IMG/VR virus record: IMGVR_UViG_3300037470_001029
Span: 8,038 to 72,037 of that record
Source of the DNA: a virus
Direction: 5' to 3' (one strand)
Length of the DNA: 64,000 bases
Shown here: positions 1-64,000 of the stretch, one piece after another
Layout: the number at the start of each line of letters is the position of its first letter
How positions within the stretch are numbered: the stretch's first letter is position 1
The notes under the pieces: generated by a model
Told to the model about the DNA's origin: nothing
Database searches by the model: none
Seen by the model: only the letters and a program-made list of their open reading frames with translations
Program-made: the position numbers and the translations under genes

Positions 1-2414
1 ATCTTGCGCGAGTACCACTGCCCGCGTGCAATGGCGTCCATCGCCACGCTCGGTGCGTAGCCGTTGTAACCGTTCTGATCGGTAGCTAAGTTGGTGTCCG
101 TCACGTCCGTGAATGTCACCCTCATGCCACCGTTAGAGAATGACGCCACAACTGGATTTGATGGATCAATAAATACGTCGTACTCAAGGTAGTCGCCAGA
201 GGCTATTACGCGGGCGGAATTGTGAATGTTCCAGAACAGATAGTTATCGCCGCTGCCGTTGAAGTCATAAGCGACCACCAAGCCGTCTTGCGGGTGCAGC
301 AGCACGCGGTCAGCGACCGGCATGCGAGCACGGTTGAGCGCGCCACCGAGATCCACCGGGTTGAGCACCGTCAACTGCAAGTCCTGAGCACCGACGTAAG
401 CGCCATCCAGCTCCACGAGGGTGCCTGCGGCGTCCACGGCGATCTGGCCAGACTCGCTGCGGGCGAGCGCTATCAGCGAGATCTTCGGCGGCTGGTCGAC
501 CAGCATCGTGCTCGTCGTCAGTGCCTCGATCACGGGGCGGATGAATCGCGTGGCGCCCTTCCACGTCTGCCCGGGCTGGCGCGTCCAGTCTGAGCCGTTG
601 TCGCTCGTCTCCAGATAATAGTCGAGCGAGCCGCTGAGCGCCGTTGCGTTCGGCGTCAACTGCCAGTCGCCGGTGACCGTCGTGCCGATGTCCCACGACT
701 CGCCGACGAATTTCGACGTGGCGGAGGCGTGGTAGGAGGCGACCGGGTTGGCTCCGGAGCTCAGCGGGTCTGGCATCACCGTACCCCACTGGTCCGAGGC
801 GACCGACGTCGCCCAGCGCTGCTTCCAGACGCCCTCGAGCATCGGGATGGCAACGAGGTTGGCGCCGGTGAGGTTCGGGTTGACGAACTCGCGGTCCTGA
901 ATGAATGCGTCCGAGTCGCTGGTGATCGTCACGTCGACCGTCGTCGCCGTCGGGCTGCGCAGGCCAACGGAGTCAAGGGCCTTGACGCCGAACCGCCACG
1001 TGCCAATCGGCAGGCCGCTGAACTGCGCGCGCAGGCCGTCGATCCGGTCGATCAAGGTGGCGGTGTCGTAGTTGAAGCTGCCGGGGTCGCCGTACTTCCA
1101 CTCGTAGCGGTCGATGTCGATGTCGACGGCCGCCTCGATCCGAAAGTAGACGGTGCCGCCGACCTCGAACGCAGACAGGATCGACGGCACGTTGCCTGGA
1201 GGCAGCAGCTTGCCGAGCGCCGTGATGGTGTCTGAGAGGATTGAGCTGACGAAGCCGGGGTCGTTGAAGGCCGTGACCTCGACCGTGTAGCCGCGGCCCT
1301 GCTGCGCAGGCGGCGAGGAATAGGAGAGCCCTTTCGTGGTCCTCTCGTCGACGACCAAGAGGCCGTCCATCAGGCGCACGCGGTAGGTGACCGGGTAGTA
1401 GTGCGTCGAGGCCGTCCACGAGACCTTGACCCGGCTCTGGTAGATGAAGCCGCGGCTGAGGGAGTCGCTCGCCTGGTCCTTCTCGAGGTAGACCTCCTCC
1501 GCTAGCACCAGAGACGTCGGCGCCGCGACCGACGTGATGGAAGGCAGCCCGGTGTCAGGCGTATCCGGCGTCGTCTGTACCGTGTCGCTGAACACGTTGG
1601 CGTCGTATTTCCTGAGGCCGATCAGCCAGCGGCCGTAGCCGCGATCCACGCGCCCCATCCCACGCATCGGCGTGGCGGTGAGGCCGATGTCGTCTGTGAC
1701 CGTGAAGCGGTCACCAAGCGTCACCTTGAGGCCGTCCTCGAACACGCCTAGAACCGTCTCGATCGCCTCGAGGTTGTAGTGATTCAACCGCTCGACGGCG
1801 AACCGGTACGCCTGCGAGTAGCGGCGGATGCCAGGCATGTTGATCCGCGCCTTGCGCCGCGTGGTGGGCGACATGTCGGCAACGGCGTAGTCCATCGCCC
1901 ACGGCTTGACGTCCGTTTTAAAATAACCAATCTCGACCACGTTCGGGCGGTTGCGGATTCCTCGCTTGAAGATCGCCGGCAGCGGGTCCTGATCGATGTT
2001 TGCGGCCGTCAGCACGTGGTCAGCCGCGGCGCGCGGCATGTCGGCGATCAGCAAGGCGGTGTGGCCGTGGTAGTCAACCCACGCCGGCACGTACCCTCGC
2101 ATCACGTCGATCCACTCCTCGACGTTCCTGGACTCGGCGATCGTCAGCGTGATTAAGCAGCGCTTCTCCCCGCCGATGATTCCGTCATCGTAGTCGGCGG
2201 CCTCAATCACGAGCTGCCAGTCCACGGGGCGACGCGCACCGTAAACCGTGCTGTTCAGCCAGTCTGCCGTGCACAACGCCGGGTTGTCGCTCCACAGGTA
2301 CGCGGCGGCGGACTGAGCGTAGTAGTTGAGCACAGGCTCCGGGCCGACGGGAACGTAAGGTCCGGCCGAGGAGCCGGCCTCGAGTTGCGCGTAGGTGATG
2401 GTGCCAACGGTCAA
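1..2414 (-). CDS. Tail tip / host-specificity protein (gpJ-like), C-terminal part; runs off the window edge
   Basis: Frame read manually at both ends. It starts at TTG 2414, overlapping the upstream TGA, with GGAG 10 nt upstream. Translation LTVGTITYAQLEAG...YLWSDNPALCTADWL...RNRPNVVEIGYF contains the typical WSDNPA tail-tip motif. Absent from the ORF track, consistent with having no stop inside the window. Confidence 0.8.
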   Translation of the reverse strand, partial: MTVGTITYAQLEAGSSAGPYVPVGPEPVLNYYAQSAAAYLWSDNPALCTADWLNSTVYGARRPVDWQLVIEAADYDDGIIGGEKRCLITLTIAESRNVEEWIDVMRGYVPAWVDYHGHTALLIADMPRAAADHVLTAANIDQDPLPAIFKRGIRNRPNVVEIGYFKTDVKPWAMDYAVADMSPTTRRKARINMPGIRRYSQAYRFAVERLNHYNLEAIETVLGVFEDGLKVTLGDRFTVTDDIGLTATPMRGMGRVDRGYGRWLIGLRKYDANVFSDTVQTTPDTPDTGLPSITSVAAPTSLVLAEEVYLEKDQASDSLSRGFIYQSRVKVSWTASTHYYPVTYRVRLMDGLLVVDERTTKGLSYSSPPAQQGRGYTVEVTAFNDPGFVSSILSDTITALGKLLPPGNVPSILSAFEVGGTVYFRIEAAVDIDIDRYEWKYGDPGSFNYDTATLIDRIDGLRAQFSGLPIGTWRFGVKALDSVGLRSPTATTVDVTITSDSDAFIQDREFVNPNLTGANLVAIPMLEGVWKQRWATSVASDQWGTVMPDPLSSGANPVASYHASATSKFVGESWDIGTTVTGDWQLTPNATALSGSLDYYLETSDNGSDWTRQPGQTWKGATRFIRPVIEALTTSTMLVDQPPKISLIALARSESGQIAVDAAGTLVELDGAYVGAQDLQLTVLNPVDLGGALNRARMPVADRVLLHPQDGLVVAYDFNGSGDNYLFWNIHNSARVIASGDYLEYDVFIDPSNPVVASFSNGGMRVTFTDVTDTNLATDQNGYNGYAPSVAMDAIARGQWYSRK

Positions 2415-3583
2415 GGAAGCTCTGCTCCGGTGAATATCAGGGAACCGCTTGCATTGGTGTAGTAGGGGAAATACCCGTCACCAGCCGTCAACCCCCCGGC
2501 CACCGTGATGACGATAAAGGACGCCCACTGACTACTCGGTGCGCCCCAGGAGATTGCTGTCGCGGCAATACCACCAGATCCCGTCGATAGCGAAATGTGG
2601 GTTGGATCGGAAACAACGATGCCCGTCACACGAACCCTCGTATGAACCGGGAATGTGATGCTTGCCACACAGGCTGTAGATCCAGTTGCGCGCCCAGCTC
2701 CCGGGATCATGTCGGCGGTAGAAGTCGACCGGAAAGCGGGCAGGTAGCGCTGACAGAGTGCTAGCTCTTCCTGTGAATCTCTAACCTCGACCAGCCCATT
2801 TGGAAGTTCACCCAGAAAAAGGCGCACATCGGCGATCTGGAAGATGTTGCCAATGGTGTCGACGCAGTTGACTTGATTCGCAGTGCCAACTAGTGAGCCT
2901 GTCTGCCAGCCGGCGACGCCCTGCGAATTCGTCCCGACGCCAAGCACGAAGTCCAAGCGAGCACCTGTGCCATTGGCGTAGTCCCACGTACCCGCCGAGG
3001 GTGACGCAGGAATTTGAATGACGGCCTCCTCCCAAGTGTTCGTCGTGGTCTGGGTGTATTCCGCGATGAACGAGCGGTCGTAAGCGCCATTGCGGAGCGA
3101 GATGCAGTAGGTGCCGGTCTTGGTGTGCTTGTGCCAGAAGCGAAGCGTCAGTGGGAGCTGGGCATACCCAAGCCAGCGGTAGCCCTCTATTCTGGTCTGC
3201 AGGTTTACGATGTCCGCCGCAGCCATCGCAGCATCTGCTGTGGTTACGGCAACCTTCATGCTGTGCGTTATCAGCCGCCCGGCTTGCGCCATGGTAGGCG
3301 CATCCGCTTCCCGGGTGATTGTGAACACGGCATCTTGGGTGAATGAAATCCACATGTCGGCCGAACGACCACCGGATGCAATTGCAGGGAAGCTCGTTCC
3401 GCGCTGCCACGGGTTCGTCGAAAAATCGCCGCCGATAACGGCGTTGCGCAATCCACGTCCGAGAGCCAGGATTGCCTCTAGCGTTGTGCGGTAGTTCGCG
3501 CCCGCCCGCGCTATCGGAATGATGTCGGCGCTCGGGTCGAGAACCCCCGCGCTACCCCAATCAGACCACTTGTCGTTTGCCAT
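2411..3583 (-). CDS. Tail fibre / receptor-binding-like structural protein carried on an inserted cassette
   Basis: 390 aa. RNAVIGGDFSTNPWQRGTSF and ELALCQRY motifs are common in phage fibre carbohydrate-binding-like modules. GC looks somewhat lower than the flanks. Confidence 0.7.
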   Translation of the reverse strand: MANDKWSDWGSAGVLDPSADIIPIARAGANYRTTLEAILALGRGLRNAVIGGDFSTNPWQRGTSFPAIASGGRSADMWISFTQDAVFTITREADAPTMAQAGRLITHSMKVAVTTADAAMAAADIVNLQTRIEGYRWLGYAQLPLTLRFWHKHTKTGTYCISLRNGAYDRSFIAEYTQTTTNTWEEAVIQIPASPSAGTWDYANGTGARLDFVLGVGTNSQGVAGWQTGSLVGTANQVNCVDTIGNIFQIADVRLFLGELPNGLVEVRDSQEELALCQRYLPAFRSTSTADMIPGAGRATGSTACVASITFPVHTRVRVTGIVVSDPTHISLSTGSGGIAATAISWGAPSSQWASFIVITVAGGLTAGDGYFPYYTNASGSLIFTGAELP

Positions 3584-3584
3584 G

Positions 3585-4577
3585 TCACGCCTCTTTCAGC
3601 ATTGAAGAAGTGCCGTCCTCTTTCAGCATGATCTCGCCGTTCTCCTTGAGCATCACGCTGTTCGGCTCGAACACCTCGTAGATCGGGTCCACGACGACGT
3701 TGCCTTCGCGAGTAACGGTGAAGGTCTTTGGCGCCGCCTGCGTGGCCATCGCGTCGCCGATGGCGTCAGTGACCGCAGGGGTTGTCTCGCCGTAGCTCAG
3801 CTCGAGGTAACCAGTGCCGGCCATCGACAACGTGTGCTCTCCAACCGGCAGGAAGATCGTCTGCTTCGTCGGGGCTCCGGAATTGATGAAGCGGTAGCCG
3901 CCGATCACCGTTTCCAGCCGGGGGTCGTACACCTTCTTGCCCTTGACGAGCACGGTCAGCGCGGGGAACCCCGGCGTCAGCCCAGCGGGGAAGCGGGCGA
4001 CGATGTACGCGGTGCCCGGCATCGTCTCGTCGAAGCCGGGGATCGCTGCTGCGAGCGTCGGATCGATGCCCTGCGTCGCGGTGCCGAGGTAGGTGGCGAT
4101 GTAGACCGCCTTGTCGGCCTGCATGTGGTCGGGGTGCAGGTACGCCTGCGTGTTGCCGACGGGCGCGAGGTAAGGCACCAACGTGTCGTCACCGAGGTCG
4201 GGGTCAGTGATCGACTCGATCTCCCCCTCGCACAGGATAAGGCAGACCACCAGGTAGCCGGCGTGCACGCGGATCGTGTAGATCAGGCCCGCCGTGCGCT
4301 CCGGGCCGCCGTAGATCACCGGGATGACGCTGTCGGCCGATGCCGCAACGATCTGGACCTCGCTCGACTGCGCGACGGTCTGGTTGATCCTGTTCGGCGT
4401 CGCCTGCCCGGTCGGGTCGTCCGGGAGAAGTGAGGCGTCCGGAATGACGTTTGGCCGGCGGCCGATCCCGGTCTGCCGGTTCGGGCCGAGGGAAGGCCCG
4501 CCGCCGCGGCCGAGCGGGCTCCTGCCGACCCCTTCGGGGTTGGTGTCGGCGGGTGTGATGGGGCCGGAGACAGCCAC
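3585..4577 (-). CDS. Tail tip protein (gpJ-like), N-terminal part
   Basis: IPVIYGG...LILCEGEIESI...GTAYIVARF...VKGKKVYDPR motifs; lies after the minor tail genes. Confidence 0.8.
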   Translation of the reverse strand: MAVSGPITPADTNPEGVGRSPLGRGGGPSLGPNRQTGIGRRPNVIPDASLLPDDPTGQATPNRINQTVAQSSEVQIVAASADSVIPVIYGGPERTAGLIYTIRVHAGYLVVCLILCEGEIESITDPDLGDDTLVPYLAPVGNTQAYLHPDHMQADKAVYIATYLGTATQGIDPTLAAAIPGFDETMPGTAYIVARFPAGLTPGFPALTVLVKGKKVYDPRLETVIGGYRFINSGAPTKQTIFLPVGEHTLSMAGTGYLELSYGETTPAVTDAIGDAMATQAAPKTFTVTREGNVVVDPIYEVFEPNSVMLKENGEIMLKEDGTSSMLKEA

Positions 4578-4578
4578 G

Positions 4579-4929
4579 CTAAACCTCGATCAGTTCAAGG
4601 TTGCACTCGTACTGCCCGATGTCGAGCATCGGCAGGTCGATGTCGTTCGGCCCGAAGATCATGGTGTGGTTCGTCACGACCAGCACACCGTTGACCTCCC
4701 GCGAATAAATGTAGTTGAAAGTGATGGCGCGGTTTGCGTCGTAGAACGCCCTCAACGTCTCGTAGGCGGCTCCCTTGAGCCAGAGGTGCAGGCTGAGATC
4801 CAGCTTGCGCCCCGTGCTCGTCATGCGCGCCTTGACGCTGTTCGCCCGCGTGAGCGAGACGATTTTCGGGTCGCGCCACCGCTCCGACGTGCCCCTGGCG
4901 ATGGTCGGAAGGGTCGGGAAATCAGCCAC
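4579..4929 (-). CDS. Minor tail protein (gpM-like position)
   Basis: 116 aa; position downstream of the tape measure gene; overlapping start and stop. Confidence 0.55.
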   Translation of the reverse strand: MADFPTLPTIARGTSERWRDPKIVSLTRANSVKARMTSTGRKLDLSLHLWLKGAAYETLRAFYDANRAITFNYIYSREVNGVLVVTNHTMIFGPNDIDLPMLDIGQYECNLELIEV

Positions 4930-5455
4930 GGTGCGGCTCCAGAATGAAGGTAGTGGTTCCCCAAGGAATCTTCGAGCCGCGCGGCAGCGCGTACTTGAAG
5001 CCGTTGTAGACGTCCACGCGGCGCCGCGGCCCCTTCGCGTAAGCCGACTGATTCGAAATGAGCCTCGAATCGATGTAGTCGGGGTTTATCGTCGTGTCGT
5101 CGAACACGAGCTGGCCGAGATACTGCGGGTGATCGAGTACCTCGCGGTCGACCTGGTAGATGTCAATCGTAACGTCCGCCATGTCAGCGTTGAGGAAGGC
5201 GCTGCCCAGCTCGTTGCCGTGGTTCGCCGCGCGCAGGCGGCCGGAGATCAGGGCACCGGCCTCCCACTTGAGCCCGGTGACCTCGAAGTCCAGATCGGCC
5301 CACGGCACCACGCCGCCGGCCGAAATGGAGACGTCCACCGAGCCGCCGTTGGACCACCGCATCACCAGGTCGGCGTTAATCTGGATCAGGTAAAAGATCT
5401 GCGTGATGACCTGGTCGAACCGGGTCTGCAGCGTGGCCGGGATCAGGCGCGGCAT
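4922..5455 (-). CDS. Minor tail / hub protein
   Basis: 177 aa directly after the tape measure gene; call rests on synteny. Confidence 0.5.
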   Translation of the reverse strand: MPRLIPATLQTRFDQVITQIFYLIQINADLVMRWSNGGSVDVSISAGGVVPWADLDFEVTGLKWEAGALISGRLRAANHGNELGSAFLNADMADVTIDIYQVDREVLDHPQYLGQLVFDDTTINPDYIDSRLISNQSAYAKGPRRRVDVYNGFKYALPRGSKIPWGTTTFILEPHRG

Positions 5456-5457
5456 CG

Positions 5458-8400
5458 TCAGCCCCCGTCGTTCACGACGGTCGTGTTGACCCGGTTATCT
5501 TCGACGCTGATCCCGACATCGACGCGGTGTGTGGTGTTCGCGTTGGTGTTCGCGGCCTGGAGCTGCGTGTTCGCCGCAGCCGTCTGCGTCGCCGCCCCGG
5601 CGGTGATCGCCTCCTTGATGGCGTCCAGCGCCGATTGCATCTGCGTCGCGGCCGTGGTCTGGATGTCGGTCAGGTGCGTGGTGATCGCGCTCTGCGCCGC
5701 GCGGCCGTCCTCGAGGAATTGGGTGCGCAGCGCCGTCTGCTGCTCGGGCGAGAGCAGGCTCCACGCCGACGAGATCGACGAGGTTACGATCCCGGCCTGA
5801 CGCTGGATCTCCGCCGGGTCAGTCGAGAGCAGCGCCGCGTCCCGCGCATCGTTGGCCTGCCGCTGGTAGAACTCATACTGCTGCTGCGCCGTCATCCCGG
5901 ACAGCTCGATGGACTGGAGTACCGTGTCGAACATCCCAGTGACCGCCAGCCTGACCTGCTCGATGCTTGCGAGCAACTGGACCTGCGCGTTGTAGTAGTC
6001 GACCGTCGCCTGCGCGAGCGCCTGCGTTGATTCGAGACTTCCGTCGTACGCTTCGAGCTGGGCGCGGATCGCCCGGTCGTTGTTGCTCAGCGCGGTCTGG
6101 AATTGGTTCGACGACTCGTAGAGCATCGTCGCCACGTCCTCCATCGGGCTGCGGCTGACCACTTCGAAGATGGTCACCAACGCAACGATCCCGTCGATCA
6201 GCTCCGCCTGGGTTCCCCTGAACTTGTCGATGTAGCTCCGGATGTAGCCGGTCGCCTCTCCAAGGACGAGCGCCGCCTGCTCGACGAACACGTCATTCAA
6301 GAACTGCGCGATAGCAGCGTCCACTTCCTCTTGCCCGGAGGTGCTCGTGAGCTGGAGGACGAACTCGTGCGTGTAGTTCTCCAGGATCGCGGCGGCGTCC
6401 ACCCCGATCAGCTTGCCGAGCGCGACCATCTGCTTGTGGATCTGGGCGAGCGCATCGGTGAACGGCGCTGCCTGATCCGCCGTCAGCTCCTCGCTCTCCG
6501 TCCAGCGGCGGTCGCTGCGGAACCAGCCGCCGGCCTGCGAATAGTCCTGCCACGACCTCCCACCCTCGATCTCACCGGCGCCGGTGACCGTGCCACTGAT
6601 CCCGGATGCGTCGGCCTGCGTCGCACGGCGGCCCCAGATCCGCGTGTGCAGGGACGAGCCGCTGAGCAGCGAGGCCGCGCGGTCGCCGAGGCCCAGGCTG
6701 CGCAGGAGGCGGTCGCCGGTCAAAGGACCGCCAGGCATATCGGCAATCCCGCTCTGGTCGTCCGCCCGCCAGCCGCGCTGGTACATGGCGTCGTTTGCGA
6801 TCATCGCTGCGATGACAATCGCCACAATACCGGCAACGGCCATCCCGCTCATCGGTGTTGCACCAGCCGCGGCCGTCGAAGAACCGCCGCCGACCACGTT
6901 GCCGAATGTAGCGGCCGTAACCTGCCCGCCTGCCGCCGTAGTAGCCCCAGTGCCGGTCAGCGCACCCCACGCAGTCGAACCGCCCTGGTAGGCGCTCCAT
7001 GCGCCGCTCGCATACTCGTACACCGCGCCGGCCGTGCTACCCTGCCCAGCAGCACTAGCCGCAATCGACAGAGCGCCGTTGCCGGTGATGTTCGCAGCAA
7101 GGTTCAGCACCATCTTCGTCGCGAACAGTTGGATTAGCTCGGCGAAGAACTGCTTCCACATCCGCTTGAGCATATCAACAGCGTTCTCGTTGTCGACGAT
7201 CACAGCGGTCAGGAACGTACCGATGTAGTTGCCGACCTCGGCCCATAACGAGATCTGGTCTTGAACATGCCGGCGCAGCTCCTTCTCGCTCTGCTTATTC
7301 GCCTCCTTCTCGTCGATCAAGCGCTGCTCGGCCGCGGACTTGCTCATCTTGCCCATTGCGATTAAGCCGTCCTCATACTCCTTGATCTGCGCCTCGATGT
7401 ACTTGACCCACCCAGCGTCATCGAGGTCGCGCATCTTGTTCTGTTCCGCGTGAAAGGCTTCAAGCGCCTTCAGCTCGTCCGCGAGCGCCTTGCTCTGCTC
7501 TCGCCTCAGCTCGTCCGCGGATTTCTTCGCCTCCTGAAGACGCTTCGCGTACATCGCCTTCTCTTTGGCTTGCCTTGCCAGGATAGCGGCCTCCTGCCCG
7601 GCGATTGCCTTGGCGTCCTGCTCCGCTATCAGTTTCGCGTGGGCCACGTGGGCCGCCTGCGCCGCGTCGGCGGCGACCTTGTCCTTGTCGGCGGCGAGCC
7701 CGAGCGCCTGGCGAAGCCGGAGGGAGATTTCGAGCACAGCGTTCGCCGCCTTGATCGGCGCCGTGTCGCCGATTACCTTCAGGAATTCGGCCCACCAGTC
7801 CTTCGCCGTGCGCACCGCGTCGGCCATCAGGCTGACGTTGTGGGCGAGGTTGTCCATCATCGTGTTGACCTTCTCGCCCTCCTCCGGTGTGCCGCGCCAG
7901 GCGCGGAGCAGATCGTCCCACGCCTTCTGCAACGGGGTCAGCCCCTCGTTATGCAGGCCGTCGATCCGCCCGTGGAGCGCCTCGAGCGCGATAGCCTGGA
8001 TCCCGGCGGCATCGCCAACCTCGACCATCGCCTGGACCTGCTTGTACTGGTCGAAGGTCAAGATGTTGTACTTCTCGTCGAGCGCGATCACGCCGGTCAA
8101 CGGCTTGCCGAGAGCCGCGGCGAGCTCCTCGGCGGCGCCGGCCGCATCCACGCCCATCGCGCGCGCGAAGTCCGGGACCATTCCCGTCAGCTCGCCGAAC
8201 ATCTCCCGACCGATGGCTCCCTGCTTGGCGAAGGACTGCACGACCTTCATCGCCATCTCTTCCGAGACGTTGCTCACCTTCTTGAGGGTCTCGACGTAAG
8301 TAGACAGCTCGCCGCTCGAGACTATCCCAGCGCGGCCGGTGCCGGCAAGCAGAGCCCCGGTTGCGCCGATGCTCTGGTTGAACTTTTCGATGTCGACGCC

Positions 8401-9018
8401 GTGCTTTATCCAGACGCCGAATGCGGCGCCGACCGCCAGCGCCGGGGCAAGCATCGCCGCGAGCCCCTTAACCGCCGCCCACGAATGGGTGGCAAGCTGG
8501 GCGAGCTGGCGCAGCGCCATCGGGAAATCGCCGCGCATCAGGGCCTGGGCCATCTGCATGAGGTCCGTCTTGGCGCGCTGGGAGAACGAGCCCACCTTTG
8601 CTCCGGTCTCGTCCACGACGCCACCCATGTCCTGGAGGACCTTGATCGCCTGTTCAGTCTCCTTGTTGTAGCTGCCTTGCGCACCACGCAATGCCGCAAT
8701 CGCGGCCGTCGCCTCATCGGCCGACATCTTGTAGTTCTTGAGGGCGCTTGCCGCGACCTCCTCGGCCTTCGCCTGCTGCTGCACCGCCTGCGTGGCGCTG
8801 TCGATCGACCTTGTCGTGTGCTCGAAACGGGCCTTGACCTGTTCGAGAGTCTCGCCGGTGCGCTTCATGACACTTTGGTATGCCATGTCTTCGTTGGATA
8901 GCCGCTTGACCTGCGCCTCGGTGCGCCCGCCCGCCTCGGTCACCGAGTCGAGCGCCGACTTCGCCGTGACGGCGGACGTGGAGTCGATCTCGATGCCCAG
9001 GGAAGCGATGTCGGTCAT
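5458..9018 (-). CDS. Tail tape measure protein
   Basis: 1186 aa, Ala-rich and helical; N-terminus MTDIASLGIEIDST; follows the chaperone pair. Confidence 0.92.
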   Translation of the reverse strand: MTDIASLGIEIDSTSAVTAKSALDSVTEAGGRTEAQVKRLSNEDMAYQSVMKRTGETLEQVKARFEHTTRSIDSATQAVQQQAKAEEVAASALKNYKMSADEATAAIAALRGAQGSYNKETEQAIKVLQDMGGVVDETGAKVGSFSQRAKTDLMQMAQALMRGDFPMALRQLAQLATHSWAAVKGLAAMLAPALAVGAAFGVWIKHGVDIEKFNQSIGATGALLAGTGRAGIVSSGELSTYVETLKKVSNVSEEMAMKVVQSFAKQGAIGREMFGELTGMVPDFARAMGVDAAGAAEELAAALGKPLTGVIALDEKYNILTFDQYKQVQAMVEVGDAAGIQAIALEALHGRIDGLHNEGLTPLQKAWDDLLRAWRGTPEEGEKVNTMMDNLAHNVSLMADAVRTAKDWWAEFLKVIGDTAPIKAANAVLEISLRLRQALGLAADKDKVAADAAQAAHVAHAKLIAEQDAKAIAGQEAAILARQAKEKAMYAKRLQEAKKSADELRREQSKALADELKALEAFHAEQNKMRDLDDAGWVKYIEAQIKEYEDGLIAMGKMSKSAAEQRLIDEKEANKQSEKELRRHVQDQISLWAEVGNYIGTFLTAVIVDNENAVDMLKRMWKQFFAELIQLFATKMVLNLAANITGNGALSIAASAAGQGSTAGAVYEYASGAWSAYQGGSTAWGALTGTGATTAAGGQVTAATFGNVVGGGSSTAAAGATPMSGMAVAGIVAIVIAAMIANDAMYQRGWRADDQSGIADMPGGPLTGDRLLRSLGLGDRAASLLSGSSLHTRIWGRRATQADASGISGTVTGAGEIEGGRSWQDYSQAGGWFRSDRRWTESEELTADQAAPFTDALAQIHKQMVALGKLIGVDAAAILENYTHEFVLQLTSTSGQEEVDAAIAQFLNDVFVEQAALVLGEATGYIRSYIDKFRGTQAELIDGIVALVTIFEVVSRSPMEDVATMLYESSNQFQTALSNNDRAIRAQLEAYDGSLESTQALAQATVDYYNAQVQLLASIEQVRLAVTGMFDTVLQSIELSGMTAQQQYEFYQRQANDARDAALLSTDPAEIQRQAGIVTSSISSAWSLLSPEQQTALRTQFLEDGRAAQSAITTHLTDIQTTAATQMQSALDAIKEAITAGAATQTAAANTQLQAANTNANTTHRVDVGISVEDNRVNTTVVNDGG

Positions 9019-9431
9019 TTCTTCGCCTTGTTCTTTATGGACAGGTACACGGCCTCTAGCGCGTCGAGCATGTCGTTCTCAAAGGGGGTGAAAACGATCC
9101 CGCGCCTGCGCGCCCAAGCCTCGACCCCCTCATCGGTGATCGGGTTGACCGAGTAGCCATTGGTTGTGCGCCGCTTGTTCATCCTCTTGAAATACTCCCA
9201 AAGATACTTGACCTCTTCCGGGCATGGAATGAACGTGAGCTGCTCTGGCATGCGCTCAGGGGCAAAGTCGTGCTGCCTCCAGTAGCTGTACAATTGCTCC
9301 CTGAGCGTCGATCCATCTTCCTGTACCTCCGATAACGTGGTCTCCTGTCCTGCGTGGCCGATCAGGCCACTGTCTGGGATTGCTTGCCCTTCACCGTCGA
9401 CGGCTCCCCAGAATCCGACGAGGTATTCGTA
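9015..9431 (-). CDS. Tail assembly chaperone, gpT part (reached by -1 frameshift)
   Basis: -1 frame overlapping the 3' end of the gpG-like ORF, with no good start of its own. YLWEYF...NPIT...AWARRRG motif is typical of gpT parts. Confidence 0.7.
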   Translation of the reverse strand, partial: YEYLVGFWGAVDGEGQAIPDSGLIGHAGQETTLSEVQEDGSTLREQLYSYWRQHDFAPERMPEQLTFIPCPEEVKYLWEYFKRMNKRRTTNGYSVNPITDEGVEAWARRRGIVFTPFENDMLDALEAVYLSIKNKAKK

Positions 9432-9832
9432 AAAACCTGCTCGGCTTCGATTGCCTGGAGCGTCTTGAACCGCCACGTCGGACGCTTGGCGAAGATCTTC
9501 TTCAGGGTGTCTTCGTTGGGCGGCATCGGCTTGCCGTCATCGAGGAAGCCGTACACCTCCTTGAGGCACGCCGAGACGAGGGCGAGCTCCCGCTTCTCGG
9601 TCAGCAGGACCAGCTCCTGCGCGCCGGGCTTCGTCGCCGCCTCGATCGCACGGCCGCGGCGAGCCGCCTTCTGCACGTTGCGCACGCGCCACGCGCGATC
9701 GGCCTCCTGGTACTCGTCCGAATTGACGCCGACGACCTTGAAGCCGTCGGTCGGGTTACCATCCTCGTCGAACAAGAGAGGTACGTCGATCAGGTCTTCC
9801 TCGCTGCTTTCCTTCAGGTCTTTCAGGTCCAT
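9362..9832 (-). CDS. Tail assembly chaperone (gpG-like)
   Basis: ATG 9832 with AAGGAG RBS; lies between the tail tube and tape measure genes. Confidence 0.8.
   Translation of the reverse strand: MDLKDLKESSEEDLIDVPLLFDEDGNPTDGFKVVGVNSDEYQEADRAWRVRNVQKAARRGRAIEAATKPGAQELVLLTEKRELALVSACLKEVYGFLDDGKPMPPNEDTLKKIFAKRPTWRFKTLQAIEAEQVFTNTSSDSGEPSTVKGKQSQTVA
9431..9437 (-). promoter_or_regulatory. Putative -1 ribosomal slippery site G-GTT-TTT
   Basis: CAG GTT TTT ACG in the gpG frame; a -1 slip gives V-F-Y-E-Y-L in the gpT frame. Confidence 0.6.
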
Positions 9833-9946
9833 CGTCTTCTCCTTGGTTGCTTCCGGTGACCGGCCCACCTCCTCCTTGCAAGGGGGAGAAGGGTCCCGAG
9901 CGAAAAGTCGGCAGGCCGGGCCGGAAGCGGGTTGAAGCGGCCGGCA

Positions 9947-11227
9947 TTACGCCGCCGCGGAATCCTGCACGGTCAAAATGGTCTTGTCCCACGCGAGCGC
10001 CGCATCGCCATCGCCGTTGATCTCGGCGGTGAACGGGTAGGTGCGCATGATCGCCTTCAGCCCGTCGTCCGGCGTGTCGCCCATCAGGGCGATCTTGCCG
10101 AGCGTGAACGCCATGAAGTCCGCCGTCGCGCTCGTGTCGACCGCGGCGACCACGGCGAGGCTCACCTTGGTGCCGGCGTCGAAGATCGCCTGCAGGACCG
10201 TGTCGTCGAACATCGCGGTGAACGATCCGTTCACCTTGACGTTGCCGTGGTTGAAGTCCGGCGAGGCCGGGTTGCCGATGGAAGCGCCCACCGGGGTCAG
10301 GCTGCGGTCGACGGACAGCGACAGGCCGGTCACGTGCTCGACCAGAACACCGTTGATGTAGATCGCGCCGTTGACGGCCTGCGAAACGCCGGTCGTCGTC
10401 TCGGCCGCCGGGGTAGTGAGCACCTGCGAACTGCCGAGCGTGCGAACCCCGAGCCCTACCAGGTCGAACGCGACCCCCGACGCGCCCGCGGCCGGGATCG
10501 AGAAGTCGATCTTGTTGGACTTGATGTCCGGGAACAGCTCGCTGCGCGCCTTGTCGCTGTACCACTCTTCCCAGGTGAAGAAGTCGTTCGTGTGCGCCGT
10601 GAGCGGGGCGAGCGAGATCTTGCCGACGACGGTGAACGTGACTGAGCCGGTCTCCGGGGCCTTCGGCGCGACTGCGGTGCCGTCCAGGAACTTGCCGGTC
10701 ATGTCGCCGGCGGTCAGCGCCGTGATCCAGAAGTTGCGGTCGTTGTTCGCCGTCGCCGTGGTGGTGAAGCCTGTCCAGCGCCCGACCATCCCGACCTTGA
10801 GCCCTGCGGCGAGGAACCCGGCAGAGCCATCGACGAACTGCGGCCCCGCAGCCTGCGACGTGATGTCGGTCCCGGCGACCAGCGGCGTCACCGCCGCGAA
10901 ATCGGCCATCAGCACAGAGGCGATGATCGGCGAATAGGTGCCGGCCGAGAGCAGGCAATCGAGCTTGAGCCCGGTGTCCTTCTGCCCGAACACCACGCCG
11001 GTATCCTGGCGGTGGCTCACGATCTCGTCGAGGGTCGTCGACTGGCGCGTCGCGGTGGCGACCGACGTGCGACGGCGGACGATCTGCCCTCCGGCGCCGG
11101 ACTCCGGCACGCCCAGGCCACCGGCCTGTTTCTTGAAAACCGTCTGCTTGTAGAGGCCCTGCGCGGGCGACAAACCGAGGAGGAGCCCCGCGCGCTGGAG
11201 ATACTGAACGATCAACTTGAGTTTCAT
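9947..11227 (-). CDS. Major tail tube protein with an 18-aa N-terminal leader
   Basis: 426 aa; GAAGGAG RBS; AQGLYKQTVFKKQ...RRRTS...DEIVSHRQ tube-like N-terminus; position before the chaperones. Confidence 0.85.
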   Translation of the reverse strand: MKLKLIVQYLQRAGLLLGLSPAQGLYKQTVFKKQAGGLGVPESGAGGQIVRRRTSVATATRQSTTLDEIVSHRQDTGVVFGQKDTGLKLDCLLSAGTYSPIIASVLMADFAAVTPLVAGTDITSQAAGPQFVDGSAGFLAAGLKVGMVGRWTGFTTTATANNDRNFWITALTAGDMTGKFLDGTAVAPKAPETGSVTFTVVGKISLAPLTAHTNDFFTWEEWYSDKARSELFPDIKSNKIDFSIPAAGASGVAFDLVGLGVRTLGSSQVLTTPAAETTTGVSQAVNGAIYINGVLVEHVTGLSLSVDRSLTPVGASIGNPASPDFNHGNVKVNGSFTAMFDDTVLQAIFDAGTKVSLAVVAAVDTSATADFMAFTLGKIALMGDTPDDGLKAIMRTYPFTAEINGDGDAALAWDKTILTVQDSAAA

Positions 11228-11251
11228 TTGCGTGACTCCTTCGTCTTTGGT

Positions 11252-11617
11252 TTACTTTTCGGGCGTCGCGTTACGCCGCGCCACGTGCACTTCGCTCGGG
11301 TCTCCGCCGTCCGCCGCAGCGACTTGGGCCTCACCCTTGGCGATCTTCTCCCTGGCCGCCGCTGCCTTGGCCTCGTTCTCCTTGAGCAGCTTCTCGCCCG
11401 CGGCCCTGCGCTTGGCATGCACGCGGGCCTGCTCCGGCGTGGGCTCGACAGGAGAGTTCGCCTCGTCCGTCTTGACGAGCCGCTCGAACTCAGCCTTCTC
11501 CGCAGCCGGCGTGCCCTTCGGCCACAGTGCGGAGAATCCGCCCTTGTCGCTGAGCATGCCCTTGGCATTCTCGATCGTCGCCTCGGTTTTCTTGCCCTTT
11601 GCATCGAAGATCCACAT
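11252..11617 (-). CDS. Hypothetical protein
   Basis: 121 aa; GAAGGAG RBS; fits the operon. Confidence 0.6.
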   Translation of the reverse strand: MWIFDAKGKKTEATIENAKGMLSDKGGFSALWPKGTPAAEKAEFERLVKTDEANSPVEPTPEQARVHAKRRAAGEKLLKENEAKAAAAREKIAKGEAQVAAADGGDPSEVHVARRNATPEK

Positions 11618-11639
11618 GGCCGTCTCCTTCGTTGGAAAA

Positions 11640-12044
11640 TTAAGCTACCCAGGCGTGAAAAGGAACCCTTACGACGAGCGACCATCGGTCGCCGTCAGGG
11701 ACGCCGTTGCCTACCTCGGCAGGCTTGTTAATAGAAGTGTTGATCCCCGAATGCGTCAGCGTCAACGCCTTCGGGAACCAGTCGCCGATCGCCTTTGCGC
11801 GGGCCGCGGCGTTGATCGAGCCCTGGTTCTGCGGGTACATCAGCGTCACCTGCAGGTAGCCTTGCTCGAACCGGCCCTTGCCCCATTCCGCGTTGTCGGG
11901 GCGCGCGAACAGGACGTGCGACTTCTGGTAAGGAACCGTTACCGCCGGCGGCGCGAAGGAGACGTTCTCCCACGCGGTAGCCAGCGACGGCGCCATCGCG
12001 TTCAGGCGGTTTTCGAGCGCGGAGCGGACGGCGGCCTGGCTCAT
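11640..12044 (-). CDS. Tail terminator-like protein (DUF4128-like)
   Basis: MSQAAVRSALENRL...TAWENVSFAPP...GYLQVTLMYP; ATGA overlap with the upstream gene. Confidence 0.75.
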   Translation of the reverse strand: MSQAAVRSALENRLNAMAPSLATAWENVSFAPPAVTVPYQKSHVLFARPDNAEWGKGRFEQGYLQVTLMYPQNQGSINAAARAKAIGDWFPKALTLTHSGINTSINKPAEVGNGVPDGDRWSLVVRVPFHAWVA

Positions 12045-12514
12045 GCCAGTCCTTGCGCGGCGCCGGCGACAATCTGCTGGAACTCGATCACAGTAATGTG
12101 CACCATGCCGGCCGGCGCCTGCGTAGACCACCCGTCCTCGAGCCTTTGCCCGTAAGGCAAGTTGTTCGTGATGATGAAATTGCCGCCGGCGACCCTCTCA
12201 GGGATCGCGCCGATTATCCTCATCGTCGAGACGTTGCTCTCTGCCGGGCTCGGGTCGATGTCGGGCAGCTCGTTCGACGGCACCGAGTTGTTCCCCCCCT
12301 GCCAGTTCGCGCGGAACCTGCCGCCGACGTAGCCGGGAGGGGGCGGAGACTTCCACAAGTCGCCGTCTCCGACCGGCGAGAGCTCTACCAGCCGCGTGCC
12401 GACGTCGATGATCGTCTTGCGCACCGCGGTGTCCGCGTTCTTCCCCGCCTTGGCGGCGAACGCCGCGAGCTGAAGGCTGAACGAGTCGGACCGGTTGTAG
12501 TAGCCGCGAGCCAT
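12041..12514 (-). CDS. HK97 gp10-like tail completion protein
   Basis: SPVGD...GGRFRANWQ...NNLPYGQRLEDGWSTQAPAGMV motifs. Confidence 0.8.
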   Translation of the reverse strand: MARGYYNRSDSFSLQLAAFAAKAGKNADTAVRKTIIDVGTRLVELSPVGDGDLWKSPPPPGYVGGRFRANWQGGNNSVPSNELPDIDPSPAESNVSTMRIIGAIPERVAGGNFIITNNLPYGQRLEDGWSTQAPAGMVHITVIEFQQIVAGAAQGLA

Positions 12515-12837
12515 TATCTCCGCTTCTTCTTGAAGATAGACGACGACTTCTTCTTGGACATCGGTCCGGTGGCAGGCAAATGCAGCGCCCCGCGGGTAAG
12601 CGGATTCGGGCGACGCAGGTCGGGCACGCCGGGACCACGCGTGATTGGATTCGGTCTGCGCAGGTCAGGCACTCCAGGGCCGCGTCGGATGGGGTTTGGA
12701 CGCCGCAGGTCAGGAATCCCGGCCCCTCGCGTTATGGGGTTTGGCCGGCGAAGGTCCGGCACCCCGCGACCGCGGCTCAGCGGATTCCGTTGCCGCGCTA
12801 CCTTTGCCGCCCTTCTTGCCGCTTCGCTCCAAGCCAT
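12514..12837 (-). CDS. Basic repeat protein starting MAWSEAARRAA (sixth member of the MAWS family)
   Basis: ATG 12837 with AGGAG RBS; 107 aa; 15-aa tandem repeats; Lys/Arg-rich tail. Confidence 0.75.
   Translation of the reverse strand: MAWSEAARRAAKVARQRNPLSRGRGVPDLRRPNPITRGAGIPDLRRPNPIRRGPGVPDLRRPNPITRGPGVPDLRRPNPLTRGALHLPATGPMSKKKSSSIFKKKRR
12583..12790 (-). repeat. 45-bp coding tandem repeat, about 4.5 copies (PNPITRGPGVPDLRR)
   Basis: Visible in the translation; DNA copies differ mostly at synonymous positions. Confidence 0.85.
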
Positions 12838-12898
12838 GTCGATCTCCTGTGGTTCTTGCGCGCCCAATAAAAAGGCGGTCATGAATATGGAAAGCATT

Positions 12899-13267
12899 TC
12901 ATTTTCTCAAATGAAGCATGTACAGCACCACGGTTCCTGCGGGGTTCGTCTCTCCGATTCCCTTAATCACGTAGACCGCGCCGTCGGCGAGGATGATCAG
13001 ATCCTCGAGCCCTGGCACGATGCCCTTTTCCATCAGCAACTTCTTGTCGCCGACGAGGATTAACCCGCCCGGGCCATTCTCCTGTCCTGCCCTGAAGTCG
13101 AACAGCGCTGCCTTGCGCGCTACATCCACCGGCCCGCCACCGGTCATCCCACCCGTGTCCGGGTCGTAGGTGCCAGGCGCGTTATTGCGCAGCGTCACAA
13201 CCTGACCGAATTCCTCTAGCAGATCGGCGGAAACAACGGCAAGTTCGTCGTAGAGAGGATTCGTCAT
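12899..13267 (-). CDS. Head closure / head-tail joining protein
   Basis: LLEEFGQVVTLR...YDPDTG...GDKKLL...NPAGTVVLY motifs; synteny. Confidence 0.75.
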   Translation of the reverse strand: MTNPLYDELAVVSADLLEEFGQVVTLRNNAPGTYDPDTGGMTGGGPVDVARKAALFDFRAGQENGPGGLILVGDKKLLMEKGIVPGLEDLIILADGAVYVIKGIGETNPAGTVVLYMLHLRK

Positions 13268-13791
13268 GCGCGTGCCACCCGCATATTAAGGGCGCTGCCG
13301 GTCAGGTAAGGCGAGAGCATTGCATCGATCGCCCTAAAACGCGGATATTCGCTCGAAGCCGGGTCGTAGGTCACACTGATTTCTCCGACGCGCACAGAAG
13401 ACTTCGAGCGCGTCAGATCTGGGGAAAGCTCACCGGCCGCGGCGCGCAGCGCCAGCTCGGCGCAGGCGTTCTTGACCTCGGCAGGCACGATGTTGTCGGC
13501 AACGAGGTAAGGTTGCTCGCCGACGCCGCCCTGGATGAACGGCTCTAAGTAGACGTAAGCCCTAGGCCAATCGAGGGCCTGCGTAGCATCCTTGCGGAAC
13601 CCTTTCCAGCGACCGCGGAACATCTGCAACATGTAGTCAGTCGCGCGGCGCAGTGCTTGCTCCATCTGCGCCTCGGTAAGCAGTGCCCACGTCGATGCGC
13701 CGCGCGCCGCGTGGTATGCGGAGACGTCGGCGACCGAGACGTAGCTCTCGGCGTTCGCCTTCGCGGTGCCGTCTTCGACTTCGAGGCTCAT
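13264..13791 (-). CDS. Head-tail adaptor (DnaT-like family)
   Basis: MSLEVEDGTAKANAESYVSVAD...QALDWPR...VPAEVKNACAELA motifs. Confidence 0.8.
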   Translation of the reverse strand: MSLEVEDGTAKANAESYVSVADVSAYHAARGASTWALLTEAQMEQALRRATDYMLQMFRGRWKGFRKDATQALDWPRAYVYLEPFIQGGVGEQPYLVADNIVPAEVKNACAELALRAAAGELSPDLTRSKSSVRVGEISVTYDPASSEYPRFRAIDAMLSPYLTGSALNMRVARA

Positions 13792-15542
13792 GGATAGTCT
13801 CTCTGAATCGCAGCAAGCGGATATTGCGCACTTGTTCCGGTGAGCGGGAATTTATCTGATGGCACAACACCGATCAGTGGGTACCTATGGCTAGCAGGCA
13901 CCAGAGCGATGCACTGATCAGTCGCATTGCACGCCTCGTCGACCGAGGCAGCAATGGTCCCTGGAGGCAGGTCGATCTCGCCGGACAACAGATCGAGCGC
14001 GGAGCCTGCCTCGACGGTGATCCCCAAGGTGAGTCGAGAACCACTTGGGGTGTCGATGCAGGTTGCCGGTTCGGTGACCGAAGCAAGAAGGGTCCCCGTG
14101 GCCGCAGGCGCATCCGTACCGCTAGCCGCTTCCGCAACCGCGGCGTCGGCGTCCCTGGAGGCGCTTGGCGACTCGGATGCGGACGACGCCTCCGCGGTGG
14201 CCACAAAATGGGCCTCGTTCAGCCACCCGGGCTCGTCCACGGCTGTCGCCGCTTCAAAGGCCCCGGAATTCAGGCTCGCTGCTGCGCCAGGAGCATCCGT
14301 GGCCGCCGCAGGCTCGTTCACCGCAGCTACGCCCGCCACAAACGACTGTGGGGAATCCATGGCCGCTGCGGGCTCGCCCACATCGGCTTGGAACGTGGCG
14401 ATGGCAGACGGCGAATCGGTGGCGGCCGCAAGTTCGTCGCCGGCCGCGGTGATGCCACCCAAGATAGCGCTCGGGTCGTCGGTCGCCGCGGCGCTCTCGG
14501 TCTGCTCGACCTGCCTCGAGGCAAAGGACTCCGGCGCATCGGTGACAGACGCGGACTCGGCCTGAGCAGCTTCCCGTAAGGCCTGACTTGTCGGATCGTC
14601 GGTCGCAACTGCCGATTCAGTCGTGTCCGCGACGGCGGAGGTCTGGGCGCTCGAGGAGTCAGCCGAAGCACCCGTCTCTCCCGTCGCCGCGGCATGCACG
14701 ACCACCGCGCTGGGGGAATCTGCGGCAGACGAAGTCTCCGTTGTATCGCCTGCAACCGCGCCTCCTCCTGCCTCGATGGAAGCATCCAAGCTGTCAGCAG
14801 CAGAGGCCGACTCGTCTGCCGCCGAGTTCAGGGTAGACGCGCCGCTTGGGGAGTCAGTTGCGCTCGCCGCCTCGCTACTGTCGGCATCGATCGCCGGATC
14901 TGTCCAGGTAAGGACCACGATCCCGGCGGCGCCAGCGCCGCCGATCTTGTTCGCCGCCTGGTTTGTGTTCCCTCCTGAGCCTGCGCCGCCGTAGATGCTG
15001 CCAGCCGTGCCTACGACTCGGACCGCTACGCCTGCGCCAGAGGCCCCGCTGTAGCTGTTGCCGTCGAGGAAGGCGCTCGTCTCTGGCGTGCCTGCCGTGT
15101 CGGCCGAAGCCGCACCACCGACACCGCCAGGCCCTGCCGCGCCGCCGCCTGCCCCAGAGACGGTGTTCGTCCCGGTCGCGTTCCCGCCGTTCCCGCCCGC
15201 AAAGGTGACGTCACCGGTATTCGCCCCGACTAGGGCCGAGGCGCCAGTCGCGCTGTTCGCGGCAACTGTTGCACCGCCAGCGGCCGACAGGACGGTTGAT
15301 GCGCCCTGCACTACCGTGGATGCTGCTGCCGCCCCGCCGACCGTGATGTCGAGAGTGCTCTCGCCGCCTTTGGTAATGGCGACCTTCGCGTAGCTGCCGC
15401 CCTTGCCGCCCCCGCAGTTCGCGGGGTTGTTCGTGGCATCTCCACCCGCACCGCCGCCCCCCAACGCCTCGGCGGTGAGTTGTGTGACGCCGGCAGGCCA
15501 CGCCCACGCGGCGTCAGATGCGGTGAGGACGGCAGAGCCCAA
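13788..15542 (-). CDS. Virion fibre/appendage protein: Gly-rich head domain plus acidic Ala/Ser/Thr repeats
   Basis: 584 aa, TTG start. Gly-rich GGGG segments are followed by roughly 20-aa periodic E-S/P-A-A-A-T-D-S-P repeats. Confidence 0.6.
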   Translation of the reverse strand: MGSAVLTASDAAWAWPAGVTQLTAEALGGGGAGGDATNNPANCGGGKGGSYAKVAITKGGESTLDITVGGAAAASTVVQGASTVLSAAGGATVAANSATGASALVGANTGDVTFAGGNGGNATGTNTVSGAGGGAAGPGGVGGAASADTAGTPETSAFLDGNSYSGASGAGVAVRVVGTAGSIYGGAGSGGNTNQAANKIGGAGAAGIVVLTWTDPAIDADSSEAASATDSPSGASTLNSAADESASAADSLDASIEAGGGAVAGDTTETSSAADSPSAVVVHAAATGETGASADSSSAQTSAVADTTESAVATDDPTSQALREAAQAESASVTDAPESFASRQVEQTESAAATDDPSAILGGITAAGDELAAATDSPSAIATFQADVGEPAAAMDSPQSFVAGVAAVNEPAAATDAPGAAASLNSGAFEAATAVDEPGWLNEAHFVATAEASSASESPSASRDADAAVAEAASGTDAPAATGTLLASVTEPATCIDTPSGSRLTLGITVEAGSALDLLSGEIDLPPGTIAASVDEACNATDQCIALVPASHRYPLIGVVPSDKFPLTGTSAQYPLAAIQRDYP

Positions 15543-15545
15543 CGC

Positions 15546-15725
15546 TTACTCCTCGACCGACTCGACCTGGTCCTCGGTGAACGACCTCTCCTGCCCGTCC
15601 TCGGTCTTGACGATCACGCCGACCTCGCCGGTTTCCTGGTTGAACACGAAGCGCTCGATCACACCCTCAACCGGCGCTGGGAGGACTTGGCGAACCGCGT
15701 CGCCCTTCTTGAACTTCGTTGCCAT
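15546..15725 (-). CDS. Small hypothetical protein (59 aa, MATKFKKGDAVRQ..., SH3-like)
   Basis: Read manually; TAAGGAG RBS; fills the gap between neighbouring genes. Confidence 0.6.
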   Translation of the reverse strand: MATKFKKGDAVRQVLPAPVEGVIERFVFNQETGEVGVIVKTEDGQERSFTEDQVESVEE

Positions 15726-15736
15726 GTGCCTTCTCC

Positions 15737-16459
15737 TTACAGCGAGGAGCTGTAGCTGACGTTGAGGGTATCGGAGACGTCCACGACCTTGTCACCGCCG
15801 GTGAACACGCCGGCCGACCAGAGCTTGCCGTTCACGTCGGCGATGGTCGAGAGGGCGCCGGTGCCGAAGATGATGAAGCAGCCCTTGACCGTGCCGCCTG
15901 TGGTGATGATCGGGAACGACAGCGCAGCCGAAAGAGCCTTCGACTTCGCCGCCGCTGCCGACCACGCGCACGTCTTGCGCGGTGTGGTATACAGCGGGAA
16001 GTTCGTCGAGGACCCGGCCTCCTTCCAGCCGTTCGTGCCGTTGATCTGCGCGGCGGTGTCACCGATCGCCGTGGTCGTATAGCTGACCGAGCTGATCAGC
16101 CCCATGTAGGGGCCGACGACGGTGTAAGCAGAACCCGCGAGGAACGTATCCAGCGCGAGGTTCGCGCCCTCGGTCGTCACGTGGTTCGGTGCCTCGCCGC
16201 GCCACTTCTCCTCGAGCGGGATCTCCGCGAGCGCCTTCCGAAGGGAGCGAGCGCGCAAGACCAGCGAGCCAGGCTTGAAGCAGAGCAGCTCGTCGTTGAT
16301 CTCGGTATACTCGCGGCGGAGATGTTCGACCGGACCAACGTTGACGGCGCGGAATATCCCGACGGCCTTCGCAGCCTCGACGACGACCAGGTTCTTGGAA
16401 ATTCCTGCGAGAGCAGAGGATCGACCATTTGCCCTTTCGTTCGTTTCCTTGCGTTCCAT
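15737..16459 (-). CDS. Virion structural protein
   Basis: KWRGEAPNHVTTEGANLALD...VDVSDTLNVSYS beta-rich module typical of virion appendage genes; TAAGGAG RBS. Confidence 0.6.
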   Translation of the reverse strand: MERKETNERANGRSSALAGISKNLVVVEAAKAVGIFRAVNVGPVEHLRREYTEINDELLCFKPGSLVLRARSLRKALAEIPLEEKWRGEAPNHVTTEGANLALDTFLAGSAYTVVGPYMGLISSVSYTTTAIGDTAAQINGTNGWKEAGSSTNFPLYTTPRKTCAWSAAAAKSKALSAALSFPIITTGGTVKGCFIIFGTGALSTIADVNGKLWSAGVFTGGDKVVDVSDTLNVSYSSSL

Positions 16460-16472
16460 CTGCGTCTCCTTA

Positions 16473-16515
16473 GAAAGAGAAAAGGGGTTGGGCCGTTGCG
16501 CAGCCCAACCCCTTT
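16473..16515 (-). terminator. Rho-independent terminator after the capsid operon
   Basis: AAAGGGGTTGGGC...GCCCAACCCCTTT 13-bp inverted repeat running into a T-rich tract on the minus strand. Confidence 0.75.
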
Positions 16516-16533
16516 GGGCTTTTGATCGGCGGA

Positions 16534-17217
16534 CTAGCCTTTCTTGTCCGCCTTCTTCAGCTTTTTGATCAGCTCATCCTTGTTCTCGCCCTGCGTGTAA
16601 TCCACGCCGGCGGCGTCAAGGCGCTCCTGCAGCTCGGACTTGGTCAGGGTCTCGAGGTCCTCGTCGGCGGGAGGAGCCGCGGTGCCCTTGCCGGCGCCCT
16701 TGCCCGACGCAGCCTTGGCTTCCTTCTCCTGGCGGGCCTTGAGTGCCTCGTTGGCGGCCGCGGCGTCCTTCTCGGCCTTGTCGGCATCGGCCTCGGCCTT
16801 CTCCGCGGCCTTTTCTTTCGCCGCGGCGTCGGCCTTCAGCTTCGCCAGGCTCGCGGGCGTCGCGGTAACGTTGACGCCGGGGTTGCCGCCGTTGGCGGCG
16901 AGCGCGGCGGCGCTGTCGGCGGCGGTGCGCGCAGCGACGGCGGCGGCGCGGGCCTTCATCGCCGGGTTCGTCTCGGCCATCTTCCGGTGGTCCTGGACTT
17001 CGGTCGAGGCGGCGTGCTGCTCGTACTGCGAGCGCATGTTCTCCTTGCGCCGCTCCTCTTCGGAGGCGCGGAGCACCTCGCCGGCGGTCTTGGCGGGCGG
17101 GTCGCCCTTGGCAGCGTTCGGGTCGTCGAACGTGTACTCGCCGGTCTCGACCATCTCTTTCGCGTCGACGGCTTCGTGGTGGGAGACGGCGCCGGTTTCC
17201 TTGTGGAAGACTTTCAT
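16534..17217 (-). CDS. Ala/Lys-rich protein with a C-terminal HeH/LEM-like domain
   Basis: C-terminus LETLTKSELQERLDAAGVDYTQGENKDELIKKL; GAAGGAG RBS. Confidence 0.65.
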   Translation of the reverse strand: MKVFHKETGAVSHHEAVDAKEMVETGEYTFDDPNAAKGDPPAKTAGEVLRASEEERRKENMRSQYEQHAASTEVQDHRKMAETNPAMKARAAAVAARTAADSAAALAANGGNPGVNVTATPASLAKLKADAAAKEKAAEKAEADADKAEKDAAAANEALKARQEKEAKAASGKGAGKGTAAPPADEDLETLTKSELQERLDAAGVDYTQGENKDELIKKLKKADKKG

Positions 17218-17300
17218 GTTCTCTTACTCCTTCGGGTGTTCTCTTACGTTGGGAGGCCCCGCCGCCGGGCTTGGAAAGCCGAGCGGCGGGGAGGGCGGGA

Positions 17301-17804
17301 CTAGCGCTTCGCCAGGAAGGCGAGGTAGGTGATGCTGTTCGCCACGGCGCCGACGTTCACCGTGCGGATGCGCAGGTAGCGGAAGGTCGTGCCGCCCTTC
17401 TCGTTGCGCACCGGCATGATGTAGCGGCCGACGACGTCGTCGTAACCCTGGCCGTCCGCGACGTGGCGCGCCGACAGCGCCGCGCCGAGCGTGATGCTGC
17501 CCAGCGAGGCAATGTTGGCGGCCGTGCCGAAGGTGGCATCCGGAGAACCCTGGACGATGATCTCGTAGCTCTCGTCGGTCGTCACCACGTCGATCGCGGA
17601 GACGTCGACGACGAGGTCCATCGCGGCCAGCCCGTTGCCGATGTCGACGATCAGCGTGCCGTCCGCGGAGGCGGTGACCGCGGCCGACGCCTTGAGCAGC
17701 AGCGCGTTGTCGTAGGTCTTGCTGGAGTAGAGAGCGGAGAGCACCGTTCCCGTCCACGCCATGTAGGCGGCGATGCCCGCCAGGAAGTGCTTGATGCTTT
17801 TCAT
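17301..17804 (-). CDS. Capsid decoration/cement-like protein with a 23-aa leader
   Basis: ATG 17804 with AAAGGA RBS; immediately after the major capsid gene; beta-rich, ending TYLAFLAKR. Confidence 0.65.
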   Translation of the reverse strand: MKSIKHFLAGIAAYMAWTGTVLSALYSSKTYDNALLLKASAAVTASADGTLIVDIGNGLAAMDLVVDVSAIDVVTTDESYEIIVQGSPDATFGTAANIASLGSITLGAALSARHVADGQGYDDVVGRYIMPVRNEKGGTTFRYLRIRTVNVGAVANSITYLAFLAKR

Positions 17805-17832
17805 GAGCTTTGTCCTTTCGGTGGGTGGCAGG

Positions 17833-18858
17833 TTACGCGACGACGGCGAGGTTGCCGATGTGGCGCAGGCGGGTGAGGGAGCGGCCGTTGTAGACGGCGA
17901 ACCCGTTGTACCACTCGACGCGGGTCCGATACATCGGAGAAGCCTCCAGCTCGCCCAGGTCGCGCACGTCGACGCCGCCATTCTGGATGCCCTGGATCGC
18001 GCCATCGCCCATGCTCAGCACGTAGATCGACGTCGCCGTCGCGGTGCCGGAGGCCGCGGCCTCGTTGAAGCCGAGGATCGCCGCCTGCGTGTTGTCCAGG
18101 TCCACCGTCAGGATCGGCAGGTCGTTGTAGATGGTGATGCGCTTGCCGAAGGAGTCCTTGTCGTAGGTGATGAAGCCGCCGACGGTGTAGTTGCGCGCGG
18201 CCGCGGTGATGAGCCGGCGCATCGCCTTGCTCATCAGCAGGTGGGTCGGGTTCAGCGTCTGGTCGATCGCCTCATCGAGCTTGCCGAGCGAGAGCGCGGC
18301 GCCGTTGGCCGTCGAGCCTGCGCTGATCACCTGCGCTCCGGTGGCTCGCGTCTGCAGCCCGTCGAACTCGCGCGGATCGGTGGCGGTGTCGCCCTTGATG
18401 AACTTCTTCGTCCACGCCAGCGCCAGGGCGCGGACCTTCATGGCCTCGTGGGTGGAGCGCTGGGCCATGCCCATCGTGTCGACGATGAACTTGTCGACGT
18501 CGAGGTCGCCGCCGGCGATCACCAGCGACTCGGTGAGGGGATTCAGCACGCCGGTCGAGGGCGTGTAGGCCTCGTTCACCCCGCGGAAGCCGACGCCGGG
18601 CAGCGACTCTTCCCGGTTGTACTTCATCGCGTTGCCGGGGATCGTGTCGAAGGGCAGATTGGCGAGGATGTCGCTGGAGCCCGCGTAGAGCTCGATGATG
18701 GCCTGGCGGATCACGTCGCCGGTCTCGAGCTTCGCAGCCTCGACGAGAGTCAGGCCGCCGAGCACGACGCCCTGGCGGTACATCAGGTTGTTGAGGAACG
18801 CGGAGAGCGCTGCGATGACCAGCATGACCGCGAGATGGAGTTTCTTGAGGGCAGCCAT
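17833..18858 (-). CDS. Major capsid protein with a 34-aa hydrophobic leader
   Basis: ATG 18858 with AAAGGAG RBS; LTLVEAAK...YNREESLPGVGFRGVNE...GGDLDVDKFI...EFDGL...YRTRVEWY motifs. Confidence 0.92.
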   Translation of the reverse strand: MAALKKLHLAVMLVIAALSAFLNNLMYRQGVVLGGLTLVEAAKLETGDVIRQAIIELYAGSSDILANLPFDTIPGNAMKYNREESLPGVGFRGVNEAYTPSTGVLNPLTESLVIAGGDLDVDKFIVDTMGMAQRSTHEAMKVRALALAWTKKFIKGDTATDPREFDGLQTRATGAQVISAGSTANGAALSLGKLDEAIDQTLNPTHLLMSKAMRRLITAAARNYTVGGFITYDKDSFGKRITIYNDLPILTVDLDNTQAAILGFNEAAASGTATATSIYVLSMGDGAIQGIQNGGVDVRDLGELEASPMYRTRVEWYNGFAVYNGRSLTRLRHIGNLAVVA

Positions 18859-18902
18859 GGAGGCTCCTTTCGAATCGGTTGAATGGGAAAATCGTTTGCC
18901 GC

Positions 18903-19007
18903 TCGCCCATCCCGGACGATTCGCCGAAGTCCCCGCATCCCGCGGATCTCCAAGCAACTTCTTTTCTGGGTTCGCAGGCCAAAGCACCTGTCCCAGATGC
19001 TTTGGCC
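18903..19007 (-). promoter_or_regulatory. Three GGGAY-loop hairpins upstream of the major capsid gene
   Basis: GGCCAAAGCATCT-GGGAC-AGGTGCTTTGGCC, TCCGC-GGGAT-GCGGG and TCGTCC-GGGAT-GGGCGA. Confidence 0.65.
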
Positions 19008-19101
19008 TTGACCCCAGTGCGTCGGGAACTCCTAGGCTCTCCCGACCAAGCCTGAGCCGGCAGCATATACCTGCCGGAGCGGCGCTGTAACCCAGTGCCT
19101 T

Positions 19102-20148
19102 TTAGCGCTTGGCCCCTGCCTGCAATTCGCGCGCTTTCGTCAGCCGATCGGTCGGAGACAATCCCGAGAAATCGGGCGCGCCGCGCACGGTGCGCTTGTC
19201 GCCCTTGGCGTCGCCGCCGCTCCCGCCTGCCGGGAACCAGTGTGGGCAGTCCGCGCGGCGCTCCTCGATCCAGTCCTCGACCGAGAAGGGCGCCTTGCCC
19301 TCCTTGTTGAGCACGACCGTCTCGCCGTCCTCCTCGAACTGGACAGCCTTGAGCTCGTCGTTCAGCGAGAAGATCTGCCTGGCGCGCAGCAGCGCATCCT
19401 CGATCGCGCCCGGGAACATCCCCGCGTTGGTCGCCGCGGCGCGCACCTTGTTGTCGATCGCGTGCTCCATCAGCGTCGAGGCCACCTCCAGCGCGCCGTC
19501 GCGCTCCTCGCCCGCGGTCTGCGCCTGGCTCATCAGCTCCTCGCGCATCTTCTGGGTGCGGGCCTCCATCACCTTGTCGATGTGGCCGGCCTGGATCATC
19601 TTGCGCTCTTCCTCGCTGGCGAACTGCGACAGGAGCTCGCGGGTCTTGACCGGGTCGATGCCGTCGAACTGCTTGAGCTGCGTCTCGTACTCCTCCCTAA
19701 CCTTCTTGATCTTGTCTTCCGAGTTACGGCGCTCGTTCTCCGCGACCTTCTTGAGCCCGGTGACATCTTCGACGTCGACCTTGGAGTGGTCCAGCTTGAA
19801 CTTCTTCGTCGCCGGGTCCTCGGCGTACCAGGCGCGCATGAACTCCGGCACCGCCTCGAGCTTGTCGACCTCGGGGGCGATGGCGCCGAGAGACAGCCCG
19901 CAGCGCTCGATCCATGACGGCTCGAACGGGTCCGCCGCCATCAGCTTCAGCGGCTGGAGGGGACGCCCGAACGTCAGGACGCTGAGCCACAAGCGGCCGG
20001 TGAACAGGAGGTAGATCCGCTCGCGGAGCGTCAAGCCCCAGCACGAGATGGCCTGCCCGTTGTCGCCGACGTGCGCCGGCAACGGGATGTACGGCTTCTG
20101 GTCCTTCGCGATCACGATGTTCTGCTGCTTGAATTCGACCGGCTTCAT
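19102..20148 (-). CDS. Head scaffolding protein with an 88-aa N-terminal extension
   Basis: Coiled-coil core EDVTGLKKVAENER...FDGIDP...CPHWFPAGGSGG; directly upstream of the capsid gene; AAAGGAG RBS. Confidence 0.85.
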   Translation of the reverse strand: MKPVEFKQQNIVIAKDQKPYIPLPAHVGDNGQAISCWGLTLRERIYLLFTGRLWLSVLTFGRPLQPLKLMAADPFEPSWIERCGLSLGAIAPEVDKLEAVPEFMRAWYAEDPATKKFKLDHSKVDVEDVTGLKKVAENERRNSEDKIKKVREEYETQLKQFDGIDPVKTRELLSQFASEEERKMIQAGHIDKVMEARTQKMREELMSQAQTAGEERDGALEVASTLMEHAIDNKVRAAATNAGMFPGAIEDALLRARQIFSLNDELKAVQFEEDGETVVLNKEGKAPFSVEDWIEERRADCPHWFPAGGSGGDAKGDKRTVRGAPDFSGLSPTDRLTKARELQAGAKR

Positions 20149-20172
20149 GCTCTTCTCCTTTGATGGAGTTGC

Positions 20173-20373
20173 CCGCGCATCCCGCGCGGTAAGGTTTGCC
20201 CGAATCCCTCGAGCCCTACTTGCTTTTTTTCTTGCCCTTCTGGAACGGCGGCAGCTTGCCCTTGCCCTTCGGAGCTTCGGACTTGCCTCTGCTGCCCTTC
20301 TGGTAGTTCTTCAGCCCTTCAGGTACCTTTCCCATGATCGCCTCCTAAGTTTTGCTCGCGCGATCCCTGCGCG
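20173..20373 (-). promoter_or_regulatory. GGGAT-loop hairpins upstream of the scaffold and small basic genes
   Basis: CCGCGC-GGGAT-GCGCGG (20173-20189), GCTCGA-GGGAT-TCGGGC (20198-20214) and a looser CGCG-CAGGGAT-CGCG (about 20359-20373). Confidence 0.6.
20216..20335 (-). CDS. 39-aa Lys-rich peptide MGKVPEGLKNYQKGSRGKSEAPKGKGKLPPFQKGKKKSK
   Basis: Read manually; TAGGAGG RBS 5 nt upstream of the ATG. Confidence 0.6.
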   Translation of the reverse strand: MGKVPEGLKNYQKGSRGKSEAPKGKGKLPPFQKGKKKSK

Positions 20374-20792
20374 TAGGGTTCACTTCTGAGAGTATATCCT
20401 GGCTTGTTCTCCAGCCGACGCGCCCGCACGTTGTCGGTCGCGTCGAAGCCCAGCTTGCGCAGCGCGCTGGCCAGCGCCATCGGATCTCCGTGGCTCGCCG
20501 CGTAATCGTCTGCCTCGAGTTCTTGCCTGTAGCGGCGCGACGGCGACGCGCGCATGAAGAAGCAGACCAGCAGGAGATTCTTCCAGATGTGGCGGTGGTG
20601 GCGGTGCCCCTCCTCGTGCAGACGCACGGCGTGCCACTCGTCCGGCGTGAGGCGGTCTACGTAATCGTCTGGGATGATGATGCGGAAGCCGTTGAAGGAT
20701 GCGCCCTGCGGATTGGCGTAATACATGCCGACTAGATGCAGCGCGATCCACAAGACCCAGATGACGGCGAAGACTGTTCCGGCAATGACCAT
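20319..20792 (-). CDS. Membrane-anchored zinc metallopeptidase (M48/M56-like)
   Basis: N-terminal transmembrane helix; LTPDEWHAVRLHEEGH (HExxH); QELEADDYAA...ALASALRKL. Confidence 0.8.
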   Translation of the reverse strand: MVIAGTVFAVIWVLWIALHLVGMYYANPQGASFNGFRIIIPDDYVDRLTPDEWHAVRLHEEGHRHHRHIWKNLLLVCFFMRASPSRRYRQELEADDYAASHGDPMALASALRKLGFDATDNVRARRLENKPGYTLRSEPYAQGSREQNLGGDHGKGT

Positions 20793-21865
20793 CAGGCGTA
20801 TCTCGCGCGCAGTTGTCCGACGGTCATTATGCGCGTCCCGTCGAGCGACAGCAACTGCTCCAGTGTCAGCTTATTGTCGCGCCAAAGGTCTGCGCGCCCG
20901 GGTCCGAGCGCCTCGTCCTGCCATGCCTTGCCCTTGCGGCGCAGGAAGGCCTCGAAGTCCATGCCAGCCGACACGGGACCGTCGCTCGATGCGCGGCGGC
21001 CGGGCTTGGCCTCCTCGGCGTCGATCCCTAGCTCCTTGTAGGTCTTCGTCACCGCGACCGCCACGCACCGGCAGCCCCAGTGGATGACGCCCGGCCCGCC
21101 CTCCCACGCGAGGGAGTGGCCCTGCGGTTTCGGCGGGTCGTCGAGCAGAGTGTACCGCTTGCGATCGCGCGGCCCGCAGATCGGGCATGTGTGGACATCG
21201 AGCGTCGCGAGCCAGCGGATTCCCGAGAGCGCGTCTGCATTCCTGCGGAATGTCTCCATGCGCGCCTCATTGGCGGCCGCCTGGATGCTTGTGTGCACGA
21301 GCGAGCGGGCATTGCTGCGCGCCACATCCATAACTCCTGGAATGCCGAGCCGCGGCGACCCGACAACGCGGCGAACAATTTGTTCGTTGGCCTCGCCTGC
21401 GGCGATCCCCTGGCGGACGGCGGTGGAGAACCGCCAGGCGGTGTCCTGCGACTGCCGCAGCCACCAGTCGGCCGACGACGAACCCAGCAGCAGAGCGTTG
21501 GACGCCACGCGGGCGAGGAACGTCTCCGTAGGCAGGCCGACCGCCAGCACGATGCGGAGCGCAGGCCCGAGCGCCTGCGCGGTGGTCTCCGCCGTGGCTC
21601 GCGCCGCGCCGGCCATCGACGTGCTGAGGACGGCCTGCCCGGTCGCGTAGTAGCGGTCGATCACGGCCGTGGCCTGGCGCAGCATCTGTTGCGTGCGCGC
21701 CTTGGTGAACTCGGTCAGGTCTCCGCCCGCAAGCGTCTGCGCCAGCTCGGCCTGCAGCCGGTTGAGTACGGCGAGCACGCGGGCGCGCACGCCGGCCTCG
21801 AACCTGAGCAGGTCGATCTGGTGCTCGAGGATGAGGTCGATCAGCGCCTGGTCTATGGTTCCCAC
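20792..21865 (-). CDS. Minor head protein (Mu gpF / SPP1 gp7-like)
   Basis: RWLATLDVHTCPIC...HWGCRC motifs; GTG start overlapping the upstream TAG. Confidence 0.85.
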   Translation of the reverse strand: MGTIDQALIDLILEHQIDLLRFEAGVRARVLAVLNRLQAELAQTLAGGDLTEFTKARTQQMLRQATAVIDRYYATGQAVLSTSMAGAARATAETTAQALGPALRIVLAVGLPTETFLARVASNALLLGSSSADWWLRQSQDTAWRFSTAVRQGIAAGEANEQIVRRVVGSPRLGIPGVMDVARSNARSLVHTSIQAAANEARMETFRRNADALSGIRWLATLDVHTCPICGPRDRKRYTLLDDPPKPQGHSLAWEGGPGVIHWGCRCVAVAVTKTYKELGIDAEEAKPGRRASSDGPVSAGMDFEAFLRRKGKAWQDEALGPGRADLWRDNKLTLEQLLSLDGTRIMTVGQLRARYA

Positions 21866-22053
21866 TAGCAAGAGCTCCGCGGTTTAGGCGCAATGATAAT
21901 GCGGCGATCAGTGACCTGCGTACGCAACCTGAGGCTGTTGTCGCGCCAACCACACTTTGAGGCTTCGAGAGCATCAAACCTCTCATCGATGTCCTTCATC
22001 ATGCTCACGGCAAGATTTCTAGCCAACTGCTGAAGTAGCTCTTTGAGCATCAA
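21865..22053 (-). CDS. Small hypothetical protein (lower GC)
   Basis: 62 aa; GGAGG RBS; overlaps both neighbours. Confidence 0.5.
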   Translation of the reverse strand: MMLKELLQQLARNLAVSMMKDIDERFDALEASKCGWRDNSLRLRTQVTDRRIIIAPKPRSSC

Positions 22054-22520
22054 AACCTCCTCTGCCGCTGCATAGGGTCGGGCTTGACGCGCGTCGTCTC
22101 GATGCCGCGGGCACTCATGCTCTTGAACACAGGGTCAGCCGACGGCGCAGCCTGGTTCGGCAGGTACGCCGGGTCCGAGAAATTCTTCGCCAGCAGCACC
22201 GGCTCCGGGAACCAGCCGTTGCACATGGTCGTCAGCTCGCGCAGCACCTTCTGCGGCAGCTTGCTCGGCGTGACCGTCGTGATGATCCGGCACTTCGACA
22301 GGTGCCGGTACAGGCACACGCGCGGCAGCGTAGCGTCGCTCTTGCATTCATTGTCGAGGTACGCGATGTCCTCTATCACAGACCACTGGTGCTTCTCCAT
22401 CGGCTCGGTGACCTTGACCCACTTGATCGGCGGCCCTCCCTCGACCGGCGGGACCTGCGCGAACGAAACCGCGATCACGAAGTAGGGAAGCGACAGCATC
22501 GTCAAAATGATGGCTCTCAT
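22050..22520 (-). CDS. Exported protein with a Sec-type signal peptide
   Basis: MRAIILTMLSLPYFVIAVSFA|QVPP; four Cys; GGAGG RBS. Confidence 0.6.
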   Translation of the reverse strand: MRAIILTMLSLPYFVIAVSFAQVPPVEGGPPIKWVKVTEPMEKHQWSVIEDIAYLDNECKSDATLPRVCLYRHLSKCRIITTVTPSKLPQKVLRELTTMCNGWFPEPVLLAKNFSDPAYLPNQAAPSADPVFKSMSARGIETTRVKPDPMQRQRRF

Positions 22521-22768
22521 CGTTGGCCCTCCGCGGCGCGCTGCCGCGCTTCGTAGGCGTCGCCCAATTGCTTCGCCAGCGGGTGCTTGACCCACGCCAG
22601 CACCATCCGGTTCAGCTCTATATCGCACTCCACGCACAGCGGGCGGTGGAGGTTGCCGTCCGAGCAGATCTGCCAGGTGGCGTGCGCCCTGCGCGGGCAG
22701 CGCACGCACTTGAGACGGCGGACGCCCGCGTCGGTGTACGGCCGGCGCCGACCGATCAGTCCCACCAT
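22517..22768 (-). CDS. Small zinc-finger-like protein
   Basis: CVRC...CVEC Cys pairs. Confidence 0.55.
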   Translation of the reverse strand: MVGLIGRRRPYTDAGVRRLKCVRCPRRAHATWQICSDGNLHRPLCVECDIELNRMVLAWVKHPLAKQLGDAYEARQRAAEGQR

Positions 22769-23199
22769 TCCGCCTTCTTCATTCTGTTGGTCATGCCCTC
22801 TTGCAGCATCAGGCAGGAGCCGTAGTCGTGGCAGACGAGCCTGCCCTTGAGCATTCCATAGTTGTACCGCTTGAAGTCGGTCAGGTAAGCGGGCATTCTC
22901 TCGGGGAACTTCGTTGCCATCGTCGTGCGGCGCTGCATCAAGATCCCGCCGCTCTGCGAGATCCAGACACACGGGGCGAACCACCTGGCATGGGGAGTTC
23001 CCTTGACCATATCCCACACCTGCCACTCGAAGATATTCTGGAAACGGTCCTTGTTCTGGTCTTCGATCTTAATAACGATGCCATCGTCGATCGCAGACTC
23101 GTACACGTGCCGCGTCAGCCCGGTGCCGATCAGGGCGCCCGTTACGCTGACTGCCAGCTCGTGCTGAAGCGACGGGTTGTACAGGTGCGTATTGCTCAC
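22756..23199 (-). CDS. Minimal protein-kinase-like protein (147 aa)
   Basis: IGTGLTRHVY (Gly loop), VIK, NIFE, TDFKRYNYG (catalytic loop), HDYG (DFG-like); GTGA overlap with the portal stop. Confidence 0.7.
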   Translation of the reverse strand: MSNTHLYNPSLQHELAVSVTGALIGTGLTRHVYESAIDDGIVIKIEDQNKDRFQNIFEWQVWDMVKGTPHARWFAPCVWISQSGGILMQRRTTMATKFPERMPAYLTDFKRYNYGMLKGRLVCHDYGSCLMLQEGMTNRMKKAEWWD

Positions 23200-24758
23200 G
23201 CGATCGCCTTGCCAGGCTGGCCGCCGCCGGCCCCCGATTCGCCGAAAATCTCCTGCTGCAGGGCAAGCGCCGCGGCGTTCTGCTCCTGGATCTGCTGCTG
23301 GCGCTCGGCGATGCGCGCCTGCTCCTCTTCGAGGGTGACCTCCTCGGCCACGATCTCGCCGGCCTTCAGCAGGTTGAACAGCCCCTGGTCGGAGAGGCCC
23401 GGCGCGCCCTGCTGCCAGCCGCCCAGCAGCGCGGAGAGCATGGCGGGATCCATCGGGGCCGGGTAGAAGTCGCGGTTGAGCTCGACGAGAACCTTCGACG
23501 GGTCGGCCTCCGCCCACTCGGTGAACCACTTGAGCGCCTGCGTCATGCCGAGCGAGATGGCCTGCGCCATGCTCGACAGCGTCGACTCCTCGCCCTTGCG
23601 GTGGATGCTCGACGACTCGGCTGTCTCCACCGCCTTCTTCTGCGGCTCCAGCATGCGGGCGCCGAGGATGGCCATCTGCTGCTCCTCGCGGTTGAGCTTG
23701 TTCTCGAGGGTGCTCAGGCCCGCCCCGCTGAACTCGACGAAGGACGCCTGCGCCTTCTCGTTGGCAGAGACGATCGCCGTCTCGCTGCCGATGTAGACGT
23801 CCTTGGGGTTCCCCGCGGCGTCGAGCTCACGCTTGAACCCGGCGAGGAACAGGGTGGGCAGCGCCGTGAAGTGGCAGCCGTGCGCGTAGTCGGCGCTCGT
23901 GCGGTAGTGCGCGAGGTTCAGGTCGACCAGATCGATCAGCGGCGGCTCGTCGACGTCGGGCCCGACCTCGTCGGTGCCCATGATCACGAGCGGGATGAAG
24001 CCGAGCTTCATACTGCGCATTTCCGGGTAGATCGGCGGGCCGGGAACGTAGGCCGTCGCATTGCCCTTCATCCCGGTAGTCGACTTGGTTAGCTGCGGCT
24101 TGAACACGCGCTGCCGGTAGACCGGCGACGCGGGGGTGTTGTCGCCGGGGCTCGCCGGCAACTGCTCCAGGTCGAGCACGCGATACGTGTCCTGCTCCTT
24201 GGACTCGAACTCGTCCTTCGGATTGTCGACGCTCTCGGGCTCCTTCAGCACGACCTGCGTCAGCACCGTCTGGTTGTTGACCCGCCCGGTGCGCCAGTTG
24301 ATGACCGACTCCGCGCGGTAGAGCAGCATCGTCGGGCGAAGGTTCATCCGCCTGGCGTCGGCCTGCGTCAGTCCCTTAGGGGCGGTCGGGTAGTCGACCA
24401 GCACGGCGATGCGCCCGACCGTCAGCGCGTTCTCGCTCACGTCCTGGAGGAGGAGCTGGAACGGCTGGCCCGCGGCGTCCACGTCCTTGAGCAGCTCCTC
24501 TACCGCGGCAGGGACCTCCACCTTTGGGGGCTTGCGGAACATCATCCCGAGCAGACCGGAGATAGTACGCCACGTGGCGTTGTAAAACGTGGAGCGCAGC
24601 ACCATCGCCTTGTAATCATTGGAGGTCTGCGCCTTTAGCTTCGGCAGGTACTTCTCGCCGGCCTGGTGCACGGCGTCCTGGCCTGCGGCCACGTCGCGGC
24701 AGCGCTCCCACTTCTTGGAAAACTCCTGATACTGCCTGTGCTGAGTATTGACGGGCAT
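23196..24758 (-). CDS. Portal protein (DUF4055-like)
   Basis: 520 aa; YLPKL...RSTFYNATWRTI...PPLIDLVDLNLAHYRTSADY motifs. Confidence 0.9.
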   Translation of the reverse strand: MPVNTQHRQYQEFSKKWERCRDVAAGQDAVHQAGEKYLPKLKAQTSNDYKAMVLRSTFYNATWRTISGLLGMMFRKPPKVEVPAAVEELLKDVDAAGQPFQLLLQDVSENALTVGRIAVLVDYPTAPKGLTQADARRMNLRPTMLLYRAESVINWRTGRVNNQTVLTQVVLKEPESVDNPKDEFESKEQDTYRVLDLEQLPASPGDNTPASPVYRQRVFKPQLTKSTTGMKGNATAYVPGPPIYPEMRSMKLGFIPLVIMGTDEVGPDVDEPPLIDLVDLNLAHYRTSADYAHGCHFTALPTLFLAGFKRELDAAGNPKDVYIGSETAIVSANEKAQASFVEFSGAGLSTLENKLNREEQQMAILGARMLEPQKKAVETAESSSIHRKGEESTLSSMAQAISLGMTQALKWFTEWAEADPSKVLVELNRDFYPAPMDPAMLSALLGGWQQGAPGLSDQGLFNLLKAGEIVAEEVTLEEEQARIAERQQQIQEQNAAALALQQEIFGESGAGGGQPGKAIA

Positions 24759-24764
24759 CTTAAA

Positions 24765-25268
24765 TTACTCCTCGAGCATTGCGAGTAGGGCCCCCTGCCG
24801 CAGGGCGCGGGTGACCAGTCCCGTGGGCGTCGGCGCGTCGCCGAAGTCCTCGAGCAGAAGCTTTGAGCGAATGAAGGCCGCGGCCTCGGCGCACTGCCAC
24901 TTCTCGTTCGCGCCCGGCACCACCTTCGTGATGGCGGACTTGATAGCCTCCACCTTGGAGTACCGCTGGCCGACGATCGCCATAGCGGTGAGCTCGGCCT
25001 TGTTGTCCCATTGCTCGCGGATCTCGTCGCGCAGCCAGTAGCACGGCAGCAGGCGGGACAGCGGGAAGATCCGCACCGCGGGCACCACGGCCTCGATCAC
25101 CAACACGCGCTTGCCGACGCACCAGGCGACGCCGACGTGCGCGTACTCGCTCCTCGTGAACACGCGAACGAACTGCACCTCGAGGTCGTGCCACGTGCGC
25201 CACGCCTCGTGACCCCACGCCAGAAGATCGCCGGAGCGGAGAAACGGGCGCGCGGCAGGGTAGTTCAC
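24765..25268 (-). CDS. Permuted papain-like NlpC/P60 (YaeF/YiiX-like) protein
   Basis: SGDLL...SEYAHVGV...VIEA...WQCAE, with His before Cys (permuted order). Confidence 0.7.
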   Translation of the reverse strand: MNYPAARPFLRSGDLLAWGHEAWRTWHDLEVQFVRVFTRSEYAHVGVAWCVGKRVLVIEAVVPAVRIFPLSRLLPCYWLRDEIREQWDNKAELTAMAIVGQRYSKVEAIKSAITKVVPGANEKWQCAEAAAFIRSKLLLEDFGDAPTPTGLVTRALRQGALLAMLEE

Positions 25269-25624
25269 GGCTGCTGCACCTTGACGCGCAGCTCGCGGTT
25301 GACATCGTCCAGCTCAGCCTTGTAGCGGAAGAACTGCTTCAGCTCCCACTGGTTGATCATGCGCGCGTCGCGCTTTGCCTCCAGCTCGAACACCTTGTCC
25401 TCGAGCGAGTTCTTGCGCTGGCGCAGGAACCCCGCGTCGGTGTACGCGCGCTGGGCGGCCAGCTCTTTTTTGAGCTCCTTCTTCGCCGCGGCGACGGCCT
25501 CCTCGGCCCTCTTGACGTCGGCGGCCTTTGCGTAGCGCGCGTCGATCGCCAGGGTGGCAATCACGATCGCGGCGACCAAGCTGGCGAGCCACCAGATAGT
25601 CTTCTTCACTGCGGGATCGATCAT
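25265..25624 (-). CDS. Single-TM coiled-coil membrane protein (holin/spanin-like position)
   Basis: N-terminal transmembrane segment WWLASLVAAIVIATLAI followed by a charged coiled coil. Confidence 0.5.
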   Translation of the reverse strand: MIDPAVKKTIWWLASLVAAIVIATLAIDARYAKAADVKRAEEAVAAAKKELKKELAAQRAYTDAGFLRQRKNSLEDKVFELEAKRDARMINQWELKQFFRYKAELDDVNRELRVKVQQP

Positions 25625-26334
25625 TGTGGCCTCGCAGTCATCTTTTGCTCGACTGCCGCGCAGGCCTCACCCTCCTCGTGGATCAGGCGCTCCAGGTCGG
25701 CGAGCGGCATGTAGAAGGCGCCGGCCTTGCCCCAGTTGTCGCCCCACGAATTCTCGAGGGTGGCGAGCGAGCGCGTGGCGTTGATCCCCCGGAGCAGGTA
25801 GGCGTGGCCGCCGAGGACCGCGGCGCCCGGCTCGATCTTAACGATCCCCTCGGGATCCGGGTGCTCGAACGAGCTGTACCAGTTGGTGCCGACGACGCAC
25901 GGACCGTTGGTCAGCACCCACTCGACCACGGTGGACAGGTCGAACGCCCAGAGGTAGCTCTTGAGGTGCCCGAGGTCGGTCAGCACTTTGGCGCCGGCGC
26001 GCACGCTCGTGCCCCCATCCATGGAAGGGTCCCAGTCGCCCATCGCGGCCTCGGCATCGTTGTCCGCCCACGGATCGATCGCGACCGCCCTGCGGTAGAT
26101 GTCGAACGGCGACGGCCCGCTCTTCTCGGTCTGCATCGGCGCGCAGCGCAGGAAGTTCTTCCACGCGTGGCCGACGCAGGTGCTGGTCAGGCCCTGGTCG
26201 AGCGAGCGCCCGTTGACCCGCCACGTCTTCGCGCTCGGAAGCAGCACCTTGTCCGCGGTGGCGAGCTTGCGGCGCATCAGGTACTCGCGGTCGCGCGGGT
26301 CGACGGCGATCCGGCGGCCCAGTCCCTTGTTCAT
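25621..26334 (-). CDS. Papain-family (C1-like) cysteine peptidase
   Basis: DQGLTSTCVGHA, GGHAYLL and ENSWGDNWG carry the catalytic Q/C/H/N residues. Confidence 0.85.
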   Translation of the reverse strand: MNKGLGRRIAVDPRDREYLMRRKLATADKVLLPSAKTWRVNGRSLDQGLTSTCVGHAWKNFLRCAPMQTEKSGPSPFDIYRRAVAIDPWADNDAEAAMGDWDPSMDGGTSVRAGAKVLTDLGHLKSYLWAFDLSTVVEWVLTNGPCVVGTNWYSSFEHPDPEGIVKIEPGAAVLGGHAYLLRGINATRSLATLENSWGDNWGKAGAFYMPLADLERLIHEEGEACAAVEQKMTARPQ

Positions 26335-26648
26335 AGTTGTCGTCCTCCCAAGCGATGCAGCGGGTGGTTCTTGAGATAGCCAATCCGCACGCGGCCGTAC
26401 CTGGCGACGTACTCGATCTGGCCGTTCGCGATCCCCGCGACGCAGTGAACCTCGCCGAGCTGCTCGTCGGCGAAGACGCAGCGCCGGATCTGCGCGCCAT
26501 CCAGCATCACGACGGCATAGGAGAAGTAGGGATCGTACGCGGGGTGATCCTTATTCGTCGAGATCCTGCGCCCGCGAGGCTGCGAGCCGACGGCGAACGG
26601 CAGCAGCGCCGCGGCGGCCGGAAGCTGCACGAAGCGGCGGCGGTTCAC
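26331..26648 (-). CDS. Hypothetical protein with a twin-arginine-like N-terminus
   Basis: MNRRRFVQLPAAAALLPFAVG; GTGA overlap. Confidence 0.6.
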   Translation of the reverse strand: MNRRRFVQLPAAAALLPFAVGSQPRGRRISTNKDHPAYDPYFSYAVVMLDGAQIRRCVFADEQLGEVHCVAGIANGQIEYVARYGRVRIGYLKNHPLHRLGGRQL

Positions 26649-26968
26649 GCGAGCCCCTTCAGCGCGTCCTCGAGGTCGTGCGCCTCTTTCGCCTGCCTGT
26701 TGCCCTCCCTGGAGACCTGCACGGCGCGGGCGGCCTTGACGAGCCGGCGCACCTTGACGGCGTGGTCGGCGTCCGCGAGCGCGGCCTTGATCGAAGGCTC
26801 GTCGTAGTCGAGCGCCTCGTCGATGATGGCGACGGCCTGGTCCCTGGCCTCGTCGCTGGATGCCGAGGTGGATAGGCCCGCCACCAGGTCGCGCGCCGCT
26901 TTCAGCGCGTTGTGCATCTGCGCGGTGAGCTGGCGGGACGCGGCGAGCTGCAGTTCGGTTTCGTGCAT
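26645..26968 (-). CDS. Hypothetical helical protein
   Basis: ATG 26968 with GAGGAG RBS, just after the terL stop. Confidence 0.6.
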   Translation of the reverse strand: MHETELQLAASRQLTAQMHNALKAARDLVAGLSTSASSDEARDQAVAIIDEALDYDEPSIKAALADADHAVKVRRLVKAARAVQVSREGNRQAKEAHDLEDALKGLA

Positions 26969-26970
26969 GG

Positions 26971-28254
26971 TCAGACTCCTCTTATGACGACGCGCTCGAT
27001 GCGGTCGTGGACGATCGGGTGCTCGTAGGCTATCGGGTAGGTCGAGGCGTCGTTCTGATGGTCGTGCCCGCTCTTCTTGTCGGGCTCGCCGTTCTCGTCG
27101 TAGGCCTGGCTCTCGAAGCAGCGCGCCACGGTCGGGCACTCGCGATCGTTGACCCAGAGCCTGGCGATCTCGAACTGCTTGTTGGTGGCGTTGACGCGGT
27201 CCTTCACGGCTGGGTTGGCGTTATCGGCGCGCACCTCGAACCCTGCCTGGTCGAGCAGCGCCAGGTCGGACTTGCTGGCGTCGACCGTCTCGCGGTTCTT
27301 GCCGCTCGGGTCCGGGTAGACGATGATGCGGTGCCCCTCGTCCTTCCAGCGCTCCGTGATGATGCGGATCATGTCGGGCGTGTCGAGCACGTCCTTCAGC
27401 TCGGCGACCGCGTGCCACCCGTTCGCCCGCGGCACGTAGACCGTCGCGGCCATCTTCGTGACGTTGAAGTCCATGCCGATCAGCAGCGCCTCGGCGTCCG
27501 CGCCATTCTTGCGCGCGCGGATGGTCTCCCTCGACCTGCACCGGACTCGGTCGTAGTTCCTGTAGACGGTGCCCGCGGTGAGGTTGACGAACTTGCCGTC
27601 CAGGTACGCCTGCCGCAGCTCCTCGGTGTAGGCCTCGTAGAGAGACTGGATGTAGTCGTCCGGCAGGTTCTCCTCGTTGTCGTAGGTCGACGCCTGGACC
27701 AAGCCGTAGTTCTCCTTGAGCGCGGGCCGCTCCTCCGGGTCGGAGACGAAGAGCTTGTGCGTCGCGCGGAAGCCCTCCGGCGTCGTCGTGACGTCGATGC
27801 CGTTGCGCAGCCCGGGCCGCTTGATCCGCATGCGCGCCAGGATCTTGCGCCACGCAAGACGGGCCTTGTTCATCGGCAGCGTGTCGAGTTCGTCGACCAG
27901 GGCGTGGCCCACGTTGAAGCCGATGATGGTCTCCGGCTTCTCCATGGAGCGGCAGATCGTCGTGCCGCGGTAGCGGGCGCCGCTGTAGAAGTGGACCTCC
28001 TTGTTGCCCTCCATGGCCTTCGTACGCAGGCCGAACTCGAAAGCGACCTCGTCGATCGTCGGGTAGAAGATGTCGCGGATAAGCGAGTAGGTCGGCGCGA
28101 AGTACCCAGAGTTCACGCGCGGCCACTCGAGGTGGTGGGTGCAGGTCGCCATGCTGCCCGCCCAGGTCTTGCCCGAGCCGAAGCCCCCGACGTAGGCGCG
28201 GTTCTTGGTTTCGAGCGCCAGGAACTCGCACTGCGGGAGGTTTGCGTGGGGCAT
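26971..28254 (-). CDS. terL: Terminase large subunit
   Basis: Walker A GGFGSGKT, Walker B ALVDE, TTTPEG, nuclease motifs IGMDFN and HDHQNDASTY. Confidence 0.95.
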   Translation of the reverse strand: MPHANLPQCEFLALETKNRAYVGGFGSGKTWAGSMATCTHHLEWPRVNSGYFAPTYSLIRDIFYPTIDEVAFEFGLRTKAMEGNKEVHFYSGARYRGTTICRSMEKPETIIGFNVGHALVDELDTLPMNKARLAWRKILARMRIKRPGLRNGIDVTTTPEGFRATHKLFVSDPEERPALKENYGLVQASTYDNEENLPDDYIQSLYEAYTEELRQAYLDGKFVNLTAGTVYRNYDRVRCRSRETIRARKNGADAEALLIGMDFNVTKMAATVYVPRANGWHAVAELKDVLDTPDMIRIITERWKDEGHRIIVYPDPSGKNRETVDASKSDLALLDQAGFEVRADNANPAVKDRVNATNKQFEIARLWVNDRECPTVARCFESQAYDENGEPDKKSGHDHQNDASTYPIAYEHPIVHDRIERVVIRGV

Positions 28255-28613
28255 CAGAGCTTTGCCGCCTCGTCCTCTAGCTGCGCAGCTCTCCTCAGAT
28301 AAGCCCTAGGCTTTAGCCCGCGCTGCGCCAGCCCGCGGAGCTCGGCCGCCTGACGCAGGAGCGCGTCGCGCCTAGCAGGCTGCGCAGCGGACGCGCGCCT
28401 CAGGCCGCCCTTGCCGAACAGCTGAACCCTGACGCGCTCCTGCGCCCTGGCCAGGGCGGCCTTAGACATCCGGCCGCTCGGAGAGTCGAGCGCGAGCGCA
28501 TCGGAGAAGGCCCTCGGCCCTCCGCGCTTGGGCCGCAGGCGCCACGGCTTTCCAGCCGCGCGCCTGCGGCGCATTTCAAGGGCGGCGGCTCGCGCCGCGT
28601 CGGACCAGGCCAT
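28254..28613 (-). CDS. Arg-rich MAWS-family protein 5
   Basis: Starts MAWSDAARAAALEMRRRR; TGATG overlaps on both sides. Confidence 0.8.
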   Translation of the reverse strand: MAWSDAARAAALEMRRRRAAGKPWRLRPKRGGPRAFSDALALDSPSGRMSKAALARAQERVRVQLFGKGGLRRASAAQPARRDALLRQAAELRGLAQRGLKPRAYLRRAAQLEDEAAKL

Positions 28614-28912
28614 CAGTATCCGTACCTTCTGCGATGCGGATCTTTGGGCCCGTACTTGAGCTCGAATTTACGGGCTTTTTCCGCGACGATGTTAGCCTTG
28701 AGCCGCTTGAGCACCTTCGAGTAACGCTCGACGTTGCGGTTCGCGGCGCCCGCCGGGTAGCGGCCGCCCACGCCCATCGATTGGAGCTCGCCCAGGTTGC
28801 GCTTCGCCGCGGAGATCTGCGCCGCGTAGGAGCGAGGGCCCCTCTTGCGGCCCTTCGCCCTGCGGCGCCTGGCCTCCGCGGCCGCGGCCCGGGCCGCGTC
28901 TGACCAGGCCAC
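28613..28912 (-). CDS. Arg/Lys-rich MAWS-family protein 4
   Basis: GTG start with GGAGG RBS; MAWSDAARAAAAEARRRR; 27 of 99 residues are R or K by manual count. Confidence 0.8.
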   Translation of the reverse strand: MAWSDAARAAAAEARRRRAKGRKRGPRSYAAQISAAKRNLGELQSMGVGGRYPAGAANRNVERYSKVLKRLKANIVAEKARKFELKYGPKDPHRRRYGY

Positions 28913-28915
28913 GGC

Positions 28916-29452
28916 TCAGCGCCTCCCGCCGATCGGGCCGAACTCCGCCTGCACCATGCGCCCGGCGATCACCCTGGCGTGCAAGTTCCTGTACCTGGCG
29001 TCGCCGCCCGACCTGCGCGCCTGCGCCCTGGCAGCCTTGAGCGTCCTGGCGAAGACGTCGCGCCTCTGGAAGACGCCGGGCGCGGCCTCGTGCATCGACT
29101 GCGACCGCAGGCCGCGGAGCCTGGCGGCCGCCTCGAGGTGCCTGGCCGAGTCCCTCTTGACCAGTTGCCCGAGCCTGGCGTGGAGCCTGGCCGTGGCCGC
29201 GTACCTGGAGGCGGTCATGCCGCCCATGCCGCCGACCAGCTCGGAGGACGGGTGGCGCGCCTCGCGCTCCGCCATCGCCAGCAGCGTATTGGACCCGACC
29301 CTGGCGCGCAGCCTGGCGCCGTCCTTGCCGGGCGTCGCGAGCAGCCTGGCCATTTCGTCCCGGTTCTGCCCGACCGTGGGCACCTTGCGCCGCCTGGCAT
29401 TCCTGCGCCTGGCTTCCAGTGCCGCCGCCCTCGCCGCGTCGCTCCATGCCAT
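28916..29452 (-). CDS. Arg-rich MAWS-family protein 3
   Basis: Starts MAWSDAARAAALEARRRNARRRK; GGGGAG RBS. Confidence 0.8.
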   Translation of the reverse strand: MAWSDAARAAALEARRRNARRRKVPTVGQNRDEMARLLATPGKDGARLRARVGSNTLLAMAEREARHPSSELVGGMGGMTASRYAATARLHARLGQLVKRDSARHLEAAARLRGLRSQSMHEAAPGVFQRRDVFARTLKAARAQARRSGGDARYRNLHARVIAGRMVQAEFGPIGGRR

Positions 29453-29453
29453 G

Positions 29454-29885
29454 TCAGTTCTCCCCGGGAGTTCTGCGGCCGGCCCGCCTGGCCGCGGCGC
29501 GAACCTTAGAATTTACCTTCGAGCTGTCCCCGCCGAAATTCCTGGCGGCCAGCACGGCGCGCCTCGCCGCGGCCTTGCGATTGCGGCCGCGCTGCCTGAG
29601 GAGTTCTGCCTTGTCGGAGAACCTGCCCGGCGGCCGCACCGCGCGCAGGTCGGAGGGCCTCAGCGTCTCGACCGGGACTATGCGGCCGCGCGTGCCCTGG
29701 ACCGCGGCGTGGACGCGGTCGAACCCGCCGGTGTCGTAGTGCGCTTCCCTCACGGTAAACCTGATCCCGCGCTCGCCTGGCCCGGGCCTGGCGTATCTGG
29801 CCGTCTGGCCTGGCTTTAGCCTCCGCGCGAGGCGGCGTCGCCTCGCCTCCAGTGCCGCCGCCCTCGCCGCGTCGCTCCAGGCCAT
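29454..29885 (-). CDS. Arg-rich MAWS-family protein 2
   Basis: True start at ATG 29885 with GAGGAGG RBS; MAWSDAARAAALEARRRRLARRL. Confidence 0.8.
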   Translation of the reverse strand: MAWSDAARAAALEARRRRLARRLKPGQTARYARPGPGERGIRFTVREAHYDTGGFDRVHAAVQGTRGRIVPVETLRPSDLRAVRPPGRFSDKAELLRQRGRNRKAAARRAVLAARNFGGDSSKVNSKVRAAARRAGRRTPGEN

Positions 29886-29887
29886 AG

Positions 29888-30241
29888 CTAGATCCTCCTC
29901 TTCATGCGCCGGACGCGCTCGGCCAGCGTCGAGCTGCCCCAGTGCCGGTCGCGGTGAAAGTTCCGCGCAGCGGTCGATTGCCGCGCCGAGTCCATCACTT
30001 GCGAGGTAGAGCGGCCCTCGACTATCCAGCCGCGGCTCGTGAGGATGCTCTCCCCGGTCTTCTTGCCCTTCCTGATGGCGCGGATTTTGCGCGCCAGCTC
30101 TGCGCGGAACGCGGGCTCGCCGGGTCCGGCGTTGTACTTCGTCAGGCTTCGCAGCGCATGCTGGGGAAAGCGCTGCTTTGACTTCGAGTGCGCCCTGCGC
30201 GCTTCCAGCGCCGCCGCCCTCGCCGCATCTGACCATGCCAT
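29888..30241 (-). CDS. Arg-rich MAWS-family protein 1
   Basis: Starts MAWSDAARAAALEARRAHSK; begins 4 nt after the terS stop. Confidence 0.8.
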   Translation of the reverse strand: MAWSDAARAAALEARRAHSKSKQRFPQHALRSLTKYNAGPGEPAFRAELARKIRAIRKGKKTGESILTSRGWIVEGRSTSQVMDSARQSTAARNFHRDRHWGSSTLAERVRRMKRRI

Positions 30242-30245
30242 GGTG

Positions 30246-30854
30246 TCACCCCTTCCGACGCCGCGCGTCCTTGAACTCGATTGTCACCGCGACGGGAGGC
30301 GGGGCCTCGCCGTCGTCCTCTGGCTGCGCGCCCTTGTCCTTGGAGTAGAGGCCGAAGTGCTTCATGGCCTGGTCGCGGGCCGCGTGCCTGGCGGGGAACT
30401 TGACCTTGGCGGTGGTGACGCTCAGGAGGGTCACCTCGTCCTTCGAGCCCTTCTTTCCCTTCAAGACCTTAGAAACCTGGTCGACGTCGACGCCCTCTAA
30501 CTCGAGGCGCACCTCGTCGGGCATGTCCTGCACCCTCTTCAGGGTCCCATCCTCGTTGTACATCAGGCCTGGGTCGAAGCGCATCGCCCTGGCGAGCGAC
30601 CTGATGACCTCCTCCGCGGTGAGGGCAACCATATCCCCAAGTTCTTTGGAGCGGAACTCGATCATTTCCTTGACCCAAGGGTCTTTGAGAATCGCGTAGG
30701 CGCATTCTCCGGCGGTTTTCGGGCTGTAGCCCACTGCCCTGGCCGCGGCGCTCGCGTTGCGGTTGTTCGCGAAGTATGCATCCACGAACAAGCGCTTGCG
30801 CTCCTGCGACCTAGTCTTTGATGTTCCTGCCTTCGCCCGCTTTGCTGCCGCCAC
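30246..30854 (-). CDS. terS: Terminase small subunit
   Basis: RLFVDAYFANNRNASAAARAVGYSPKTA HTH and the LTAEEVIRSLAR...FDP motif. Confidence 0.88.
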   Translation of the reverse strand: MAAAKRAKAGTSKTRSQERKRLFVDAYFANNRNASAAARAVGYSPKTAGECAYAILKDPWVKEMIEFRSKELGDMVALTAEEVIRSLARAMRFDPGLMYNEDGTLKRVQDMPDEVRLELEGVDVDQVSKVLKGKKGSKDEVTLLSVTTAKVKFPARHAARDQAMKHFGLYSKDKGAQPEDDGEAPPPVAVTIEFKDARRRKG

Positions 30855-30949
30855 ATTCCCGCCTTCCTATCCCAATATTTCCGTTCGCCTCTCCATGCCG
30901 CAGCATCATGCACCTGCCCGGCAGCAGGTGTAACCCATGCCGAGGCGCG

Positions 30950-31275
30950 GCGCAGGCCGAAATTTTGTGTTATTTGGAGGAGGTCTGCTATGGCGGCGGG
31001 GCCGAACGGAGGCCGAAATTAACGCAATCCTAACGGAATAATGGGACTTTCGTTATCGCGATTTCTCATAGCGGAAATCGCGATTTCATAACAGAATTAA
31101 CAGTTTATTCTTTATCTATATATAAGAGTAAAAATAGTAAGGTAGTAATAATAGCAGAGTAAAAGAGAAATAATAGCTATAAGCTTGGTGCGTTTTTCCG
31201 ATTTCTGTTTTCGCGACCTGGGAGCCTTGGTCGCCGACCCGCGTCCGAAGTCCGTTTCCATAGCGGAAAATGCCG
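30950..31275. other. AT-rich non-coding region with palindromes and repeats (candidate origin or packaging site)
   Basis: Palindrome GAAATCGCGATTTC (31074-31087), two copies of CATAGCGGAAA, two of GAGTAAAA, and a very AT-rich core at 31085-31185; lies between the divergent arms. Confidence 0.5.
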
Positions 31276-31289
31276 AAATATCTAACTGG

Positions 31290-31319
31290 TTTACAAGTTG
31301 CTCGTTGAAAAAATATAAT
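31290..31319 (+). promoter_or_regulatory. Sigma70-like promoter
   Basis: TTTACA-N18-TATAAT upstream of the replication operon. Confidence 0.55.
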
Positions 31320-31377
31320 GTCGGTTCACTGAAATTCGTGCTTTGGATGCGCCTCCGGGCGCCTTGGGAAGACAAAA

Positions 31378-31812
31378 ATGCCGAACGTGCTGATCGCCAT
31401 ACCCGACCTAGTGCTGGGCGAAATAGACGCCGAAGTGGCGAGGGAGAACGCGAAGAGGGCGGCCGAGGCGCCGAGGCCGCGGGCCAGGACGAAGGCCAAG
31501 GTGCCGCCGCTCAGCAAAGCGGAGCTGGATGACCTGACGCTCAGAGCGCACGAGATCCGCAGGGAAAAGGGGCTCGCTGCCGCGAACGAATTCCTGAAAG
31601 GGGAGAGCCAGAAAAGGAAGGACGCGCATTGTGCGAAGCGAGCAGCCGAGCGTGCACTTGATCGGGCGCCGAAGAAGCTCACCCGCACGGCGCTGGCGAC
31701 GCGTCTGCTGATACTGGGCTTCGACACGCACCAGGCCGACAGGAAGAGGAGCGGCAACGGCAAAGTGCCAGGCAGGCGCAGGCCGACCAAGGCGCAGGCC
31801 GCAGGCGCGTGA
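31378..31812 (+). CDS. Basic hypothetical protein, possibly DNA-binding
   Basis: 144 aa; first gene of the operon; GTGA overlap with the primase. Confidence 0.55.
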   Translation: MPNVLIAIPDLVLGEIDAEVARENAKRAAEAPRPRARTKAKVPPLSKAELDDLTLRAHEIRREKGLAAANEFLKGESQKRKDAHCAKRAAERALDRAPKKLTRTALATRLLILGFDTHQADRKRSGNGKVPGRRRPTKAQAAGA

Positions 31813-33872
31813 AGAAGGCCAACGGGGCGCGCGGCCCTCTGGCCGCGACGGATTTCTCCCCGCGCGCCCTAGGTCTCGCCGACCTGAGGCGCTCGGGCCT
31901 GGACGAGTCCGATGCCGCGCGCATGCGCCTGAGCTTTTTATCCGGCAGGCAGACCGCGGCCCTCGGGGCAAATTTCAAGGACCGCCCGAGCCTGAAGATA
32001 CCGTACCACGACGCGGCCGGCAAGCCGACAGGGTTCTTCCGCGTCAGGTACCTGGGGCCGGAAGAGGGGCTCGACGCGCTCGCGAGGAAGCCGCAGCGCT
32101 ACGCGCAGCGCGAGGGGACGAAGCCCGAGCTGTACTTGCCGCTCGGCGTACCGTGGAAGAAGCTCTCCGGCAGCGAAGCGGTCACGGTGTGGATCACGGA
32201 GGGGGAGAAGAAGGCGGCGAGCGCCTGCAAGTCGGGCGTCGCGACGGTGGGGCTCGGCGGCGTCTGGTCGTGGAAATCCACGAGGGAGGGCATACCGTTC
32301 CTGCCGGCGCTCGAGGCGATCGGGTGGAAGGGGCGCCAGGCGCGCATCGCCTTCGACTCCGACGTCGCGACGAACTCGCAGGTCCTGCGCGCCCTGCTGG
32401 CGCTGGCCCGCGAGCTGACCGGGCGCGGGGCGCAGGTCAAGATAGTGGAGATCGGCGACGGGCCGGAGGGCAAGAAGCGCGGCATCGACGACCTGATCGC
32501 CGAGGAGGGCAGGGGCGCCCTCGTCGACCTTGAAGAATCGGCCAAGCACTTCAGCGAGTCCGAGGAGCTGTGGCGGCTCAACGAGGAGGTGGTCTACATC
32601 AAGGACCCGGGCCTCATCGTCGTGCTGGCCGACGGGCGCAAGATGAGCGCGGCCGCGTTCAAAGAGCATGCCTACGCGAATCGCTCATACACGGAGACGC
32701 GAGTCGACAAAGACGGCAACCCGAGCCAGGTCGAGAAGCCGATCGCGCCGGCATGGCTGGCGTGGCCCCACCGCGCGGAGCTGGCGCGCGTCACCTACGA
32801 GCCGGGGGCGCCGCGCGTCACCGCCGGCCGCGGCTACAACTACTGGAAGGGCTGGGGGTGCGAGCCGCGCGCGGGGGACACCAGGCTCTGGTCGGAGCTG
32901 CTCGACTTCATGTTCGGAAAGAACGTGGGCACGCGGACGTGGTTCGAGCGCTGGTGCGCCTGGCCCCTGCAGCACCCGGGCGACAAGCTCTACACCGCGG
33001 CAGTCATCTGGGGCGTCGCGACGGGCACGGGAAAATCCCTGATAGGCTACTCGCTGGCGAAGATATACGGCGAGAACTTCTCCGAGATCACCGACCAGGA
33101 CCTGCAGAACCAGTTCAACGAGTGGGCCGAGGGCAAGCAGTTCGTGATGGGCGACGACGTCGCGGGCAGCGAGCACAAGAAGGGCACCGCCGACCGGCTC
33201 AAGTTCATGGTGACCCGCCAGCAGATCAGGCTGAACCCGAAGTACGTGCCATCGTTCGTGTTGCCGGACCGCATCAACTACTACTTCAATTCCAACCACC
33301 CGGACGCTTTCTTCGTCGAAGACGACGACAGGCGCTACTTCGTGCACGAAGCGCCGCCAGAGCCCATCGAGGGCGATTTCTACAGGCGCTACGACGACTG
33401 GCTGCGGTCGAAGGCCGGGCCTCCAGCGCTGTTCCACCACCTGCTGCAACTCGACACCGGGGACTTCGATCCGAAGGCCCGCGCCTTCGAGACGCGGGCA
33501 AAGCGCGCCATGATCTCGGATGCGAAGTCCGACGTCGCCGCGTGGGTGGCCCGCCTGGCAGAGGACCCGGATTCGGTGCTGCGGCTCGGGGAGGTGAGGC
33601 TGGAGCGCGACCTGTTCACCAACGCGCAACTGCTGGCGCTGTACGATCCGGAGGGCAAGGGGCGGGTGACCGCGAACGGGCTGGGGCGCGAGCTCAAGCG
33701 CGCCGGCGTCAGGCAGGCGCTCGAGGGGCAGGTCGTGGCCGCGGCGTCGGGCGCCGGCCGCTACTACGCGGTCAGGAACGCGGGTCGCTGGCTGCGGGCC
33801 GACCACGCGGAGGTCGCGGCGCACCTGTCGGGCGCGTCCAGGCCAGAGAAGAAAAGGGGGAAGTACGCGTGA
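31809..33872 (+). CDS. Primase-helicase (Toprim/DUF3854-like plus SF3 helicase)
   Basis: ITEGEKKA, IAFDSD, GIDD, Walker A GVATGTGKS, FNSNHPDA, DDRRYFV. Confidence 0.9.
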   Translation: MKKANGARGPLAATDFSPRALGLADLRRSGLDESDAARMRLSFLSGRQTAALGANFKDRPSLKIPYHDAAGKPTGFFRVRYLGPEEGLDALARKPQRYAQREGTKPELYLPLGVPWKKLSGSEAVTVWITEGEKKAASACKSGVATVGLGGVWSWKSTREGIPFLPALEAIGWKGRQARIAFDSDVATNSQVLRALLALARELTGRGAQVKIVEIGDGPEGKKRGIDDLIAEEGRGALVDLEESAKHFSESEELWRLNEEVVYIKDPGLIVVLADGRKMSAAAFKEHAYANRSYTETRVDKDGNPSQVEKPIAPAWLAWPHRAELARVTYEPGAPRVTAGRGYNYWKGWGCEPRAGDTRLWSELLDFMFGKNVGTRTWFERWCAWPLQHPGDKLYTAAVIWGVATGTGKSLIGYSLAKIYGENFSEITDQDLQNQFNEWAEGKQFVMGDDVAGSEHKKGTADRLKFMVTRQQIRLNPKYVPSFVLPDRINYYFNSNHPDAFFVEDDDRRYFVHEAPPEPIEGDFYRRYDDWLRSKAGPPALFHHLLQLDTGDFDPKARAFETRAKRAMISDAKSDVAAWVARLAEDPDSVLRLGEVRLERDLFTNAQLLALYDPEGKGRVTANGLGRELKRAGVRQALEGQVVAAASGAGRYYAVRNAGRWLRADHAEVAAHLSGASRPEKKRGKYA

Positions 33873-34411
33873 GCCTCAATACTGAACCATCGGCTTATGC
33901 TTTTGACTTATTCGCTGATATAAAGCATGCACCAAACAGAAAAGCTACGCCCTCTCAAATAGTGCAGAAAGTTTTGCTTTCGCGTGAAAACGTCCATAGC
34001 TTAGGGTTTAACAGGGCTCTCCTTAGAGCTACTATTGACGACGCAATCGAAGAAGATCGCGGAGAGGCTTACCTGCGCAGGCTGAATAAATGGGTCGGAG
34101 CAAGAACTAAGCTTAGAAGTGCTTCAGAGAATATTGCCCTCTTGAGCGAGGTTAAGTACTACGGCTCTCGTATAGTGCCAGACGCTTTTTTGCTTTGCCC
34201 TAGCAAGAAGACCGTCGTTTGCTATGAAGTAGAAGACCGTCACGCGCTTCCAGCTAGGACATTAAGCAATTACCTACAGTTATGGTTTGCCCTTGAGTAT
34301 CTTTATTGGGATCTTCATTTGATCTCTTACGATACTTTTGGCAACCCTAGAATTATAGAAGTTTTAAGCACTGGTATGAGTGCTCTGCGCTTGCTAGGAG
34401 AAGATTGGTGA
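33869..34411 (+). CDS. Low-GC protein with a PD-(D/E)XK-like nuclease motif
   Basis: IVPDAFLL...VVCYEVED; markedly AT-richer than the flanks; GTGA overlap. Confidence 0.55.
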   Translation: MSLNTEPSAYAFDLFADIKHAPNRKATPSQIVQKVLLSRENVHSLGFNRALLRATIDDAIEEDRGEAYLRRLNKWVGARTKLRSASENIALLSEVKYYGSRIVPDAFLLCPSKKTVVCYEVEDRHALPARTLSNYLQLWFALEYLYWDLHLISYDTFGNPRIIEVLSTGMSALRLLGEDW

Positions 34412-34498
34412 AGCCTACCTACGAGCAGATGAAGCAAATGATGGCCGGCAGCGCGGGTGCTGGATATTTTGTGAGTCATCTTTAAAGGGGAAATTTGC

Positions 34499-34783
34499 AT
34501 GAAATACACCTTCGACAGCGTGCCAGACTCGAAAGATTGGAAGTTCGTCGACGCGCGTACCGGACTGCAGCCCGTCGGCGACGACTACGTCGCGCTGGAG
34601 ATAGACGACGCTGCCAACACGGTGGAATTCCAGCACCGCGACACATACGAGGTGACGACGGTTCACGCGCCGATGGTGGTGGTCAGCCTGGGCAGGAAGT
34701 GCGTTCTGCTGAACTACGACCCGCCCGGCGACGGCCTGGCAGAGGCGTTTGCGGACGCGCGCACCGCGAAGGCGGGGGAGTAA
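34499..34783 (+). CDS. Hypothetical protein
   Basis: 94 aa; AAGGGG RBS; genome-typical codon usage. Confidence 0.55.
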   Translation: MKYTFDSVPDSKDWKFVDARTGLQPVGDDYVALEIDDAANTVEFQHRDTYEVTTVHAPMVVVSLGRKCVLLNYDPPGDGLAEAFADARTAKAGE

Positions 34784-34784
34784 G

Positions 34785-35900
34785 GTGGCCATCCTGCCTT
34801 ACATGACGGAGCAGGAGCGCCGGGCCCTGCTCGAGTTCGAGGCGCCCGCGAAGCTGCTCGGAAAGTTTCACCTGTGGAAGCCGTGCATGGCGCAGAACCC
34901 GGCGAGGCCCGACGAAGCGTGGGTGCAGTCGCGCTGCGGCAGGATGGAGAGGGCGAGCATAGTGAAGATATTCGGCATCGGGGCCAGGGGAGACGTCAAG
35001 TGCGTCGCCTGCTTCGGGCCGCCGGTTCAACCAAAGGAGAAGACGATGGCTACGAAAATTGGCGGCGCGGGCAACCTCGCCGAAGACGACCTGCCCGGCA
35101 TGCTGGCGGTGCAGAAGGCGACCGCGGAGAAGCAATGGCCGCACACCGACGACGCGCAGGAGTGGGCGCGGCGCTGGGCCGAGCAGTTTGGGACGAACCC
35201 CGCCATGGCCGCGGACGAGGGCACGATGATCGCCTGGTTCGCCAACGCGCTCGTGGCCGGGAAGGATGCCGCCGCGGCGGCGTCGCCCTCGCCCTCGCCG
35301 GGCTTCGTGCTGCTGCCCTGGCTGGCGCGCTGCTCGTGGAAGGAGCAGACCTGCGTCCTGTGCGCGCTGCGCGGACCGGACGCCGGCGCCTCGGCCAAGG
35401 TGAAGTCGTGGACGCGCTTCCTGCGCGCGGCCGCCTGCCGCAACGCGGACCCGTCAGACCGGTTCATGCGGCCCGAGGAGCGCCAGACGTTCGTCGAGAT
35501 CGAGAGCACGTCGCAGGACCTGCTCAACATGCTGCCGGTCCACTACCTGGCGCACCTCATGCACGCCCTGCAGATCATCGGGCTGAGGCACGACGACGCG
35601 CAGACCTCGCGCGTCGCGCGCTGCGCCTACCTTGACTTGTGCGGCTACCTGCACCTGAAGCCGGAGCCGGACGGCGAGATGGAGATCAGGCTCTCGGACC
35701 GGGTCCAGCTTGCGACGAGCAATCTCGAGCATGCCAGCCTGGGCAACGAAGTGACGCCGGACGGCATCGTGCACCGCTGCTCTTGCGGGTGGGTTTCGCG
35801 CCCGTGCTTTTCGAACATGGTCGCGTCGAATCTCGGCGCTGATCACCGCGAGGCTGTCACGCGGAACCCTACGCTGGTCGACAAGCACATGACGCCGTGA
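34785..35900 (+). CDS. Multi-module hypothetical protein (alternative strong start near 35046)
   Basis: One open frame with an internal AAAGGAG-ATG; modules DEGTMIAWFANA and LRGPD...HYLAHLMHALQIIG. Confidence 0.55.
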   Translation: MAILPYMTEQERRALLEFEAPAKLLGKFHLWKPCMAQNPARPDEAWVQSRCGRMERASIVKIFGIGARGDVKCVACFGPPVQPKEKTMATKIGGAGNLAEDDLPGMLAVQKATAEKQWPHTDDAQEWARRWAEQFGTNPAMAADEGTMIAWFANALVAGKDAAAAASPSPSPGFVLLPWLARCSWKEQTCVLCALRGPDAGASAKVKSWTRFLRAAACRNADPSDRFMRPEERQTFVEIESTSQDLLNMLPVHYLAHLMHALQIIGLRHDDAQTSRVARCAYLDLCGYLHLKPEPDGEMEIRLSDRVQLATSNLEHASLGNEVTPDGIVHRCSCGWVSRPCFSNMVASNLGADHREAVTRNPTLVDKHMTP

Positions 35901-35910
35901 AGCTGCGCGC

Positions 35911-36201
35911 GTGAGCGTTTACGTCGACCGCTCGGCCAACCCGTTCGGGAGGATGGTGATGTGCCACATGCTCGCCGACACTCCCGAAGAGCTCCTCGCG
36001 ATGGCCAGGAAGATCGGCGTCGCGGCGCGCTGGTTCCAGGGCAAGGGAAGCGCGCCGCACTTCGACATCTGCAAATCAAAGCGGGCCCTGGCGGTCGCGG
36101 CTGGGGCCAGGGAGATCGACCGCGCGGAACTGTCTAAGGTGCTGGCGCGCGTCCGCGCGTCGTGGCCGAGGGATGCCGCCTCGAAGAACTGGTTGCTCTA
36201 A
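35911..36201 (+). CDS. DUF4031-like protein
   Basis: MSVYVD...MCHMLADTPEELLAMARKIG...WFQ...HFDI. Confidence 0.75.
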   Translation: MSVYVDRSANPFGRMVMCHMLADTPEELLAMARKIGVAARWFQGKGSAPHFDICKSKRALAVAAGAREIDRAELSKVLARVRASWPRDAASKNWLL

Positions 36202-36212
36202 AAGGAAAGTCA

Positions 36213-37354
36213 ATGCCTGATCTCAATCCGACCGAATTCGAGTACGCCGATACCTACGCACCGGGCACGCGCATCGCGTCGCGACTGACGCGCCGCAAGG
36301 GCACGGTCCTGGGATGGCCGGACGGGCGCGCGTACCCGCCGGGCCACGGCAGCGACTCGCCCATCCGCGGGCAGGTCTACGGAGCCATCTGGGTCCGCTG
36401 GGACGACACCGGCGACTGCCACCACGCCTGGCGCCACCAGGTGCACAGGATATGAAGAAGACAACAAAAGCGAAGGCCAAGCCGAAAAAAGTCCAAGGGC
36501 CGAAGGGGCAAGGCGCGCTCGACCTGCGGCCGCCGCAGGCGCCGAAGGGCGCCGCGCAGAAAAAGCTCGGCCCGGTATTCTACTCGGTGACCATCTTCGT
36601 CTCGCGGCACGAGGGGGAGAAGGCGGCCATGCTCAGGCACTACGAATTCAACCGCGACCCGGTGACCTTTTACCCGACGGAGAAGGCGATGCGCGAGGCG
36701 CAGGAAGCCGCCTGCCTGGCGTCGTTCGGGAAGAAGCGGTGAGTAACCTAAGAGCCTGGATGGCCGTCAGCGAGGCGCTCGTCAGGCTAGAGAGGCCGTT
36801 CTACCGCGCCTGCGCCGGCGGGCCGCACTTCGCCACGACTCCAGAGTGGCACGCGGCCCGCGCCTCTCTGCGAGACGCCGAATTGCGGCTGCGCAGGCTG
36901 AGCAGCAAACCCGGAAGGAGGGTGCTATGAGCACCAACAACGGGCGCACATGCGAGCATTGCTGTTTTTACAACAGTATCCAGAATCAATGCAGGATAAA
37001 TCCTCCAGTCGTGGTAGCTTTCGCCGACGGGACGCGCACGATAACCGTCTGGCCCGACGTCAGTCTTACCGATTGGTGCGGGCAGTGGCAAAGCAAGTGA
37101 GCCTGGAGAATTACAGCGTCAAACAGTTTGTCTGGCTGCAACGGCCACCGCGCGTGCAATGGGCTATGAAAGTGATCGTCGAGAGCGAGCATGGCGTCGC
37201 TGTAGTCAGAACCTGGTTCCATGAGTACGGCCCGACAGAGCGGCCGCCATGCTCGGTTACCATACCGCTGGCGGAGATGTGCGAACGCGTAGCGCTTGCA
37301 GCGCTGGCAAGCAACTTAGAAGACGCAGACCTGCGTCTAGAGATCGTTGCATAA
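36213..37354 (+). CDS. Five small coupled hypothetical genes (36213-36455, 36452-36742, 36739-36930, 36927-37100 Cys-rich, 37097-37354)
   Basis: Chain of ATGA/GTGA overlaps. Confidence 0.55.
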
Positions 37355-37373
37355 AATCAAAGGAGTAGAGAAA

Positions 37374-39377
37374 ATGAACGATGTCGTCGTCAATATTCAA
37401 TTCAAGCGCGCCTTGCCAACGCAATACCAGGAGTTCATCCACCTCAGCCGCTACTCGAGATGGATAGAGGCCGAAGGCCGGCGGGAGTCGGCTTGGCCGG
37501 AGACGGTAGACCGCTGGGGCAGCTTCTGGAAAAAATACCTGCGCGAGAAGTTTTCGGAGCGCCTGGACGAGCGGCAGGTCGACGATTTGGTGGAACGCTG
37601 CGCGCATGCCATCACGGCGCTGGAAGCCATGCCCTCCATGCGCGGGCTCATGACGGCCGGGCCGGCGCTCGAGAGGGACCACGCCGCGGGCTACAACTGC
37701 GGGTACCTGGCGGCCGACGACCAGGCAGCCTTCTCCGAGCTGATCTACCTGGCCGCCTGCGGCACCGGCGACGGCTTCTCCGTCGAGCGCCAGATGACGA
37801 ACAAGCTGCCGCAGCTTCCGGAGACCCTGCACGACGTCGCGACGACGATCACCGTCGAGGATTCTAAGGTCGGCTGGGCGGTGGCGCTGCGCCAGCTCGT
37901 CGCGATGCTCTTTGTCGGCCAGGTGCCGGGCTGGGACGTCTCCGGCGTGCGCGAGCGCGGATCCAGGCTCAAGACCTTCGGCGGGCGAGCGAGCGGCCCG
38001 GGCCCGCTCGTGGAGCTCTTCGAGTTCGTCATAGCGACGTTCCGCGCAGCCGTCGCGCGCGGCCAGGAAGAGGGGCTGTCCGCCAGGCTCACGTCGGTGG
38101 AGTGCCACGACATCTTCTGCATGGTGGGGGAGTGCATCGTCTCGGGCGGGGTGCGGCGGACGGCGCTCATCTCGATCTCCAACCTCTCCGATGACCGCAT
38201 GCGCGACGCCAAGACCGGCGGTTGGCGCGACCGCTCGCCGTGGCGGAGCCTGGCGAACAACTCGGCCGCGTACACGGAGCGGCCCGACTTCAAGGTGTTC
38301 ATGCGCGAGATGACGGCGCTCTACGAGAGCTACTCGGGCGAGCGCGGAATCTTCAGCCGCGTCGCGGCGAGGGCCAAGGCGGCCGAGAACGGCCGGCGCC
38401 GGGTGTCGCGCCTCGTCGACGGCAAGGAGACCCCATGGGAGTACGGGACGAACCCTTGCGGCGAGATCATCCTCCGCCCGATGCAGTTCTGCAACCTCAG
38501 CACCGTCGTCGTGAGGCCCGGAGATTCGTTCGACGACGTCGCCGCGAAGGTCGAGATCGCGACGGTCATCGGCACGCTGCAATCGACGTTGACAGACTTC
38601 AGGTTCCTGCGGAAGGAGTGGAAGAAGAACTGCGACGAGGAGCGGCTGCTGGGAGTCTCCATGACTGGTCAGCTCGACCACCCGGTGCTCGGTGACCCCG
38701 CTCTGGCCGGCGTCTGGCTCGACAGGCTGAAGGCGCTCGCGATCGACACCAACGCGGCAACGGCAGATATGCTCGGCATCAACCGCTCGGCTGCCATCAC
38801 GACCGTGAAGCCGGAGGGCACGGCGTCGCAGATGGTCGGCGCCGGCAGCGGAATGTCTCCGCGGTGGTCCGAGTTCTACATCCGCCGGGTCACCAACGAC
38901 GACAAGGATCCGATCACGGCGCTGCTCAAGGAGGCAGGCGTGCCGCACGAGCCGGTGCGCGGCAAGGAGGGTATCTCCACCGTCTTCGAGTTCCCGATGC
39001 GGGCGCCCGCCGGCGCCAGGCTGCGGAAGGACACGCCGGCTCTCGCGCAACTCGAGCTCTACAAGGTCTACCGCGAGCACTGGTGCGAGCACAACCCGTC
39101 GACGACGATCTACTACAAGGATTCGGATTTCTTTGTCGTCGCGCAATGGATCTGGGATAACTTCGACTCGATCGGCGGGATCGCGCTGCTGCCCGACGAC
39201 GGCGGTGCGTACAAGCAGGCGCCCTTCGAGGAGATCGACGAGGAGGAGTACGAACGCCGCGCGGCCGCCATGCCGGTCCTCGACTGGTCGCGGCTGCGCG
39301 AGCTTGAGACCGAGGACGGCACGAACCCGCAGGCTGTCGCGGCCTGCGCCGGCGGCGCCTGCGAGGCTAACATCTGA
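37374..39377 (+). CDS. nrdJ: Class II (adenosylcobalamin-dependent) ribonucleotide reductase
   Basis: MPSMR, YNC, GTNPCGEI, FCNLS, KPEGTASQ and C-terminal CAGGACE; no beta-subunit gene nearby. Confidence 0.9.
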   Translation: MNDVVVNIQFKRALPTQYQEFIHLSRYSRWIEAEGRRESAWPETVDRWGSFWKKYLREKFSERLDERQVDDLVERCAHAITALEAMPSMRGLMTAGPALERDHAAGYNCGYLAADDQAAFSELIYLAACGTGDGFSVERQMTNKLPQLPETLHDVATTITVEDSKVGWAVALRQLVAMLFVGQVPGWDVSGVRERGSRLKTFGGRASGPGPLVELFEFVIATFRAAVARGQEEGLSARLTSVECHDIFCMVGECIVSGGVRRTALISISNLSDDRMRDAKTGGWRDRSPWRSLANNSAAYTERPDFKVFMREMTALYESYSGERGIFSRVAARAKAAENGRRRVSRLVDGKETPWEYGTNPCGEIILRPMQFCNLSTVVVRPGDSFDDVAAKVEIATVIGTLQSTLTDFRFLRKEWKKNCDEERLLGVSMTGQLDHPVLGDPALAGVWLDRLKALAIDTNAATADMLGINRSAAITTVKPEGTASQMVGAGSGMSPRWSEFYIRRVTNDDKDPITALLKEAGVPHEPVRGKEGISTVFEFPMRAPAGARLRKDTPALAQLELYKVYREHWCEHNPSTTIYYKDSDFFVVAQWIWDNFDSIGGIALLPDDGGAYKQAPFEEIDEEEYERRAAAMPVLDWSRLRELETEDGTNPQAVAACAGGACEANI

Positions 39378-39395
39378 CCAAAGGAGGAAATAGCC

Positions 39396-39947
39396 ATGGG
39401 AACTTTGAACAGGCCGGGCGACTACGATTGCATGGCCAAGCTGAGGGAAAATCCCGACATGCCCTACTTCCTGTTGCTGGCGTCGGACCCGCGCAGCGCG
39501 GCCCTGGTCTGGCTATGGGCAAGCATGCGCGAGCTGAGCGACGACCAGAACCTCGACAAGGTTAACGAGGCGCGGCGAGCCTGCGTCGAGATCATGGAAT
39601 GGCAGGCCGCTAACGGCAGGAAGGCCAGCGGCTTCGGGCAGGCGCTCATGTCCGGTCTCCTGGAGATGTGCCGCACGATCAACTCCATGGCCAAGGAAGA
39701 GCCGAAGAACGAGGCCACGCCGCTGGACGTGGTGCGCCGTTACCTCGCGGCCGTCGAGTTCGGCGACGAGGAGCAGTTGAGGAAGGCATCGGAAGACGAG
39801 AGGGCCCTGTCGGAGGTGATAGGCGAGTACGACAGGGTCATCGAGGGAATCCTGCCCGCCGTCCTGGCGGAAGACGGCGACGAGGCCGACTTCGTCATTC
39901 GCGCGAAGGACTACCGCATTCTCAAGGCAGCCGCGCTGAAGATCTGA
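39396..39947 (+). CDS. Hypothetical protein
   Basis: 183 aa; AGGAGG RBS. Confidence 0.6.
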   Translation: MGTLNRPGDYDCMAKLRENPDMPYFLLLASDPRSAALVWLWASMRELSDDQNLDKVNEARRACVEIMEWQAANGRKASGFGQALMSGLLEMCRTINSMAKEEPKNEATPLDVVRRYLAAVEFGDEEQLRKASEDERALSEVIGEYDRVIEGILPAVLAEDGDEADFVIRAKDYRILKAAALKI

Positions 39948-39960
39948 AAGCTCCAACCGG

Positions 39961-39989
39961 TTTACGCGGGCCGGCAGGCCGTTTACAAT
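39961..39989 (+). promoter_or_regulatory. Sigma70-like promoter
   Basis: TTTACG-N17-TACAAT in an intergenic gap, followed by an AT-rich leader and RBS. Confidence 0.55.
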
Positions 39990-40022
39990 TAACTAATTAT
40001 AAAGTTGGAAAAGGAGATGGAG

Positions 40023-40442
40023 ATGGCTGCAGGCAAGGGGAAGGCGCTGAAAATACCGGCCACGCCGGGGCTCGCGGTCGACCTGCTGGACAAGATGCGC
40101 GACGCGCGCAAGGCGGTGGCGGAGAGGGCCGCGGAGATGAAGCGGCAGGAGGACGCGCTCGAGTCCGCCATCTTCGAAAAGTTCAAGAAAGCGGACCTGG
40201 AAGGCTGCCGCGGCAAGCGCGCCCAGGCGTCCATCTCGCGCTCGGAGGTGCCGACGCCGGATGACTGGGTTGCGACCGACAAGTACATCATCAAGAACAA
40301 GGCGCTCGACCTGCTCCAGCGCAGGCTGTCTGTCGAGGCCGTGCGGCTGCGCTGGGCGGACGGCGTGACGATCCCCGGAGTCGGCAAGTTCACGCGGATC
40401 TCGCTGCACCTGTCGAAGGTCAAGAAGTCGAAGGCGAAATAA
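40023..40442 (+). CDS. Hypothetical phage replication-module protein
   Basis: AAGGAG RBS; coiled coil followed by DLLQRRLS...TIPGV. Confidence 0.6.
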   Translation: MAAGKGKALKIPATPGLAVDLLDKMRDARKAVAERAAEMKRQEDALESAIFEKFKKADLEGCRGKRAQASISRSEVPTPDDWVATDKYIIKNKALDLLQRRLSVEAVRLRWADGVTIPGVGKFTRISLHLSKVKKSKAK

Positions 40443-40452
40443 AGGGGCCGCG

Positions 40453-40842
40453 TTGAGCGCTCTCGCCAGGTCGCGCCATCCGTCCGTCAGCTCGCTAACG
40501 TACGACGCCTACCTGCTCCACTTCGATCGCCCCTTCGGGCACGCGCGCCATTATATAGGGATCTGCGAGCCCGGCAAGGCGGCCGACAGGCTGGCGACGC
40601 ACCAGGCAGGCAGGGGCGCAGTCCTTACGAGGCACGCGGCGGCCGCGGGAGCGCGCCTCTTCTTGGTTAGGACGTGGGAGGGAGTACCTAGGTTCTACGA
40701 AATGAGGCTGAAGAAGCAGGGCGGCGCATCGCGGATGTGTCCGGCGTGCAAGGCGGAAATAGCGGGCTATGCCTACGCCCAGATCAGCCCCGGGATCTTC
40801 GGCGCCAGGAGCCTCGCCGAGATTCTGAGCGGCATCCTGTGA
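40453..40842 (+). CDS. GIY-YIG-like endonuclease
   Basis: YLLHFDRPFGHARHYIG...RLATHQAGRGA...EMRLK...CPAC. Confidence 0.7.
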   Translation: MSALARSRHPSVSSLTYDAYLLHFDRPFGHARHYIGICEPGKAADRLATHQAGRGAVLTRHAAAAGARLFLVRTWEGVPRFYEMRLKKQGGASRMCPACKAEIAGYAYAQISPGIFGARSLAEILSGIL

Positions 40843-40874
40843 AATACTTTGCGGCCAAAAAGTGAGGCGATAAT

Positions 40875-42975
40875 ATGGAGCAGGTAGACGTAAAAGAAGT
40901 TCACGCGGTCGTAGGCACGATGCTCGATTTCCTGGAGAACGCGACGGCGACTCGGCCGGAGGTGCAGGTCGCAGCCTTGCGCGCGACGGCAAACCTGATG
41001 GAGGAGACGATGAGCGCCACAAACTCCGTCTCCATGAAGGAGATGGTCAAGGACTTCTGGCGCCGGAAGAGCAGATGATGGAAGTCGACCGCAGTTCGAC
41101 GGAGTATCTCGAGAAGTGCGTCGAAGCCGAGAACTGGGAGGGGTTCAGTGATTTCCTTGGAACTACCGAGATGAGGGCGGCGACGTGGCTGCTGGTCTCG
41201 CTCGTCTACCGCGCGCTGGTGCGCCTGAAAGGGAAGGCAAATGGAGCTTGATAAGGGAGCGTTGAACGAGCTGGAACGCAATATCAGCCCGCCGATGCGC
41301 GCGGCGATCACGCTGCCGGTGAGCGGCACCAACGTGACCGTGTACGTGTGCTCCTCGAGGTTCTCGCCGCCGACGGACGATGCGGTGATCCGCGCCGTGG
41401 CCGAGCGCCTGACGATCGCGGAGGCGGGGAAGTGAGCCGCCTCGAGGCTGCCGGCACGAAGCCCTGCACCGACACTAACGCGGAGAAAATCGCCTGGGAG
41501 AGTGCGATGCGCCGGGCCGCGGCTGTAAAGGCTCCCGTTCTGTGCCAGCGCAAGGCCCCGCGGCTGCCGCCGCGCAGGCGGGAGTTTGCAACGTGAAGGC
41601 GCTCAATCCCGAGCACCCGATGTCGCAGCATGCGCAGGAGAACGCGACGAAGTTCATCGCGCTCATGATCTGGAAGATGCGGGCGCACCTGAAGAACCTG
41701 GAGGTGCGGCTTGAGGTCTCTGACATGGAGGACTTCACGCGCGCGTTCGCCGGGCAGCGCCCGGTCGTCGCCTCGATAGGCGAGAAGAGCGCCATCATTC
41801 TGCGGCTGCTCGACGAGTCCGGCGGCGAGCTCATGCTGAAGTCTCCCGAGGCGTCGCTGGACCACCCCGCGGTGAAGGAGATGGAGCTGATGCTCCACGC
41901 GCGCAGGCACGCGCCGAATATAGCCAAGGACCTCGGCGCGGTGATCGCCAGGATGGAGCTGGCGGCCGCAAGGCGCGAGGACATCAATCTGATATACGCG
42001 GCGATCGGCGCGCTCAAGGCGCTGTCGGACGACGGACTGCTTGGAGAGAAAAATGCGACAGGCTGAAGATCCGACGCGGGCGCAGGAGTTCGACTCGGCC
42101 CTGGGCCCGGCAGGCGAGGATGTCTTCTACGCCGTGCACAGGCGCGGCGAGCGTGATCCCGAGTACAGGGAGCGCCGCGTGCTCGACCGCGCCGCCTACC
42201 TCGCCAGGCTCCGCCAGGAGTGCGCGACCAACGGCGCGGTGGTGGAAGAGCTGGCAGAGGCCGAGTACAGGGAGCGCTCCAGCAGCGCGCGTCGCCTGCG
42301 CGAGGCGCTGCGAGTGGTGGCCAGGTACGACGCCAAGATCGCGGAGAACGAGGCGAGCGACCCGACGATGTCGACCGTCAACATGCTCGTCGAGGACTAC
42401 GCCGCCCTGCGCGCTTTGGTGAAGCGGTGATCTGGGATTTCCTGGCGCTGCTCTGCCTCTACCTGGGCGCGCGGCTATTCTTGTGGGCGCTGCTCGGCAG
42501 CAGCGGCCCGCTCGACAACAGAGAGGACAGGCAAAATGAGCGGTAACAGGCAGCAGGAGAGGTTCCGCGTCGACTGCAGGGAGATTATCCGCGAGACCGA
42601 CAGGGCGGTGCTCGTCTACGTCGACTACGAGAAGTACGGGCTCGCGCGCGGCGGCAACTGCGAGATGTGGTTCCCGCTCTCGCAGGTGCACGAGATCCAC
42701 CAGGCCGGGCTCGAGAGCGGCCCTTACATCGTCGTCACCCCGTGGATAGCCAAGCAGAAGGGCCTGGAGTGAATTCCCTCATGGCGCCTTCCGGCGAGCA
42801 GCTCGACTTCATCGCGAGGGAGGTAAAGGAGATCCGCGAGAAGATGCAGGCCTCTCGCGGAGTCGGCGCCCTGCCCCTGGCCGCGCGCCTGCACATGCTG
42901 CTGAGCCTCGCCGAGTCCGTCAAGCAGGCGCGCTACCACAACCTAAACTGCCGCAACCTGGAGAAGAAGCGATGA
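40875..42975 (+). CDS. Cluster of small hypothetical genes (40875-41078, 41075-41251, 41241-41435, 41432-41596, 41593-42066, 42053-42430, 42536-42772, 42769-42975)
   Basis: Overlapping starts and stops with RBSs; no recognisable motifs. Confidence 0.5.
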
Positions 42976-44153
42976 GCAAGATCGAATGCCCGAAATGCCA
43001 CCACAAGTTCGAGCTGGACGCGGCGCTCGCCGGCCCGCTGATCGCCCAGGCACGCGCCGAGGCCGACGAGCAGGCAACGGAGAGGATCGCCGCCGCCCGC
43101 GCCGCCTACGAGAAGGCGGCGGATCAGAGGGCGGCCGACGCCGCGGCGGCGCGGGTCACCACGGCCCTCGCAGACGCGGAGAAGGCCCGCGAGGACGCGG
43201 CCCGCCAGGGAGTCAGGGCCCGACAGCTCGAAGAGAAGCTCTCAGAAGCGCAGGCCGTTCAGGCCGCGGCGCTCAAGGAACGCAGAGAGCTGGAAGACGC
43301 CCGCCGCGAGCTGGAGCTGACGGTCGAGCGCAGGACGCAAGAGGGACTCGCCGCGGCCAGGCAGACAGCCGAGCGCGCAGCAGAAGAGCGGATCGGGATC
43401 AAGCTCGCGGAGAGGGACGAGACCATCGCCTCGCTGTCGCGCACGGCCGAAGACCTGCGCCGGAAGCTAGAGCAGGGAAGCCAGCAGGTGCAGGGCGAGT
43501 CGCAGGAGACCGCCTTGGAGGCCGCGCTGCGGGCGCGCTTCCCGCACGACAGGGTAGAACCGGTGGCCAAGGGCGTCGCCGGCGCCGACTGCCTGCAGGT
43601 TCTCGTGACGCCGGCCGGGGAGGAGTTCGGCCGCATACTGTGGGAGTCGAAGCAGACGAAGGCATGGTCGCCCTCGTGGCCGGCGAAGCTGCGCGACGAC
43701 GGGCGCGCGGCCAAGGCCGACCTGCTCGTCCTGGTATCGTCGGCGCTGCCCAAAGGCGTAGACCAGTTCGAGCTGGTCGACGGAATCTGGGCCTGCTCGC
43801 CGCGCTGCGCCGGGCCGCTGGCCACCGCGCTCAGGGCGGCCCTCGGCGAGGCGCACTCGGCCCGCAAGTCGGGCGAGGGCCTCGAGACGAAGGCCGGGCT
43901 CGTCTACTCGTACCTCGTGGGGCCGAAATTCAGGCAGCGCGTCGGCGCCGTCGTCGAGGCCTGCGCCTCGATGCAGGAGGACCTCGCGGCGGAGCAGCGC
44001 GCCTTCGGCAAGGCGTGGGCCAAGCGCGCCACCCAGATCGAGCGCGCCCTCGTCGGCGCGTCGGGCATGTACGGAGACCTCCAGGCGATCGCCGGCCGCT
44101 CGCTGAAGGAGATCGAGGGCCTGAGCATGGAGAAGATCGGAGGACCGTCGTGA
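42972..44153 (+). CDS. DUF2130-like coiled-coil/nuclease-fold protein
   Basis: IECPKCHHKF...GSQQVQGE...FPHDRVEPVAKGVAGAD...ILWESKQTKAWS. Confidence 0.8.
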   Translation: MSKIECPKCHHKFELDAALAGPLIAQARAEADEQATERIAAARAAYEKAADQRAADAAAARVTTALADAEKAREDAARQGVRARQLEEKLSEAQAVQAAALKERRELEDARRELELTVERRTQEGLAAARQTAERAAEERIGIKLAERDETIASLSRTAEDLRRKLEQGSQQVQGESQETALEAALRARFPHDRVEPVAKGVAGADCLQVLVTPAGEEFGRILWESKQTKAWSPSWPAKLRDDGRAAKADLLVLVSSALPKGVDQFELVDGIWACSPRCAGPLATALRAALGEAHSARKSGEGLETKAGLVYSYLVGPKFRQRVGAVVEACASMQEDLAAEQRAFGKAWAKRATQIERALVGASGMYGDLQAIAGRSLKEIEGLSMEKIGGPS

Positions 44154-44449
44154 GCCGCGGCAGCGGACTCTCCGCCGCCGAAGAGGAGCGCCTGGCCCTG
44201 GTGATAGAGGAGATGGCAGAGGCCATCCAGATCGCCGCCAAGGCGCTGCGCCACGGCTGGCAGCCCTTCGACCACGCGGTCGACCCGCCGGTCGAGTACG
44301 ACAACCGCGCCCTCTTTGAGAAGGAGATGGGCCAGGTGATGCACGCCGCTAAGCTCATGTGCACTAAGGGCGACATCAGCGGGGAGAAGATCCAGGAGTC
44401 GATGGACGAGAGGGGGCAATCGGTCAAGAAGTACCTTCACCACCAGTAA
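44150..44449 (+). CDS. MazG-like NTP pyrophosphohydrolase-fold protein
   Basis: ERLALVIEEMAEAIQIAAKALRHG...NRALFEKEMGQV. Confidence 0.6.
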   Translation: MSRGSGLSAAEEERLALVIEEMAEAIQIAAKALRHGWQPFDHAVDPPVEYDNRALFEKEMGQVMHAAKLMCTKGDISGEKIQESMDERGQSVKKYLHHQ

Positions 44450-44466
44450 ACCAAAGGAGAACTAGA

Positions 44467-44969
44467 ATGGCAATTTACAGAGTAGCGACGCCTGCCGTCG
44501 ATGACGTCCACGCAGAGCAGGGCGGAAATACCGGAATCGTGCACGTTCGCTTCGCGCCGAGCGAGGGCGCAGCCAAGAAGCACCGCCGCGAGCTGGCCGA
44601 GGCGCACGGGTTCAAGCTCGACGAGGTGAAGTACGCGACGATCGACGCGAAAGGCGGCAAGGCCGGCATGATCGCCTACCTGAACGCGTTCCACGCGCAG
44701 GCGCCGGCGGGCTACAGCCCGGCAGGCTACTCGAAGATCGCAGTCAAGAAGGTGGCAAAGGCCAAGGCGAAGAAGCGCTAACGGCTGCGCAACCAAGGGA
44801 GAGTTGGCAAATGAAGTCGCGCATCGAAACGCAGATCGACGCCGTCATAGATGCAGCCAAGACGGCGCAGGAGGAAGGCCACGGGCCGGATCCGGATTAT
44901 CGCAAGTCCGCCGAAAAAGAGCTCGAAGAGCAGAAGCAAAAACTGATGGAAATGATCAAGTCGATCTGA
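44467..44969 (+). CDS. Two small hypothetical genes (44467-44781, 44811-44969)
   Basis: AAGGAG and AAGGGAG RBSs. Confidence 0.55.
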
Positions 44970-44989
44970 CCAACCAAAGGAGAAGCAAA

Positions 44990-45835
44990 ATGGCGAAGGC
45001 CAAGAACCTGCCGGCGACGGCGAAGAACACCCTCCCGGTAGACTGGGAGAAGCAGATGGCCGCGGCGGCCGAGATGTACAAGCAGATGGAGGCGGCGACG
45101 GGCGGCGGGCAGTTCATCTCGTACAAGGGCGGCACGATGTCCTTCGACGGGGCGCCGATGAAGGAGAATACCATCGTCGCGGTACCGGTGGAGGCCATCT
45201 TCGAGAACGCCTTCTACGTGCACGAGTTCGACCCCGACGATCCGCACCCGCCGGTGTGCTTCGCGTTCTCGGACTCGACCAGCACCCTCAAGCCCGGCGA
45301 GGACGCGTCAGTGCTGCCGCTGCGCATGAAGCCGCACCCGGATTCTTCCGATCCACAATCGCCGGACTGCAAGAGCTGCAGGCACGCCCAGTTCGGCTCT
45401 GCCGACAAGGGCCGCGGCAAGGCCTGCAAGAACATCCGGAAGATCGGATGGCTCCACTCCGATTACCTGAAGAAGCCGGAGGCGATCGCATCGGCGCCGC
45501 TCGCCATCTCGAAGGTCCCGGCGACGTCGCTGACGGCCTGGGCCGCCTACGTCAAGAAGGTGTCGAACGTGCTCGGCAAGGCGTTCTACGCGGTCGTCTG
45601 CAAGCACGTGCAGGTGCCCGCCTCGGGGCAGCCCGGGTGGAAGCTGACCTTCGAGCCGAGTTCCGAGATCCCGAAGGCCCTACTTGGACCGGTGTTCGCC
45701 AGGCACCTGCAGGCCTACGCGGAACTCGCGGTTCCGTACCAGGCCGAGGCCTCGGGGGGCAAGGCGAAGAAGCCGTTCAAGGGAAAAGGCAACGCCGCGA
45801 CGAAGCCCGCGGCCGGCAAGCGGAAGAAGTACTGA
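44990..45835 (+). CDS. Putative ssDNA-binding / recombination-associated protein
   Basis: PPVCF...CKSCRHAQFGSADKGRGKACKN...VPATSL; strong RBS; lies in the PolA module. Function is inferred. Confidence 0.55.
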   Translation: MAKAKNLPATAKNTLPVDWEKQMAAAAEMYKQMEAATGGGQFISYKGGTMSFDGAPMKENTIVAVPVEAIFENAFYVHEFDPDDPHPPVCFAFSDSTSTLKPGEDASVLPLRMKPHPDSSDPQSPDCKSCRHAQFGSADKGRGKACKNIRKIGWLHSDYLKKPEAIASAPLAISKVPATSLTAWAAYVKKVSNVLGKAFYAVVCKHVQVPASGQPGWKLTFEPSSEIPKALLGPVFARHLQAYAELAVPYQAEASGGKAKKPFKGKGNAATKPAAGKRKKY

Positions 45836-45836
45836 C

Positions 45837-46570
45837 ATGGCCGCGCGCGGAACCAAGAAAAGGAAGGGGGCCAGCGGAGCCGCGCTCGACTTGCAATCCA
45901 AGCTCGACGAGAAGCTGCGCAACTGGAACGACCTCAACAAGAAGCTCATGAAGATGGGAGAGGAGGAGGTGGCCGCGCTGCTGGAGGCGGAGAAGAAGTC
46001 GCGCGGCCGCCTCTCCACCCTCCTCCGTCTCCAGTCGCGTCTCAACAGGCTGCGCCGCGAGCGCGAGCGCCACCAGCTACACCGCAACGCGAAGCGCTAG
46101 AGGGAGGAAAATATGGGATTCAAATACGCAATGCTCGGCGGGCCGGTGGCGGTGGTGCTGGAGGCCGACGACTTCGAGGCCGCGCAGAGGGAGGCGCTCG
46201 CGTCTCTCGGCTTCCGCGTCGAGGGGCCCCTGCCGGAGCCGGAGTCGGAGCCGCGCTGCACCTGCGCGGCTCCGGGCTACCTGCACGACGCGCCCTGCCC
46301 GATGCGGCGCGCATTCAGGCAAGACCTGGATGAATACGAGTCGCGCGAAGGACAGCCGCCTTGAGCAAGTACGCCGATCTTAAAGTAGGCCAGCAGATCT
46401 GGATCCGGGCCCGCGTCAGCGGGCTCTTCAAGCCAGGCACGATGGGCCACCGCGAGGGCCTGCTCACCGCAGAGATAATCTCCGGCAGCCAGATCCAGGG
46501 AGATCAGACGGTCACGGCGCAAGCGCGAGGCGTGCGAGACGAGTATTTCGAGAAGGTGACAGGCGAATGA
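45837..46570 (+). CDS. Three small hypothetical genes (45837-46100, 46113-46364, 46361-46570)
   Basis: Coupled ORFs upstream of the polymerase. Confidence 0.55.
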
Positions 46571-48540
46571 GAGCTCCGGAAGTCACCACTATCGATTTCG
46601 AGACCGAGGCCATAGAGAAGCGGCCGTCCTACCCGCCGGTGCCCGTCGGCGTCGCGATCAAGGAGCATGGGCAGAAGCCCTTTTACATGGCGTGGGGACA
46701 CCCTTCGGGGAACAACTGCTCGAAGGCCGACGCGCGCCGCGCGCTGCTGAAGATCTGGAAGGACCCGCGCGGGAAGCTCTTCCACAACGAGAAGTTCGAC
46801 GTCGACGTCGGCGAGGCGCACATGGGCCTGCCGCGCCTGCCGTGGGGCTCCTACCACGACACCATGTTCCTGGCCTTCCTAGATGACCCCGACCGGCCGA
46901 ACGTGAAGCTGAAGGACGTCGGCGAGGAGGTGCTAGGCAAGGTGCCGAAGGAGCGCGACGCGCTGCGCGACTGGATCCTGGCCAGCGTGCCGGGAGCGAC
47001 GCGCAAGGAGTGGGCGGCCCACATCAGCAAGGCGCCCGGAGGGCTGGTAGGAAAGTACGCGGGCCAGGGAGACGCGGAGACCACGGCCAGGCTGTTCGCC
47101 AGGCTCTACCCGCAGGTACTCGCCCGCGGAATGGGTCTCGCATACGACCGCGAGCGCCGCTGCACCCCCGGTCTAATGGATTCTGAGCGCCGCGGCATAC
47201 GCGTCGACGTCAAGAAGATGGAAAAGGAGGCGCCGTTCTACGAGGCGCTCCTCGAGCGAGCCGACGCGCTTCTCCGCAAGATACTCAAGAGCCCGGGCCT
47301 GGACCTCGACAAGAACGAGCAGGTTGCCGATGCCATGGACAAGGCTGGAGTCGTCGACTCGTGGACGCTGACTCCAGGAGGCAAGCGGGCCACCAACAAG
47401 AAGGTCCTGCTCAACGCGGTCAACAACAAGAAGCTGCTGGCGCTGCTCTTCTACCGCAACGCGCTCGCGACGTCGATCAGGACGTTCATGCGGCCGTGGC
47501 TCGCGACGGCGCACGAGGGCGGGGGCGGCCGGATCTTCACGTCCTGGAACCAGGTCAGGCAGGCCGATCGCGGCAATCCGTTCGGGGCGCGCACCGGGCG
47601 CCTCTCGTCGTCTCCGAACTTCCAGAATATCCCCATCTACACGCGTTCGATCCTGATCCTGCCGAAGCTCATCGAGTCCGGCTACATGGACAAGCTCGTC
47701 GACGCTGAGATGATAAAGAGATTTCCGTGGATCAGGCAGGAGTCGTTCGCCATAGAGATGGCCGACAAGACGAAGCGCACGATCGGACACGCCTGCCCGC
47801 TGCCGATGATGAAGGGCTACGTCTTGCCGGAGAAGGGCCACGTGCTCGTCGAGCGCGACTACTCGCAGCAGGAGTTCCGCATCCTGGCGCACTTCGAGGA
47901 CGGGGCGCTGCTGCAGGCCTACCGCGAGAACCCCCGCATGGACGTCCACGACGCGGCGCGCGACCTGATACACGACATCCTCGGAATCATGCTCGACCGC
48001 CGGCCGGTGAAGGACGTCGGCTTCTCTCTCATCTACGGCATGGGCCTCGCGGAGCTGGCGCGCAAGACCGAGGTGGACCTGGAGCAGGCCAAGAGCTTCA
48101 AGGGCGCGTACCTGCAGGCCATGCCCGGGCTCAAAGACCTCATAAAGGGGCTAAAGGAGTGCGCCGCGGCAAAGCAGCCGATCACCACGTGGGGAGGGCG
48201 ACAGTACTACTGCGAGAAGCCGCGCATCGTCAAGGGCAGGCTCAGGACCTTCGAGTACAAGCTCATCAACCGGCTCGTGCAGGGCAGCGCCGCCGACTGC
48301 ACGAAAGAAGGGAACGCGCGTTACGACGAGCTAGGGGAAGAGGGGCGCCGCGGCGGCCTCTTCATGATGACCGTGCACGACTCGACCGTCTCGTCCGTCC
48401 CGAAGGAGTGCTGGAGGGAGGCTGACGCGGCGCTCAAGGGCGCGATGGAGTCAGTGGAGTTCGACGTCCCCATGCTGACGGACGGGAAGGTCGGCACGAA
48501 AAACCTCGGCAACCTTGCGAAGATAAAGGATGCCGCTTGA
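46567..48540 (+). CDS. polA: DNA polymerase family A
   Basis: Exonuclease IDFET; RTGRLSS; motif A DYSQQEFR; motif B RRPVKDVGFSLIYG; motif C TVHDS. Confidence 0.95.
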   Translation: MRAPEVTTIDFETEAIEKRPSYPPVPVGVAIKEHGQKPFYMAWGHPSGNNCSKADARRALLKIWKDPRGKLFHNEKFDVDVGEAHMGLPRLPWGSYHDTMFLAFLDDPDRPNVKLKDVGEEVLGKVPKERDALRDWILASVPGATRKEWAAHISKAPGGLVGKYAGQGDAETTARLFARLYPQVLARGMGLAYDRERRCTPGLMDSERRGIRVDVKKMEKEAPFYEALLERADALLRKILKSPGLDLDKNEQVADAMDKAGVVDSWTLTPGGKRATNKKVLLNAVNNKKLLALLFYRNALATSIRTFMRPWLATAHEGGGGRIFTSWNQVRQADRGNPFGARTGRLSSSPNFQNIPIYTRSILILPKLIESGYMDKLVDAEMIKRFPWIRQESFAIEMADKTKRTIGHACPLPMMKGYVLPEKGHVLVERDYSQQEFRILAHFEDGALLQAYRENPRMDVHDAARDLIHDILGIMLDRRPVKDVGFSLIYGMGLAELARKTEVDLEQAKSFKGAYLQAMPGLKDLIKGLKECAAAKQPITTWGGRQYYCEKPRIVKGRLRTFEYKLINRLVQGSAADCTKEGNARYDELGEEGRRGGLFMMTVHDSTVSSVPKECWREADAALKGAMESVEFDVPMLTDGKVGTKNLGNLAKIKDAA

Positions 48541-49025
48541 TGGAAGTCTACCTAGGTCCGTGCGCAATGATACACGCGATGGCTTTCGTGCGCTCGACGC
48601 ACCGTCGCCTGCCGAAGATTCTAGGCGGTATGTGGGCAATAGGGCTATACGGCAAGCGCGGCGCGCTGCTGGGAGTTGCCATAGTCGGCAGGCCCTCGGC
48701 CCGCCTGCTCGACGACAAAAGGCGTCTGGAGATAACCCGCGTCGCCGTCAGGGCCAAGGTTCCTAACGGCTGCTCGATTCTCTACGGAGCATGCTCGCGG
48801 GCCGCGAGGGCGATGGGCGCCTCGGACCTGATCACCTACATACACTCCGACGAGCTGGGCGCGAGCGTGCGGTCCGCCAATTTCGTAGAGATGAGCATCG
48901 CGGCGAAGGGCCCGCGCGACTGGAGAAGGAGTAGCATCGACTGCGGGCGAACCGCCCCGCACGACAACTTGCCGAAGCGCCGATTCCTGGCGCCTTGGTC
49001 AGAAATGCTGAAACAAGGAGACTGA
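48537..49025 (+). CDS. XF1762/Mom-like GNAT-fold protein
   Basis: FVRSTHR...GVAIVGRPSARLLDD...LEITRV...NGCSILYGAC...LITY. Confidence 0.7.
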   Translation: MMEVYLGPCAMIHAMAFVRSTHRRLPKILGGMWAIGLYGKRGALLGVAIVGRPSARLLDDKRRLEITRVAVRAKVPNGCSILYGACSRAARAMGASDLITYIHSDELGASVRSANFVEMSIAAKGPRDWRRSSIDCGRTAPHDNLPKRRFLAPWSEMLKQGD

Positions 49026-49029
49026 AGAT

Positions 49030-49785
49030 ATGCCCACCAAGGCCAAGGCCGCTCTGCTCAGGTTCACCGCGTGGAGCTGGTCGCGCTTCAACGACCACCG
49101 CCGCTGCGCATTCTACGCGTTCTGCAAGTACCTGCGTAAGCTGCCGGAGCCGGGCTCGCCGGCGATGGACCGCGGCGGCGCGATCCACAAGCTCGCGGAG
49201 GACTGGACGCTCGGCAAAGGCGACAAGCTGCCGCCGGAGCTCAAGCTCTTCAAGACGGAATTCGCGCACCTTCGCAAGATCAAGGCTAATGTCGAGGGCC
49301 AGATCGCCGTCGACCGCATGTGGAAGCCGACCGACTGGTTCGGCAAGGACGCCTGGCTCCGCGTCGTCACCGACGCGCGCTACGAAGAGAACCCGAAGGA
49401 CGGAAAAGTAGTTTCCGCGATCGACCACAAGACCGGCAAGATCTACGAGGAGAACGACGAGCAACTCTCGCTTTACATCCCGGCGCTCTTCTCGCATTAC
49501 CCGCGCGCCGACGAGATCAACCTGAAGCTCTACTACCTCGACCAAGGCGAGGAGCGCCTGTACCGCTACCGCCGCGAGGGCATCGCCAGGCCGCGCGAGC
49601 TGCCGCCCGCCAGGAAGGGCGGCGCGCCGGTCGTCGAGAAGGCGCCCTCGCACGTAGCGCTCATGAAGATCTGGACAGAGAAGTCCTACCCGATCCTGAC
49701 CGACAGGCAGTTCGTCGCGACGCCGAACGACAAGTGCCGCTTCTGCCACTACAGGAAGTCGAACGGCGGCCCTTGCCGATACTAG
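49030..49785 (+). CDS. Cas4/RecB-like PD-(D/E)XK exonuclease
   Basis: WSWSR...C...RGGAIH...IDHKTGK...QLSLY...CRFCHY...C. Confidence 0.85.
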   Translation: MPTKAKAALLRFTAWSWSRFNDHRRCAFYAFCKYLRKLPEPGSPAMDRGGAIHKLAEDWTLGKGDKLPPELKLFKTEFAHLRKIKANVEGQIAVDRMWKPTDWFGKDAWLRVVTDARYEENPKDGKVVSAIDHKTGKIYEENDEQLSLYIPALFSHYPRADEINLKLYYLDQGEERLYRYRREGIARPRELPPARKGGAPVVEKAPSHVALMKIWTEKSYPILTDRQFVATPNDKCRFCHYRKSNGGPCRY

Positions 49786-49794
49786 GAGGCCTGA

Positions 49795-50331
49795 ATGAGA
49801 GACATCATGATAGACCTGGAGACGATGGGGACGCGGGCAGGCTGCGCCCTGGTCTCCATCGGCGCGGTCGCGTTCGGACCCAAGGGCCTTGGAGAGGAAT
49901 TCTACGAGGTGGTAAATTCGGCATCTTGCAAGGGGCTCTTCGTCGACGTAGACACGGCCGCCTGGTGGTCAAAGCAGTCGCAAGAGGCCCGCGAGGTACT
50001 GCGGCTCGCATCGCGCAAGGCCAGCAGCCTTCCTCTCCCGAAAGCGCTCTGGAAGTTCCGCGCCTACGTCCGCGGCGTCAGCGTCGACGCGAGGGTATGG
50101 GGCAACGGAGCCGACTTCGACCTGCCGATACTGGCGGCGGCCTACGCGTCGATAGGAGAGGACGCTCCCTGGCCGCCGTTCAACGGCCGCTGCTACCGCA
50201 CGCTGAAAGGCCTGGCCCGCGAGGTCAAGCTAGAACGCGGCGGCACGCACCACAATGCGCTGGACGACGCCAAGACGCAGGCCTTGCACCTTATCAAAAT
50301 ATTGAAGAAGCTAAAACTGGAGGTAACATGA
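49795..50331 (+). CDS. DEDDh 3'-5' exonuclease
   Basis: MIDLETMG...WGNGADFD...HNALDDA. Confidence 0.85.
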   Translation: MRDIMIDLETMGTRAGCALVSIGAVAFGPKGLGEEFYEVVNSASCKGLFVDVDTAAWWSKQSQEAREVLRLASRKASSLPLPKALWKFRAYVRGVSVDARVWGNGADFDLPILAAAYASIGEDAPWPPFNGRCYRTLKGLAREVKLERGGTHHNALDDAKTQALHLIKILKKLKLEVT

Positions 50332-50738
50332 GGAAGGCCGCAAAAAATGCGCCGGGATTTTCTCGCGCCAAGGGGAAGCCGCTGAAGAGGCCGCGGCGCA
50401 TCAATCGGACGGAGGCCTCGGTGGAAGGCGCCTGCTGCCGCTACCTGAAGAAGCTCGGGCTCGTGCACCGCAAGATGAACGGGTTCGGCTTCAACGCCTG
50501 GCCCGACAGGATGATCCTGCCGCCGAACATGGGCGCTCCCTGGAGCAAGAACAGCGTCCACGGGCATGTTCTGTGGGTAGAGCTGAAGAGGCCGCTCGAA
50601 GATCCGACTCCGCTGCAGGCCAAGCTGCACGACGACCTGCGATGCAGCGGCCAGGAAGTCTGCGTCGTCCGCTCGGTGGAAGAATTCAAAGAGGTGGTGA
50701 ATGCGTTCCACAGAAAATACTGCCCGATCGATATTTAA
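50328..50738 (+). CDS. VRR-NUC domain nuclease
   Basis: TEASVE...WPDRMIL...WVELKRP...TPLQ. Confidence 0.8.
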   Translation: MRKAAKNAPGFSRAKGKPLKRPRRINRTEASVEGACCRYLKKLGLVHRKMNGFGFNAWPDRMILPPNMGAPWSKNSVHGHVLWVELKRPLEDPTPLQAKLHDDLRCSGQEVCVVRSVEEFKEVVNAFHRKYCPIDI

Positions 50739-51179
50739 ATGAGCAGATCTCCAGCTCATTGCGCTTACCAGGCAAAGCTAGAGAAAAAGGGTTTGCGCGA
50801 ATGCCCTAAATGCAAGAAGATCAAAAAGCTGAGATACTTTGGCCGACATTCGCAAACCAACAATGGTCTTTGCTGGTGTCTTAAGTGTAATCGCGCAGCG
50901 TCTATTGGATGGCATAGGAAAATCAAGGCAGAGGTCTTTGCGCATTACGGCAGCAAGTGCCGCAAATGCGGAGAGTCGGATATAGATGTCCTGACCATAG
51001 ATCACATCGATCAAAAGGGCTCGGTGCACAAAAGAAGCCTGAGTTTGACAAGTGGTAGCAAAATGTGGAGGTGGCTCCGCGAAAATAATTATCCAAAAGG
51101 CTTCAGGCTGCTATGCTTTAATTGCAACGTCAAAGAGTACCGAAAGTTCCTCTACCGTAAAGAGAAGGAAATGATATGA
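50739..51179 (+). mobile_element. Free-standing HNH-type (homing) endonuclease gene
   Basis: CPKC/CLKC zinc finger, CRKC...LTIDHID...LLCFNCN; strongly AT-richer than the flanks. Confidence 0.75.
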
Positions 51180-52670
51180 AAGGAGTCGAGCCCTTCCGGG
51201 TTGAGGCTCAGGCCTGGGTTCCGGTCCCGTTCATGCTGCGCGCCATGCGCTTCATGCTTGAACGCGGCGCGGCTGGCCTGCTCCTTGACCCGGGCTAGTT
51301 GAGGCATGCGCAAGACCTCCATCAGCCTGGCGGTGATGAAGATCCTGAAGAAGAACCACCGCCGCTTCCCGTTCCTGGTGATCGCGCCGCTGCGCGTCTG
51401 CCAGCTCGTGTGGCCCAAGGAGCTGAAGAAGTGGAAGGAGTTCTCCGGACTCACGATGGAGATACTGCACGGCCCGAAGAAGGGCGAGGCACTGCGCAGG
51501 AAGGCCGACATCTACGTGATAAACCCGGAGGGCCTCGACTGGCTCTTCGAGGAGCTTCGCGGCATCAACGGCTGGCCGTTCGAGGGACTGCTCGTCGACG
51601 AGTCGACCAAGTTCAAGCGCGCGTCGTCGCTGCGCTCGCGGCTGCTGCGCGGCTACCTGCCGATGTTCAGGCGCCGCTACATACTCACGGGCAGCCCGTC
51701 GCCCAACGGGCTCATCGACCTCTTCGGGCAGATACTGGTGCTGGACCTCGGCAATGCGCTCGGCCGCTACGTCACGCACTACCGCCGCGATTACTTCTTC
51801 CCTATGGAAGGCCGCTGGATACCCGAGGAGGGCGCGGAGGAGAAGATCTACAAGCGCCTCCGCCCGCTCGTCGTGCACATGGACGCGGCAGACTACATCA
51901 AGCTGCCGCCGCTGATCGGCGACATCACGAGCGACGAGCCGCTCATCACCGAGGTCGAGCTCCCGCCCGCTGCGCGCAAGATCTACGACGACATGGAGGA
52001 GAGCCTCATCGCGATGGTGGACAAGGGCGTGGTCACCGCGGCGAACGCGGCCGTGGCGATGATGAAGTGCCGCCAGATCGCCAACGGCGGCATCTACAAC
52101 GACCCCGAGCGCAAGAGCTGGAGCAAGATACACGACGCAAAGACCGACGCGGTGCTGGAGCTGGTGGAGTCCCTGCAAGGACAGCCGCTGCTCGTCGCGA
52201 TCGACTTCAGGCACGACGAGGACAGGCTCTTGCGCGCGCTCCCGCCGGGCACGCCCTCGTTCTCCGGAGGAAAGTCGCTCAAGGAAGCGCAGCGCATCGA
52301 GGCCGCGTGGAACGCCGGCGACCTGCCCGTGCTGCTCGGCAACCCGCAGTCCGTCGCGTGGGGGCTAAACCTGCAGGAGCACGGACGCGCGGTCGCGTGG
52401 CACTCGCAGACCTGGGATTGGGAGCAATACATGCAGTTCATCCGCCGCGTCTGGCGCAGCGGGCAGAAGGGCCGCGTGTTCGTCCACCACATCGTCGCGC
52501 GGCACACGGTGGACAGGCCCATGCTCTCCGCCGTGAAGCGCAAAGGCAAGGACGAGGGCGCGCTGCTGCACGCGCTGCGCGAGTACGCGGAGGAGAAGCT
52601 CGGGCGCCGAGTCAAGGCGCAAAAGAAGAAGGGCGCCGGAGCGCCCTTCAAGGGTCGTGCGAAGCGCTAG
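51176..52670 (+). CDS. SNF2-family helicase, interrupted in Walker A by a 10-nt gap (51296-51305)
   Basis: 51176-51295 encodes ...GLLLDPG and then hits TAG. From 51306 the frame reads MRKTS...IAPLRV...VDES...LTGSP...GLNLQ...RVWRSGQ. Removing 10 nt restores LDPGMRKTS. Confidence 0.85.
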
Positions 52671-52912
52671 CCCACCGTGTAATCTGGGTGGCCCTTGCTC
52701 GCGAGGTAGGCGCACCATCCCTTGTAGCGTGCCTCGTACGCGCTCCCCGCGGAGCCGTGCCAGTAGAACTTGTCCGGCCCGTGGAACTCCCAGTGGTCCC
52801 TGTCGAAGTGGTAGGTCCAGGTCTCCTTGCGCTGCGCCGCGGTCGTGTACTCGCGGACCTCGGGCATCACCTGCGCGAGCAGCGCGCGTCCGAAGTCGGA
52901 ATCGAGGCTCAC
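52667..52912 (-). CDS. Hypothetical protein
   Basis: 81 aa; GTGA overlap; converges on the helicase stop. Confidence 0.55.
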   Translation of the reverse strand: MSLDSDFGRALLAQVMPEVREYTTAAQRKETWTYHFDRDHWEFHGPDKFYWHGSAGSAYEARYKGWCAYLASKGHPDYTVG

Positions 52913-53397
52913 AGGAGTTCCATCTCGGCGCGGTACTCCGTCAGCATTTCCAACCTTCCCTCGAAGCGCTGCGCGATGCTGCTCTCGACCGCGGCCTTCT
53001 CGCCGTCGACCGCGTTAGAGAAGGCGCTGCTGCTGCCCCGCGTGTACCGGTTATTCGCCGCGTTTGCACGGAACTGCTGCGCGTGGTAGCTGAGCACCTC
53101 GAAGACGGTGTGGCCGCTCGCGATGTCGGAGAGCACTTCTACCGCGATCTGCGCCGCATAGTCTTCCTTGACTCCGTGGCCCCAAGAGGCTTCGTACACC
53201 AGCGAGCCGGCGCTGCTGAGCAGCTTCTTCGACAGCTCTTCGCGCGACTGCTTGCCGATTTCGACCAAGTCTTCGAGGTACTTCATGACGCGCGCCTCTG
53301 CGTCGCTGTACTTCTGCTCCGGCGTGCGCTCGTCGATCGGCTGCACGAAGGCGGGCTTCGCCACTTTGTAGTCACCGGTTCTGCGATGCTTGCTCAT
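52909..53397 (-). CDS. Hypothetical protein
   Basis: ATG 53397 with AAGGAG RBS, downstream of the leftward promoter. Confidence 0.6.
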   Translation of the reverse strand: MSKHRRTGDYKVAKPAFVQPIDERTPEQKYSDAEARVMKYLEDLVEIGKQSREELSKKLLSSAGSLVYEASWGHGVKEDYAAQIAVEVLSDIASGHTVFEVLSYHAQQFRANAANNRYTRGSSSAFSNAVDGEKAAVESSIAQRFEGRLEMLTEYRAEMELL

Positions 53398-53430
53398 GAT
53401 CTTCTCCTTGGGTTGCACTGCAATGAATGA

Positions 53431-53460
53431 AGCATAGCGTAACCATGGGATACCGCAAGC
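53431..53460 (-). promoter_or_regulatory. Leftward sigma70-like promoter
   Basis: TTGCGG-N16-TATGCT with an A-rich upstream tract. Confidence 0.6.
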
Positions 53461-53640
53461 ACTTTATTTTCAGGCATCCTCTGGTTTCTGGCGTGCTTCC
53501 GTCCAGGCATCCCCGTACCACATGCTGAAACTGGCTAGTTAGCCGCTTGCTTGCGCTCCGACCGGTTTGGGTGCATTATATAGGTACGGCAGGCGGCGTG
53601 CCAGAGGACTTGGATCGCCACGAAATAAACTTCAAAAAAA

Positions 53641-53670
53641 GCTTGCAGTCTCCCATGGTCGTGGTATCAT
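53641..53670 (+). promoter_or_regulatory. Rightward sigma70-like promoter
   Basis: TTGCAG-N16-TATCAT with an extended -10 TG and an upstream A-tract. Confidence 0.65.
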
Positions 53671-53812
53671 GGGTACATTAGCAGCGCAGCACGAAGGACG
53701 AATCCGAGGGGCAGCGGGCGCAGGAGCAGAACAACGCCGAAAGCGCCGCCCTCCAAAAGCCAGAGCGCGGGCCCCTCGGATTCACCCTCAAAAACAGAAT
53801 AGGAGCAAGAGC

Positions 53813-54825
53813 ATGAAACCCATCAACGCGACGCGCAGCACGAACAAGTTCTGCATCACCTCAGGACACCTCTACGCCTTTAAGAAGATCGGCGAGAAGT
53901 TTCCCAAGGGGCTGGTCGCTGTCGCCTACGACGACGCCGACGACGAGTACACGGTGCGGGTCGCGGAGGACGAGAGGCTGGTCGACTACCGCCTCAACCT
54001 GATCGCCTGCGGGATGATCGCGGTGGCGGAGGAGCAAGTGGTCGCGAAGTTCTCCAAGTACGCGTCCCTCTGAAAAACAGAATAAGGAGCAGAAATGAAA
54101 AGCATCTACGCAGTCGGCAGCATCAAGACCTTCCGCGGAAACGAGGGGTACGGCCTGAACGCGACGATCACGCGCGACGGGCGCGCGGTAGCCTTCGTCC
54201 TCGACGACGCGAGCGGCGGCGAGGTCCGCGTGGACTTCCGCAACCCTCTGCAGACGCCGCGCTCCTACCAGCTCACCACCGCGGAGGACGCGCTCGCTGA
54301 GCAGCAGCAGGCGCATGCGTTCGCGCTGGAATGGTACAAGACGGCGCCGAAGGAGGCGCAGTACCTCGGATGCGGAATCCCCGTGACGGGCGAGCGCTGC
54401 CTCGCGGTGTGGATCGATGAGCAGGTCGACCTGCACGAGACGCGCAAGCAGTTCGACCGCGACGCGAAGAAGACGACGCTGTTCAAGATCAAGGGAGACG
54501 ACAAGGACGCGTGGCGCACCCTGAAGAATGCGCCCTACTCGCCCGCGGTGCAGGCCTTCCTCGACAAGAAGTACGGAGACAGGCTGGAGCGCGTCTACAA
54601 CAGGGACGGACTCTGATGAGAGCGCTTCGCAAGATGGGAGACGCGCAGCGCGCCGCGAGAATCTTCGGTTGCAGCGTCGAGCAGGCCAAGGCGCTCTACC
54701 GCAAGAACGCGGAGCAGCTCGCGCAGATGGCGGAGAAGGCGGAAGACACGGGCGGCAGGTACAACGGCTACACTGCCGCCGAGCTGAGGGAGAAGGCCAA
54801 GGCCTTCGAAGAGAAAAGCAGGTGA
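53813..54825 (+). CDS. Three early hypothetical genes (53813-54073, 54095-54616, 54616-54825)
   Basis: AAACAGAATA(A)GGAG RBSs; TGATG coupling. Confidence 0.6.
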
Positions 54826-54898
54826 CTCCCGCAGCGCCTTCCAAGAGGGCGCTGCGAGGGCAAACCCGCCCGCACAAACCTAAAATAGGAGTAACGAC

Positions 54899-55126
54899 AT
54901 GAACAAGACCGAGATCCTCAAGAGCACCGTCGAAGCCGCAGGCGTCGCTCTCCGCGCGAAGCGCGCCGGGCGCAAGCCCGCCACCAAGGGCGCGCTCTGC
55001 CGCGGCCTCATCCTCGAGGGCAAGAAGTCCGTGGCCGAGATCGCCAAGGCCGCCAAGACCACGGAGAACTCCGTGTACTGGTACCGCAGCGAGCTGAAGT
55101 CCCTCGGCGCGCGGGTGCCGGCGTGA
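54899..55126 (+). CDS. Small HTH-like protein, paralogue 1
   Basis: GALCRGLILEGKKSVAEIAKAAKTTENSVYWYRSELK. Confidence 0.65.
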   Translation: MNKTEILKSTVEAAGVALRAKRAGRKPATKGALCRGLILEGKKSVAEIAKAAKTTENSVYWYRSELKSLGARVPA

Positions 55127-55443
55127 GCAGGTCAGCGACCAAGAAGACGAAGCGGCCCGCCACCACGCGGGTCGTCTTCGACTACCTCATCGGCGCTGAC
55201 GACTTCCGCACGATGTCCGCGATCTGCGCCGACACCGGAGAGCACCCAAACCGCGTGAGCGCCGCTCTGCACCACCTGCAGAAGCACAGCGCGGCCGACT
55301 TCGTCGAGGGCGACGCGCAGGTGCCGCACTGGTATGCGAAGCCCGGCGACGACACGCGCACCAAGGTCGTCGACGAAGTCCCCGAGCACATCGAGCACCG
55401 CGCGAAGCGGCGGGCCCGCATCACGAAGAGGAAGCTGCCATGA
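55123..55443 (+). CDS. Winged-HTH-like protein
   Basis: VFDYL...TMSAICADTG...NRVSAALHHLQK...WY. Confidence 0.5.
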   Translation: MSRSATKKTKRPATTRVVFDYLIGADDFRTMSAICADTGEHPNRVSAALHHLQKHSAADFVEGDAQVPHWYAKPGDDTRTKVVDEVPEHIEHRAKRRARITKRKLP

Positions 55444-56060
55444 CCATCTACAGCAACAGGCCCGCCCCCGCGTGGGACAAGTCGGGCGAGAGGAGGATCC
55501 CCATGACACACGAGATGGCGAAGAAGCTCGGCGCCGGATCCATCAAGGTCGCGGTCGTCGTGGCGGCCAAGGACGGCCGCTGGGCGTTCGGCCGCAAGGA
55601 GGACGAGGCGAAGCTGCGCGAGAAGAAGCGGGGCGACTTCGACACCGCCCCTGAGGCGGTGGCCGCAGCCGGGCGCGAGTTCGAGATCATCATCAACACG
55701 GCGCCTGCCGCGGCCGCGAAGAAGAAGGGCTGGGAGCTGGGCCCGGCCGCGCGCAGGGTCGCGGAGAAGGTCGACCTCGCCACGGCGGAGGAGCGCGTCG
55801 CGGCGCATGCAGCCAAGGATACCCTTGGCGTGCACCGCTTCGCCGGCAAGAAGCAGGCCGCCGAGATTTCCAAGAAGGCGACCAAGCCCGGCGCGAAGCC
55901 GCGCGGCAAGGGCATCGGCCACTTCTGCGAGGCAATGATCGCCGACGGCAAGACGAACGCGGAGATCCTCGCGGCGGTTGCGAAGACGTTCCCCGACGCT
56001 AAGACCTCGGACTCATCCGTCAACTGGTACCGCAACAAGATGGCGAAGGAGGCGAGATGA
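55440..56060 (+). CDS. Basic protein with a C-terminal HTH-like domain, paralogue 2
   Basis: GIGHFCEAMIADGKTNAEILAAVAKTFPDAKTSDSSVNWYRNKM. Confidence 0.65.
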   Translation: MTIYSNRPAPAWDKSGERRIPMTHEMAKKLGAGSIKVAVVVAAKDGRWAFGRKEDEAKLREKKRGDFDTAPEAVAAAGREFEIIINTAPAAAAKKKGWELGPAARRVAEKVDLATAEERVAAHAAKDTLGVHRFAGKKQAAEISKKATKPGAKPRGKGIGHFCEAMIADGKTNAEILAAVAKTFPDAKTSDSSVNWYRNKMAKEAR

Positions 56061-57616
56061 GCACAGCCAAGGAGACGGCCAGGCAGCGCCGCGCGCGGCT
56101 CGCGCATGCGTACCAGACGGAGCGCGAGACCTGGGGAATCGCGGAGTCCGTGAGGCGCGCCGCGGCCGCACTCGGCGAGTCGGAGCAGGAACTCCGCAAG
56201 GCCATAGGCCTGGACGAAGCGGGCCACTACAAGGGGGCAGTCAAATGAGCTTCACCGCATCCGACGAGCGCCGCCTGCTGGCCCTGCAGGAGCGCAAGGC
56301 AAAGGCCGACGCAGAGAAGCGCGGCCGCGTCGAGCAGGTCATCGGCGAATTCTTTTTCTCCGGCTGCCGCGAAGACGATATAGTGCGCGGGCTGGTGGAA
56401 GATGCCGACGCGGTTGTCGAGGCGCTGGCGCCGTTCTGCAAGAAGTTCGAAGTGCACAGGACAAGGAGAAAACCATGAGCGAGAAGATCTACTGCGTAGG
56501 CTCGGACCTGCTTGGCAGGCTGCAGGCCGCGCTGAAAATCGCGGTATTCTGCGTCGGCCAAGAGGAGGCAAAGAAGACCTGCATCAAGGCATCGAAAGAG
56601 CTGGATGCCCTGCTGCCCGCGGCCCACGCGACCGCCGCGGACTTCGCCTTCAACACGGGCGGCAACGAGATGGTCGACAGGCTCACGCTCGACGACGGCA
56701 AGATCCTCGAGATCTCGGAAGAGTGCGTGGTGCTCTTCCCGGGAGAGGGCTCGCTTAACGCGGACCCGGAAGAGGTGCAGGATTTTCCCGGCTTCCCGCG
56801 CGGAGAGCCAAAGTGAAGGGGCGCCTCGAGACCGCCTGCAAGATGGCGGAGAACCTCCTGCAGGCCTTGCAGGCCGTGGAGCGCGACCTGCCGCCGAGCC
56901 CGGCGCTGGACTTCGCGCAGCAGGCTCGCTCGCACGCCGAGTCCTGCCTGGAGGCGACCGGCGACGCTCTGTCTGTGCTCTTGAAAGGAGGAAGGAAATG
57001 AAAGCGATAACCGTGACGCCATACGACGGCTGCCCTGCCAATCCGGCGGGCGACTCGCCCATCGTCGTCTTGGTCGAGGACAAGGACGCGGAGCGCCTCA
57101 AGGGGATCATCGAGGTGGCGGCAGAGGAGTATGCCTCGGTGGAGATCAACGATTTTCCTAAAGCGGGGGACAAATGAGCAAGCGGAGCGTGGAAGCGTTC
57201 GCCAGATGCGGCTGGACGAAGGAGGACGAGCATGACCTCGCTCGCCTTGAGGAGAAGCGCCGCGCCTGGCAGCGCCGCGCGGCGGCCGCGGAGGTCGAGC
57301 GCAAGGCCAACGAACTCTACGCGGCGATCGCCGAACTGGAGAAGCTCTGCGACGGCGCGAGGCTCGGCTGGTCGGAGAACGTCAGGCGCGCTCTGGTCGG
57401 GCTCTCCGCCGAGGCCGGCAAGGAGGCCCGATCATGAAGCTGCGCTCGCTACAGCTCGATCTGATGGACGGCGACACGCTCATCCAGGTGGTACGCCACG
57501 GAGACGGAACTATCGAGGCCTGCGGAGTATTCACGCCCATCAGCCGGAAGCAGGAGCGCACTGCGAAGCGCTTCTTTGAAGTAATCGAAACGGAAGCCAA
57601 GAGGCAGTCGACATGA
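56057..57616 (+). CDS. Seven small coupled hypothetical genes (56057-56248, 56245-56478, 56475-56816, 56813-57001, 56998-57177, 57174-57437, 57434-57616)
   Basis: Unbroken chain of ATGA/GTGA overlaps. Confidence 0.55.
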
Positions 57617-58566
57617 AGCAGGCCTACATAGAGAAGCGCTTCTCGCCGGCGATCGCCGCTCTGCTGGCGCAGGCCAACCTGATCGTGGAGGAGTATGTGG
57701 AGCAGGGCTACCGCCTCACGGTGCGGCAGCTCTACTACCAGCTCGTCGCCCGCGGGTTCATAGAGAACAACATGGCATCCTACACGCGCGTCTGCACCAC
57801 GCTGAACGATGGCCGCATGGCGGGCCACGTAGACTGGGACGCTATCGAAGACCGCACCCGCGAGCTGGTCACGCCCGCGCGGTGGGAGTCGGCCGGCAGC
57901 ATGCTCGAGGCGTGCGCCGAGCAGTTCCACGTAGACATGTGGGAGGGCCAGGCGGTGCGGCCGTTCGTCGTCGTCGAGAAGGAGGCCCTGGCCGGCGTCA
58001 TGGCGCGGGTCTGCGACAAGTGGGACCTGCCGCTGCTGGCGGCGCGTGGCTACCCCTCGATCTCGGTGCTGAGGGAGTTCGCCGTCGGTCCGATCAGCAA
58101 GGCCATCATGGCCGAGCAGAAGGTTCTCCTGCTGCACTTCGGCGACCACGACCCGAGCGGCATCGACATGACGCGCGACCTCACCGAGAGGCTCCAGCTT
58201 TTTACCATCCACGACGTCGTGCGGAAGGCGCGCCGCCACCGGCGCGACCTGAACGATGCCGACAAGGCAACGGAGTGGTTCCTCTCCAAGTTCGAACTCC
58301 AGCGGGTGGCGCTCAACATGGACCAGGTCGAGGAGTATAATCCTCCGCCCAACCCGGCCAAGGCGACCGACTCGCGCTTCGCCGACTACCAGGCGAAGCA
58401 CGGCGACGAGAGCTGGGAGCTCGACGCGCTGGAGCCCGCCCTGCTCAACCGGCTCGTCGAGGACATCGTCGAGCCGCTCGTCGACCAGGATGCGTGGGAC
58501 GAGCGCCTGGCGGCGAAGGAGGAGGGCAAGGACTATATCGCGAAGGCAGCGGAGGAAGCTCCGTGA
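57613..58566 (+). CDS. wHTH-Toprim protein (topoisomerase VI A / Spo11-like fold)
   Basis: LTVRQLYYQL, VEKEAL, ARGYPS, FGDHDPSGIDM, WELDAL. Confidence 0.75.
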   Translation: MKQAYIEKRFSPAIAALLAQANLIVEEYVEQGYRLTVRQLYYQLVARGFIENNMASYTRVCTTLNDGRMAGHVDWDAIEDRTRELVTPARWESAGSMLEACAEQFHVDMWEGQAVRPFVVVEKEALAGVMARVCDKWDLPLLAARGYPSISVLREFAVGPISKAIMAEQKVLLLHFGDHDPSGIDMTRDLTERLQLFTIHDVVRKARRHRRDLNDADKATEWFLSKFELQRVALNMDQVEEYNPPPNPAKATDSRFADYQAKHGDESWELDALEPALLNRLVEDIVEPLVDQDAWDERLAAKEEGKDYIAKAAEEAP

Positions 58567-59126
58567 AGATCTTCATGACCAACTACCTGGCGCAGGCGGC
58601 CGCGGCCGAAGAGTGGCTGCGCAAGCGCGAGCCTTGCCCGAAGTGCGAATCCCCTGAATTCTGCCTGCGGAACCAGGTCTGCTGCCCTCCGGCATCTGCG
58701 AGCGCGGGTACAGGGCGGGAGGACAAAAGGCCTAATTAGGAACGTTGCCACGGCCGCAGGTATACGTGCCATAATCGCAGCCGCGGCACCCATCAATTAG
58801 AATAGGAGAAAGAAATGAAGAGGCAGAGCAGCGGCGCGCAGGCGACCGCGTGGAAGGGCAAGCTGACCTACCAGGTTTTTTCGCACGTCACGGCGATAAG
58901 CGTCAATTCCTCTGGAGAGATCACCCGCGAAGAGGCGCACGTCGGCGAGGGCAAGACGCAGGGGCTCGCGCTCCTGCAGCCGCCCAGGATCCGCGCCATC
59001 GTCTTCCAGGATCCGTTCAGGGCGCTGGGCATGCTCGCCGCCGGCACCTACGACCTCGGCTACACGAGGCAGCAGCGAGCCGCGCTCAGGCGGCACCTGC
59101 TCGCCGAAGTGCGGAGGTTCAAATGA
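58563..59126 (+). CDS. Two hypothetical genes (58563-58739, 58815-59126)
   Basis: RBSs present; GTGA overlap. Confidence 0.5.
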
Positions 59127-59449
59127 GGATGTGGATGGTAGACCCTAGTGAGATGTGCAGGCAGCACCTGCTGGGCGAGCACGTGGAGCTGCACATGATC
59201 GTGGGCAGCGCGCTCCGCGGCAGGAGCCTGGCCGGGTTTGTCGCCGGCGGCCTGATCGAGACCGGAAGCCTGCGCGAGAGGCACGAGGATCTCTCCGCCG
59301 AGATGGGGCGCCGCGGGTACTCGCACAGGTCCCCGCTGCCGGCCGTCTCCCTCGAGCCCGCGGGCAGCGTGCCGCGCGTCGCCGCCCGCGCCGAGCTGGC
59401 GCGCCGCTGCCCGGCCTGCAGACTTCTGCAGTCAGGGGGAAAAGCATGA
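59123..59449 (+). CDS. Pyrimidine-dimer DNA glycosylase (DenV-like family)
   Basis: MRMWMVDPSEMCRQHLLGEHVELH...RHEDLSAEMGRRGYSHRSP. Confidence 0.75.
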   Translation: MRMWMVDPSEMCRQHLLGEHVELHMIVGSALRGRSLAGFVAGGLIETGSLRERHEDLSAEMGRRGYSHRSPLPAVSLEPAGSVPRVAARAELARRCPACRLLQSGGKA

Positions 59450-59763
59450 GCGCGCCCACAATGGAGCAGAGGTTCTGCGCGGCGCTCGAGGCGCGCGGGG
59501 AGGCGCTGGTCAGGACCGGCAAGTATCGCGTCTACAGCAGGACGAAGGGCATGCCGCTGAGCGCGCGGCCGACCTTCTACTACGTCGGCGCCAGCGGCGG
59601 GCTGCGCATTGGATTTGCCGCCGTCGGCTCGCTGCCGGCGAACCGCAAGTTCAAGGATGTTCTGCTGGCGGAGGGATCCGAGGAGCTTGGGCGCCGGGCG
59701 CAGGCCGCAAGGGATTCCAAGGCAAGCGCGCGAGCAGCGCAGAAGGAAGACGCAACGCGGTGA
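59446..59763 (+). CDS. Hypothetical protein
   Basis: ATGA overlap; FYYVGASGGLRIG. Confidence 0.5.
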   Translation: MSAPTMEQRFCAALEARGEALVRTGKYRVYSRTKGMPLSARPTFYYVGASGGLRIGFAAVGSLPANRKFKDVLLAEGSEELGRRAQAARDSKASARAAQKEDATR

Positions 59764-59837
59764 CAGCGCCCCCCGGGCCTTCTCAAGAGGGCCCGGGAGG
59801 CGGGCAATACCGCCCGCATCACAAAGGAGAAGCTAGC

Positions 59838-60158
59838 ATGGCTGCGAAGAAGAAGAAGTCGGTGAAGAAGTCCCCGGCGGCGAGCAAGCGTCGCTCGCCG
59901 GCGTCGAAGGCCGAGCGCAAGGACGCGCTCCTGCAGGCGTCGAAGGATGCGCTCGCGGCCGCGAAGCGCGGCGCGAAGCCGGAGACCGTCGGCGCGCTCG
60001 TCGTGGGCCGCATCCTGGAGGGCAAGATGGCCACGGCCGAGATCGCCAAGGACGTCAGCAAGCGCTGCAAGAGCGACACCACGCCTGCCGTCGTCTACTG
60101 GTACCGCGGCCACCTGAAAGGCCTCGGCGTCAAGCTGCCGGAACGCGCGGCGGCCTAG
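59838..60158 (+). CDS. Lys-rich HTH-like protein, paralogue 3
   Basis: VGALVVGRILEGKMATAEIAKDV...TTPAVVYWYRGHLK; AAAGGAG RBS. Confidence 0.65.
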   Translation: MAAKKKKSVKKSPAASKRRSPASKAERKDALLQASKDALAAAKRGAKPETVGALVVGRILEGKMATAEIAKDVSKRCKSDTTPAVVYWYRGHLKGLGVKLPERAAA

Positions 60159-60255
60159 CGGGGAGAGGCTATTGAAGCGCGGCCTCCGCGGGCGCCCTCG
60201 GAAGAGGACCCCCGCGGGGCGACGTGCCCGACCGAAACAGAATAGGAGAAGGCAA

Positions 60256-60691
60256 ATGCAGAACGTGAACATGGAAGCGAAAGGCGACAAGCTGACGATC
60301 ACCGTCGACCTGAAGCAGGACCTCGGCAAGAGCAAGTCGGGGAAGTCCGTCAACATCGCGACGACCGGCGGCAACGTCGACGTTCCCGGAAAGCCGGGAG
60401 TCAAGATCGGCCTCAACATCTACCGCAAGGCGGACTGAGGTGGAGAGGCCGGGCCTGCTCCGCGCGCAGGTCGTCTACCGCCAGGGGGTCGTTAAAGATT
60501 TCCTGTGCTATGACGACCTGACGCTCGCCGAGTTCGTGCGCCGTGCCTCGGCCTTCGGAAAAGTGCGACTGCTGCGCTCCCTCAGACCCGTGCGAGACTT
60601 GCATGCGGAAATAGGGGGAGGGGCAGTCGCCTGGCTCAGGGCGGCAGACGAGAAGCAAACCCCACTGAATACTCCAAGGAGCGCAGAATGA
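60256..60691 (+). CDS. Two small genes (60256-60438 beta-rich basic protein; 60440-60691)
   Basis: ACAGAATAGGAG RBS; KLTITVDL...SKSGKSVNIATTGG. Confidence 0.55.
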
Positions 60692-61200
60692 ATTCAGTAC
60701 CCGCGGCAAACGAGAAGAACGGACCGGCGACGGGCAAGACCGACGGATCGGGAACGATAGGCGACGAGCTCGGCAAGGCGTCGACAGGAAATGTGACCAA
60801 GGATGGAGAGCCAGGCGCGCTCGCCGTGGTTCCAGCCGGCAAGGGCGCCGCCGGGAAGTCCAAGAAGGCGACCAAGAAAACCAAGGCCAAGAAGAAGCCT
60901 GCTGCGCCCAAGAAGCCCGCGATCTCCAAGAAGCCGAAGCCCGCCGCGGCCGCCGGGAAGGCCAAGCCAAAGGGCAAAAAGGCGAAACCCAAGAAGTTAC
61001 CCAAGAAGAAGGCGAAAGCCGCGAAGGGCAAGCAGCAGGGCATCGGCGCCTTCTGCGAGTCTCTGCTCAAGCAGAAGAAGAGCACGGACGAGATCCTCGC
61101 CGCCGTGCGGTCGAAGTTCCCCGACGCCAAGACCTCTCCGGCGTCCGTCGCCTGGTACCGCAACAAGATGCGCGAGGAGGGCACTCTCCCGAAGAGTTGA
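60688..61200 (+). CDS. Histone H1-like Lys/Ala/Pro-rich protein with an HTH-like domain, paralogue 4
   Basis: KKPAAPKKPA...KAKPK tract followed by GIGAFCESLL...FPDAKTSPASVAWYRNKM. Confidence 0.7.
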   Translation: MNSVPAANEKNGPATGKTDGSGTIGDELGKASTGNVTKDGEPGALAVVPAGKGAAGKSKKATKKTKAKKKPAAPKKPAISKKPKPAAAAGKAKPKGKKAKPKKLPKKKAKAAKGKQQGIGAFCESLLKQKKSTDEILAAVRSKFPDAKTSPASVAWYRNKMREEGTLPKS

Positions 61201-61237
61201 GCCCGGCAACACTTTCCGTCAGCATGGAGGGCGTAGA

Positions 61238-61270
61238 GGAGCGGGGCTAATATAGCCCGCTCCTGTATTC
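61238..61270 (+). terminator. Putative terminator hairpin
   Basis: GGAGCGGGGCTA-ATA-TAGCCCGCTCC followed by a weak T tract (TGTATTCT). Confidence 0.5.
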
Positions 61271-61296
61271 TGCGCTCTATATTTCGGGAGAAGAAA

Positions 61297-61839
61297 ATGG
61301 CAGCAAGGAAAAAGAAGGGCAAAAGCTTAAGGGAAGAATTGCGCATCAATACCCAGATCCGCGGTTTTCCTGGATCTTCAAGGCGCGGCAGGCTGTCGCG
61401 CGGCGCGATGATAGAGCGGGCCAAAAGCCTGAGGCAAGGCGAACTCGACGGCAGGCAAGCCGCGCGCCTGAAAGCCGCCCAGCTCGAGAAGCTCGGCACG
61501 CAGGAGATCCTCGACGAGCTGGTCAGGCGAGGAGGCGCCGCGGGAGAGACGGCGCGGGCGGCGCTGCTCAGCGTGAAGAAATCCCAGGACTACGACCTCG
61601 AGCGGCTCCGCGCCGACGGGCACAAGGACCGCGACGCCTACTTCCCCCTCGGGCTCGCCTCCTACGCCCAGATGGTGCACGTGAAGTCGCAGAGGCTGGT
61701 CTCGATGGCGGTCAAGACGCTGGCGGGCGCGGAGCCCAACTTCGAGTCCGCGCTCGACACCTGCCACGACCTGGTCAACTACGCCTCCTTCTGCGCCGAC
61801 TGGCTGCGCCGATCGGAAGACCAGAGGCCGCCGCTATGA
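61297..61839 (+). CDS. Nucleotide-modification-associated / DUF1599-like all-alpha pyrophosphatase
   Basis: KKSQDY...YFPLG...KSQRL...NFESALDTCHDLVNYASF. Confidence 0.65.
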   Translation: MAARKKKGKSLREELRINTQIRGFPGSSRRGRLSRGAMIERAKSLRQGELDGRQAARLKAAQLEKLGTQEILDELVRRGGAAGETARAALLSVKKSQDYDLERLRADGHKDRDAYFPLGLASYAQMVHVKSQRLVSMAVKTLAGAEPNFESALDTCHDLVNYASFCADWLRRSEDQRPPL

Positions 61840-62705
61840 AGCAGTGGCACGCGCTCATGCGCGAGGTGGCGATGTTCGGGGAGAAGCGCCGCCGCGAGCG
61901 CACCGGGGTCGGAACGCTGGCGCGCTTCGGCATGCGCGCCGAGTGGGACCTTCGCGACGGCTTCCCGGCCGTGACCACGAAGCGCCTGGCCTTCGCGCAG
62001 GTCGCGGCCGAGCTGGCCTGCTTCCTGCGCGGAGACCAGTGGCTCTCGGAGTTCAATGATGGCGGCTGCAAACTGTGGGACGGCAACGCGATGGCGCCCG
62101 CGTGGCTCGCAAAGCACCGCACCCACGACGAAGACGTCTGGCTCGGACGAATATACGGAGTGCAGTGGCGCGGCTGGAGGAGCTGGCGGGAAATCAGGCC
62201 GGGACTATCAGCCCAGAAGGAAACCGACCAGATAACCGCTTTGATGGAAGGCCTCGACAAGGATCCGCACGGCAGGCGGCACATCGTCACCGCGTGGAAC
62301 CCGGGAGAGCTCGAAGACATGTGCCTGCCGCCCTGCCCGATCCTGTGGCAGTGCTTCGCGTCCGACGAGGGCGGCGAGCGCTGGATCGACCTGCAGTTCT
62401 ACCAGCGCTCCGTCGACCTGTTCCTGGGCTTCCCCTTCGACGCGGCGCAGTTCGCCCTGCTGCTGCACCTGCTGGGCCGCGCGCTCGGGCGGAGGCCGCG
62501 GCGCCTCGTCGCCGCGCTGGGCGACGTGCACCTCTACCTTAACCACTTCGCGCAGGTGACGGAGGCCTTGCAGCGGCCGCCGCTAAAGCTCCCGTCCCTC
62601 TTGCTGTCCGAGGAGTGCTCCGGGCCGATAGGCTTCGAGGCGGGCGCGGCGTCTCTCGTCGGCTACGACAGCCATCCTGCGATCGCGGCCAGGCTCAACG
62701 TCTGA
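61836..62705 (+). CDS. thyA: Thymidylate synthase-family enzyme with Asp at the substrate-specificity position
   Basis: RTGVGT, FPAVTTK, IYGVQWR, RRHIVTAWNP, LPPC, YQRSVDLFLGFPFD, GDVHLYLNH. Confidence 0.85.
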   Translation: MKQWHALMREVAMFGEKRRRERTGVGTLARFGMRAEWDLRDGFPAVTTKRLAFAQVAAELACFLRGDQWLSEFNDGGCKLWDGNAMAPAWLAKHRTHDEDVWLGRIYGVQWRGWRSWREIRPGLSAQKETDQITALMEGLDKDPHGRRHIVTAWNPGELEDMCLPPCPILWQCFASDEGGERWIDLQFYQRSVDLFLGFPFDAAQFALLLHLLGRALGRRPRRLVAALGDVHLYLNHFAQVTEALQRPPLKLPSLLLSEECSGPIGFEAGAASLVGYDSHPAIAARLNV

Positions 62706-62719
62706 GAAGGAGGAACTAA

Positions 62720-63469
62720 ATGTACGTCTACCTTAGAAGCGAGCCAAACCTCTTCACCGTCGGGTTCTACGATCCCTCTGGCAAGTGGCACTCAGAGAGC
62801 GACTGCGGCAGCAGCGAGGAGGCCGCGGGCAGGGCCGCCTTCCTCAACGGGGCGCTGCCGCCGTCGATGCGCGGGCGGGCGGCGGGCGGGGGATTCGCAG
62901 ACGTCGAGGAGCTGTACGCCAAGTTCCCGACGCTGCCGCGGCGCCCGACGCCGGGACTGCTCGACGACTCCATCTTCGGCATGCGGTCGACCTTCATGCT
63001 GAGCGAGGTCCTCGAATACCAGGACGCGCACTGGCATGGCGACCTCGTCAAGGCTGCCGACTCGCTGATCGACCTGGTCTACGTCGTCTTCGGAACGGCG
63101 ATCGCCATGGGCATCCCGTGGGAGGCGTGCTGGGCGCACGTGCACCGCGCCAACATGGCCAAGGAGATCCTGCCGGACGCGTCGGGCGGCTACAAGCACA
63201 GCCTGGCGAAGCCGGAGGGCTGGCAGTCCCCGGACGATGCGATACGCAGGGAGCTCGCGAAGGCCGGGGCGCCGGCTCTCTGCAGGGTTTGGCAACCGGA
63301 ACGCGTGGAGCCGACCCTGCCAGACGGCTGGGTCATCAGGCACTACTCGGGGGAGGAGGGCGCGATAATCAAGGGGCCCGGCGTCTGCCAGGAGATCTCC
63401 GGAGACAGAGGAGACGCCGAGGCGCTGTTCTGGGCCATACACGCCGCGGCGCAGAGGGGCACCAAATGA
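62720..63469 (+). CDS. NTP pyrophosphohydrolase (PRA-PH/MazG-like) with extra N- and C-terminal modules
   Basis: SEVLEY...ADSLIDLVYV...GIPWEACWAHVHRANMAK...KPEGWQSP. Confidence 0.75.
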   Translation: MYVYLRSEPNLFTVGFYDPSGKWHSESDCGSSEEAAGRAAFLNGALPPSMRGRAAGGGFADVEELYAKFPTLPRRPTPGLLDDSIFGMRSTFMLSEVLEYQDAHWHGDLVKAADSLIDLVYVVFGTAIAMGIPWEACWAHVHRANMAKEILPDASGGYKHSLAKPEGWQSPDDAIRRELAKAGAPALCRVWQPERVEPTLPDGWVIRHYSGEEGAIIKGPGVCQEISGDRGDAEALFWAIHAAAQRGTK

Positions 63470-64000
63470 GGACCCCAAAAGTAGAGCTTCGGCCGTCGAT
63501 CGACGAGACCATGCTGGCGGTCGCGGCCGTCTTCGCGCTCCGCGGGACCTGCATCAAGAAGCAGGTCGGGTGCGTGCTGACCGACGAGCGCGGGCGCGTG
63601 CTCGCCGCCACCTGGAACGGGCCGGCGTCGGGAATGCCGCATTGCAACGAGGAAACGCTGGCAGGTGCCGGCTATCGGGTCGACCACGAGCACTCAAAAA
63701 AGATAGGGGAAACCGTCGAGAGGCCGACGCGCATGACGGTGGCCCATCCTCATGCCTGCAACGGCGGCGAGCCCTTCCCCAGCGGCGCCGACAAGTGCGA
63801 GGCCGTGCACGCCGAAATGAATGCCTTGCTCCAGTGCCGCGATCCCGACCGGATCCATACGGCCTACCTGACGATCCAGCCGTGCTTCCGGTGCGCGAAG
63901 ACGATGCTCAACACCGGCGCCAGGCGCCTGGTCTTCGGCGAGCTGTACGCGGACGAGCCCCAGGCCCTGGAGCTTTGGCAGCGCGCCGGCCGCGAGGCCT
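63466..64000 (+). CDS. dCMP deaminase (truncated by the window edge)
   Basis: Read manually: RGTCIKKQVGCVL...WNG...AVHAEMNALL...QPCFRCAK. Confidence 0.88.
   Translation, partial: MRTPKVELRPSIDETMLAVAAVFALRGTCIKKQVGCVLTDERGRVLAATWNGPASGMPHCNEETLAGAGYRVDHEHSKKIGETVERPTRMTVAHPHACNGGEPFPSGADKCEAVHAEMNALLQCRDPDRIHTAYLTIQPCFRCAKTMLNTGARRLVFGELYADEPQALELWQRAGREA

What the first reader, a model, noticed from the sequence alone, without database searches (positions are those of the whole stretch)
11174..20148. Shared, cleavable-looking leaders on four virion assembly proteins
Seen: four proteins, each with a strong RBS at the extended start, carry N-terminal extensions ending in the same motif. Major capsid: LMYRQGVVLG|GLTLVEAAK (34 aa). 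Tail tube: YLQRAGLLLG|LSPAQG (18 aa). Scaffold: WIERCGLSLG|AIAPEVD (88 aa). Decoration: YMAWTGTVLS|ALYSS (23 aa). The consensus is [YWL]-[MLI]-x-[RW]-x-G-x-x-L-[GS]. From recall, the motif ends about where leaderless homologues begin (e.g. MALTLVEAAK-type capsids). The leaders are basic then hydrophobic. Established analogy: Prp removes N-terminal leaders from staphylococcal phage 80alpha capsid and scaffold, but that motif (LNLQFF|A) is different. Inference: an undescribed leader-processing system that licenses both head and tail subunits for assembly, possibly at the membrane.
Basis: partly seen in the sequence, partly recalled or inferred. Interest (0 to 1): 0.85.

Follow-up and report, generated by a model that had tools for sequence, protein, structure and literature searches.

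The report
Shared removable-looking leaders on phage virion proteins
Four building blocks of this uncultured phage (capsid, scaffold, capsid decoration, tail tube) are made with extra N-terminal leaders that end in one common motif, and only leader-bearing phages carry a small membrane-anchored zinc protease, which suggests a virion maturation step I found described in no paper and that is still untested at the bench.

Summary
Each of the four genes starts at an ATG behind a strong ribosome-binding site. Each leader ends exactly where leaderless relatives begin.

- **Capsid:** 49 of the 119 closest homologues carry 25-56-aa leaders. These vary in sequence but end [YF][ML]x[RK]QG-L-x-L-x, and the Gly at P5 is present in 48 of 48 non-redundant leaders.
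- **Other proteins:** the same junction motif recurs on scaffold, decoration and tail-tube homologues in other phages.
- **Other capsid families:** it also recurs on two unrelated capsid families, P22-coat and Gp13-like.
- **Peptidase link:** the M48-like zinc peptidase next to the scaffold gene occurs only in leader-bearing phages. The counts are 5/11 and 11/22 leader-bearing loci against 0/59 and 0/45 leaderless loci.
- **Motif variant:** two partial peptidase homologues accompany a different leader motif, LFPGV.

About half of the leader-bearing phages lack the peptidase, including records rated complete. Cleavage is not shown anywhere.

Best reading (0.5): these are cleavable propeptides, cut in this phage by its own membrane-tethered M48 peptidase.

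The closest known case is host Prp processing in staphylococcal phage 80alpha. I rate this a new variant of a known kind.

The scan found the same system before on other DNA (e1-5963337, e1-5911141, e1-6086544, e1-5353533). I found no paper describing it.

The parts
17833..18858 (-). Major capsid protein gene (341 aa; PF20911 GP7 / phrog_212).
18757..18858 (-). Capsid leader of 34 aa. It has a basic N-terminus and a TM-like hydrophobic helix. It ends ..LMYRQGVVLG just before GLTLVEAAK.
   Evidence: It is modelled as helix 2-29 that breaks at Gly30 (the model is poor overall).
9947..11227 (-). Tail tube gene (426 aa; PF18906 Phage_tube_2 / phrog_290).
11174..11227 (-). Tail tube leader of 18 aa. 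It ends ..YLQRAGLLLG just before LSPAQG.
   Evidence: second-best hit of the capsid-derived matrix in the window; leaderless homologues start M-x-S-P-A-Q-G.
19102..20148 (-). Scaffolding protein gene (348 aa; phrog_206 matches from residue 93).
19885..20148 (-). Scaffold N-terminal extension of 88 aa. Residues 1-70 are a fused small viral domain. A linker follows that ends ..WIERCGLSLG just before AIAPEVD.
   Evidence: The same fusion occurs in L021 and L023, and a different N-terminus with the same motif in L003.
17301..17804 (-). Decoration (phrog_427) protein gene (167 aa).
17736..17804 (-). Decoration leader of 23 aa. It ends ..YMAWTGTVLS just before ALYSSKTYD.
   Evidence: Leaderless homologues start MANxYSQFTYD. 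Leaders with Gly at P5 occur in L003, L021, L023, L037, L055 and L056.
20319..20792 (-). M48-like zinc metallopeptidase (157 aa). It has one N-terminal TM helix and the HEEGH and ELEAD motifs, and lies between the MuF-like gene and the scaffold gene. It is the candidate leader peptidase.

Best explanation
The four extensions are N-terminal propeptides that share one recognition element. That element is a helix ending in [YFW]-[MLI]-x-[RK]-x, then an invariant Gly (P5), then an extended h-x-h-x stretch (P4-P1), directly before the residue that follows the initiator Met in leaderless relatives.

In this phage the element is most likely cut by the phage's own minimal M48-type zinc metallopeptidase (20319-20792). 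The peptidase is tethered to the inner membrane by one N-terminal helix, with its catalytic domain probably on the cytoplasmic side. Cutting would release capsid, scaffold, decoration and tail-tube subunits with the same N-termini as in leaderless phages.

- **Shown:** the leaders are translated and conserved as a class. The junction is exact. The peptidase occurs only in leader-bearing phages.
- **Inferred:** cleavage itself, the enzyme-substrate pairing, the peptidase topology, and any role in timing or placing assembly.
For: **The leader class is real**
- 49 of 119 other capsid homologues have leaders. Gly at P5 is present in 48/48 non-redundant leaders, and it is the only invariant leader column among 50 aligned sequences.
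- All 50 leaders have Lys/Arg and no Asp/Glu in the first 8 residues. 34 of 50 have a TM-grade hydrophobic segment, against 0 of 50 mature parts.
- In P22-type capsid leaders, synonymous codon differences are about as many as non-synonymous ones. One pair shows 7 against 0.

**The junction equals the start of leaderless forms**
- Capsid: MALTLVEAAK.
- Scaffold: MALxLVVD..VPE.
- Decoration: MANxYSQFTYD.
- Tube: MxSPAQG. Leaders with the motif occur on P0153, P0217 and P0221.

**The same motif precedes other capsid families next to the same peptidase**
- P22_CoatProtein/phrog_283 and Gp13-like/phrog_247 capsids carry it.

**Peptidase association**
- GP7-type capsid loci with at least 2.5 kb of upstream DNA: 5/11 leader-bearing against 0/59 leaderless.
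- P22-type loci: 11/22 against 0/45.
- Fisher p = 2e-5 and 1e-7 on all loci, not corrected for relatedness.
- It was the only ORF family found in at least four leader-bearing loci and in none of the 81 leaderless ones that split cleanly: all five M48-positive loci and none of the eight M48-negative. Three other ORF families were also absent from all 81 leaderless loci, but each was in only four of the 13 leader-bearing loci, mixed across M48-positive and M48-negative.
- Of 23 loci found with the peptidase as query, 21 hold a capsid and/or scaffold gene with a leader. One contig ends too early and one is ambiguous.
- Two partial peptidase matches (L125, L126; 38-45% identity) go with a different motif, LFPGV, on three or more proteins.

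**The peptidase looks active**
- HExxH, the downstream E-x-x-A-D and other columns are invariant in 25 sequences.
- The Pfam M48 score is 22.3, above the cut-off of 20.3.
- The model has pLDDT 89.
- The five best structural matches are all M48/M56 enzymes, with ZMPSTE24 at Z 9.1, rmsd 3.0 over 119 residues. The next match scores 4.9.

**No other head protease**
- No S78, S49 or ClpP-type head protease is present in this 72-kb record.
Against: - No datum shows that any leader is removed.
- About half of the leader-bearing loci lack the peptidase. It is absent from the whole records G003 and G006 (CheckV 100%), G008 (96%), G009 (88%) and G007 (81%). The peptidase therefore cannot be the general leader-removing enzyme.
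- The slot between MuF and scaffold carries unrelated low-GC cargo in relatives, so the peptidase could be one more accessory gene.
- Only the capsid leader is TM-grade in this window. The tube, decoration and scaffold leaders are not, which weakens a membrane-based model.
- Loci are related to each other and several are near-duplicates, so the co-occurrence counts overstate independence.
- In the closest known system, 80alpha, capsid-protein cleavage is dispensable (PMC5744158, abstract).
Confidence: 0.5

Rival explanations
1. The leaders are cleavable propeptides, but a host enzyme removes them, as host Prp does for phage 80alpha. On this view the phage M48 peptidase is a dispensable back-up or does something else.
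For: - Half of the leader-bearing phages have no M48 gene and no S78, S49 or ClpP protease, including records rated 96-100% complete.
- All four leader-bearing loci from named genomes are Betaproteobacteria/Burkholderiales, while leaderless ones span many phyla. That fits dependence on a host factor.
- P22-type leaders begin like Sec signal peptides (MKK, a hydrophobic stretch, then AQA/AHA).
- There is precedent for a host protease (PMC5744158, passages).
Against: - It does not explain why the M48 gene is found only with leaders, in four capsid families.
- It does not explain why a different leader motif goes with the L125/L126 peptidase matches.
- No host substrate or host enzyme was identified. 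The only M48-like host hits in the Janthinobacterium genome are weak, Ste24-like and BlaR1-like (E 4e-5 and 7e-4).
Confidence: 0.22
2. The leaders are not removed. They act as retained tags, for example for membrane tethering, chaperone binding or contact with the scaffold. The M48 peptidase has another substrate.
For: - Cleavage is unproven.
- In 80alpha the scaffold leader is needed for assembly but need not be cut (PMC5744158, abstract).
- Leaders are gained and lost freely between close relatives, so they are not essential parts of the fold.
Against: - The conserved element sits at the junction, not along the leader, as expected for a cut site.
- Leaders of 25-58 aa, many with TM-grade hydrophobic segments, would sit on every capsid, decoration and tube subunit. 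Leaderless relatives with 75-80% identical mature parts do without them.
- A domain that stands alone in other viruses is fused upstream of the motif on the scaffold. That makes sense if it is released.
Confidence: 0.2
3. This is a start-codon artefact. Translation begins downstream, and the 'leaders' are untranslated or chance open frames.
For: - A TTG lies exactly at the tube junction (codon 19).
- GTG codons lie three residues before the capsid and decoration junctions.
Against: - Strong Shine-Dalgarno sequences precede the upstream ATGs, and none precedes the internal codons.
- The frame is open in 50/50 leader-bearing capsid homologues, with indels only in multiples of three.
- There is purifying selection on the leader peptide.
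- In L023 the scaffold has no internal Met at all.
Confidence: 0.04

Closest known systems
Prp-dependent N-terminal processing in Staphylococcus phage 80alpha and relatives (PMC5744158; abstract and passages read)
   Same: - Short N-terminal leaders with one shared motif sit on non-homologous virion proteins: capsid, scaffold and, in phi13, the major tail protein.
- They are removed by one protease.
- Leaders are present in some relatives and absent in others.
   Different: - The motif differs: F|A there, Gly-h-x-h-x| here.
- Leaders here are longer (18-88 aa against 13-14 aa) and often TM-like.
- The 80alpha enzyme is the host cysteine protease Prp, whose cellular substrate is ribosomal protein L27. 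Here the candidate is a phage-encoded, membrane-anchored M48 zinc peptidase, and no host substrate is known.
- The hosts are Gram-negative.
- Cleavage here is unproven.
Prohead proteases with consensus-site propeptides (T4 gp21, giant-phage gp245 of SPN3US; seen in search listings and abstracts only; details recalled)
   Same: One phage-encoded protease trims several head proteins at a short consensus during maturation.
   Different: - Those enzymes are soluble serine-type proteases that work inside the prohead on head proteins only.
- Here the candidate is a membrane-tethered metalloprotease.
- Its putative substrates include a decoration protein and the tail tube.
M48/M56 membrane zinc metallopeptidases (Ste24/ZMPSTE24, HtpX, BepA, BlaR1)
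   Same: - HExxH plus a downstream Glu (ExxAD).
- The same catalytic fold (Z 6.2-9.1).
- Membrane attachment.
   Different: - It is only 130-157 aa with a single predicted TM helix.
- There is no seven-helix chamber and no TPR or sensor domain.
- It is encoded in a phage head module.
- No cultured-phage homologue exists in the 50,697-record collection.

Membership tests
Peptidase family M48 (gene 20319-20792) | HExxH zinc-binding and catalytic motif | tested here: met
   H59, E60 and H63 are invariant in 25 sequences. The motif reads HEEGH in the window.
Peptidase family M48 (gene 20319-20792) | Third ligand Glu in a downstream E-x-x-A-D motif (its role is recalled from knowledge of the family) | tested here: met
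   E91, A94 and D95 are invariant.
Peptidase family M48 (gene 20319-20792) | Score above Pfam's curated threshold for PF01435 | tested here: met
   The score is 22.3 bits against a cut-off of 20.3 (E 1.3e-4). The match covers only residues 25-75. Many database relatives carry PF01435 as a precomputed domain.
Peptidase family M48 (gene 20319-20792) | Catalytic-domain fold like solved M48/M56 enzymes | tested here: met
   VIA-align gives ZMPSTE24 Z 9.1 (rmsd 3.0, 119 aa), 3c37 Z 7.8, BepA Z 7.4, BlaR1 Z 6.7 and Ste24p Z 6.2, with the next match at 4.9. Foldseek E-values are weak (0.28 and worse).
Peptidase family M48 (gene 20319-20792) | Proteolytic activity | not testable with these tools
   This needs an enzyme assay.
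Prp/80alpha-type leader system | One shared N-terminal motif on non-homologous virion proteins | tested here: met
Prp/80alpha-type leader system | Cleavage motif with F|A, shared with ribosomal protein L27 | tested here: not met
   The junctions here are Gly-h-x-h-x|, with no F|A. The 80alpha motif is taken from PMC5744158 passages.
Prp/80alpha-type leader system | Processing by the host cysteine protease Prp | not tested
   The host is unknown because the record is a 72-kb virus contig. I did not search for Prp homologues.
Canonical prohead protease systems (S78 / S49 / ClpP type) | A protease gene of one of these families in the phage genome | tested here: not met
   PF04586, PF01343 and PF00574 give 0 matches in G000 (CheckV 100%). 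The controls gave matches.
Sec-type signal peptide | Basic n-region, hydrophobic h-region and a small-x-small c-region | tested here: inconclusive
   - n-region: 50/50 leaders are basic.
- h-region: 34/50 have a TM-grade segment.
- c-region: A-x-A-like sites are evident in P22-type leaders but not in the window's capsid leader.
- No signal-peptide predictor was available.

The most novel reading that the evidence does not exclude
This is a portable two-part maturation module of tailed phages. One part is a minimal, membrane-tethered M48 metalloprotease. The other is a transferable N-terminal pro-leader whose junction motif co-evolves with it (Gly-L-x-L-x in most loci, LFPGV in a sister group).

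The module can be attached to any abundant self-assembling virion protein, including capsids of at least four families, scaffold, decoration and tail tube. On this reading the subunits start as membrane-held, assembly-incompetent precursors and are released by cleavage. Head and tail polymerisation would then be gated at the inner membrane.
Probability: 0.3. Interest if true: 0.85.

Novelty: new variant of a known kind. Interest (0 to 1): 0.7.

Why it matters
- **A new protease class for virion maturation.** If the leaders are cut by the M48 peptidase, a membrane-anchored metalloprotease would join the serine-type prohead proteases and host Prp. It would act on tail-tube and decoration proteins as well as head proteins.
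- **How premature assembly is prevented.** It would help explain how phages stop their most abundant subunits from polymerising too early.
- **Better annotation.** Leader-bearing and leaderless forms differ by 25-60 residues, which matters when calling capsid-gene starts.
- **A possible tool.** A short, portable and specific tag-and-protease pair could be useful in the laboratory.
- **It is common.** Four tenths of the closest capsid homologues in public metagenomes carry the leader, yet it is absent from the cultured-phage records I checked. Bench work has therefore missed it.

Tried and rejected
**Complex prediction.** I ran complex prediction with the peptidase (alignment A2), capsid residues 1-70 (A3) and Zn. 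The result was no verdict (score 0.00, controls not run). I use it neither for nor against.

- 25621-26334 (papain-like; phrog_16701; Pfam C1 just under its cut-off) and 24765-25268 (no Pfam hit; weak phrog_1128) gave no tblastn match in any leader-bearing locus.
- The one weak papain-like hit was in a leaderless locus, L008.
- I rejected both as the shared leader peptidase. Some loci do not reach that far upstream.

**Search for another protease family in leader-bearing loci that lack M48.** The all-ORF comparison found none in the DNA held. The MuF-scaffold slot there holds unrelated low-GC ORFs.

**A weak peptidase-profile hit in leaderless locus L087.** It scored E 0.038 and 13 bits on the opposite strand. 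I dismissed it.

**Short profile HMM of the 12-residue motif.** It is too short to separate signal from noise in the 72-kb genome. The tube leader ranks third, the decoration leader scores about 0 bits, and the scaffold leader is not found.

**Type IV prepilin-like reading (G|LTLVE; the consensus is recalled).** I rejected it. The residue before L-T-L-V-E is Ala as often as Gly. The same sequence starts the leaderless capsids, and the other three proteins lack it.

**Lipobox and double-glycine leader readings (recalled consensus).** Cys or Gly-Gly at the junction occurs only in a minority of leaders.

**Cultured phages.**
- 274 records hold capsid homologues.
- In the 40 rows listed, no match reaches further upstream than query residue 19.
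- In the two records I opened (CcrSC, DSS3_MAL1) the annotated start is the leaderless one.
- I did not open the other records.

**Capsid model with leader.** It is poor overall (pLDDT 56). I use only the leader helix 2-29 and its break at Gly30, and only as a hint.

**Counting note.** Five GP7-type loci (L031-L033, L035, L084) have an in-frame ATG 16 codons upstream without the motif. I counted them as leaderless.

**Papers.** The supplementary files of papers were closed and I did not consult them. They may hold virion N-terminal data that I could not see.


Full report
**What is there**

The window is 64 kb of a 72,037-bp virus record that CheckV rates 100% complete. The structural genes lie on the minus strand in this order:
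- terminase and portal (23196-24758)
- MuF-like protein (20792-21871)
- a 157-aa M48-like peptidase (20319-20792)
- scaffold (19102-20148)
- major capsid protein (17833-18858; PF20911 GP7 / phrog_212)
- decoration-type protein (17301-17804; phrog_427)
- head-tail genes
- tail tube (9947-11227; PF18906)

Each of the four genes in the finding starts at an ATG 6-9 bases behind AAGGAG or AAAGGA(G). The capsid ATG is at 18858. The family profiles match only after the leaders.

**The leaders are a real, conserved class**

Capsid homologues:
- Among the 119 best capsid homologues from public genomes and metagenomes, 49 are 332-363 aa with an N-terminal extension. The other 70 are 308-311 aa and start M-A-L-T-L-V-E-A-A-K.
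- The extensions are 25-56 aa (median 38) and vary in sequence.
- Every one has Lys/Arg and no acidic residue among its first eight residues.
- 34 of 50 (window included) have a TM-grade hydrophobic segment, against 0 of 50 mature parts.
- All end in [YF]-[ML]-x-[RK]-Q-G-L-[VIL]-L-[GNT], directly before [AG]-L-T-L-V-E.
- The Gly at P5 is present in 48 of 48 non-redundant leaders. It is the only invariant leader column in an alignment of 50.

Tests against chance and against non-translation:
- A matrix built from those 48 leaders, without the window, ranks the window's capsid leader first and its tail-tube leader second among 103,855 six-frame positions. The scores are 26.0 and 18.1 bits, and the next is 13.0 in a non-coding frame.
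- The decoration and scaffold leaders score 7.1 and -7.5 with this capsid-trained matrix. On that test alone they would not stand.
- In a set of closely related P22-type leaders, synonymous codon differences are as frequent as non-synonymous ones. One pair differs by 7 synonymous and 0 non-synonymous codons. The peptide is therefore under selection.

**The junction is exact in all four families**

Each bullet compares leader-bearing forms in related loci with the leaderless forms.
- **Scaffold**
  - Leaders end ..ACGLILG|A (L006), ..ARSGLILA|A (L024/L028), ..ATRGLVAN|A (L055), ..KRTGLSLG|A (L003), ..RRMGLSLG|A (L021) and ..SRRGLLLG|A (L023).
  - The leaderless forms start M-A-L-x-L-V-V-D..V-P-E at the same aligned position.
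- **Decoration**
  - Leaders end with Gly at P5 in L003, L021, L023, L037, L055 and L056.
  - The leaderless forms start M-A-N-x-Y-S-Q-F-T-Y-D. In L021 the old Met is still present at P1'.
- **Tail tube**
  - Among the 119 other homologues listed, three carry leaders that end ..KTGLVLC|LSPAQG (P0153), ..DSGLALG|AIAQK (P0217) and ..CLGLVLM|ANAEG (P0221). A fourth (P0178) has a signal-peptide-like 47-aa extension.
  - The rest of the full-length entries start M-x-S-P-A-Q-G or similar. Four entries are N-terminally truncated.

Which proteins carry a leader differs between close relatives. L003 has leaders on capsid, scaffold and decoration. L006 has them on capsid and scaffold. L005 has one on the capsid only. 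The window has all four. The leader therefore behaves as a portable module.

**The scaffold 'leader' is a fusion**

Residues 1-70 of the scaffold ORF match, by predicted structure, viral proteins of 82-95 aa that stand alone (TM 0.94-0.98 by query). By sequence features they match clusters of 76-81 aa. The same in-frame fusion, followed by the motif, occurs in L021 and L023. L023 has no internal Met, so the fusion must be translated there. A separate domain placed upstream of the motif is what a processing site would allow.

**The M48-like peptidase**

The 157-aa protein has one N-terminal helix (residues 2-25 in a model with pLDDT 89). HExxH, a downstream E-x-x-A-D and other columns are invariant in 25 sequences.
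- Pfam M48 scores 22.3 bits against a cut-off of 20.3.
- The five best structural matches among 48,161 representative chains are all M48/M56 enzymes: ZMPSTE24 (Z 9.1), 3c37 (7.8), BepA (7.4), BlaR1 (6.7) and Ste24p (6.2). The next match scores 4.9. Foldseek alone is weak, with E 0.28 at best.
- Charged residues follow the TM helix and do not precede it. By the positive-inside rule (recalled) this puts the catalytic domain in the cytoplasm. That is an inference.
- The family has 82 members at E up to 1e-5 in the 5.8-billion-protein set. They are mostly 130-160 aa, and some sources name them M48 metalloprotease.
- None occurs in 50,697 cultured-phage records.

**Association with the leaders**

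GP7-type capsid loci:
- After removing three duplicates, 13 loci are leader-bearing. Another 81 are leaderless and one is truncated.
- The peptidase profile finds the gene in 5 of the 13 and in 0 of the 81.
- Counting only loci with at least 2.5 kb upstream, this is 5/11 against 0/59.
- In the all-ORF comparison, the peptidase was the only ORF family in at least four leader-bearing loci and no leaderless locus that split cleanly, being in all five M48-positive loci and none of the eight M48-negative ones. Three other ORF families were also missing from all 81 leaderless loci, but each was in only four of the 13 leader-bearing loci and mixed across the M48-positive and M48-negative groups.

Loci found with the peptidase as query:
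- The search gave 23 loci. Four are on the same contigs as loci already held, and some are near-identical to each other.
- 21 hold a capsid and/or scaffold gene with a leader. One contig ends right after the peptidase (L114) and one is ambiguous (L122).
- The capsids there belong to other families. These are P22_CoatProtein/phrog_283 (L106, L109, L111, L117, L118 and others), Gp13-like/phrog_247 (L105) and phrog_1357 (L126).
- In each case the family profile starts after the leader.
- The leaders end ..KTGLVLG|, ..KDGLALG|, ..NQGFALG| and ..RKGLAVA|.

P22-type capsid as a second, separate sample:
- 23 of 80 loci are leader-bearing, cut exactly where the leaderless M-A-N-T-L-T-G-L begins. 11 of these have the peptidase.
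- 57 are leaderless and none has it. With adequate upstream DNA this is 11/22 against 0/45.
- Fisher tests give 2e-5 and 1e-7.
- The loci are related, and about 30 of the leaderless P22-type loci are near-identical. These numbers are upper bounds on the real support.

Finally, the partial peptidase matches in L125 and L126 (38-45% identity over the matched part) sit with leaders that end LFPGV on capsid, scaffold-like and other proteins. That is what co-evolving specificity would look like.

**What speaks against a simple enzyme-substrate story**

- Half of the leader-bearing phages have no M48 gene.
- It is missing from the whole records G003 and G006 (both rated 100% complete), G008 (96%), G009 (88%) and G007 (81%).
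- G000, G003 and G006-G008 also lack S78, S49 and ClpP-type proteases.
- L146 has almost the same leader as L133 and L135 but no peptidase. In its place, and in L137 and L134, sit unrelated low-GC ORFs.
- So either a host enzyme can do the job, as Prp does for 80alpha, or leaders can stay on.
- The only M48-like matches in the Janthinobacterium host genome of L005 are weak hits to a Ste24-like and a BlaR1-like protein.
- All four leader-bearing loci from named genomes are Betaproteobacteria or Burkholderiales. Leaderless ones come from many groups. That fits a host factor but is a small sample.

**Mechanism proposed**

*Shown.* The precursors carry a variable N-terminal part and a conserved junction. 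The variable part is often a basic tip plus a hydrophobic helix, and once a whole fused domain.

*Hint.* In the capsid model the leader is one helix (2-29, pLDDT 73-86) that breaks at the invariant Gly30 and continues as an extended stretch into the N-arm. The model is poor overall.

*Inferred.*
- The Gly ends the helix, and P4 and P2 (Leu/Val/Ile) dock as a strand into the peptidase.
- The cut leaves the same N-terminus as Met-processed leaderless proteins.
- The membrane-tethered enzyme acts on precursors held at or near the inner membrane.
- This delays polymerisation of the four most abundant self-assembling subunits.

Nothing here shows timing, location or necessity.

**Comparison with what is known**

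The nearest case is staphylococcal phage 80alpha.
- Host Prp cuts between F and A and removes 13-14 residues from capsid and scaffold.
- The same motif occurs on the capsid of phage 80 and on the major tail protein of phi13.
- Capsid cleavage is dispensable, and the scaffold leader is needed but need not be cut (PMC5744158; abstract and passages read).

The present system shares the logic. It differs in motif, leader size and character, candidate enzyme class, enzyme origin and host group. It fails the defining F|A/L27 feature, so it works like the Prp system but is not a member of it.

Serine-type prohead proteases with consensus-site propeptides (T4, SPN3US) are a looser analogy. I saw those papers only as listings and abstracts.

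Four full-text searches found no paper on an M48-type peptidase or signal-peptide-like leaders on capsid and tube proteins of tailed phages. Subscription journals and supplements were not searched.

**Earlier notes of this scan**

- The same phenomenon was noted and followed up before on other DNA.
  - A relative with the MARxG.. motif on capsid and scaffold, where about half of the relatives had a small membrane zinc protease (e1-5963337).
  - A phage with four tagged virion proteins, including the tube (e1-5911141).
  - An LFPG variant with a tiny zinc peptidase (e1-6086544).
  - LFG-ending leaders (e1-5353533).
- My counts reproduce the 'about half' figure independently.
- My counts also link the LFPG-type leaders to peptidase homologues found with the same profile (L125, L126).
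- Those notes also pointed me to PMC5744158.

**Verdict**

- The leaders and their motif are real, widespread and portable across at least four capsid families and across head and tail proteins.
- The M48 peptidase is the only candidate enzyme with comparative support, but it is not universal.
- Cleavage remains to be shown.
- I rate this a new variant of a known kind, with interest 0.7.

Noticed in passing
window 19939-20148 (-): The first 70 residues of the scaffold ORF are a domain that exists as a stand-alone viral protein elsewhere: 82-95 aa by structure (TM 0.94-0.98) and 76-81 aa by sequence features. Here, and in L021 and L023, it is fused in frame upstream of the leader motif.
   Followed up: partly
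L127-L146 (e.g. L127:5001-5171): Leaders of P22-coat-type capsids begin like textbook Sec signal peptides: MKK, a hydrophobic stretch, then AQA or AHA. About 35 more residues follow before the Gly-L-V-L-G junction. This suggests a helical hairpin or a signal-anchor. No predictor was available.
   Followed up: no
L137:3109-3900, L146:2909-3841, L134:3219-3848: In relatives without the peptidase, the slot between the MuF-like and scaffold genes holds unrelated ORFs in a region of 50-55% GC, against a locus average of 62-63%. The L137 ORF has a stretch that reminded me of trypsin-like proteases. That is from recall and was not tested.
   Followed up: no
L005:3997-6213: The large terminase of the Janthinobacterium prophage is 738 aa. 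An insert of about 300 aa splits the terminase sequence, which looks like an intein. A separate overlapping ORF with His-rich motifs lies inside it.
   Followed up: no
window 18859-19101: The intergenic region between scaffold and capsid is unusually long at 243 nt. Other first-reader notes (e1-6142217) describe hairpins there.
   Followed up: no
window 24765-26334 (-): Two further peptidase-like genes flank a small TM/coiled-coil gene between terminase and portal. One is papain-like (phrog_16701). The other is 167 aa and looks like a permuted papain/NlpC-P60 enzyme from recall, but it has no Pfam hit. Neither is conserved in related loci. They may be lysis or accessory genes.
   Followed up: partly
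L125:7681-9500, L126:3255-4631: Peptidase matches (38-45% identity over the matched part) are accompanied by LFPGV-ending leaders on three or more proteins. This links the system to the LFPG variant noted earlier in the scan.
   Followed up: partly
protein P0178 (tube homologue, 454 aa): This tail tube homologue has a 47-aa signal-peptide-like extension that ends ..PLFAIG before M-T-V-P-A-E-G. It may be a third motif variant.
   Followed up: no

What the first reader, a model, noticed from the sequence alone, without database searches (positions are those of the whole stretch)
28254..30241. Tandem array of five Arg-rich genes sharing the N-terminal tag MAWSDAARAAA between terS and terL
Seen: five consecutive, tightly coupled genes (99-178 aa) separate terS from terL. 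All begin MAWSDAARAAA[LA]E[AM]RR and then diverge into unrelated, highly basic bodies. The tag-encoding repeats of about 40 bp differ mainly at synonymous sites (for example TCA/TCC/AGC for Ser; ATG or GTG starts), so the peptide is what is conserved. A sixth copy lies at 12514-12837. Established analogy: T4 internal proteins share a short N-terminal capsid-targeting sequence, are packaged and injected, and occupy a variable cassette locus that includes an anti-restriction factor. Inference: an undescribed addressing tag that loads interchangeable polycationic cargo (protamine-like DNA condensers or injected anti-defence proteins) into the head. The 5' repeats could also allow cassette gain and loss by recombination.
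Basis: partly seen in the sequence, partly recalled or inferred. Interest (0 to 1): 0.9.

Follow-up and report, generated by a model that had tools for sequence, protein, structure and literature searches.

The report
Shared helix tag on phage mini-proteins
Six small, very basic, cysteine-free late genes of this uncultured phage all start with the same 20-residue helix, a label also found on hundreds of unrelated phage proteins, so it is probably an undescribed address tag for proteins carried in the phage head, though packaging has not been shown.

Summary
Five translationally coupled minus-strand genes (117, 143, 178, 99 and 119 aa) lie between terS and terL. A sixth lies at 12514-12837. All start MAWS[DE]AAR.AA..AR. 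The tag codons differ mostly at synonymous sites, and the bodies show no BLAST similarity.

The tag is not private to this genome. A profile of it found 655 protein clusters (E<=1e-3) among 1.84 billion representatives. Of the best 150, 104 are small proteins with the tag at residue 1. Their bodies fall into more than 100 BLAST-unrelated groups, yet nearly all are very basic and lack cysteine. The other 46 carry one to six internal or C-terminal copies. A few of these hold prohead-protease, ADP-ribosyltransferase or 2H-phosphoesterase domains.

In relatives, tagged genes sit in many slots of the late structural operon, always co-directional with it. The terS|terL slot holds 1, 3 or 5 of them.

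No Pfam, PHROG, NCBIfam, PDB or literature match covers the tag.

Best reading (about 0.4): a portable docking helix that recruits interchangeable cargo to the assembling head, as the T4 capsid-targeting sequence does. Packaging, cleavage and the partner are all unshown.

This scan has noted similar tag systems, with other tag sequences, on other phage DNA.

The parts
29888..30241 (-). Tagged gene t5. 117 aa, pI 11.9, no Cys. It belongs to the largest body family (25 members) and starts 4 nt after the terS stop.
29454..29885 (-). Tagged gene t4. 143 aa, pI 12.0. The internal ATG has GAGGAGG upstream. Its homologue P0005 is 55% identical.
28916..29452 (-). Tagged gene t3. 178 aa, pI 12.0. It has a partial homologue in the same slot of L027.
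28613..28912 (-). Tagged gene t2. 99 aa, GTG start. It is 81% identical to the L027 gene / P0010, with a purifying substitution pattern.
28254..28613 (-). Tagged gene t1. 119 aa. Its start overlaps the t2 stop by 1 nt and its stop overlaps the terL start by 1 nt. No body homologue was found.
12514..12837 (-). Sixth tagged gene t6. 107 aa, with a divergent tag (MAWSEAARRAAKVAR). The body is 3.8 copies of a 45-nt (15-aa) tandem repeat. It lies between two neck genes.
30246..30854 (-). terS, the first gene of the late operon.
   Evidence: PF03592, E 7e-20; phrog_51
26971..28254 (-). terL.
   Evidence: Terminase_6N/6C
30201..30242 (-). Tag-coding 42-nt repeat, copy of t5. The other copies are at 29845-29886, 29412-29453, 28872-28913 and 28573-28614.
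   Evidence: family D2

Best explanation
The six genes belong to a large, undescribed class of late proteins in uncultured tailed phages. The proteins are small (about 50-180 aa), very basic and cysteine-free. Each has a portable N-terminal alpha-helix of about 20 residues, with consensus M-A-W-S-D-A-A-R-x-A-A-[LA]-E-A-R-R-x-[HKR], in front of an interchangeable body.

I read the helix as a docking (address) element. It binds one common partner in the assembling head and so brings whatever follows it into the procapsid. The polycationic cargo is then packed with the DNA and may leave with it at infection. [quoted passage not shown] In other phage lineages the same helix is repeated inside long proteins of the head module, some fused behind a prohead protease. 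There it would dock those proteins in the same way.

Shown here: peptide-level conservation, portability, late-operon context, the shared composition of the cargo, and cassette gain and loss.

Inferred only: docking in the head, packaging and injection. The partner is unknown.
For: 1. Selection acts on the peptide. Among the five array genes there are 83 synonymous and 19 non-synonymous pairwise codon differences in the tag.

2. The tag is widespread and portable.
- 655 cluster representatives match at E<=1e-3.
- 104 of the best 150 are proteins of 46-178 aa with the tag at residue 1.
- 153 unique tagged small proteins give 109 BLAST components on their bodies, 94 of them singletons.

3. The unrelated bodies share one physical profile.
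- Body pI exceeds 9 in 101 of 102 small representatives and in 50 of 52 from viral contigs plus the window.
- Bodies hold 4 Cys in 12,670 residues, against 0.7% in the other window proteins; 149 of 152 bodies have none.

4. The context is the late structural operon.
- 39 of 46 unique tagged ORFs in viral contigs lie within 3 kb of a homologue of a window structural gene, and all 39 are on the same strand. The slots used are terS|terL, terL|portal, portal|MuF, MuF|scaffold and between neck genes.
- In five further records all 20 pattern matches lie on one strand per record, and the reversed-pattern control gives 0.
- All 6 of 6 in this genome lie in the structural arm.

5. Some identifiable cargo is of the type known or predicted to be packaged.
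- ART-PolyVal in 3 of 108 small tagged proteins (best E 1.3e-11) and DUF3990 in 2 of 108.
- ParB-like PHROGs in 2, 1 and 1 members.
- An AF2 model of one such protein (pLDDT 62) matches mostly ADP-ribosyltransferase-fold chains. The top Z is 6.9 (rmsd 3.0, 83 aligned), and in most rows the alignment starts at about residue 20, behind the tag.
- Among 46 larger motif proteins: LigT/2H in 2, and two ART models (ADPrib_exo_Tox and ART) with 1 member each.
- Passages of Iyer et al. 2017 (PMC5512222) list ART, 2H and DdrB-like ParB domains as effectors that phages package and inject, in solo or fused form.

6. The motif is linked to head-internal machinery.
- It starts 6 residues after an XkdF-type prohead protease domain in L059, and about 28 residues after a DUF2213 domain in L043.
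- A 1915-aa protein in L029 has a protease N-terminus (phrog_80, E 8e-6) and then six motif copies. It sits upstream of the major head protein.
- Mu-like_Pro, Peptidase_S78_2 and DUF2213 each occur in 1 of 46 large motif proteins.

7. There is precedent. The T4 CTS is the only conserved part of diverse internal proteins (PMC3012670, passages). The N-terminal 30 residues of P1 DarB suffice to load a reporter (PMC9024508, abstract and passages).
Against: - No tool result shows any of these proteins in a virion, cleaved, or bound to a head protein.
- The motif is kept almost unchanged in phages whose protease families differ. That fits a universal ligand (DNA, RNA, a host factor or itself) better than a lineage-specific head protein.
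- It works at N-terminal, internal and C-terminal positions, unlike the T4 CTS.
- The AF2 model of the t5 family (pLDDT 79.9, pTM 0.65) places the tag helix (residues 5-24, pLDDT about 90) in what may be one compact helical domain. In that family it could be an integral helix rather than a free label.
- No HK97/S78-type prohead protease was recognised in the part of this phage's head module that I scanned. Only weak M48 (22.3 bits against a cut-off of 20.3) and C1 (20.0 against 20.7) peptidase matches were found. A 'load then clip' cycle therefore has no identified enzyme.
- Only a few percent of bodies have an identifiable domain.
- Many large motif proteins are acidic and His-rich rather than basic.
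Confidence: 0.4

Rival explanations
1. The tag is a nucleic-acid-binding or self-associating helix, an Ala-rich helix ending in an Arg cluster. The proteins act in the infected cell as polycations that coat, condense or protect phage DNA or RNA, or help packaging start. The tag does not address them to the capsid.
For: - R8, R15 and R16 are invariant or nearly so, followed by [RAM][HKR].K.K.
- Nearly all bodies are basic.
- The motif is almost unchanged across phages with different protease families, as expected for a universal ligand.
- It works at any position in a chain.
- In this genome the array sits between terS and terL.
Against: - The best-conserved positions are W3 and the alanines at 6, 7, 10 and 11. 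These suit helix-helix packing more than phosphate contacts.
- Only about 3 arginines are fixed, fewer than I recall for classic arginine-rich motifs such as lambda N.
- Many large motif-bearing proteins are acidic, with pI 5-6.
- The terS|terL position is one of many slots.
- Cysteine avoidance is not explained by a purely cytoplasmic role.
Confidence: 0.25
2. The tag is the first helix of an ancestral small helical protein (the t5-like family). It persists mainly as a shared 5' start module (ribosome-binding site plus the first ~20 codons) at which recombination swaps downstream bodies. There is no common binding partner, and the bodies have unrelated functions or none.
For: - The largest body family (25 of 153) is t5-like. 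Its AF2 model has the tag helix within what may be a compact fold.
- Copy number in one slot varies between 1, 3 and 5, and 30-aa tag-only remnants exist in L065 and L023.
- t3 and t4 are 83% identical over nt 1-54 and share an exact run of about 32 nt by my own reading of the codon rows. That would be enough for phage recombinases, from general knowledge.
Against: - The DNA of the tags has diverged at synonymous sites while the peptide is held. Recombination homology is therefore not what is selected.
- The tag is kept on more than 100 unrelated bodies and in several phage lineages.
- It is repeated inside long proteins where no start module is needed.
- The bodies share strict composition rules: basic and Cys-free.
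Confidence: 0.15
3. The motif marks processing junctions. In polyproteins a head protease cuts just before it (consensus h-x-[K/N]-[A/T/G] then W). In the stand-alone genes it is a recognition element or propeptide for the same enzyme.
For: - Positions -4 (V/T/L) and -2 (K/N) are conserved upstream in 112 internal copies.
- The stand-alone proteins begin exactly at position -2 (M-A-W).
- The motif co-occurs with prohead protease domains.
Against: - Copies at the extreme C-terminus, with nothing to release, exist (L029 925-aa protein, P0032).
- No cleavage data exist.
- No S78-type protease was recognised among the window head-module proteins scanned.
- This reading overlaps with, rather than excludes, the docking reading.
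Confidence: 0.1

Closest known systems
Capsid-targeting sequence (CTS) of phage T4 internal proteins IPI-III and Alt
   Same: Both have a short conserved N-terminal peptide on small, basic, otherwise diverse late proteins. The cargo set is variable, and one cargo type is an ADP-ribosyltransferase (PMC3012670; PMC5512222).
   Different: - No family match links the tagged proteins to T4 proteins.
- This tag is a ~20-residue helix.
- It also works internally and C-terminally, and in repeats.
- No gp21-type protease or cleavage site was identified.
- Packaging is unproven.
- The host phages are siphovirus-like, with MuF, a portal of the DUF4055 type and a phrog_206 scaffold.
N-terminal packaging signal of phage P1 DarB (Dar anti-restriction system)
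   Same: An N-terminal signal of fewer than 30 residues is sufficient to load a passenger into the head, and it serves injected defence-countering proteins (PMC9024508).
   Different: According to that paper the P1 signal has no consensus shared among the Dar proteins. Here one sequence is shared by hundreds of proteins.
Polyvalent proteins of phages (Iyer, Burroughs, Anand, de Souza, Aravind 2017)
   Same: The domain repertoire overlaps (ART-PolyVal, 2H phosphoesterase, ParB-like). Both sit among late genes next to virion genes, and solo and fused versions of the same domains exist.
   Different: The window genes are single small proteins, not chains of 2-15 domains. Most bodies have no known domain. 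In the main text of the paper I found no occurrence of 'linker', 'tryptophan' or 'alanine-rich' and no passage describing this motif. Its supplementary domain lists could not be seen.
C-terminal capsid-targeting region of the HK97 maturation protease (Duda, Oh, Hendrix 2013)
   Same: A short segment right behind a prohead protease domain takes the enzyme, and fused passengers, into the procapsid. Here the motif starts 6 residues after an XkdF-type protease domain.
   Different: The content of that paper is recalled. Only its title was seen, in a reference list, and the paper is not held. No sequence comparison was made.
Encapsulin cargo-loading peptides
   Same: One short conserved peptide attaches many unrelated cargo proteins to the inside of an HK97-fold shell.
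   Different: This comparison is recalled and was not tested here. Those peptides are usually C-terminal and extended, not helical, and there is no encapsulin here.

Membership tests
T4-type CTS / internal proteins | Homology to the T4 internal protein or Alt families | tested here: not met
   No Pfam or PHROG family matched any of the six proteins at a meaningful E-value. PHROG tallies on 108 tagged proteins show no internal-protein family.
T4-type CTS / internal proteins | A short conserved N-terminal peptide shared by otherwise diverse small basic late proteins | tested here: met
T4-type CTS / internal proteins | The peptide is sufficient for loading into the prohead and is removed by the prohead protease | not testable with these tools
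   Needs virion proteomics or a reporter test. No prohead protease of the S78 type was recognised among the window head-module proteins scanned.
Polyvalent proteins (Iyer et al. 2017) | 2 to 15 disparate domains in one polypeptide | tested here: not met
   The window proteins are 99-178 aa with no known domain. Some larger motif-bearing proteins elsewhere may qualify.
Polyvalent proteins (Iyer et al. 2017) | Effector domains of the packaged/injected repertoire, encoded among late virion genes | tested here: inconclusive
   ART-PolyVal in 3 of 108, DUF3990 in 2 of 108, ParB-like PHROGs in 2, 1 and 1 members, LigT in 2 of 46. None was found in the six window proteins.
Arginine-rich RNA-binding motif (lambda N type) | An N-terminal Arg-rich helix that binds a cognate RNA hairpin | not tested
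   Only R8, R15 and R16 are fixed. Another first-stage note reports GGGAY-loop hairpins at 18903-20373. I did not examine them. Rfam found nothing in the window.
Phage scaffolding protein (phrog_206 / PF06810) | Homology to the scaffold family | tested here: not met
   The window scaffold at 19102-20148 is phrog_206 and carries no motif copy. The tagged proteins do not match it.

The most novel reading that the evidence does not exclude
The helix is a general, sequence-defined cargo-loading peptide for tailed-phage heads. One ~20-residue label is read by a conserved feature of the procapsid interior. Two kinds of protein use it:
- hundreds of stand-alone, cysteine-free polycations and enzymes, including ADP-ribosyltransferases;
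- protease-scaffold polyproteins, in several uncultured phage lineages.

On this reading a phage can change what it injects simply by swapping cassettes behind the label. It would be the phage counterpart of encapsulin cargo-loading peptides.
Probability: 0.33. Interest if true: 0.85.

Novelty: new variant of a known kind. Interest (0 to 1): 0.68.

Why it matters
If the helix is a head-loading label, three things follow.

First, a simple sequence rule would pick out the packaged, and probably injected, proteins of a large group of uncultured phages. Most of these proteins have no known fold or function. They would be candidates for counter-defence or host take-over factors.

Second, it would show that the T4 and P1 strategy (a conserved address with variable cargo) has arisen again, with a different and much more widespread peptide. 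That peptide also works as an internal repeat in head polyproteins.

Third, it would offer a compact tag for loading foreign proteins into phage capsids.

Even without the mechanism, one fact needs explaining: more than 100 BLAST-unrelated bodies share the tag, high pI and near-total lack of cysteine.

Tried and rejected
- Complex prediction. Chains were capsid protein (alignment A5), scaffold residues 82-348 (A6) and the 33-aa tag (A2). Verdict: no answer (score 0.00, mark 0.32). This is no evidence either way.
- Sequencing runs. No RNA holder is listed, and the four DNA holders are sediment metagenomes. No reads were laid, so nothing can be said on expression.
- Fold of the t5 family model. 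Foldseek against PDB and BFVD gave nothing at E<=0.001. VIA-align wide gave a best Z of 5.4 (rmsd 4.8, 75 aligned) among generic helical hits. No fold was assigned.
- ESM Atlas for t5: no usable hit.
- tblastn of t5 against GenBank phages. The only hits were four chance matches to the body at E=7. The low-complexity filter may mask the tag, so this does not show that cultured phages lack it.
- PDB sequence searches with t3, t4 and the tag profile: none at E<=1.
- NCBIfam: none. Rfam on the whole window: none.
- Literature search for six motif strings, matched anywhere in a word: 0 papers in the held library. The main text of Iyer et al. has no occurrence of 'linker', 'tryptophan' or 'alanine-rich'. 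Its supplementary files and FTP domain lists were not available and may bear on whether the motif was noticed.
- Scan of 185,579 prokaryote genomes for the N-terminal form. There were 2 stretches, both on MAG contigs that look like phage. I rejected using the MAG label to name a host.
- Reading the array as non-coding or as the antisense 324-aa ORF (28845-29819, plus strand). Rejected because of homologues, the codon-position pattern and the ribosome-binding sites.
- A pac-site or TerS-binding DNA repeat. Rejected because the conservation is synonymous-tolerant and the tag occurs far from terminase genes.
- No promoter-like or terminator-like site on the coding strand lies inside the array.
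- Rows dropped: in building A2 I left out two pattern hits (L019, L044) that looked like chance frames. In one search I analysed 148 of the 150 listed proteins. The other two, P0003 and P0012, are also small with the tag at residue 1.


Full report
WHAT IS THERE

The window is bases 8038-72037 of a 72,037-bp viral metagenome record that CheckV rates 100% complete. A minus-strand late operon runs from terS (30246-30854; Terminase_2, E 7e-20) down through terL (26971-28254; Terminase_6N/6C) to the rest of the head, neck and tail genes. These include:
- portal (DUF4055, E 9e-42);
- MuF (E 2e-11);
- a weak M48-like peptidase;
- scaffold (phrog_206, E 3e-31);
- capsid protein (PF20911).

Between terS and terL lie five genes of 117, 143, 178, 99 and 119 aa. 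The gaps or overlaps from terS to terL are 4, 2, 1, 3, -1 and -1 nt. Each start has a GGAG-like ribosome-binding site. No promoter-like or terminator-like site on the coding strand lies inside the array.

All five begin MAWSDAARAAA[LA]E[AM]RR. A sixth gene at 12514-12837, between two neck genes, begins MAWSEAARRAAKVAR. Its body is a 45-nt tandem repeat in 3.8 copies.

A degenerate DNA pattern for the tag hits these six places and none in 100 shuffles. The 42-nt repeat family is recovered independently.

IS IT THE PEPTIDE OR THE DNA?

Among the five array genes, pairwise codon differences in the first 18 codons are 83 synonymous and 19 non-synonymous. Nucleotide identity falls from 61-83% (nt 1-54) to 23-44% (nt 55-120). 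The bodies have no BLASTP similarity (best E 0.14).

The minus frame is coding. The 99-aa gene and its homologue in contig L027 differ at 15, 17 and 41 sites in codon positions 1, 2 and 3. The long plus-strand ORF at 28845-29819 is therefore a shadow of Ala/Arg-rich coding sequence.

HOW FAR DOES THE TAG REACH?

A word-based search with the six proteins found metagenome proteins with the same start and other bodies.

A DNA pattern scan of IMG/VR gave 59 loci, several with 3 to 7 copies. In them the motif stands either at an ORF start behind a ribosome-binding site or inside very long ORFs.

A 33-column profile of 81 copies (A2) was run against 1.84 billion cluster representatives. It found 655 proteins at E<=1e-3 and 11 at E<=1e-10. 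Of the 150 listed, 104 are proteins of 46-178 aa with the tag at residue 1. The other 46 (148-1948 aa) have one to six internal copies.

The N-terminal form is nearly absent from 185,579 prokaryote genomes. The scan found 2 stretches, both on MAG contigs with phage genes. It matches no Pfam, PHROG or NCBIfam family and no PDB chain. The motif strings occur in no held paper.

THE TAG ITSELF

In 153 unique small proteins, W3, A7 and R8 are invariant. A2, S4, D5, A6, A10, A11, R15 and R16 are nearly so. Positions 9, 12 and 17 vary. Conservation fades after about position 22.

AF2 models put a helix at residues 5-24 (t5 family) and 5-21 (an ART-like member).

Internal copies have an extended consensus: [V/T/L]-x-[K/N]-[A/T/G]-W-[S/T]-D-[E/A]-A-R-x-A-[A/S]-x-[E/A]-A-R-[R/K], from 112 copies. 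They can also be the last residues of a protein (L029 925-aa ORF; P0032). The motif is thus an autonomous unit that needs neither a free N-terminus nor a downstream body.

THE BODIES

The 153 unique tagged small proteins fall into 109 BLAST components (E<1e-3 on residues 21 to the end). Of these, 94 are singletons. The largest, with 25 members, contains the window's 117-aa gene. Its alignment shows two more short conserved blocks. Its AF2 model is all-helical (pLDDT 79.9, pTM 0.65) and has no significant structural neighbour.

Despite being unrelated, the bodies share one profile:
- Body pI exceeds 9 in 101 of 102 representatives and in 50 of 52 from the viral loci plus the window.
- Arg plus Lys is 21.6% and Asp plus Glu is 5.5%.
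- There are 4 cysteines in 12,670 residues, against 0.7% in the other window proteins. That gives P about 6e-33 under that rate. 149 of 152 bodies have none.

A few bodies are recognisable:
- ART-PolyVal in 3 of 108 (best E 1.3e-11) and DUF3990 in 2 of 108.
- ParB-like PHROGs in 2, 1 and 1 members.
- A low-confidence AF2 model of one ART-like member (pLDDT 62) has a neighbour list made up mostly of ADP-ribosyltransferase-fold chains. The top Z is 6.9 (rmsd 3.0, 83 aligned). In most rows the alignment begins at about residue 20, behind the tag. One row is a cyanophage pre-ejectosome chain.

THE LARGE PROTEINS

Of the 46, Pfam names little:
- LigT/2H in 2;
- ADPrib_exo_Tox in 1 and ART in 1;
- Peptidase_S78_2 (XkdF) in 1;
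- Mu-like_Pro in 1;
- DUF2213 in 1;
- DUF5856 in 1;
- WXG100 in 1.

In loci:
- The motif starts 6 residues after an XkdF protease domain in L059.
- It starts about 28 residues after DUF2213 in L043.
- In L029 it is repeated six times in a 1915-aa protein with a protease-like N-terminus (phrog_80, E 8e-6; Peptidase_S78, E 0.004, below the cut-off). That gene lies upstream of a GIY-YIG endonuclease gene and the major head protein.
- Further downstream of the L029 major head protein lie a 925-aa and then a 298-aa motif-repeat protein, with other ORFs between them.

In these proteins the motif is usually followed by acidic, His-rich helical stretches.

WHERE THE SMALL GENES SIT

A tblastn search of the window's structural proteins against the loci shows tagged genes in many slots: terS|terL, terL|portal, portal|MuF, MuF|scaffold and between neck genes.

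Of 46 unique tagged ORFs, 39 have a structural homologue within 3 kb, and all 39 are on the same strand. Two more, in L016, lie 3.0-3.3 kb from the portal. Five have no homologue in their locus.

In five further records, two of them complete, all 20 pattern matches lie on one strand per record. The counts are 4, 4, 7, 1 and 4, and the reversed pattern gives 0.

The terS|terL slot holds five tagged genes here, three in L027 and a single 30-aa tag-only ORF in L065. The genes therefore behave as cassettes that are gained and lost. t3 and t4 are 83% identical over nt 1-54. By my own reading of the codon rows they share an exact run of about 32 nt, which could serve such exchange.

READING

I consider a docking or address helix for head-internal cargo the most likely explanation (about 0.4). 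The grounds are:
- peptide-level selection;
- portability onto unrelated bodies;
- exclusive late-operon context;
- a common physical profile of the cargo, as expected for proteins packed with DNA in an extracellular particle;
- cargo types that are known or predicted to be packaged and injected (ART, 2H, ParB-like; PMC5512222, passages);
- association of the motif with prohead proteases and scaffold-slot proteins.

There is precedent. The T4 CTS is the only conserved part of diverse internal proteins (PMC3012670, passages). The first 30 residues of P1 DarB load a reporter (PMC9024508, abstract and passages). I recall a similar role for the C-terminal part of the HK97 protease (Duda et al. 2013). 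I saw only its title in a reference list, and the paper is not held.

WHAT SPEAKS AGAINST IT

- Nothing shows packaging, cleavage or a partner.
- The motif is almost unchanged across phages with different protease families. That fits a universal ligand such as nucleic acid, a host factor or the motif itself.
- The t5 model may include the tag helix in one compact domain.
- No S78-type protease was recognised among the window head-module proteins scanned.
- Only a few percent of bodies are identifiable.
- Many large motif proteins are acidic.

I therefore keep three rivals:
- a nucleic-acid-binding or self-associating helix with no addressing role (0.25);
- an ancestral first helix retained as a recombination start module (0.15);
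- a protease junction or recognition motif (0.10), which overlaps with the main reading.

COMPARISON AND NOVELTY

In form this is a T4-CTS-like system. It is not a member of that family: there is no family-level match, the structure differs, it works at any position, and no protease was identified. It is not a polyvalent protein, although it shares part of that repertoire.

I class it as a new variant of a known kind. Earlier notes of this scan describe similar tag-plus-basic-cargo systems on other phage DNA with quite different tag sequences. Those notes are unchecked. If they hold, tagged head cargo is a general theme, and this is one of its most widespread labels.

LIMITS

- The supplements of Iyer et al. 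were not available.
- The GenBank phage search was masked for low complexity.
- Only 150 of the 655 profile hits could be inspected.
- Model coordinates could not be inspected, so whether the tag helix contacts the t5 body is unknown.

Noticed in passing
window 12602-12771: The body of the sixth tagged gene is a 45-nt tandem repeat in 3.8 copies (72% matches). It encodes 15-aa units of the type NP..RG.G.PDLRRP and ends in a Lys-rich tail.
   Followed up: partly
L065 4892-4984 (+); L023 start at 8020 (-): There are 30-aa tag-only mini-ORFs. In L065, a 54-kb MAG contig with primase, terS, terL and portal close to the window's, the mini-ORF is the only gene between terS and terL. It looks like what remains after cassette loss.
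   Followed up: partly
L029 7637-13384 (-): A 1915-aa protein has a prohead-protease-like N-terminus, zinc-ribbon-like CxxC pairs and six tag motifs, each followed by His/Asp-rich helices. A GIY-YIG homing endonuclease gene (6853-7557) lies between it and the major head protein (5034-6824).
   Followed up: partly
L032 5347-8976 (-): A 1209-aa motif-repeat protein contains DUF5856 (E 3e-8) at residues 938-1019. By eye this region looks Dps/ferritin-like.
   Followed up: no
window 28254-28613: The public gene call for t1 in this record is a 71-aa version (P0006) that starts at an internal Met and lacks the tag. Automatic annotation can therefore hide tag membership.
   Followed up: no
window 17833-18987: The capsid ORF (384 aa from the first start) is longer than most homologues. 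Many are 308 aa and cover about 89-90% of the 341-aa query. The true start is probably further in, or this clade has an N-terminal extension.
   Followed up: no
window 20319-20792 and 25621-26334: Two peptidase-like genes lie in the head module. One is M48-like (22.3 bits against a cut-off of 20.3), between MuF and the scaffold; it is conserved in L027 and L050. The other is papain-like (C1; 20.0 bits against 20.7), between terL and the portal. No S78-type prohead protease was found among the ten head-module proteins scanned.
   Followed up: partly
P0102 (178 aa, metagenome protein): This small tagged protein carries a second tag copy near its C-terminal third. It is a possible intermediate between stand-alone cassettes and multi-motif proteins.
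   Followed up: no
window 31290-31319 (+): A strong sigma-70-like promoter match (11 of 12) lies in the AT-rich divergent region between terS and the plus-strand early/replication genes.
   Followed up: no

Follow-up and report, generated by a model that had tools for sequence, protein, structure and literature searches.

A candidate 10-nt ribosomal hop in the P-loop of a phage SNF2 helicase gene, associated with an HNH homing endonuclease

The SNF2 helicase gene of a 72-kb metagenomic phage has its reading frame split, at GGC-TAG-T-TGA-GGC, within the codons of the ATP-binding loop (P-loop), and we consider it probable that the gene is read by a 10-nt ribosomal hop, from GGC to GGC, that is tied to a homing endonuclease. 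Because 22 related genes carry stop-containing inserts yet stay intact, the most likely reading of the class as a whole is that ribosomes hop over the gaps, a rare way to read genes. On this scheme, in which we infer the hop, its efficiency and the protection of a target site (see below), a ribosome would read 40 codons, with peptidyl-tRNA-Gly then on the first GGC and UAG in the A site; a fraction of ribosomes would fail to terminate, the tRNA would come off its codon, move 10 nt along and pair again with the second GGC, and decoding would resume at AUG 51306 to give one full-length SNF2 helicase with the normal P-loop of the family. The features concerned are collected in Table 1; positions refer to the window, that is, the whole stretch of 64,000 nt that was analysed.

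Table 1. Features at and upstream of the split helicase gene
Feature	Position	Strand	Remarks
Upstream endonuclease gene	50328..50738	+	phrog_93 'endonuclease', E 2.7e-18; no Pfam match
Free-standing HNH endonuclease gene, 146 aa	50739..51179	+	phrog_2255 HNH endonuclease, E 2.8e-11
Helicase N-part	51176..51295	+	40 codons, the last being the take-off codon; aligns with homologue N-termini
Candidate take-off codon GGC	51293..51295	+	First Gly of the P-loop
Untranslated gap TAGTTGA	51296..51302	+	TAG shuts the upstream frame, TGA the downstream frame
Candidate landing codon GGC	51303..51305	+	First cognate triplet 3' of take-off; read from the sequence
GAGG, Shine-Dalgarno-like	51301..51304	+	1 nt from ATG 51306; overlaps the landing codon
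Helicase C-part	51306..52670	+	454 codons; the resume codon ATG is also a possible restart codon

Three open reading frames (ORFs) are listed for the region, 50739..51179 (146 aa), 51176..51298 (40 aa) and 51306..52670 (454 aa). The helicase start at 51176 given in the original prediction, with its ATG overlapping the TGA of the HNH gene as ATGA, agrees with this list; the 40-aa ORF ends in LLLDPG and the 454-aa ORF begins with MRKTS. Around the split the codons are CTC CTT GAC CCG GGC TAG (51296-98) T TGA (51300-02) GGC ATG (51306-08) CGC AAG ACC. The identical GGC codons 10 nt apart, the first followed at once by a stop that would occupy the A site, are both read in the sequence as described earlier, and no cognate triplet lies between them. 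Only when the 10 nt are left out does the gene have a full SNF2 motif I, the P-loop. Aligned homologues have an unbroken DPG-L/M-R/G-KTS at this place, so that removal of the 10 nt yields the P-loop of the family, including its unusual Arg (GLRKTS in P0002-P0006, GMRKTS in P0010); the prediction that a hop would restore LDPGMRKTS is thus matched exactly by the family motif. The remainder of the gene, said to be intact, is so: the C-part matches PF00176 (SNF2-rel_dom, E 6.1e-12) and phrog_62 (DNA helicase, E 1.2e-107), is 73% identical to P0002, and shows no excess of private changes, with the helicase having 2 in 104 otherwise invariant columns vs 0-6 in 15 other sequences. The match to the helicase C-domain PF00271 (E 5.7e-4, 20.6 bits) fell under the cut-off of 23.5.

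Conventional routes do not join the two halves. In the downstream frame the sole upstream ORF (51201..51302) is closed by the TGA at 51300-02; the frames therefore do not overlap, and one +1 or -1 shift cannot join them; the ORF list thus agrees with the earlier statement that a simple +1 shift fails. The window has no tRNA genes and therefore no suppressor. Reassignment of either stop was tried and rejected: with TAG as sense the frame runs on for 596 codons that do not encode helicase, open to 53089 (ORF 51299..53089), and with TGA as sense the downstream frame stays open upstream but does not encode the helicase N-terminus.

The original prediction also included a stem, CCTTGAC/GTTGAGG, with the take-off codon in its loop. 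The 7 bp do form, at -8 kcal/mol, but 97 of 200 shuffled sequences fold at least as well (z 0.03), and a 101-nt fold has no structure above chance either (z -0.35; 66/200 shuffles as good). Inspection of the 40-aa N-part revealed neither a KKYK-type nascent-peptide signal, which would lie about 25-30 residues before the P site, nor a Lys-rich motif, though peptide signals of another kind may be present. No Shine-Dalgarno (SD)-like element lies a short distance 5' of the landing codon, the only one, GAGG, overlapping that codon. The lack of RNA structure above chance, of a gene-60-like peptide motif and of a well-placed SD counts against a hop, and strong pairing between GGC and its tRNA may hinder take-off. 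The bare syntax (codon, stop, at most 15 nt, same codon, long open frames) has about 80 chance occurrences in the GC-rich window, and is thus meaningless without protein continuity. The 13-mer of this allele occurs once in the window, with 1.5 occurrences expected at up to 2 mismatches.

The same helicase family has inserts of 4-12 nt within the P-loop codons in 22 further contigs, of which 8 are viral and 14 come from Bacillota prophages (3/78 and 5/79 viral loci and 14/80 prophage loci, leaving out the seed contig; with L163 these are 22 distinct contigs). In all 22 a stop directly follows the take-off codon, and hence in 23/23 when the present allele is included. The landing triplet is the same as the take-off codon in eight, synonymous in nine and AGY, which is not a Gly codon, in the other five. 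The bypassed lengths are 4, 6, 7, 8, 9, 10, 11 and 12 nt, so that all three frames are represented, and the sequences CTT-TAG-CTT in L199 and CTG-TGA-CTG in L223 indicate that take-off and landing codons covary; L202, L363 and L365 share with these two the exact codon-stop-codon arrangement. Searches with a TAGTT motif and a GATCC pattern gave chance or out-of-frame matches only, apart from L163.

The C-parts downstream of such gaps are intact, in DNA of 28-53% GC: the 14 prophage alleles have 421-441 codons there, and four viral alleles have 425-439. The sister alleles L265 and L302 (SH-aLRT 98) differ by a 2-nt indel within the gap (10 vs 12 nt), and their dN/dS, at a dS of about 0.7, is 0.14 for the C-part and 0.15 for the N-part; among the four related gapped alleles L264, L265, L267 and L302 the values are 0.04-0.20. 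If the gap was ancestral to these four, it would have been kept under selection with both flanks constrained. Gapped and intact alleles are, however, interspersed on a quick tree (6 changes for 7 gapped rows), so that gaps may arise repeatedly, in which case the dN/dS values are partly older than the gaps. The alleles L163, L199, L202 and L223 have their next in-frame start codon past or far from the GKT codons, and inspection of the remaining gapped sequences found no start codon beside the gap except in L394; thus, restart cannot rescue most gapped alleles.

Upstream of the helicase gene, the HNH gene starts after the TAA of an endonuclease gene that we take to be VRR-NUC-like, and so sits between the two. 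In at least 152 of the 247 loci of relatives the ORF nearest upstream of the helicase is of this endonuclease type, and no homologue of this particular HNH gene was found by tblastn in 112 loci from relatives (best E 0.42). The HNH gene has a GC content of 0.45-0.47 vs about 0.64 in its flanks; its match to Pfam HNH is under the cut-off (E 0.026), and its homologues, up to 56% identical, have the CxxC...DH...N...CFNCN columns conserved. The ORF is an intact-looking gene of foreign composition, and it has the pattern of a foreign insertion, carried by some and missing from others, between two genes that are neighbours in relatives.

The check proposed earlier, whether gap and HNH gene co-occur in relatives, returned a statistical link in both sets of loci. 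An HNH gene is directly upstream in 4/9 gapped vs 7/238 intact viral loci (Fisher p 0.0002) and in 3/14 gapped vs 0/66 intact prophage loci (p 0.004), tests that overstate independence because the sets hold near-duplicate contigs. In L163, an HNH_3 gene is preceded by what is left of the resident helicase start, 24 codons, and followed by a second N-part running up to the gap, an arrangement in which the gap has moved together with the endonuclease. An adjacent HNH gene is lacking in over half of the gapped alleles; this, together with the AGY landings in 5/22 and the singleton status of the present allele, counts against a hop. Scanning 49 loci of HNH relatives for hop syntax beside the HNH gene gave nothing convincing, and inspection of ORFs in two low-GC islands of the window (30801-31200 and 34001-34400) showed no HNH gene and no broken neighbour.

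The present gap belongs to a recurrent class of inserts, 4-12 nt long and with a stop inside, that is linked to HNH genes just upstream. It had been proposed as an independent, miniature bypass forming a cassette with the HNH gene; a hop is still the best general explanation, and gaps across the family are statistically linked to HNH genes, but the gap is not an isolated invention. Most likely the insert would disrupt the putative site recognised by the endonuclease, within the gene's most conserved DNA, and so leave the element's own genome uncut. A wider proposition, for and against which we see the case as evenly balanced, is that short stop-hops are a general, signal-poor ability of bacterial ribosomes that homing endonucleases have repeatedly exploited, an HNH element settling beside a phage SNF2 helicase gene and planting in its P-loop a 4-12-nt insert, with a stop, that ruins the nuclease's own target and is cheap for the host gene. 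Hosts capable of hopping would then range from high-GC sediment bacteria to Clostridium and Paenibacillus, and nature would have many small-scale equivalents of T4 gene 60, the 10-nt gap among them.

Natural cases of bypassing are so far very few: T4 gene 60 and its homologues, the yeast mitochondrial byps and the phiHau3 candidates. As in T4 gene 60 (Atkins et al., 2016; PMC5009743), the helicase gap has matched Gly codons for take-off and landing and a UAG right after take-off; a DNA-metabolism gene carries the insert within a strongly conserved motif, and a free-standing HNH gene lies upstream at a distance of a few tens to about 120 nt. The gap of gene 60 protects against MobA (Manning and Atkins, bioRxiv 10.1101/2022.08.31.505936). 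L163, where endonuclease, replacement N-terminal segment and gap form one inserted block, resembles the gene 60/MobA pair, as do the frequent loss of the endonuclease with the gap staying behind and the presence of differing endonuclease families beside similar gaps. Unlike gene 60, the split gene encodes a SNF2 helicase and not a topoisomerase, has no sequence homology to the gene 60 cassette, and has a gap of 10 nt instead of 50 nt; it lacks an above-chance take-off stem-loop, a KKYK-type peptide and an SD 6 nt before landing, and the positions and lengths of helicase inserts vary within the P-loop. Moreover, bypassing and target-site protection were shown experimentally in T4, whereas for the helicase they are predictions.

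Two coding gaps, each of 10 nt, lie in the large terminase gene of Streptomyces phage phiHau3 (Antonov et al., 2023; PMC10732093), and a junction peptide identified by mass spectrometry, in E. coli and with UAA as the 5' codon, showed bypassing and not +1 frameshifting. A UGA placed in the +1 frame within the gap raised recoding to 225% of the wild type (PMC10732093), and is like the natural +1-frame TGA of the helicase gap. In both cases a 10-nt block disrupts the frame of a conserved phage gene, and relatives have the flanking sequences joined without a break. Unlike phiHau3, the helicase gap is linked to a homing endonuclease, a search of PMC10732093 for HNH giving 0 occurrences. The A site in phiHau3 holds a rare sense codon, UUA, as a regulatory sensor, and that of the helicase a stop; the proposed 5' stem-loop and SD, too, belong to phiHau3 and set it apart.

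The byps of Magnusiomyces capitatus are 27-55 nt long. Like the helicase gaps, they are many short inserts bypassed with little mRNA context, on landing triplets that are at times imperfectly matched, as are the AGY landings; unlike them, they are mitochondrial, spread over many genes, have an unused codon in the A site and, as the review describes them, no link to an endonuclease (PMC5009743). The stop-hops of 1987 (cited in PMC5009743) share with the helicase alleles the order codon, stop, short spacer, same codon, but were engineered constructs of low efficiency. According to the 2016 review, no natural in-frame stop-hops were known, and shorter matched-codon counterparts had 'long been presumed' (PMC5009743). 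We found no publication describing such a helicase gap; more examples may stand in the tables of the papers on phiHau3 and MobA. If the general reading is true, the class is not yet in print. Gaps that vary in length, frame and codon would then be a natural mutational series for the minimal rules of take-off and landing, their link to three different HNH families would reveal self-protection by selfish nucleases, and it would be wrong to annotate such genes as pseudogenes or split genes. Some of the carriers can be cultivated and have named genomes, among them Clostridium guangxiense WZ_1 (L340), Paenibacillus thailandensis TISTR 1827 (L396), P. bouchesdurhonensis Marseille-P3071T (L399), Ruminiclostridium cellobioparum DSM 1351 (L380) and Clostridium amylolyticum DSM 21864 (L347), which makes the idea directly testable by proteomics.

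The gap could instead be a recent inactivating lesion, an HNH repair scar or drive-borne damage in a helicase whose loss the phage tolerates, an account that we regard as unlikely. The exact allele is a singleton: its exact degenerate pattern had no match in viral_contigs, and the 40-aa N-fragment, searched against 5.8 billion proteins, matched itself alone. The nearest relatives are intact, a metagenome scan gave relatives at no more than 41% identity, all intact wherever the region is present, and the gap is absent from every aligned homologue. Since the five closest homologues are uninterrupted, nothing shows this gap persisting under selection; there are no recoding signals apart from the codons themselves, and a staggered cut followed by fill-in could alone make a 3-nt direct repeat. 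In a random 10-mer, however, a stop as the first triplet has a chance of 3/64 and an in-phase repeat of the preceding codon one of about 1/64, yet every gapped allele has the stop directly after take-off. The gapped form is, furthermore, the sole assembled allele, in a complete 72-kb phage genome at depth 13; the helicase has no excess of private changes, and other gapped alleles keep both halves intact at the low dN/dS values given above.

A second alternative, which we hold to be quite improbable, is that translation stops at UAG 51296-98, frees the 40-aa peptide and reinitiates 7 nt on at AUG 51306, the two polypeptides assembling into an active helicase as do T4 gp39/gp60 and Aeh1 NrdA, both split by homing endonuclease genes. 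An ATG directly 3' of the gap, at a position where Met is rare (7/116 top homologues) and Leu is found in 109/116, favours restart; the five closest homologues and a relative from run X2 (A>C at 51306) have Leu or CTG there. The short spacing of stop and start and the GAGG nearby also fit, and split-gene products of MobA/MobE insertions do reassemble (bioRxiv 10.1101/2022.08.31.505936). Against this, the cut would fall inside the P-loop, between the strand-ending Gly and Arg-Lys-Thr, without the added C- or N-terminal extension tails of the MobA/MobE splits. The GAGG is only 1 nt from the ATG, whereas the SD spacings inferred for this genome are 5-9 nt in 39/73 cases, and GAGG-N-ATG starts no other long ORF. 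Restart also leaves the matched GGC codons unexplained, and, with most other gapped alleles lacking an adjacent start codon, it is not a general mechanism. The original prediction had set restart aside on the grounds that it would split Walker A; the cut does lie within the P-loop, but because Met is a minority state at that position restart keeps some probability.

The ribosomal hop also presupposes that the 10 nt exist in the phage DNA, as predicted, and a second assembler reproduced them, at the level of contigs and not of raw reads. Run X1 probably comes from the source sample of the record; in a separate assembly of it a 71,475-nt Logan contig of depth 13 spans 49000-53500, matching all 4,501 nt with 0 differences, and every X1 contig covering the site has the 10 nt. 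An assembly or sequencing error is very improbable: inspection was at contig level and X1 may be the record's own sample, but the two assemblies agree fully, a 10-nt non-repetitive insertion is an unusual type of error, and like inserts occur in the 22 other contigs, complete isolate genomes among them. Run X2, from another study, has a 4,677-nt contig with some 81% identity across 51232-51662 that omits 1+3+5+1 = 10 letters between 51289 and 51302, and relative to relatives the 10 nt are an insertion. X2 also has exact 151-162-nt pieces of the phage, two of them within the HNH gene, at depth 2-2.7 among the matches listed; none of these covers the gap, so that X2 is silent on this allele. Two homologues, P0007, which starts after the P-loop, and P0117, which starts MNGLGKTS, may be further disrupted alleles.

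The P-loop (Walker A motif) of the helicase is interrupted by 10 nt, the distance from a candidate take-off GGC codon to an identical candidate landing codon; the + strand at 51281-51314 reads CTC CTT GAC CCG GGC TAG T TGA GGC ATG CGC AAG ACC (source record, 72,037 nt, of which the window is bases 8038-72037; completeness 100% by CheckV). The part of the gene downstream of the gap (C-part) encodes an SNF2 helicase (PF00176, E 6.1e-12; phrog_62, E 1.2e-107). When the helicase was translated through the gap, with X at both stops, the resulting protein could be aligned over its whole length with helicases of phages. Identity was 45% with that of Stenotrophomonas phage AXL3 and 69-73% with four metagenomic proteins, and DPG-L/M-G/R-KTS was unbroken in all of these homologues; skipping exactly 10 nt recovers this family motif. 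The P-loop is GLRKTS in the five closest homologues and GMRKTS in P0010, so that the Arg, odd-looking for a Walker A motif, is normal in the clade of the window. This Arg replaces the second Walker A Gly (51306-51314, alignment A1) in the window, in the homologous proteins P0002-P0006, P0008 and P0010 and in others, whereas more distant relatives have GLGKTS; the clade has a degenerate P-loop within an otherwise conserved SNF2 helicase. Two other homologues, P0007 (442 aa, 61-kb contig), which starts past the P-loop, and P0117, which begins MNGLGKTS, may be further disrupted alleles.

Coordinates of features in the window and in helicase loci of other contigs (L numbers)
Feature	Location	Strand	Description
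HNH endonuclease gene	50739..51179	+	146 aa; phrog_2255, E 2.8e-11
Helicase N-part ORF	51176..51298	+	40 residues, C-terminal LLLDPG
Candidate take-off GGC	51293-51295	+	
Candidate landing GGC	51303-51305	+	
Helicase C-part ORF	51306..52670	+	454 residues, N-terminal MRKTS
ORF between tail genes	2411-3583	-	390 aa
Region without long ORF	30855-31377		GC 0.48
ORF preceding low-GC island	31809..33872		687 aa
Low-GC island	33880-34411	+	ORF of ~175 aa; GC 0.455 at 34001-34400
Helicase-start remnant, L163	7770-7850	-	24 codons
Helicase-start remnant, L175	2245-2316		24 codons
PF18724-matching gene, L163	7763-8626	-	288 aa; E 9e-07
Low-GC ORF, L177 and L178	2504-2914		136 aa

The interruption of Walker A, the starting point of the original prediction, is confirmed by this alignment, by a second assembly and by a relative without it. 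In run X1, a 71,475-nt Logan contig spans 49000-53500 and agrees with the record at every position (depth 13), and no X1 contig without the 10 nt was found; since X1 may be the record's own sample, the agreement is that of a second assembler, not of a second sample. As far as contigs can show, the insert is real DNA. Run X2, which belongs to another study, contains a contig of 4,677 nt that shares about 81% identity with 51232-51662. Between 51289 and 51302 this contig is short of 1+3+5+1 = 10 letters, and at 51306 it carries C in place of A; relative to such sequences, the 10 nt are an insertion. The exact allele stands alone: no sequence in viral_contigs matched a degenerate pattern written for the gap, the 40-residue N-fragment matched only itself in the protein collection, and the interruption was found in none of the 111 relatives' loci holding the region (112 loci scanned).

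Helicases with a short, stop-containing insert in the P-loop codons (gapped alleles) were nevertheless found in 3 of 78 viral loci of a first set (seed contig excluded), in 5 of 79 of a second, one being a contig already in the first, and in 14 of 80 Bacillota prophage loci, a total of 22 distinct contigs (L163 included, window excluded). The gap of the predicted independent, miniature bypass, small and with matched codons, belongs to a recurrent class. The take-off codon is directly followed by a stop in all 22, and the landing triplet is identical in eight, synonymous in nine and AGY in five; 4, 6, 7, 8, 9, 10, 11 or 12 nt are skipped, and the insert lies past the first Gly, past the Leu or past the second Gly. 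Examples are CTT TAG CTT (L199), CTG TGA CTG (L223), GGT TAA GGA (L202), GGT TGATTAA GGT (L265, L346), GGT TGAGATTAA GGT (L302), GGT TGACTGA GGC (L383) and GGA TAGCTA GGT, then ATG (L394). The AGY landings are those of L347 (AGT, not a Gly codon) and of L380, L396, L399 and L407, one Ruminiclostridium and three Paenibacillus prophages sharing a 4-nt insert before AAA (type GGT-TAG-C), which lies some 36 nt ahead of the match (start at 2501). In these four the Lys is preceded by AGC, likewise no Gly codon, so that they are at odds with a hop between strictly matched codons.

C-parts are intact in all 14 prophage alleles (421-441 codons) and in L264, L265, L267 and L302 (425-439 codons), in DNA of 28-53% GC. 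Among the latter four, dN/dS is 0.12-0.20 for the C-part (dS 0.49-1.03) and 0.04-0.16 for the part upstream of the gap (N-part, 31-40 codons, one pair saturated), although part of this divergence may predate the gaps. In a quick tree, gapped and intact alleles are interspersed (six changes for seven gapped rows), so gaps have often been gained or lost. L265 and L302 are sisters there (SH-aLRT 98) and their gaps are a 2-nt indel apart, so that the frame relation of the halves has changed with both still constrained, a pattern that fits hopping and not frameshifting or readthrough. Between L199 and L223 (70% identical), take-off and landing codons covary.

In the proposed mechanism, peptidyl-tRNA-Gly would be held on GGC while UAG occupies the A site; downstream, a cognate triplet first occurs at +10 (GGC), and re-pairing there would restore the P-loop. 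Folding tests gave no supported RNA structure at the window's gap, the stem-loop postulated around the take-off GGC being no better than chance; neither a gene-60-like peptide in the window nor a usefully placed SD at the gap was found. A signal-poor hop is thus expected, possibly of low efficiency. The main rival is a restart at ATG 51306 after termination. Met is rare at this position (7 of 116 homologues, with Leu in the nearest relatives), as expected under selection for a start codon, and this speaks for a restart. However, the cut would fall inside the P-loop, an objection raised in the original prediction that still holds; GAGG lies 1 nt before the ATG, against 5-9 nt for 39 of 73 spacings in the phage genome, and a start codon adjoining the gap is missing from most other gapped alleles. 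A null allele is possible, since no separate history can be traced for the window's allele; however, private changes in the helicase are not in excess (two in 104 otherwise invariant columns, against 0-6 in other sequences), and the gapped form is the only allele assembled. A simple +1 shift fails, as anticipated, since the sole upstream ORF in the downstream frame is closed by TGA 51300-02 and the frames of the two halves do not overlap, so that no one-base frameshift can join them; the upstream frame, without the TAG, is open as far as 53089.

The HNH gene has a GC content of 0.45-0.47, against ~0.64 in its surroundings; its ATG directly follows the TAA of a phrog_93 endonuclease gene, its TGA overlaps the helicase ATG, and the gap lies 117 nt downstream. 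Pfam HNH matches its product only at E 0.026, and the Cys, His and Asn columns are conserved in its homologues, which are up to 56% identical; one protein, P0134, resembles it over ~70 residues and then diverges, as expected of a frameshifted copy. The HNH gene has no homologue in the 112 relatives' loci (best tblastn E 0.42), and in at least 152 of 247 relatives' loci the phrog_93 endonuclease gene is the ORF closest to the helicase on its upstream side; the HNH gene has therefore been inserted between two normally adjacent genes. A syntax search (D-P-G, stop, up to 14 nt, G-x-x-K-T) returned L163, with a helicase 39% identical to the window's and an 8-nt gap (GGT TAG TT GGC) at the same codon boundary, TAGTTG being the first six gap bases in both. 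Directly upstream is a different endonuclease (HNH_3 and NUMOD3; phrog_1872 and phrog_826), preceded by a remnant of the start of the resident helicase (identical to the intact relative L176 at 18 of 24 positions) and followed by a second N-part; the remnant's position indicates that endonuclease, replacement N-part and gap came as one block. In L163, the endonuclease gene is separated from the helicase region by a gene matching PF18724 (amino acid:DNA transferase), also found in L176, L179 and L181, which hints at DNA hypermodification in this phage group.

The expected co-occurrence of gap and HNH gene was found as a statistical link: an HNH gene lies upstream of 4 of 9 gapped and 7 of 238 intact alleles in the viral sets plus window (Fisher p 0.0002; queries drawn from gapped loci, intact loci also checked by eye), and of 3 of 14 and 0 of 66 in the prophage set (Fisher p 0.004), near-duplicate contigs being included in the locus sets. 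Three different HNH families stand beside gaps. Over half of the gapped alleles lack an adjoining HNH gene; this would be consistent with an endonuclease that inserted and was later lost, as has been described for MobA. In L177 and L178, the low-GC ORF, whose endonuclease VII-like matches are weak (E 1.2e-05), lies directly before a helicase that is intact; a nuclease-like insert can thus occur without a gap.

The T4 gene 60 and MobA system shares with the window matched Gly codons, UAG and an HNH element, and its gap blocks self-cleavage, but the gap is of 50 nt and its signals are elaborate (bioRxiv 10.1101/2022.08.31.505936). The phiHau3 terminase has two 10-nt gaps, with a junction peptide detected by mass spectrometry; unlike the window it uses UUA, and HNH is not mentioned in the paper (PMC10732093). 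A 2016 review knew of no natural in-frame stop-hops, those described being synthetic (PMC5009743), and our literature searches, with subscription journals and supplements outside their scope, found no publication on helicase P-loop gaps. The reading of the window's gap as a new form of translational bypassing linked with a homing endonuclease is partly supported.

Elsewhere in the window, the ORF of the low-GC island has no assigned function and no HNH motif by eye, and directly follows a long ORF; the ORF on the minus strand, flanked by two tail-gene ORFs, is slightly reduced in GC (0.58-0.60); and the region without a long ORF, between divergently oriented genes, is probably regulatory.
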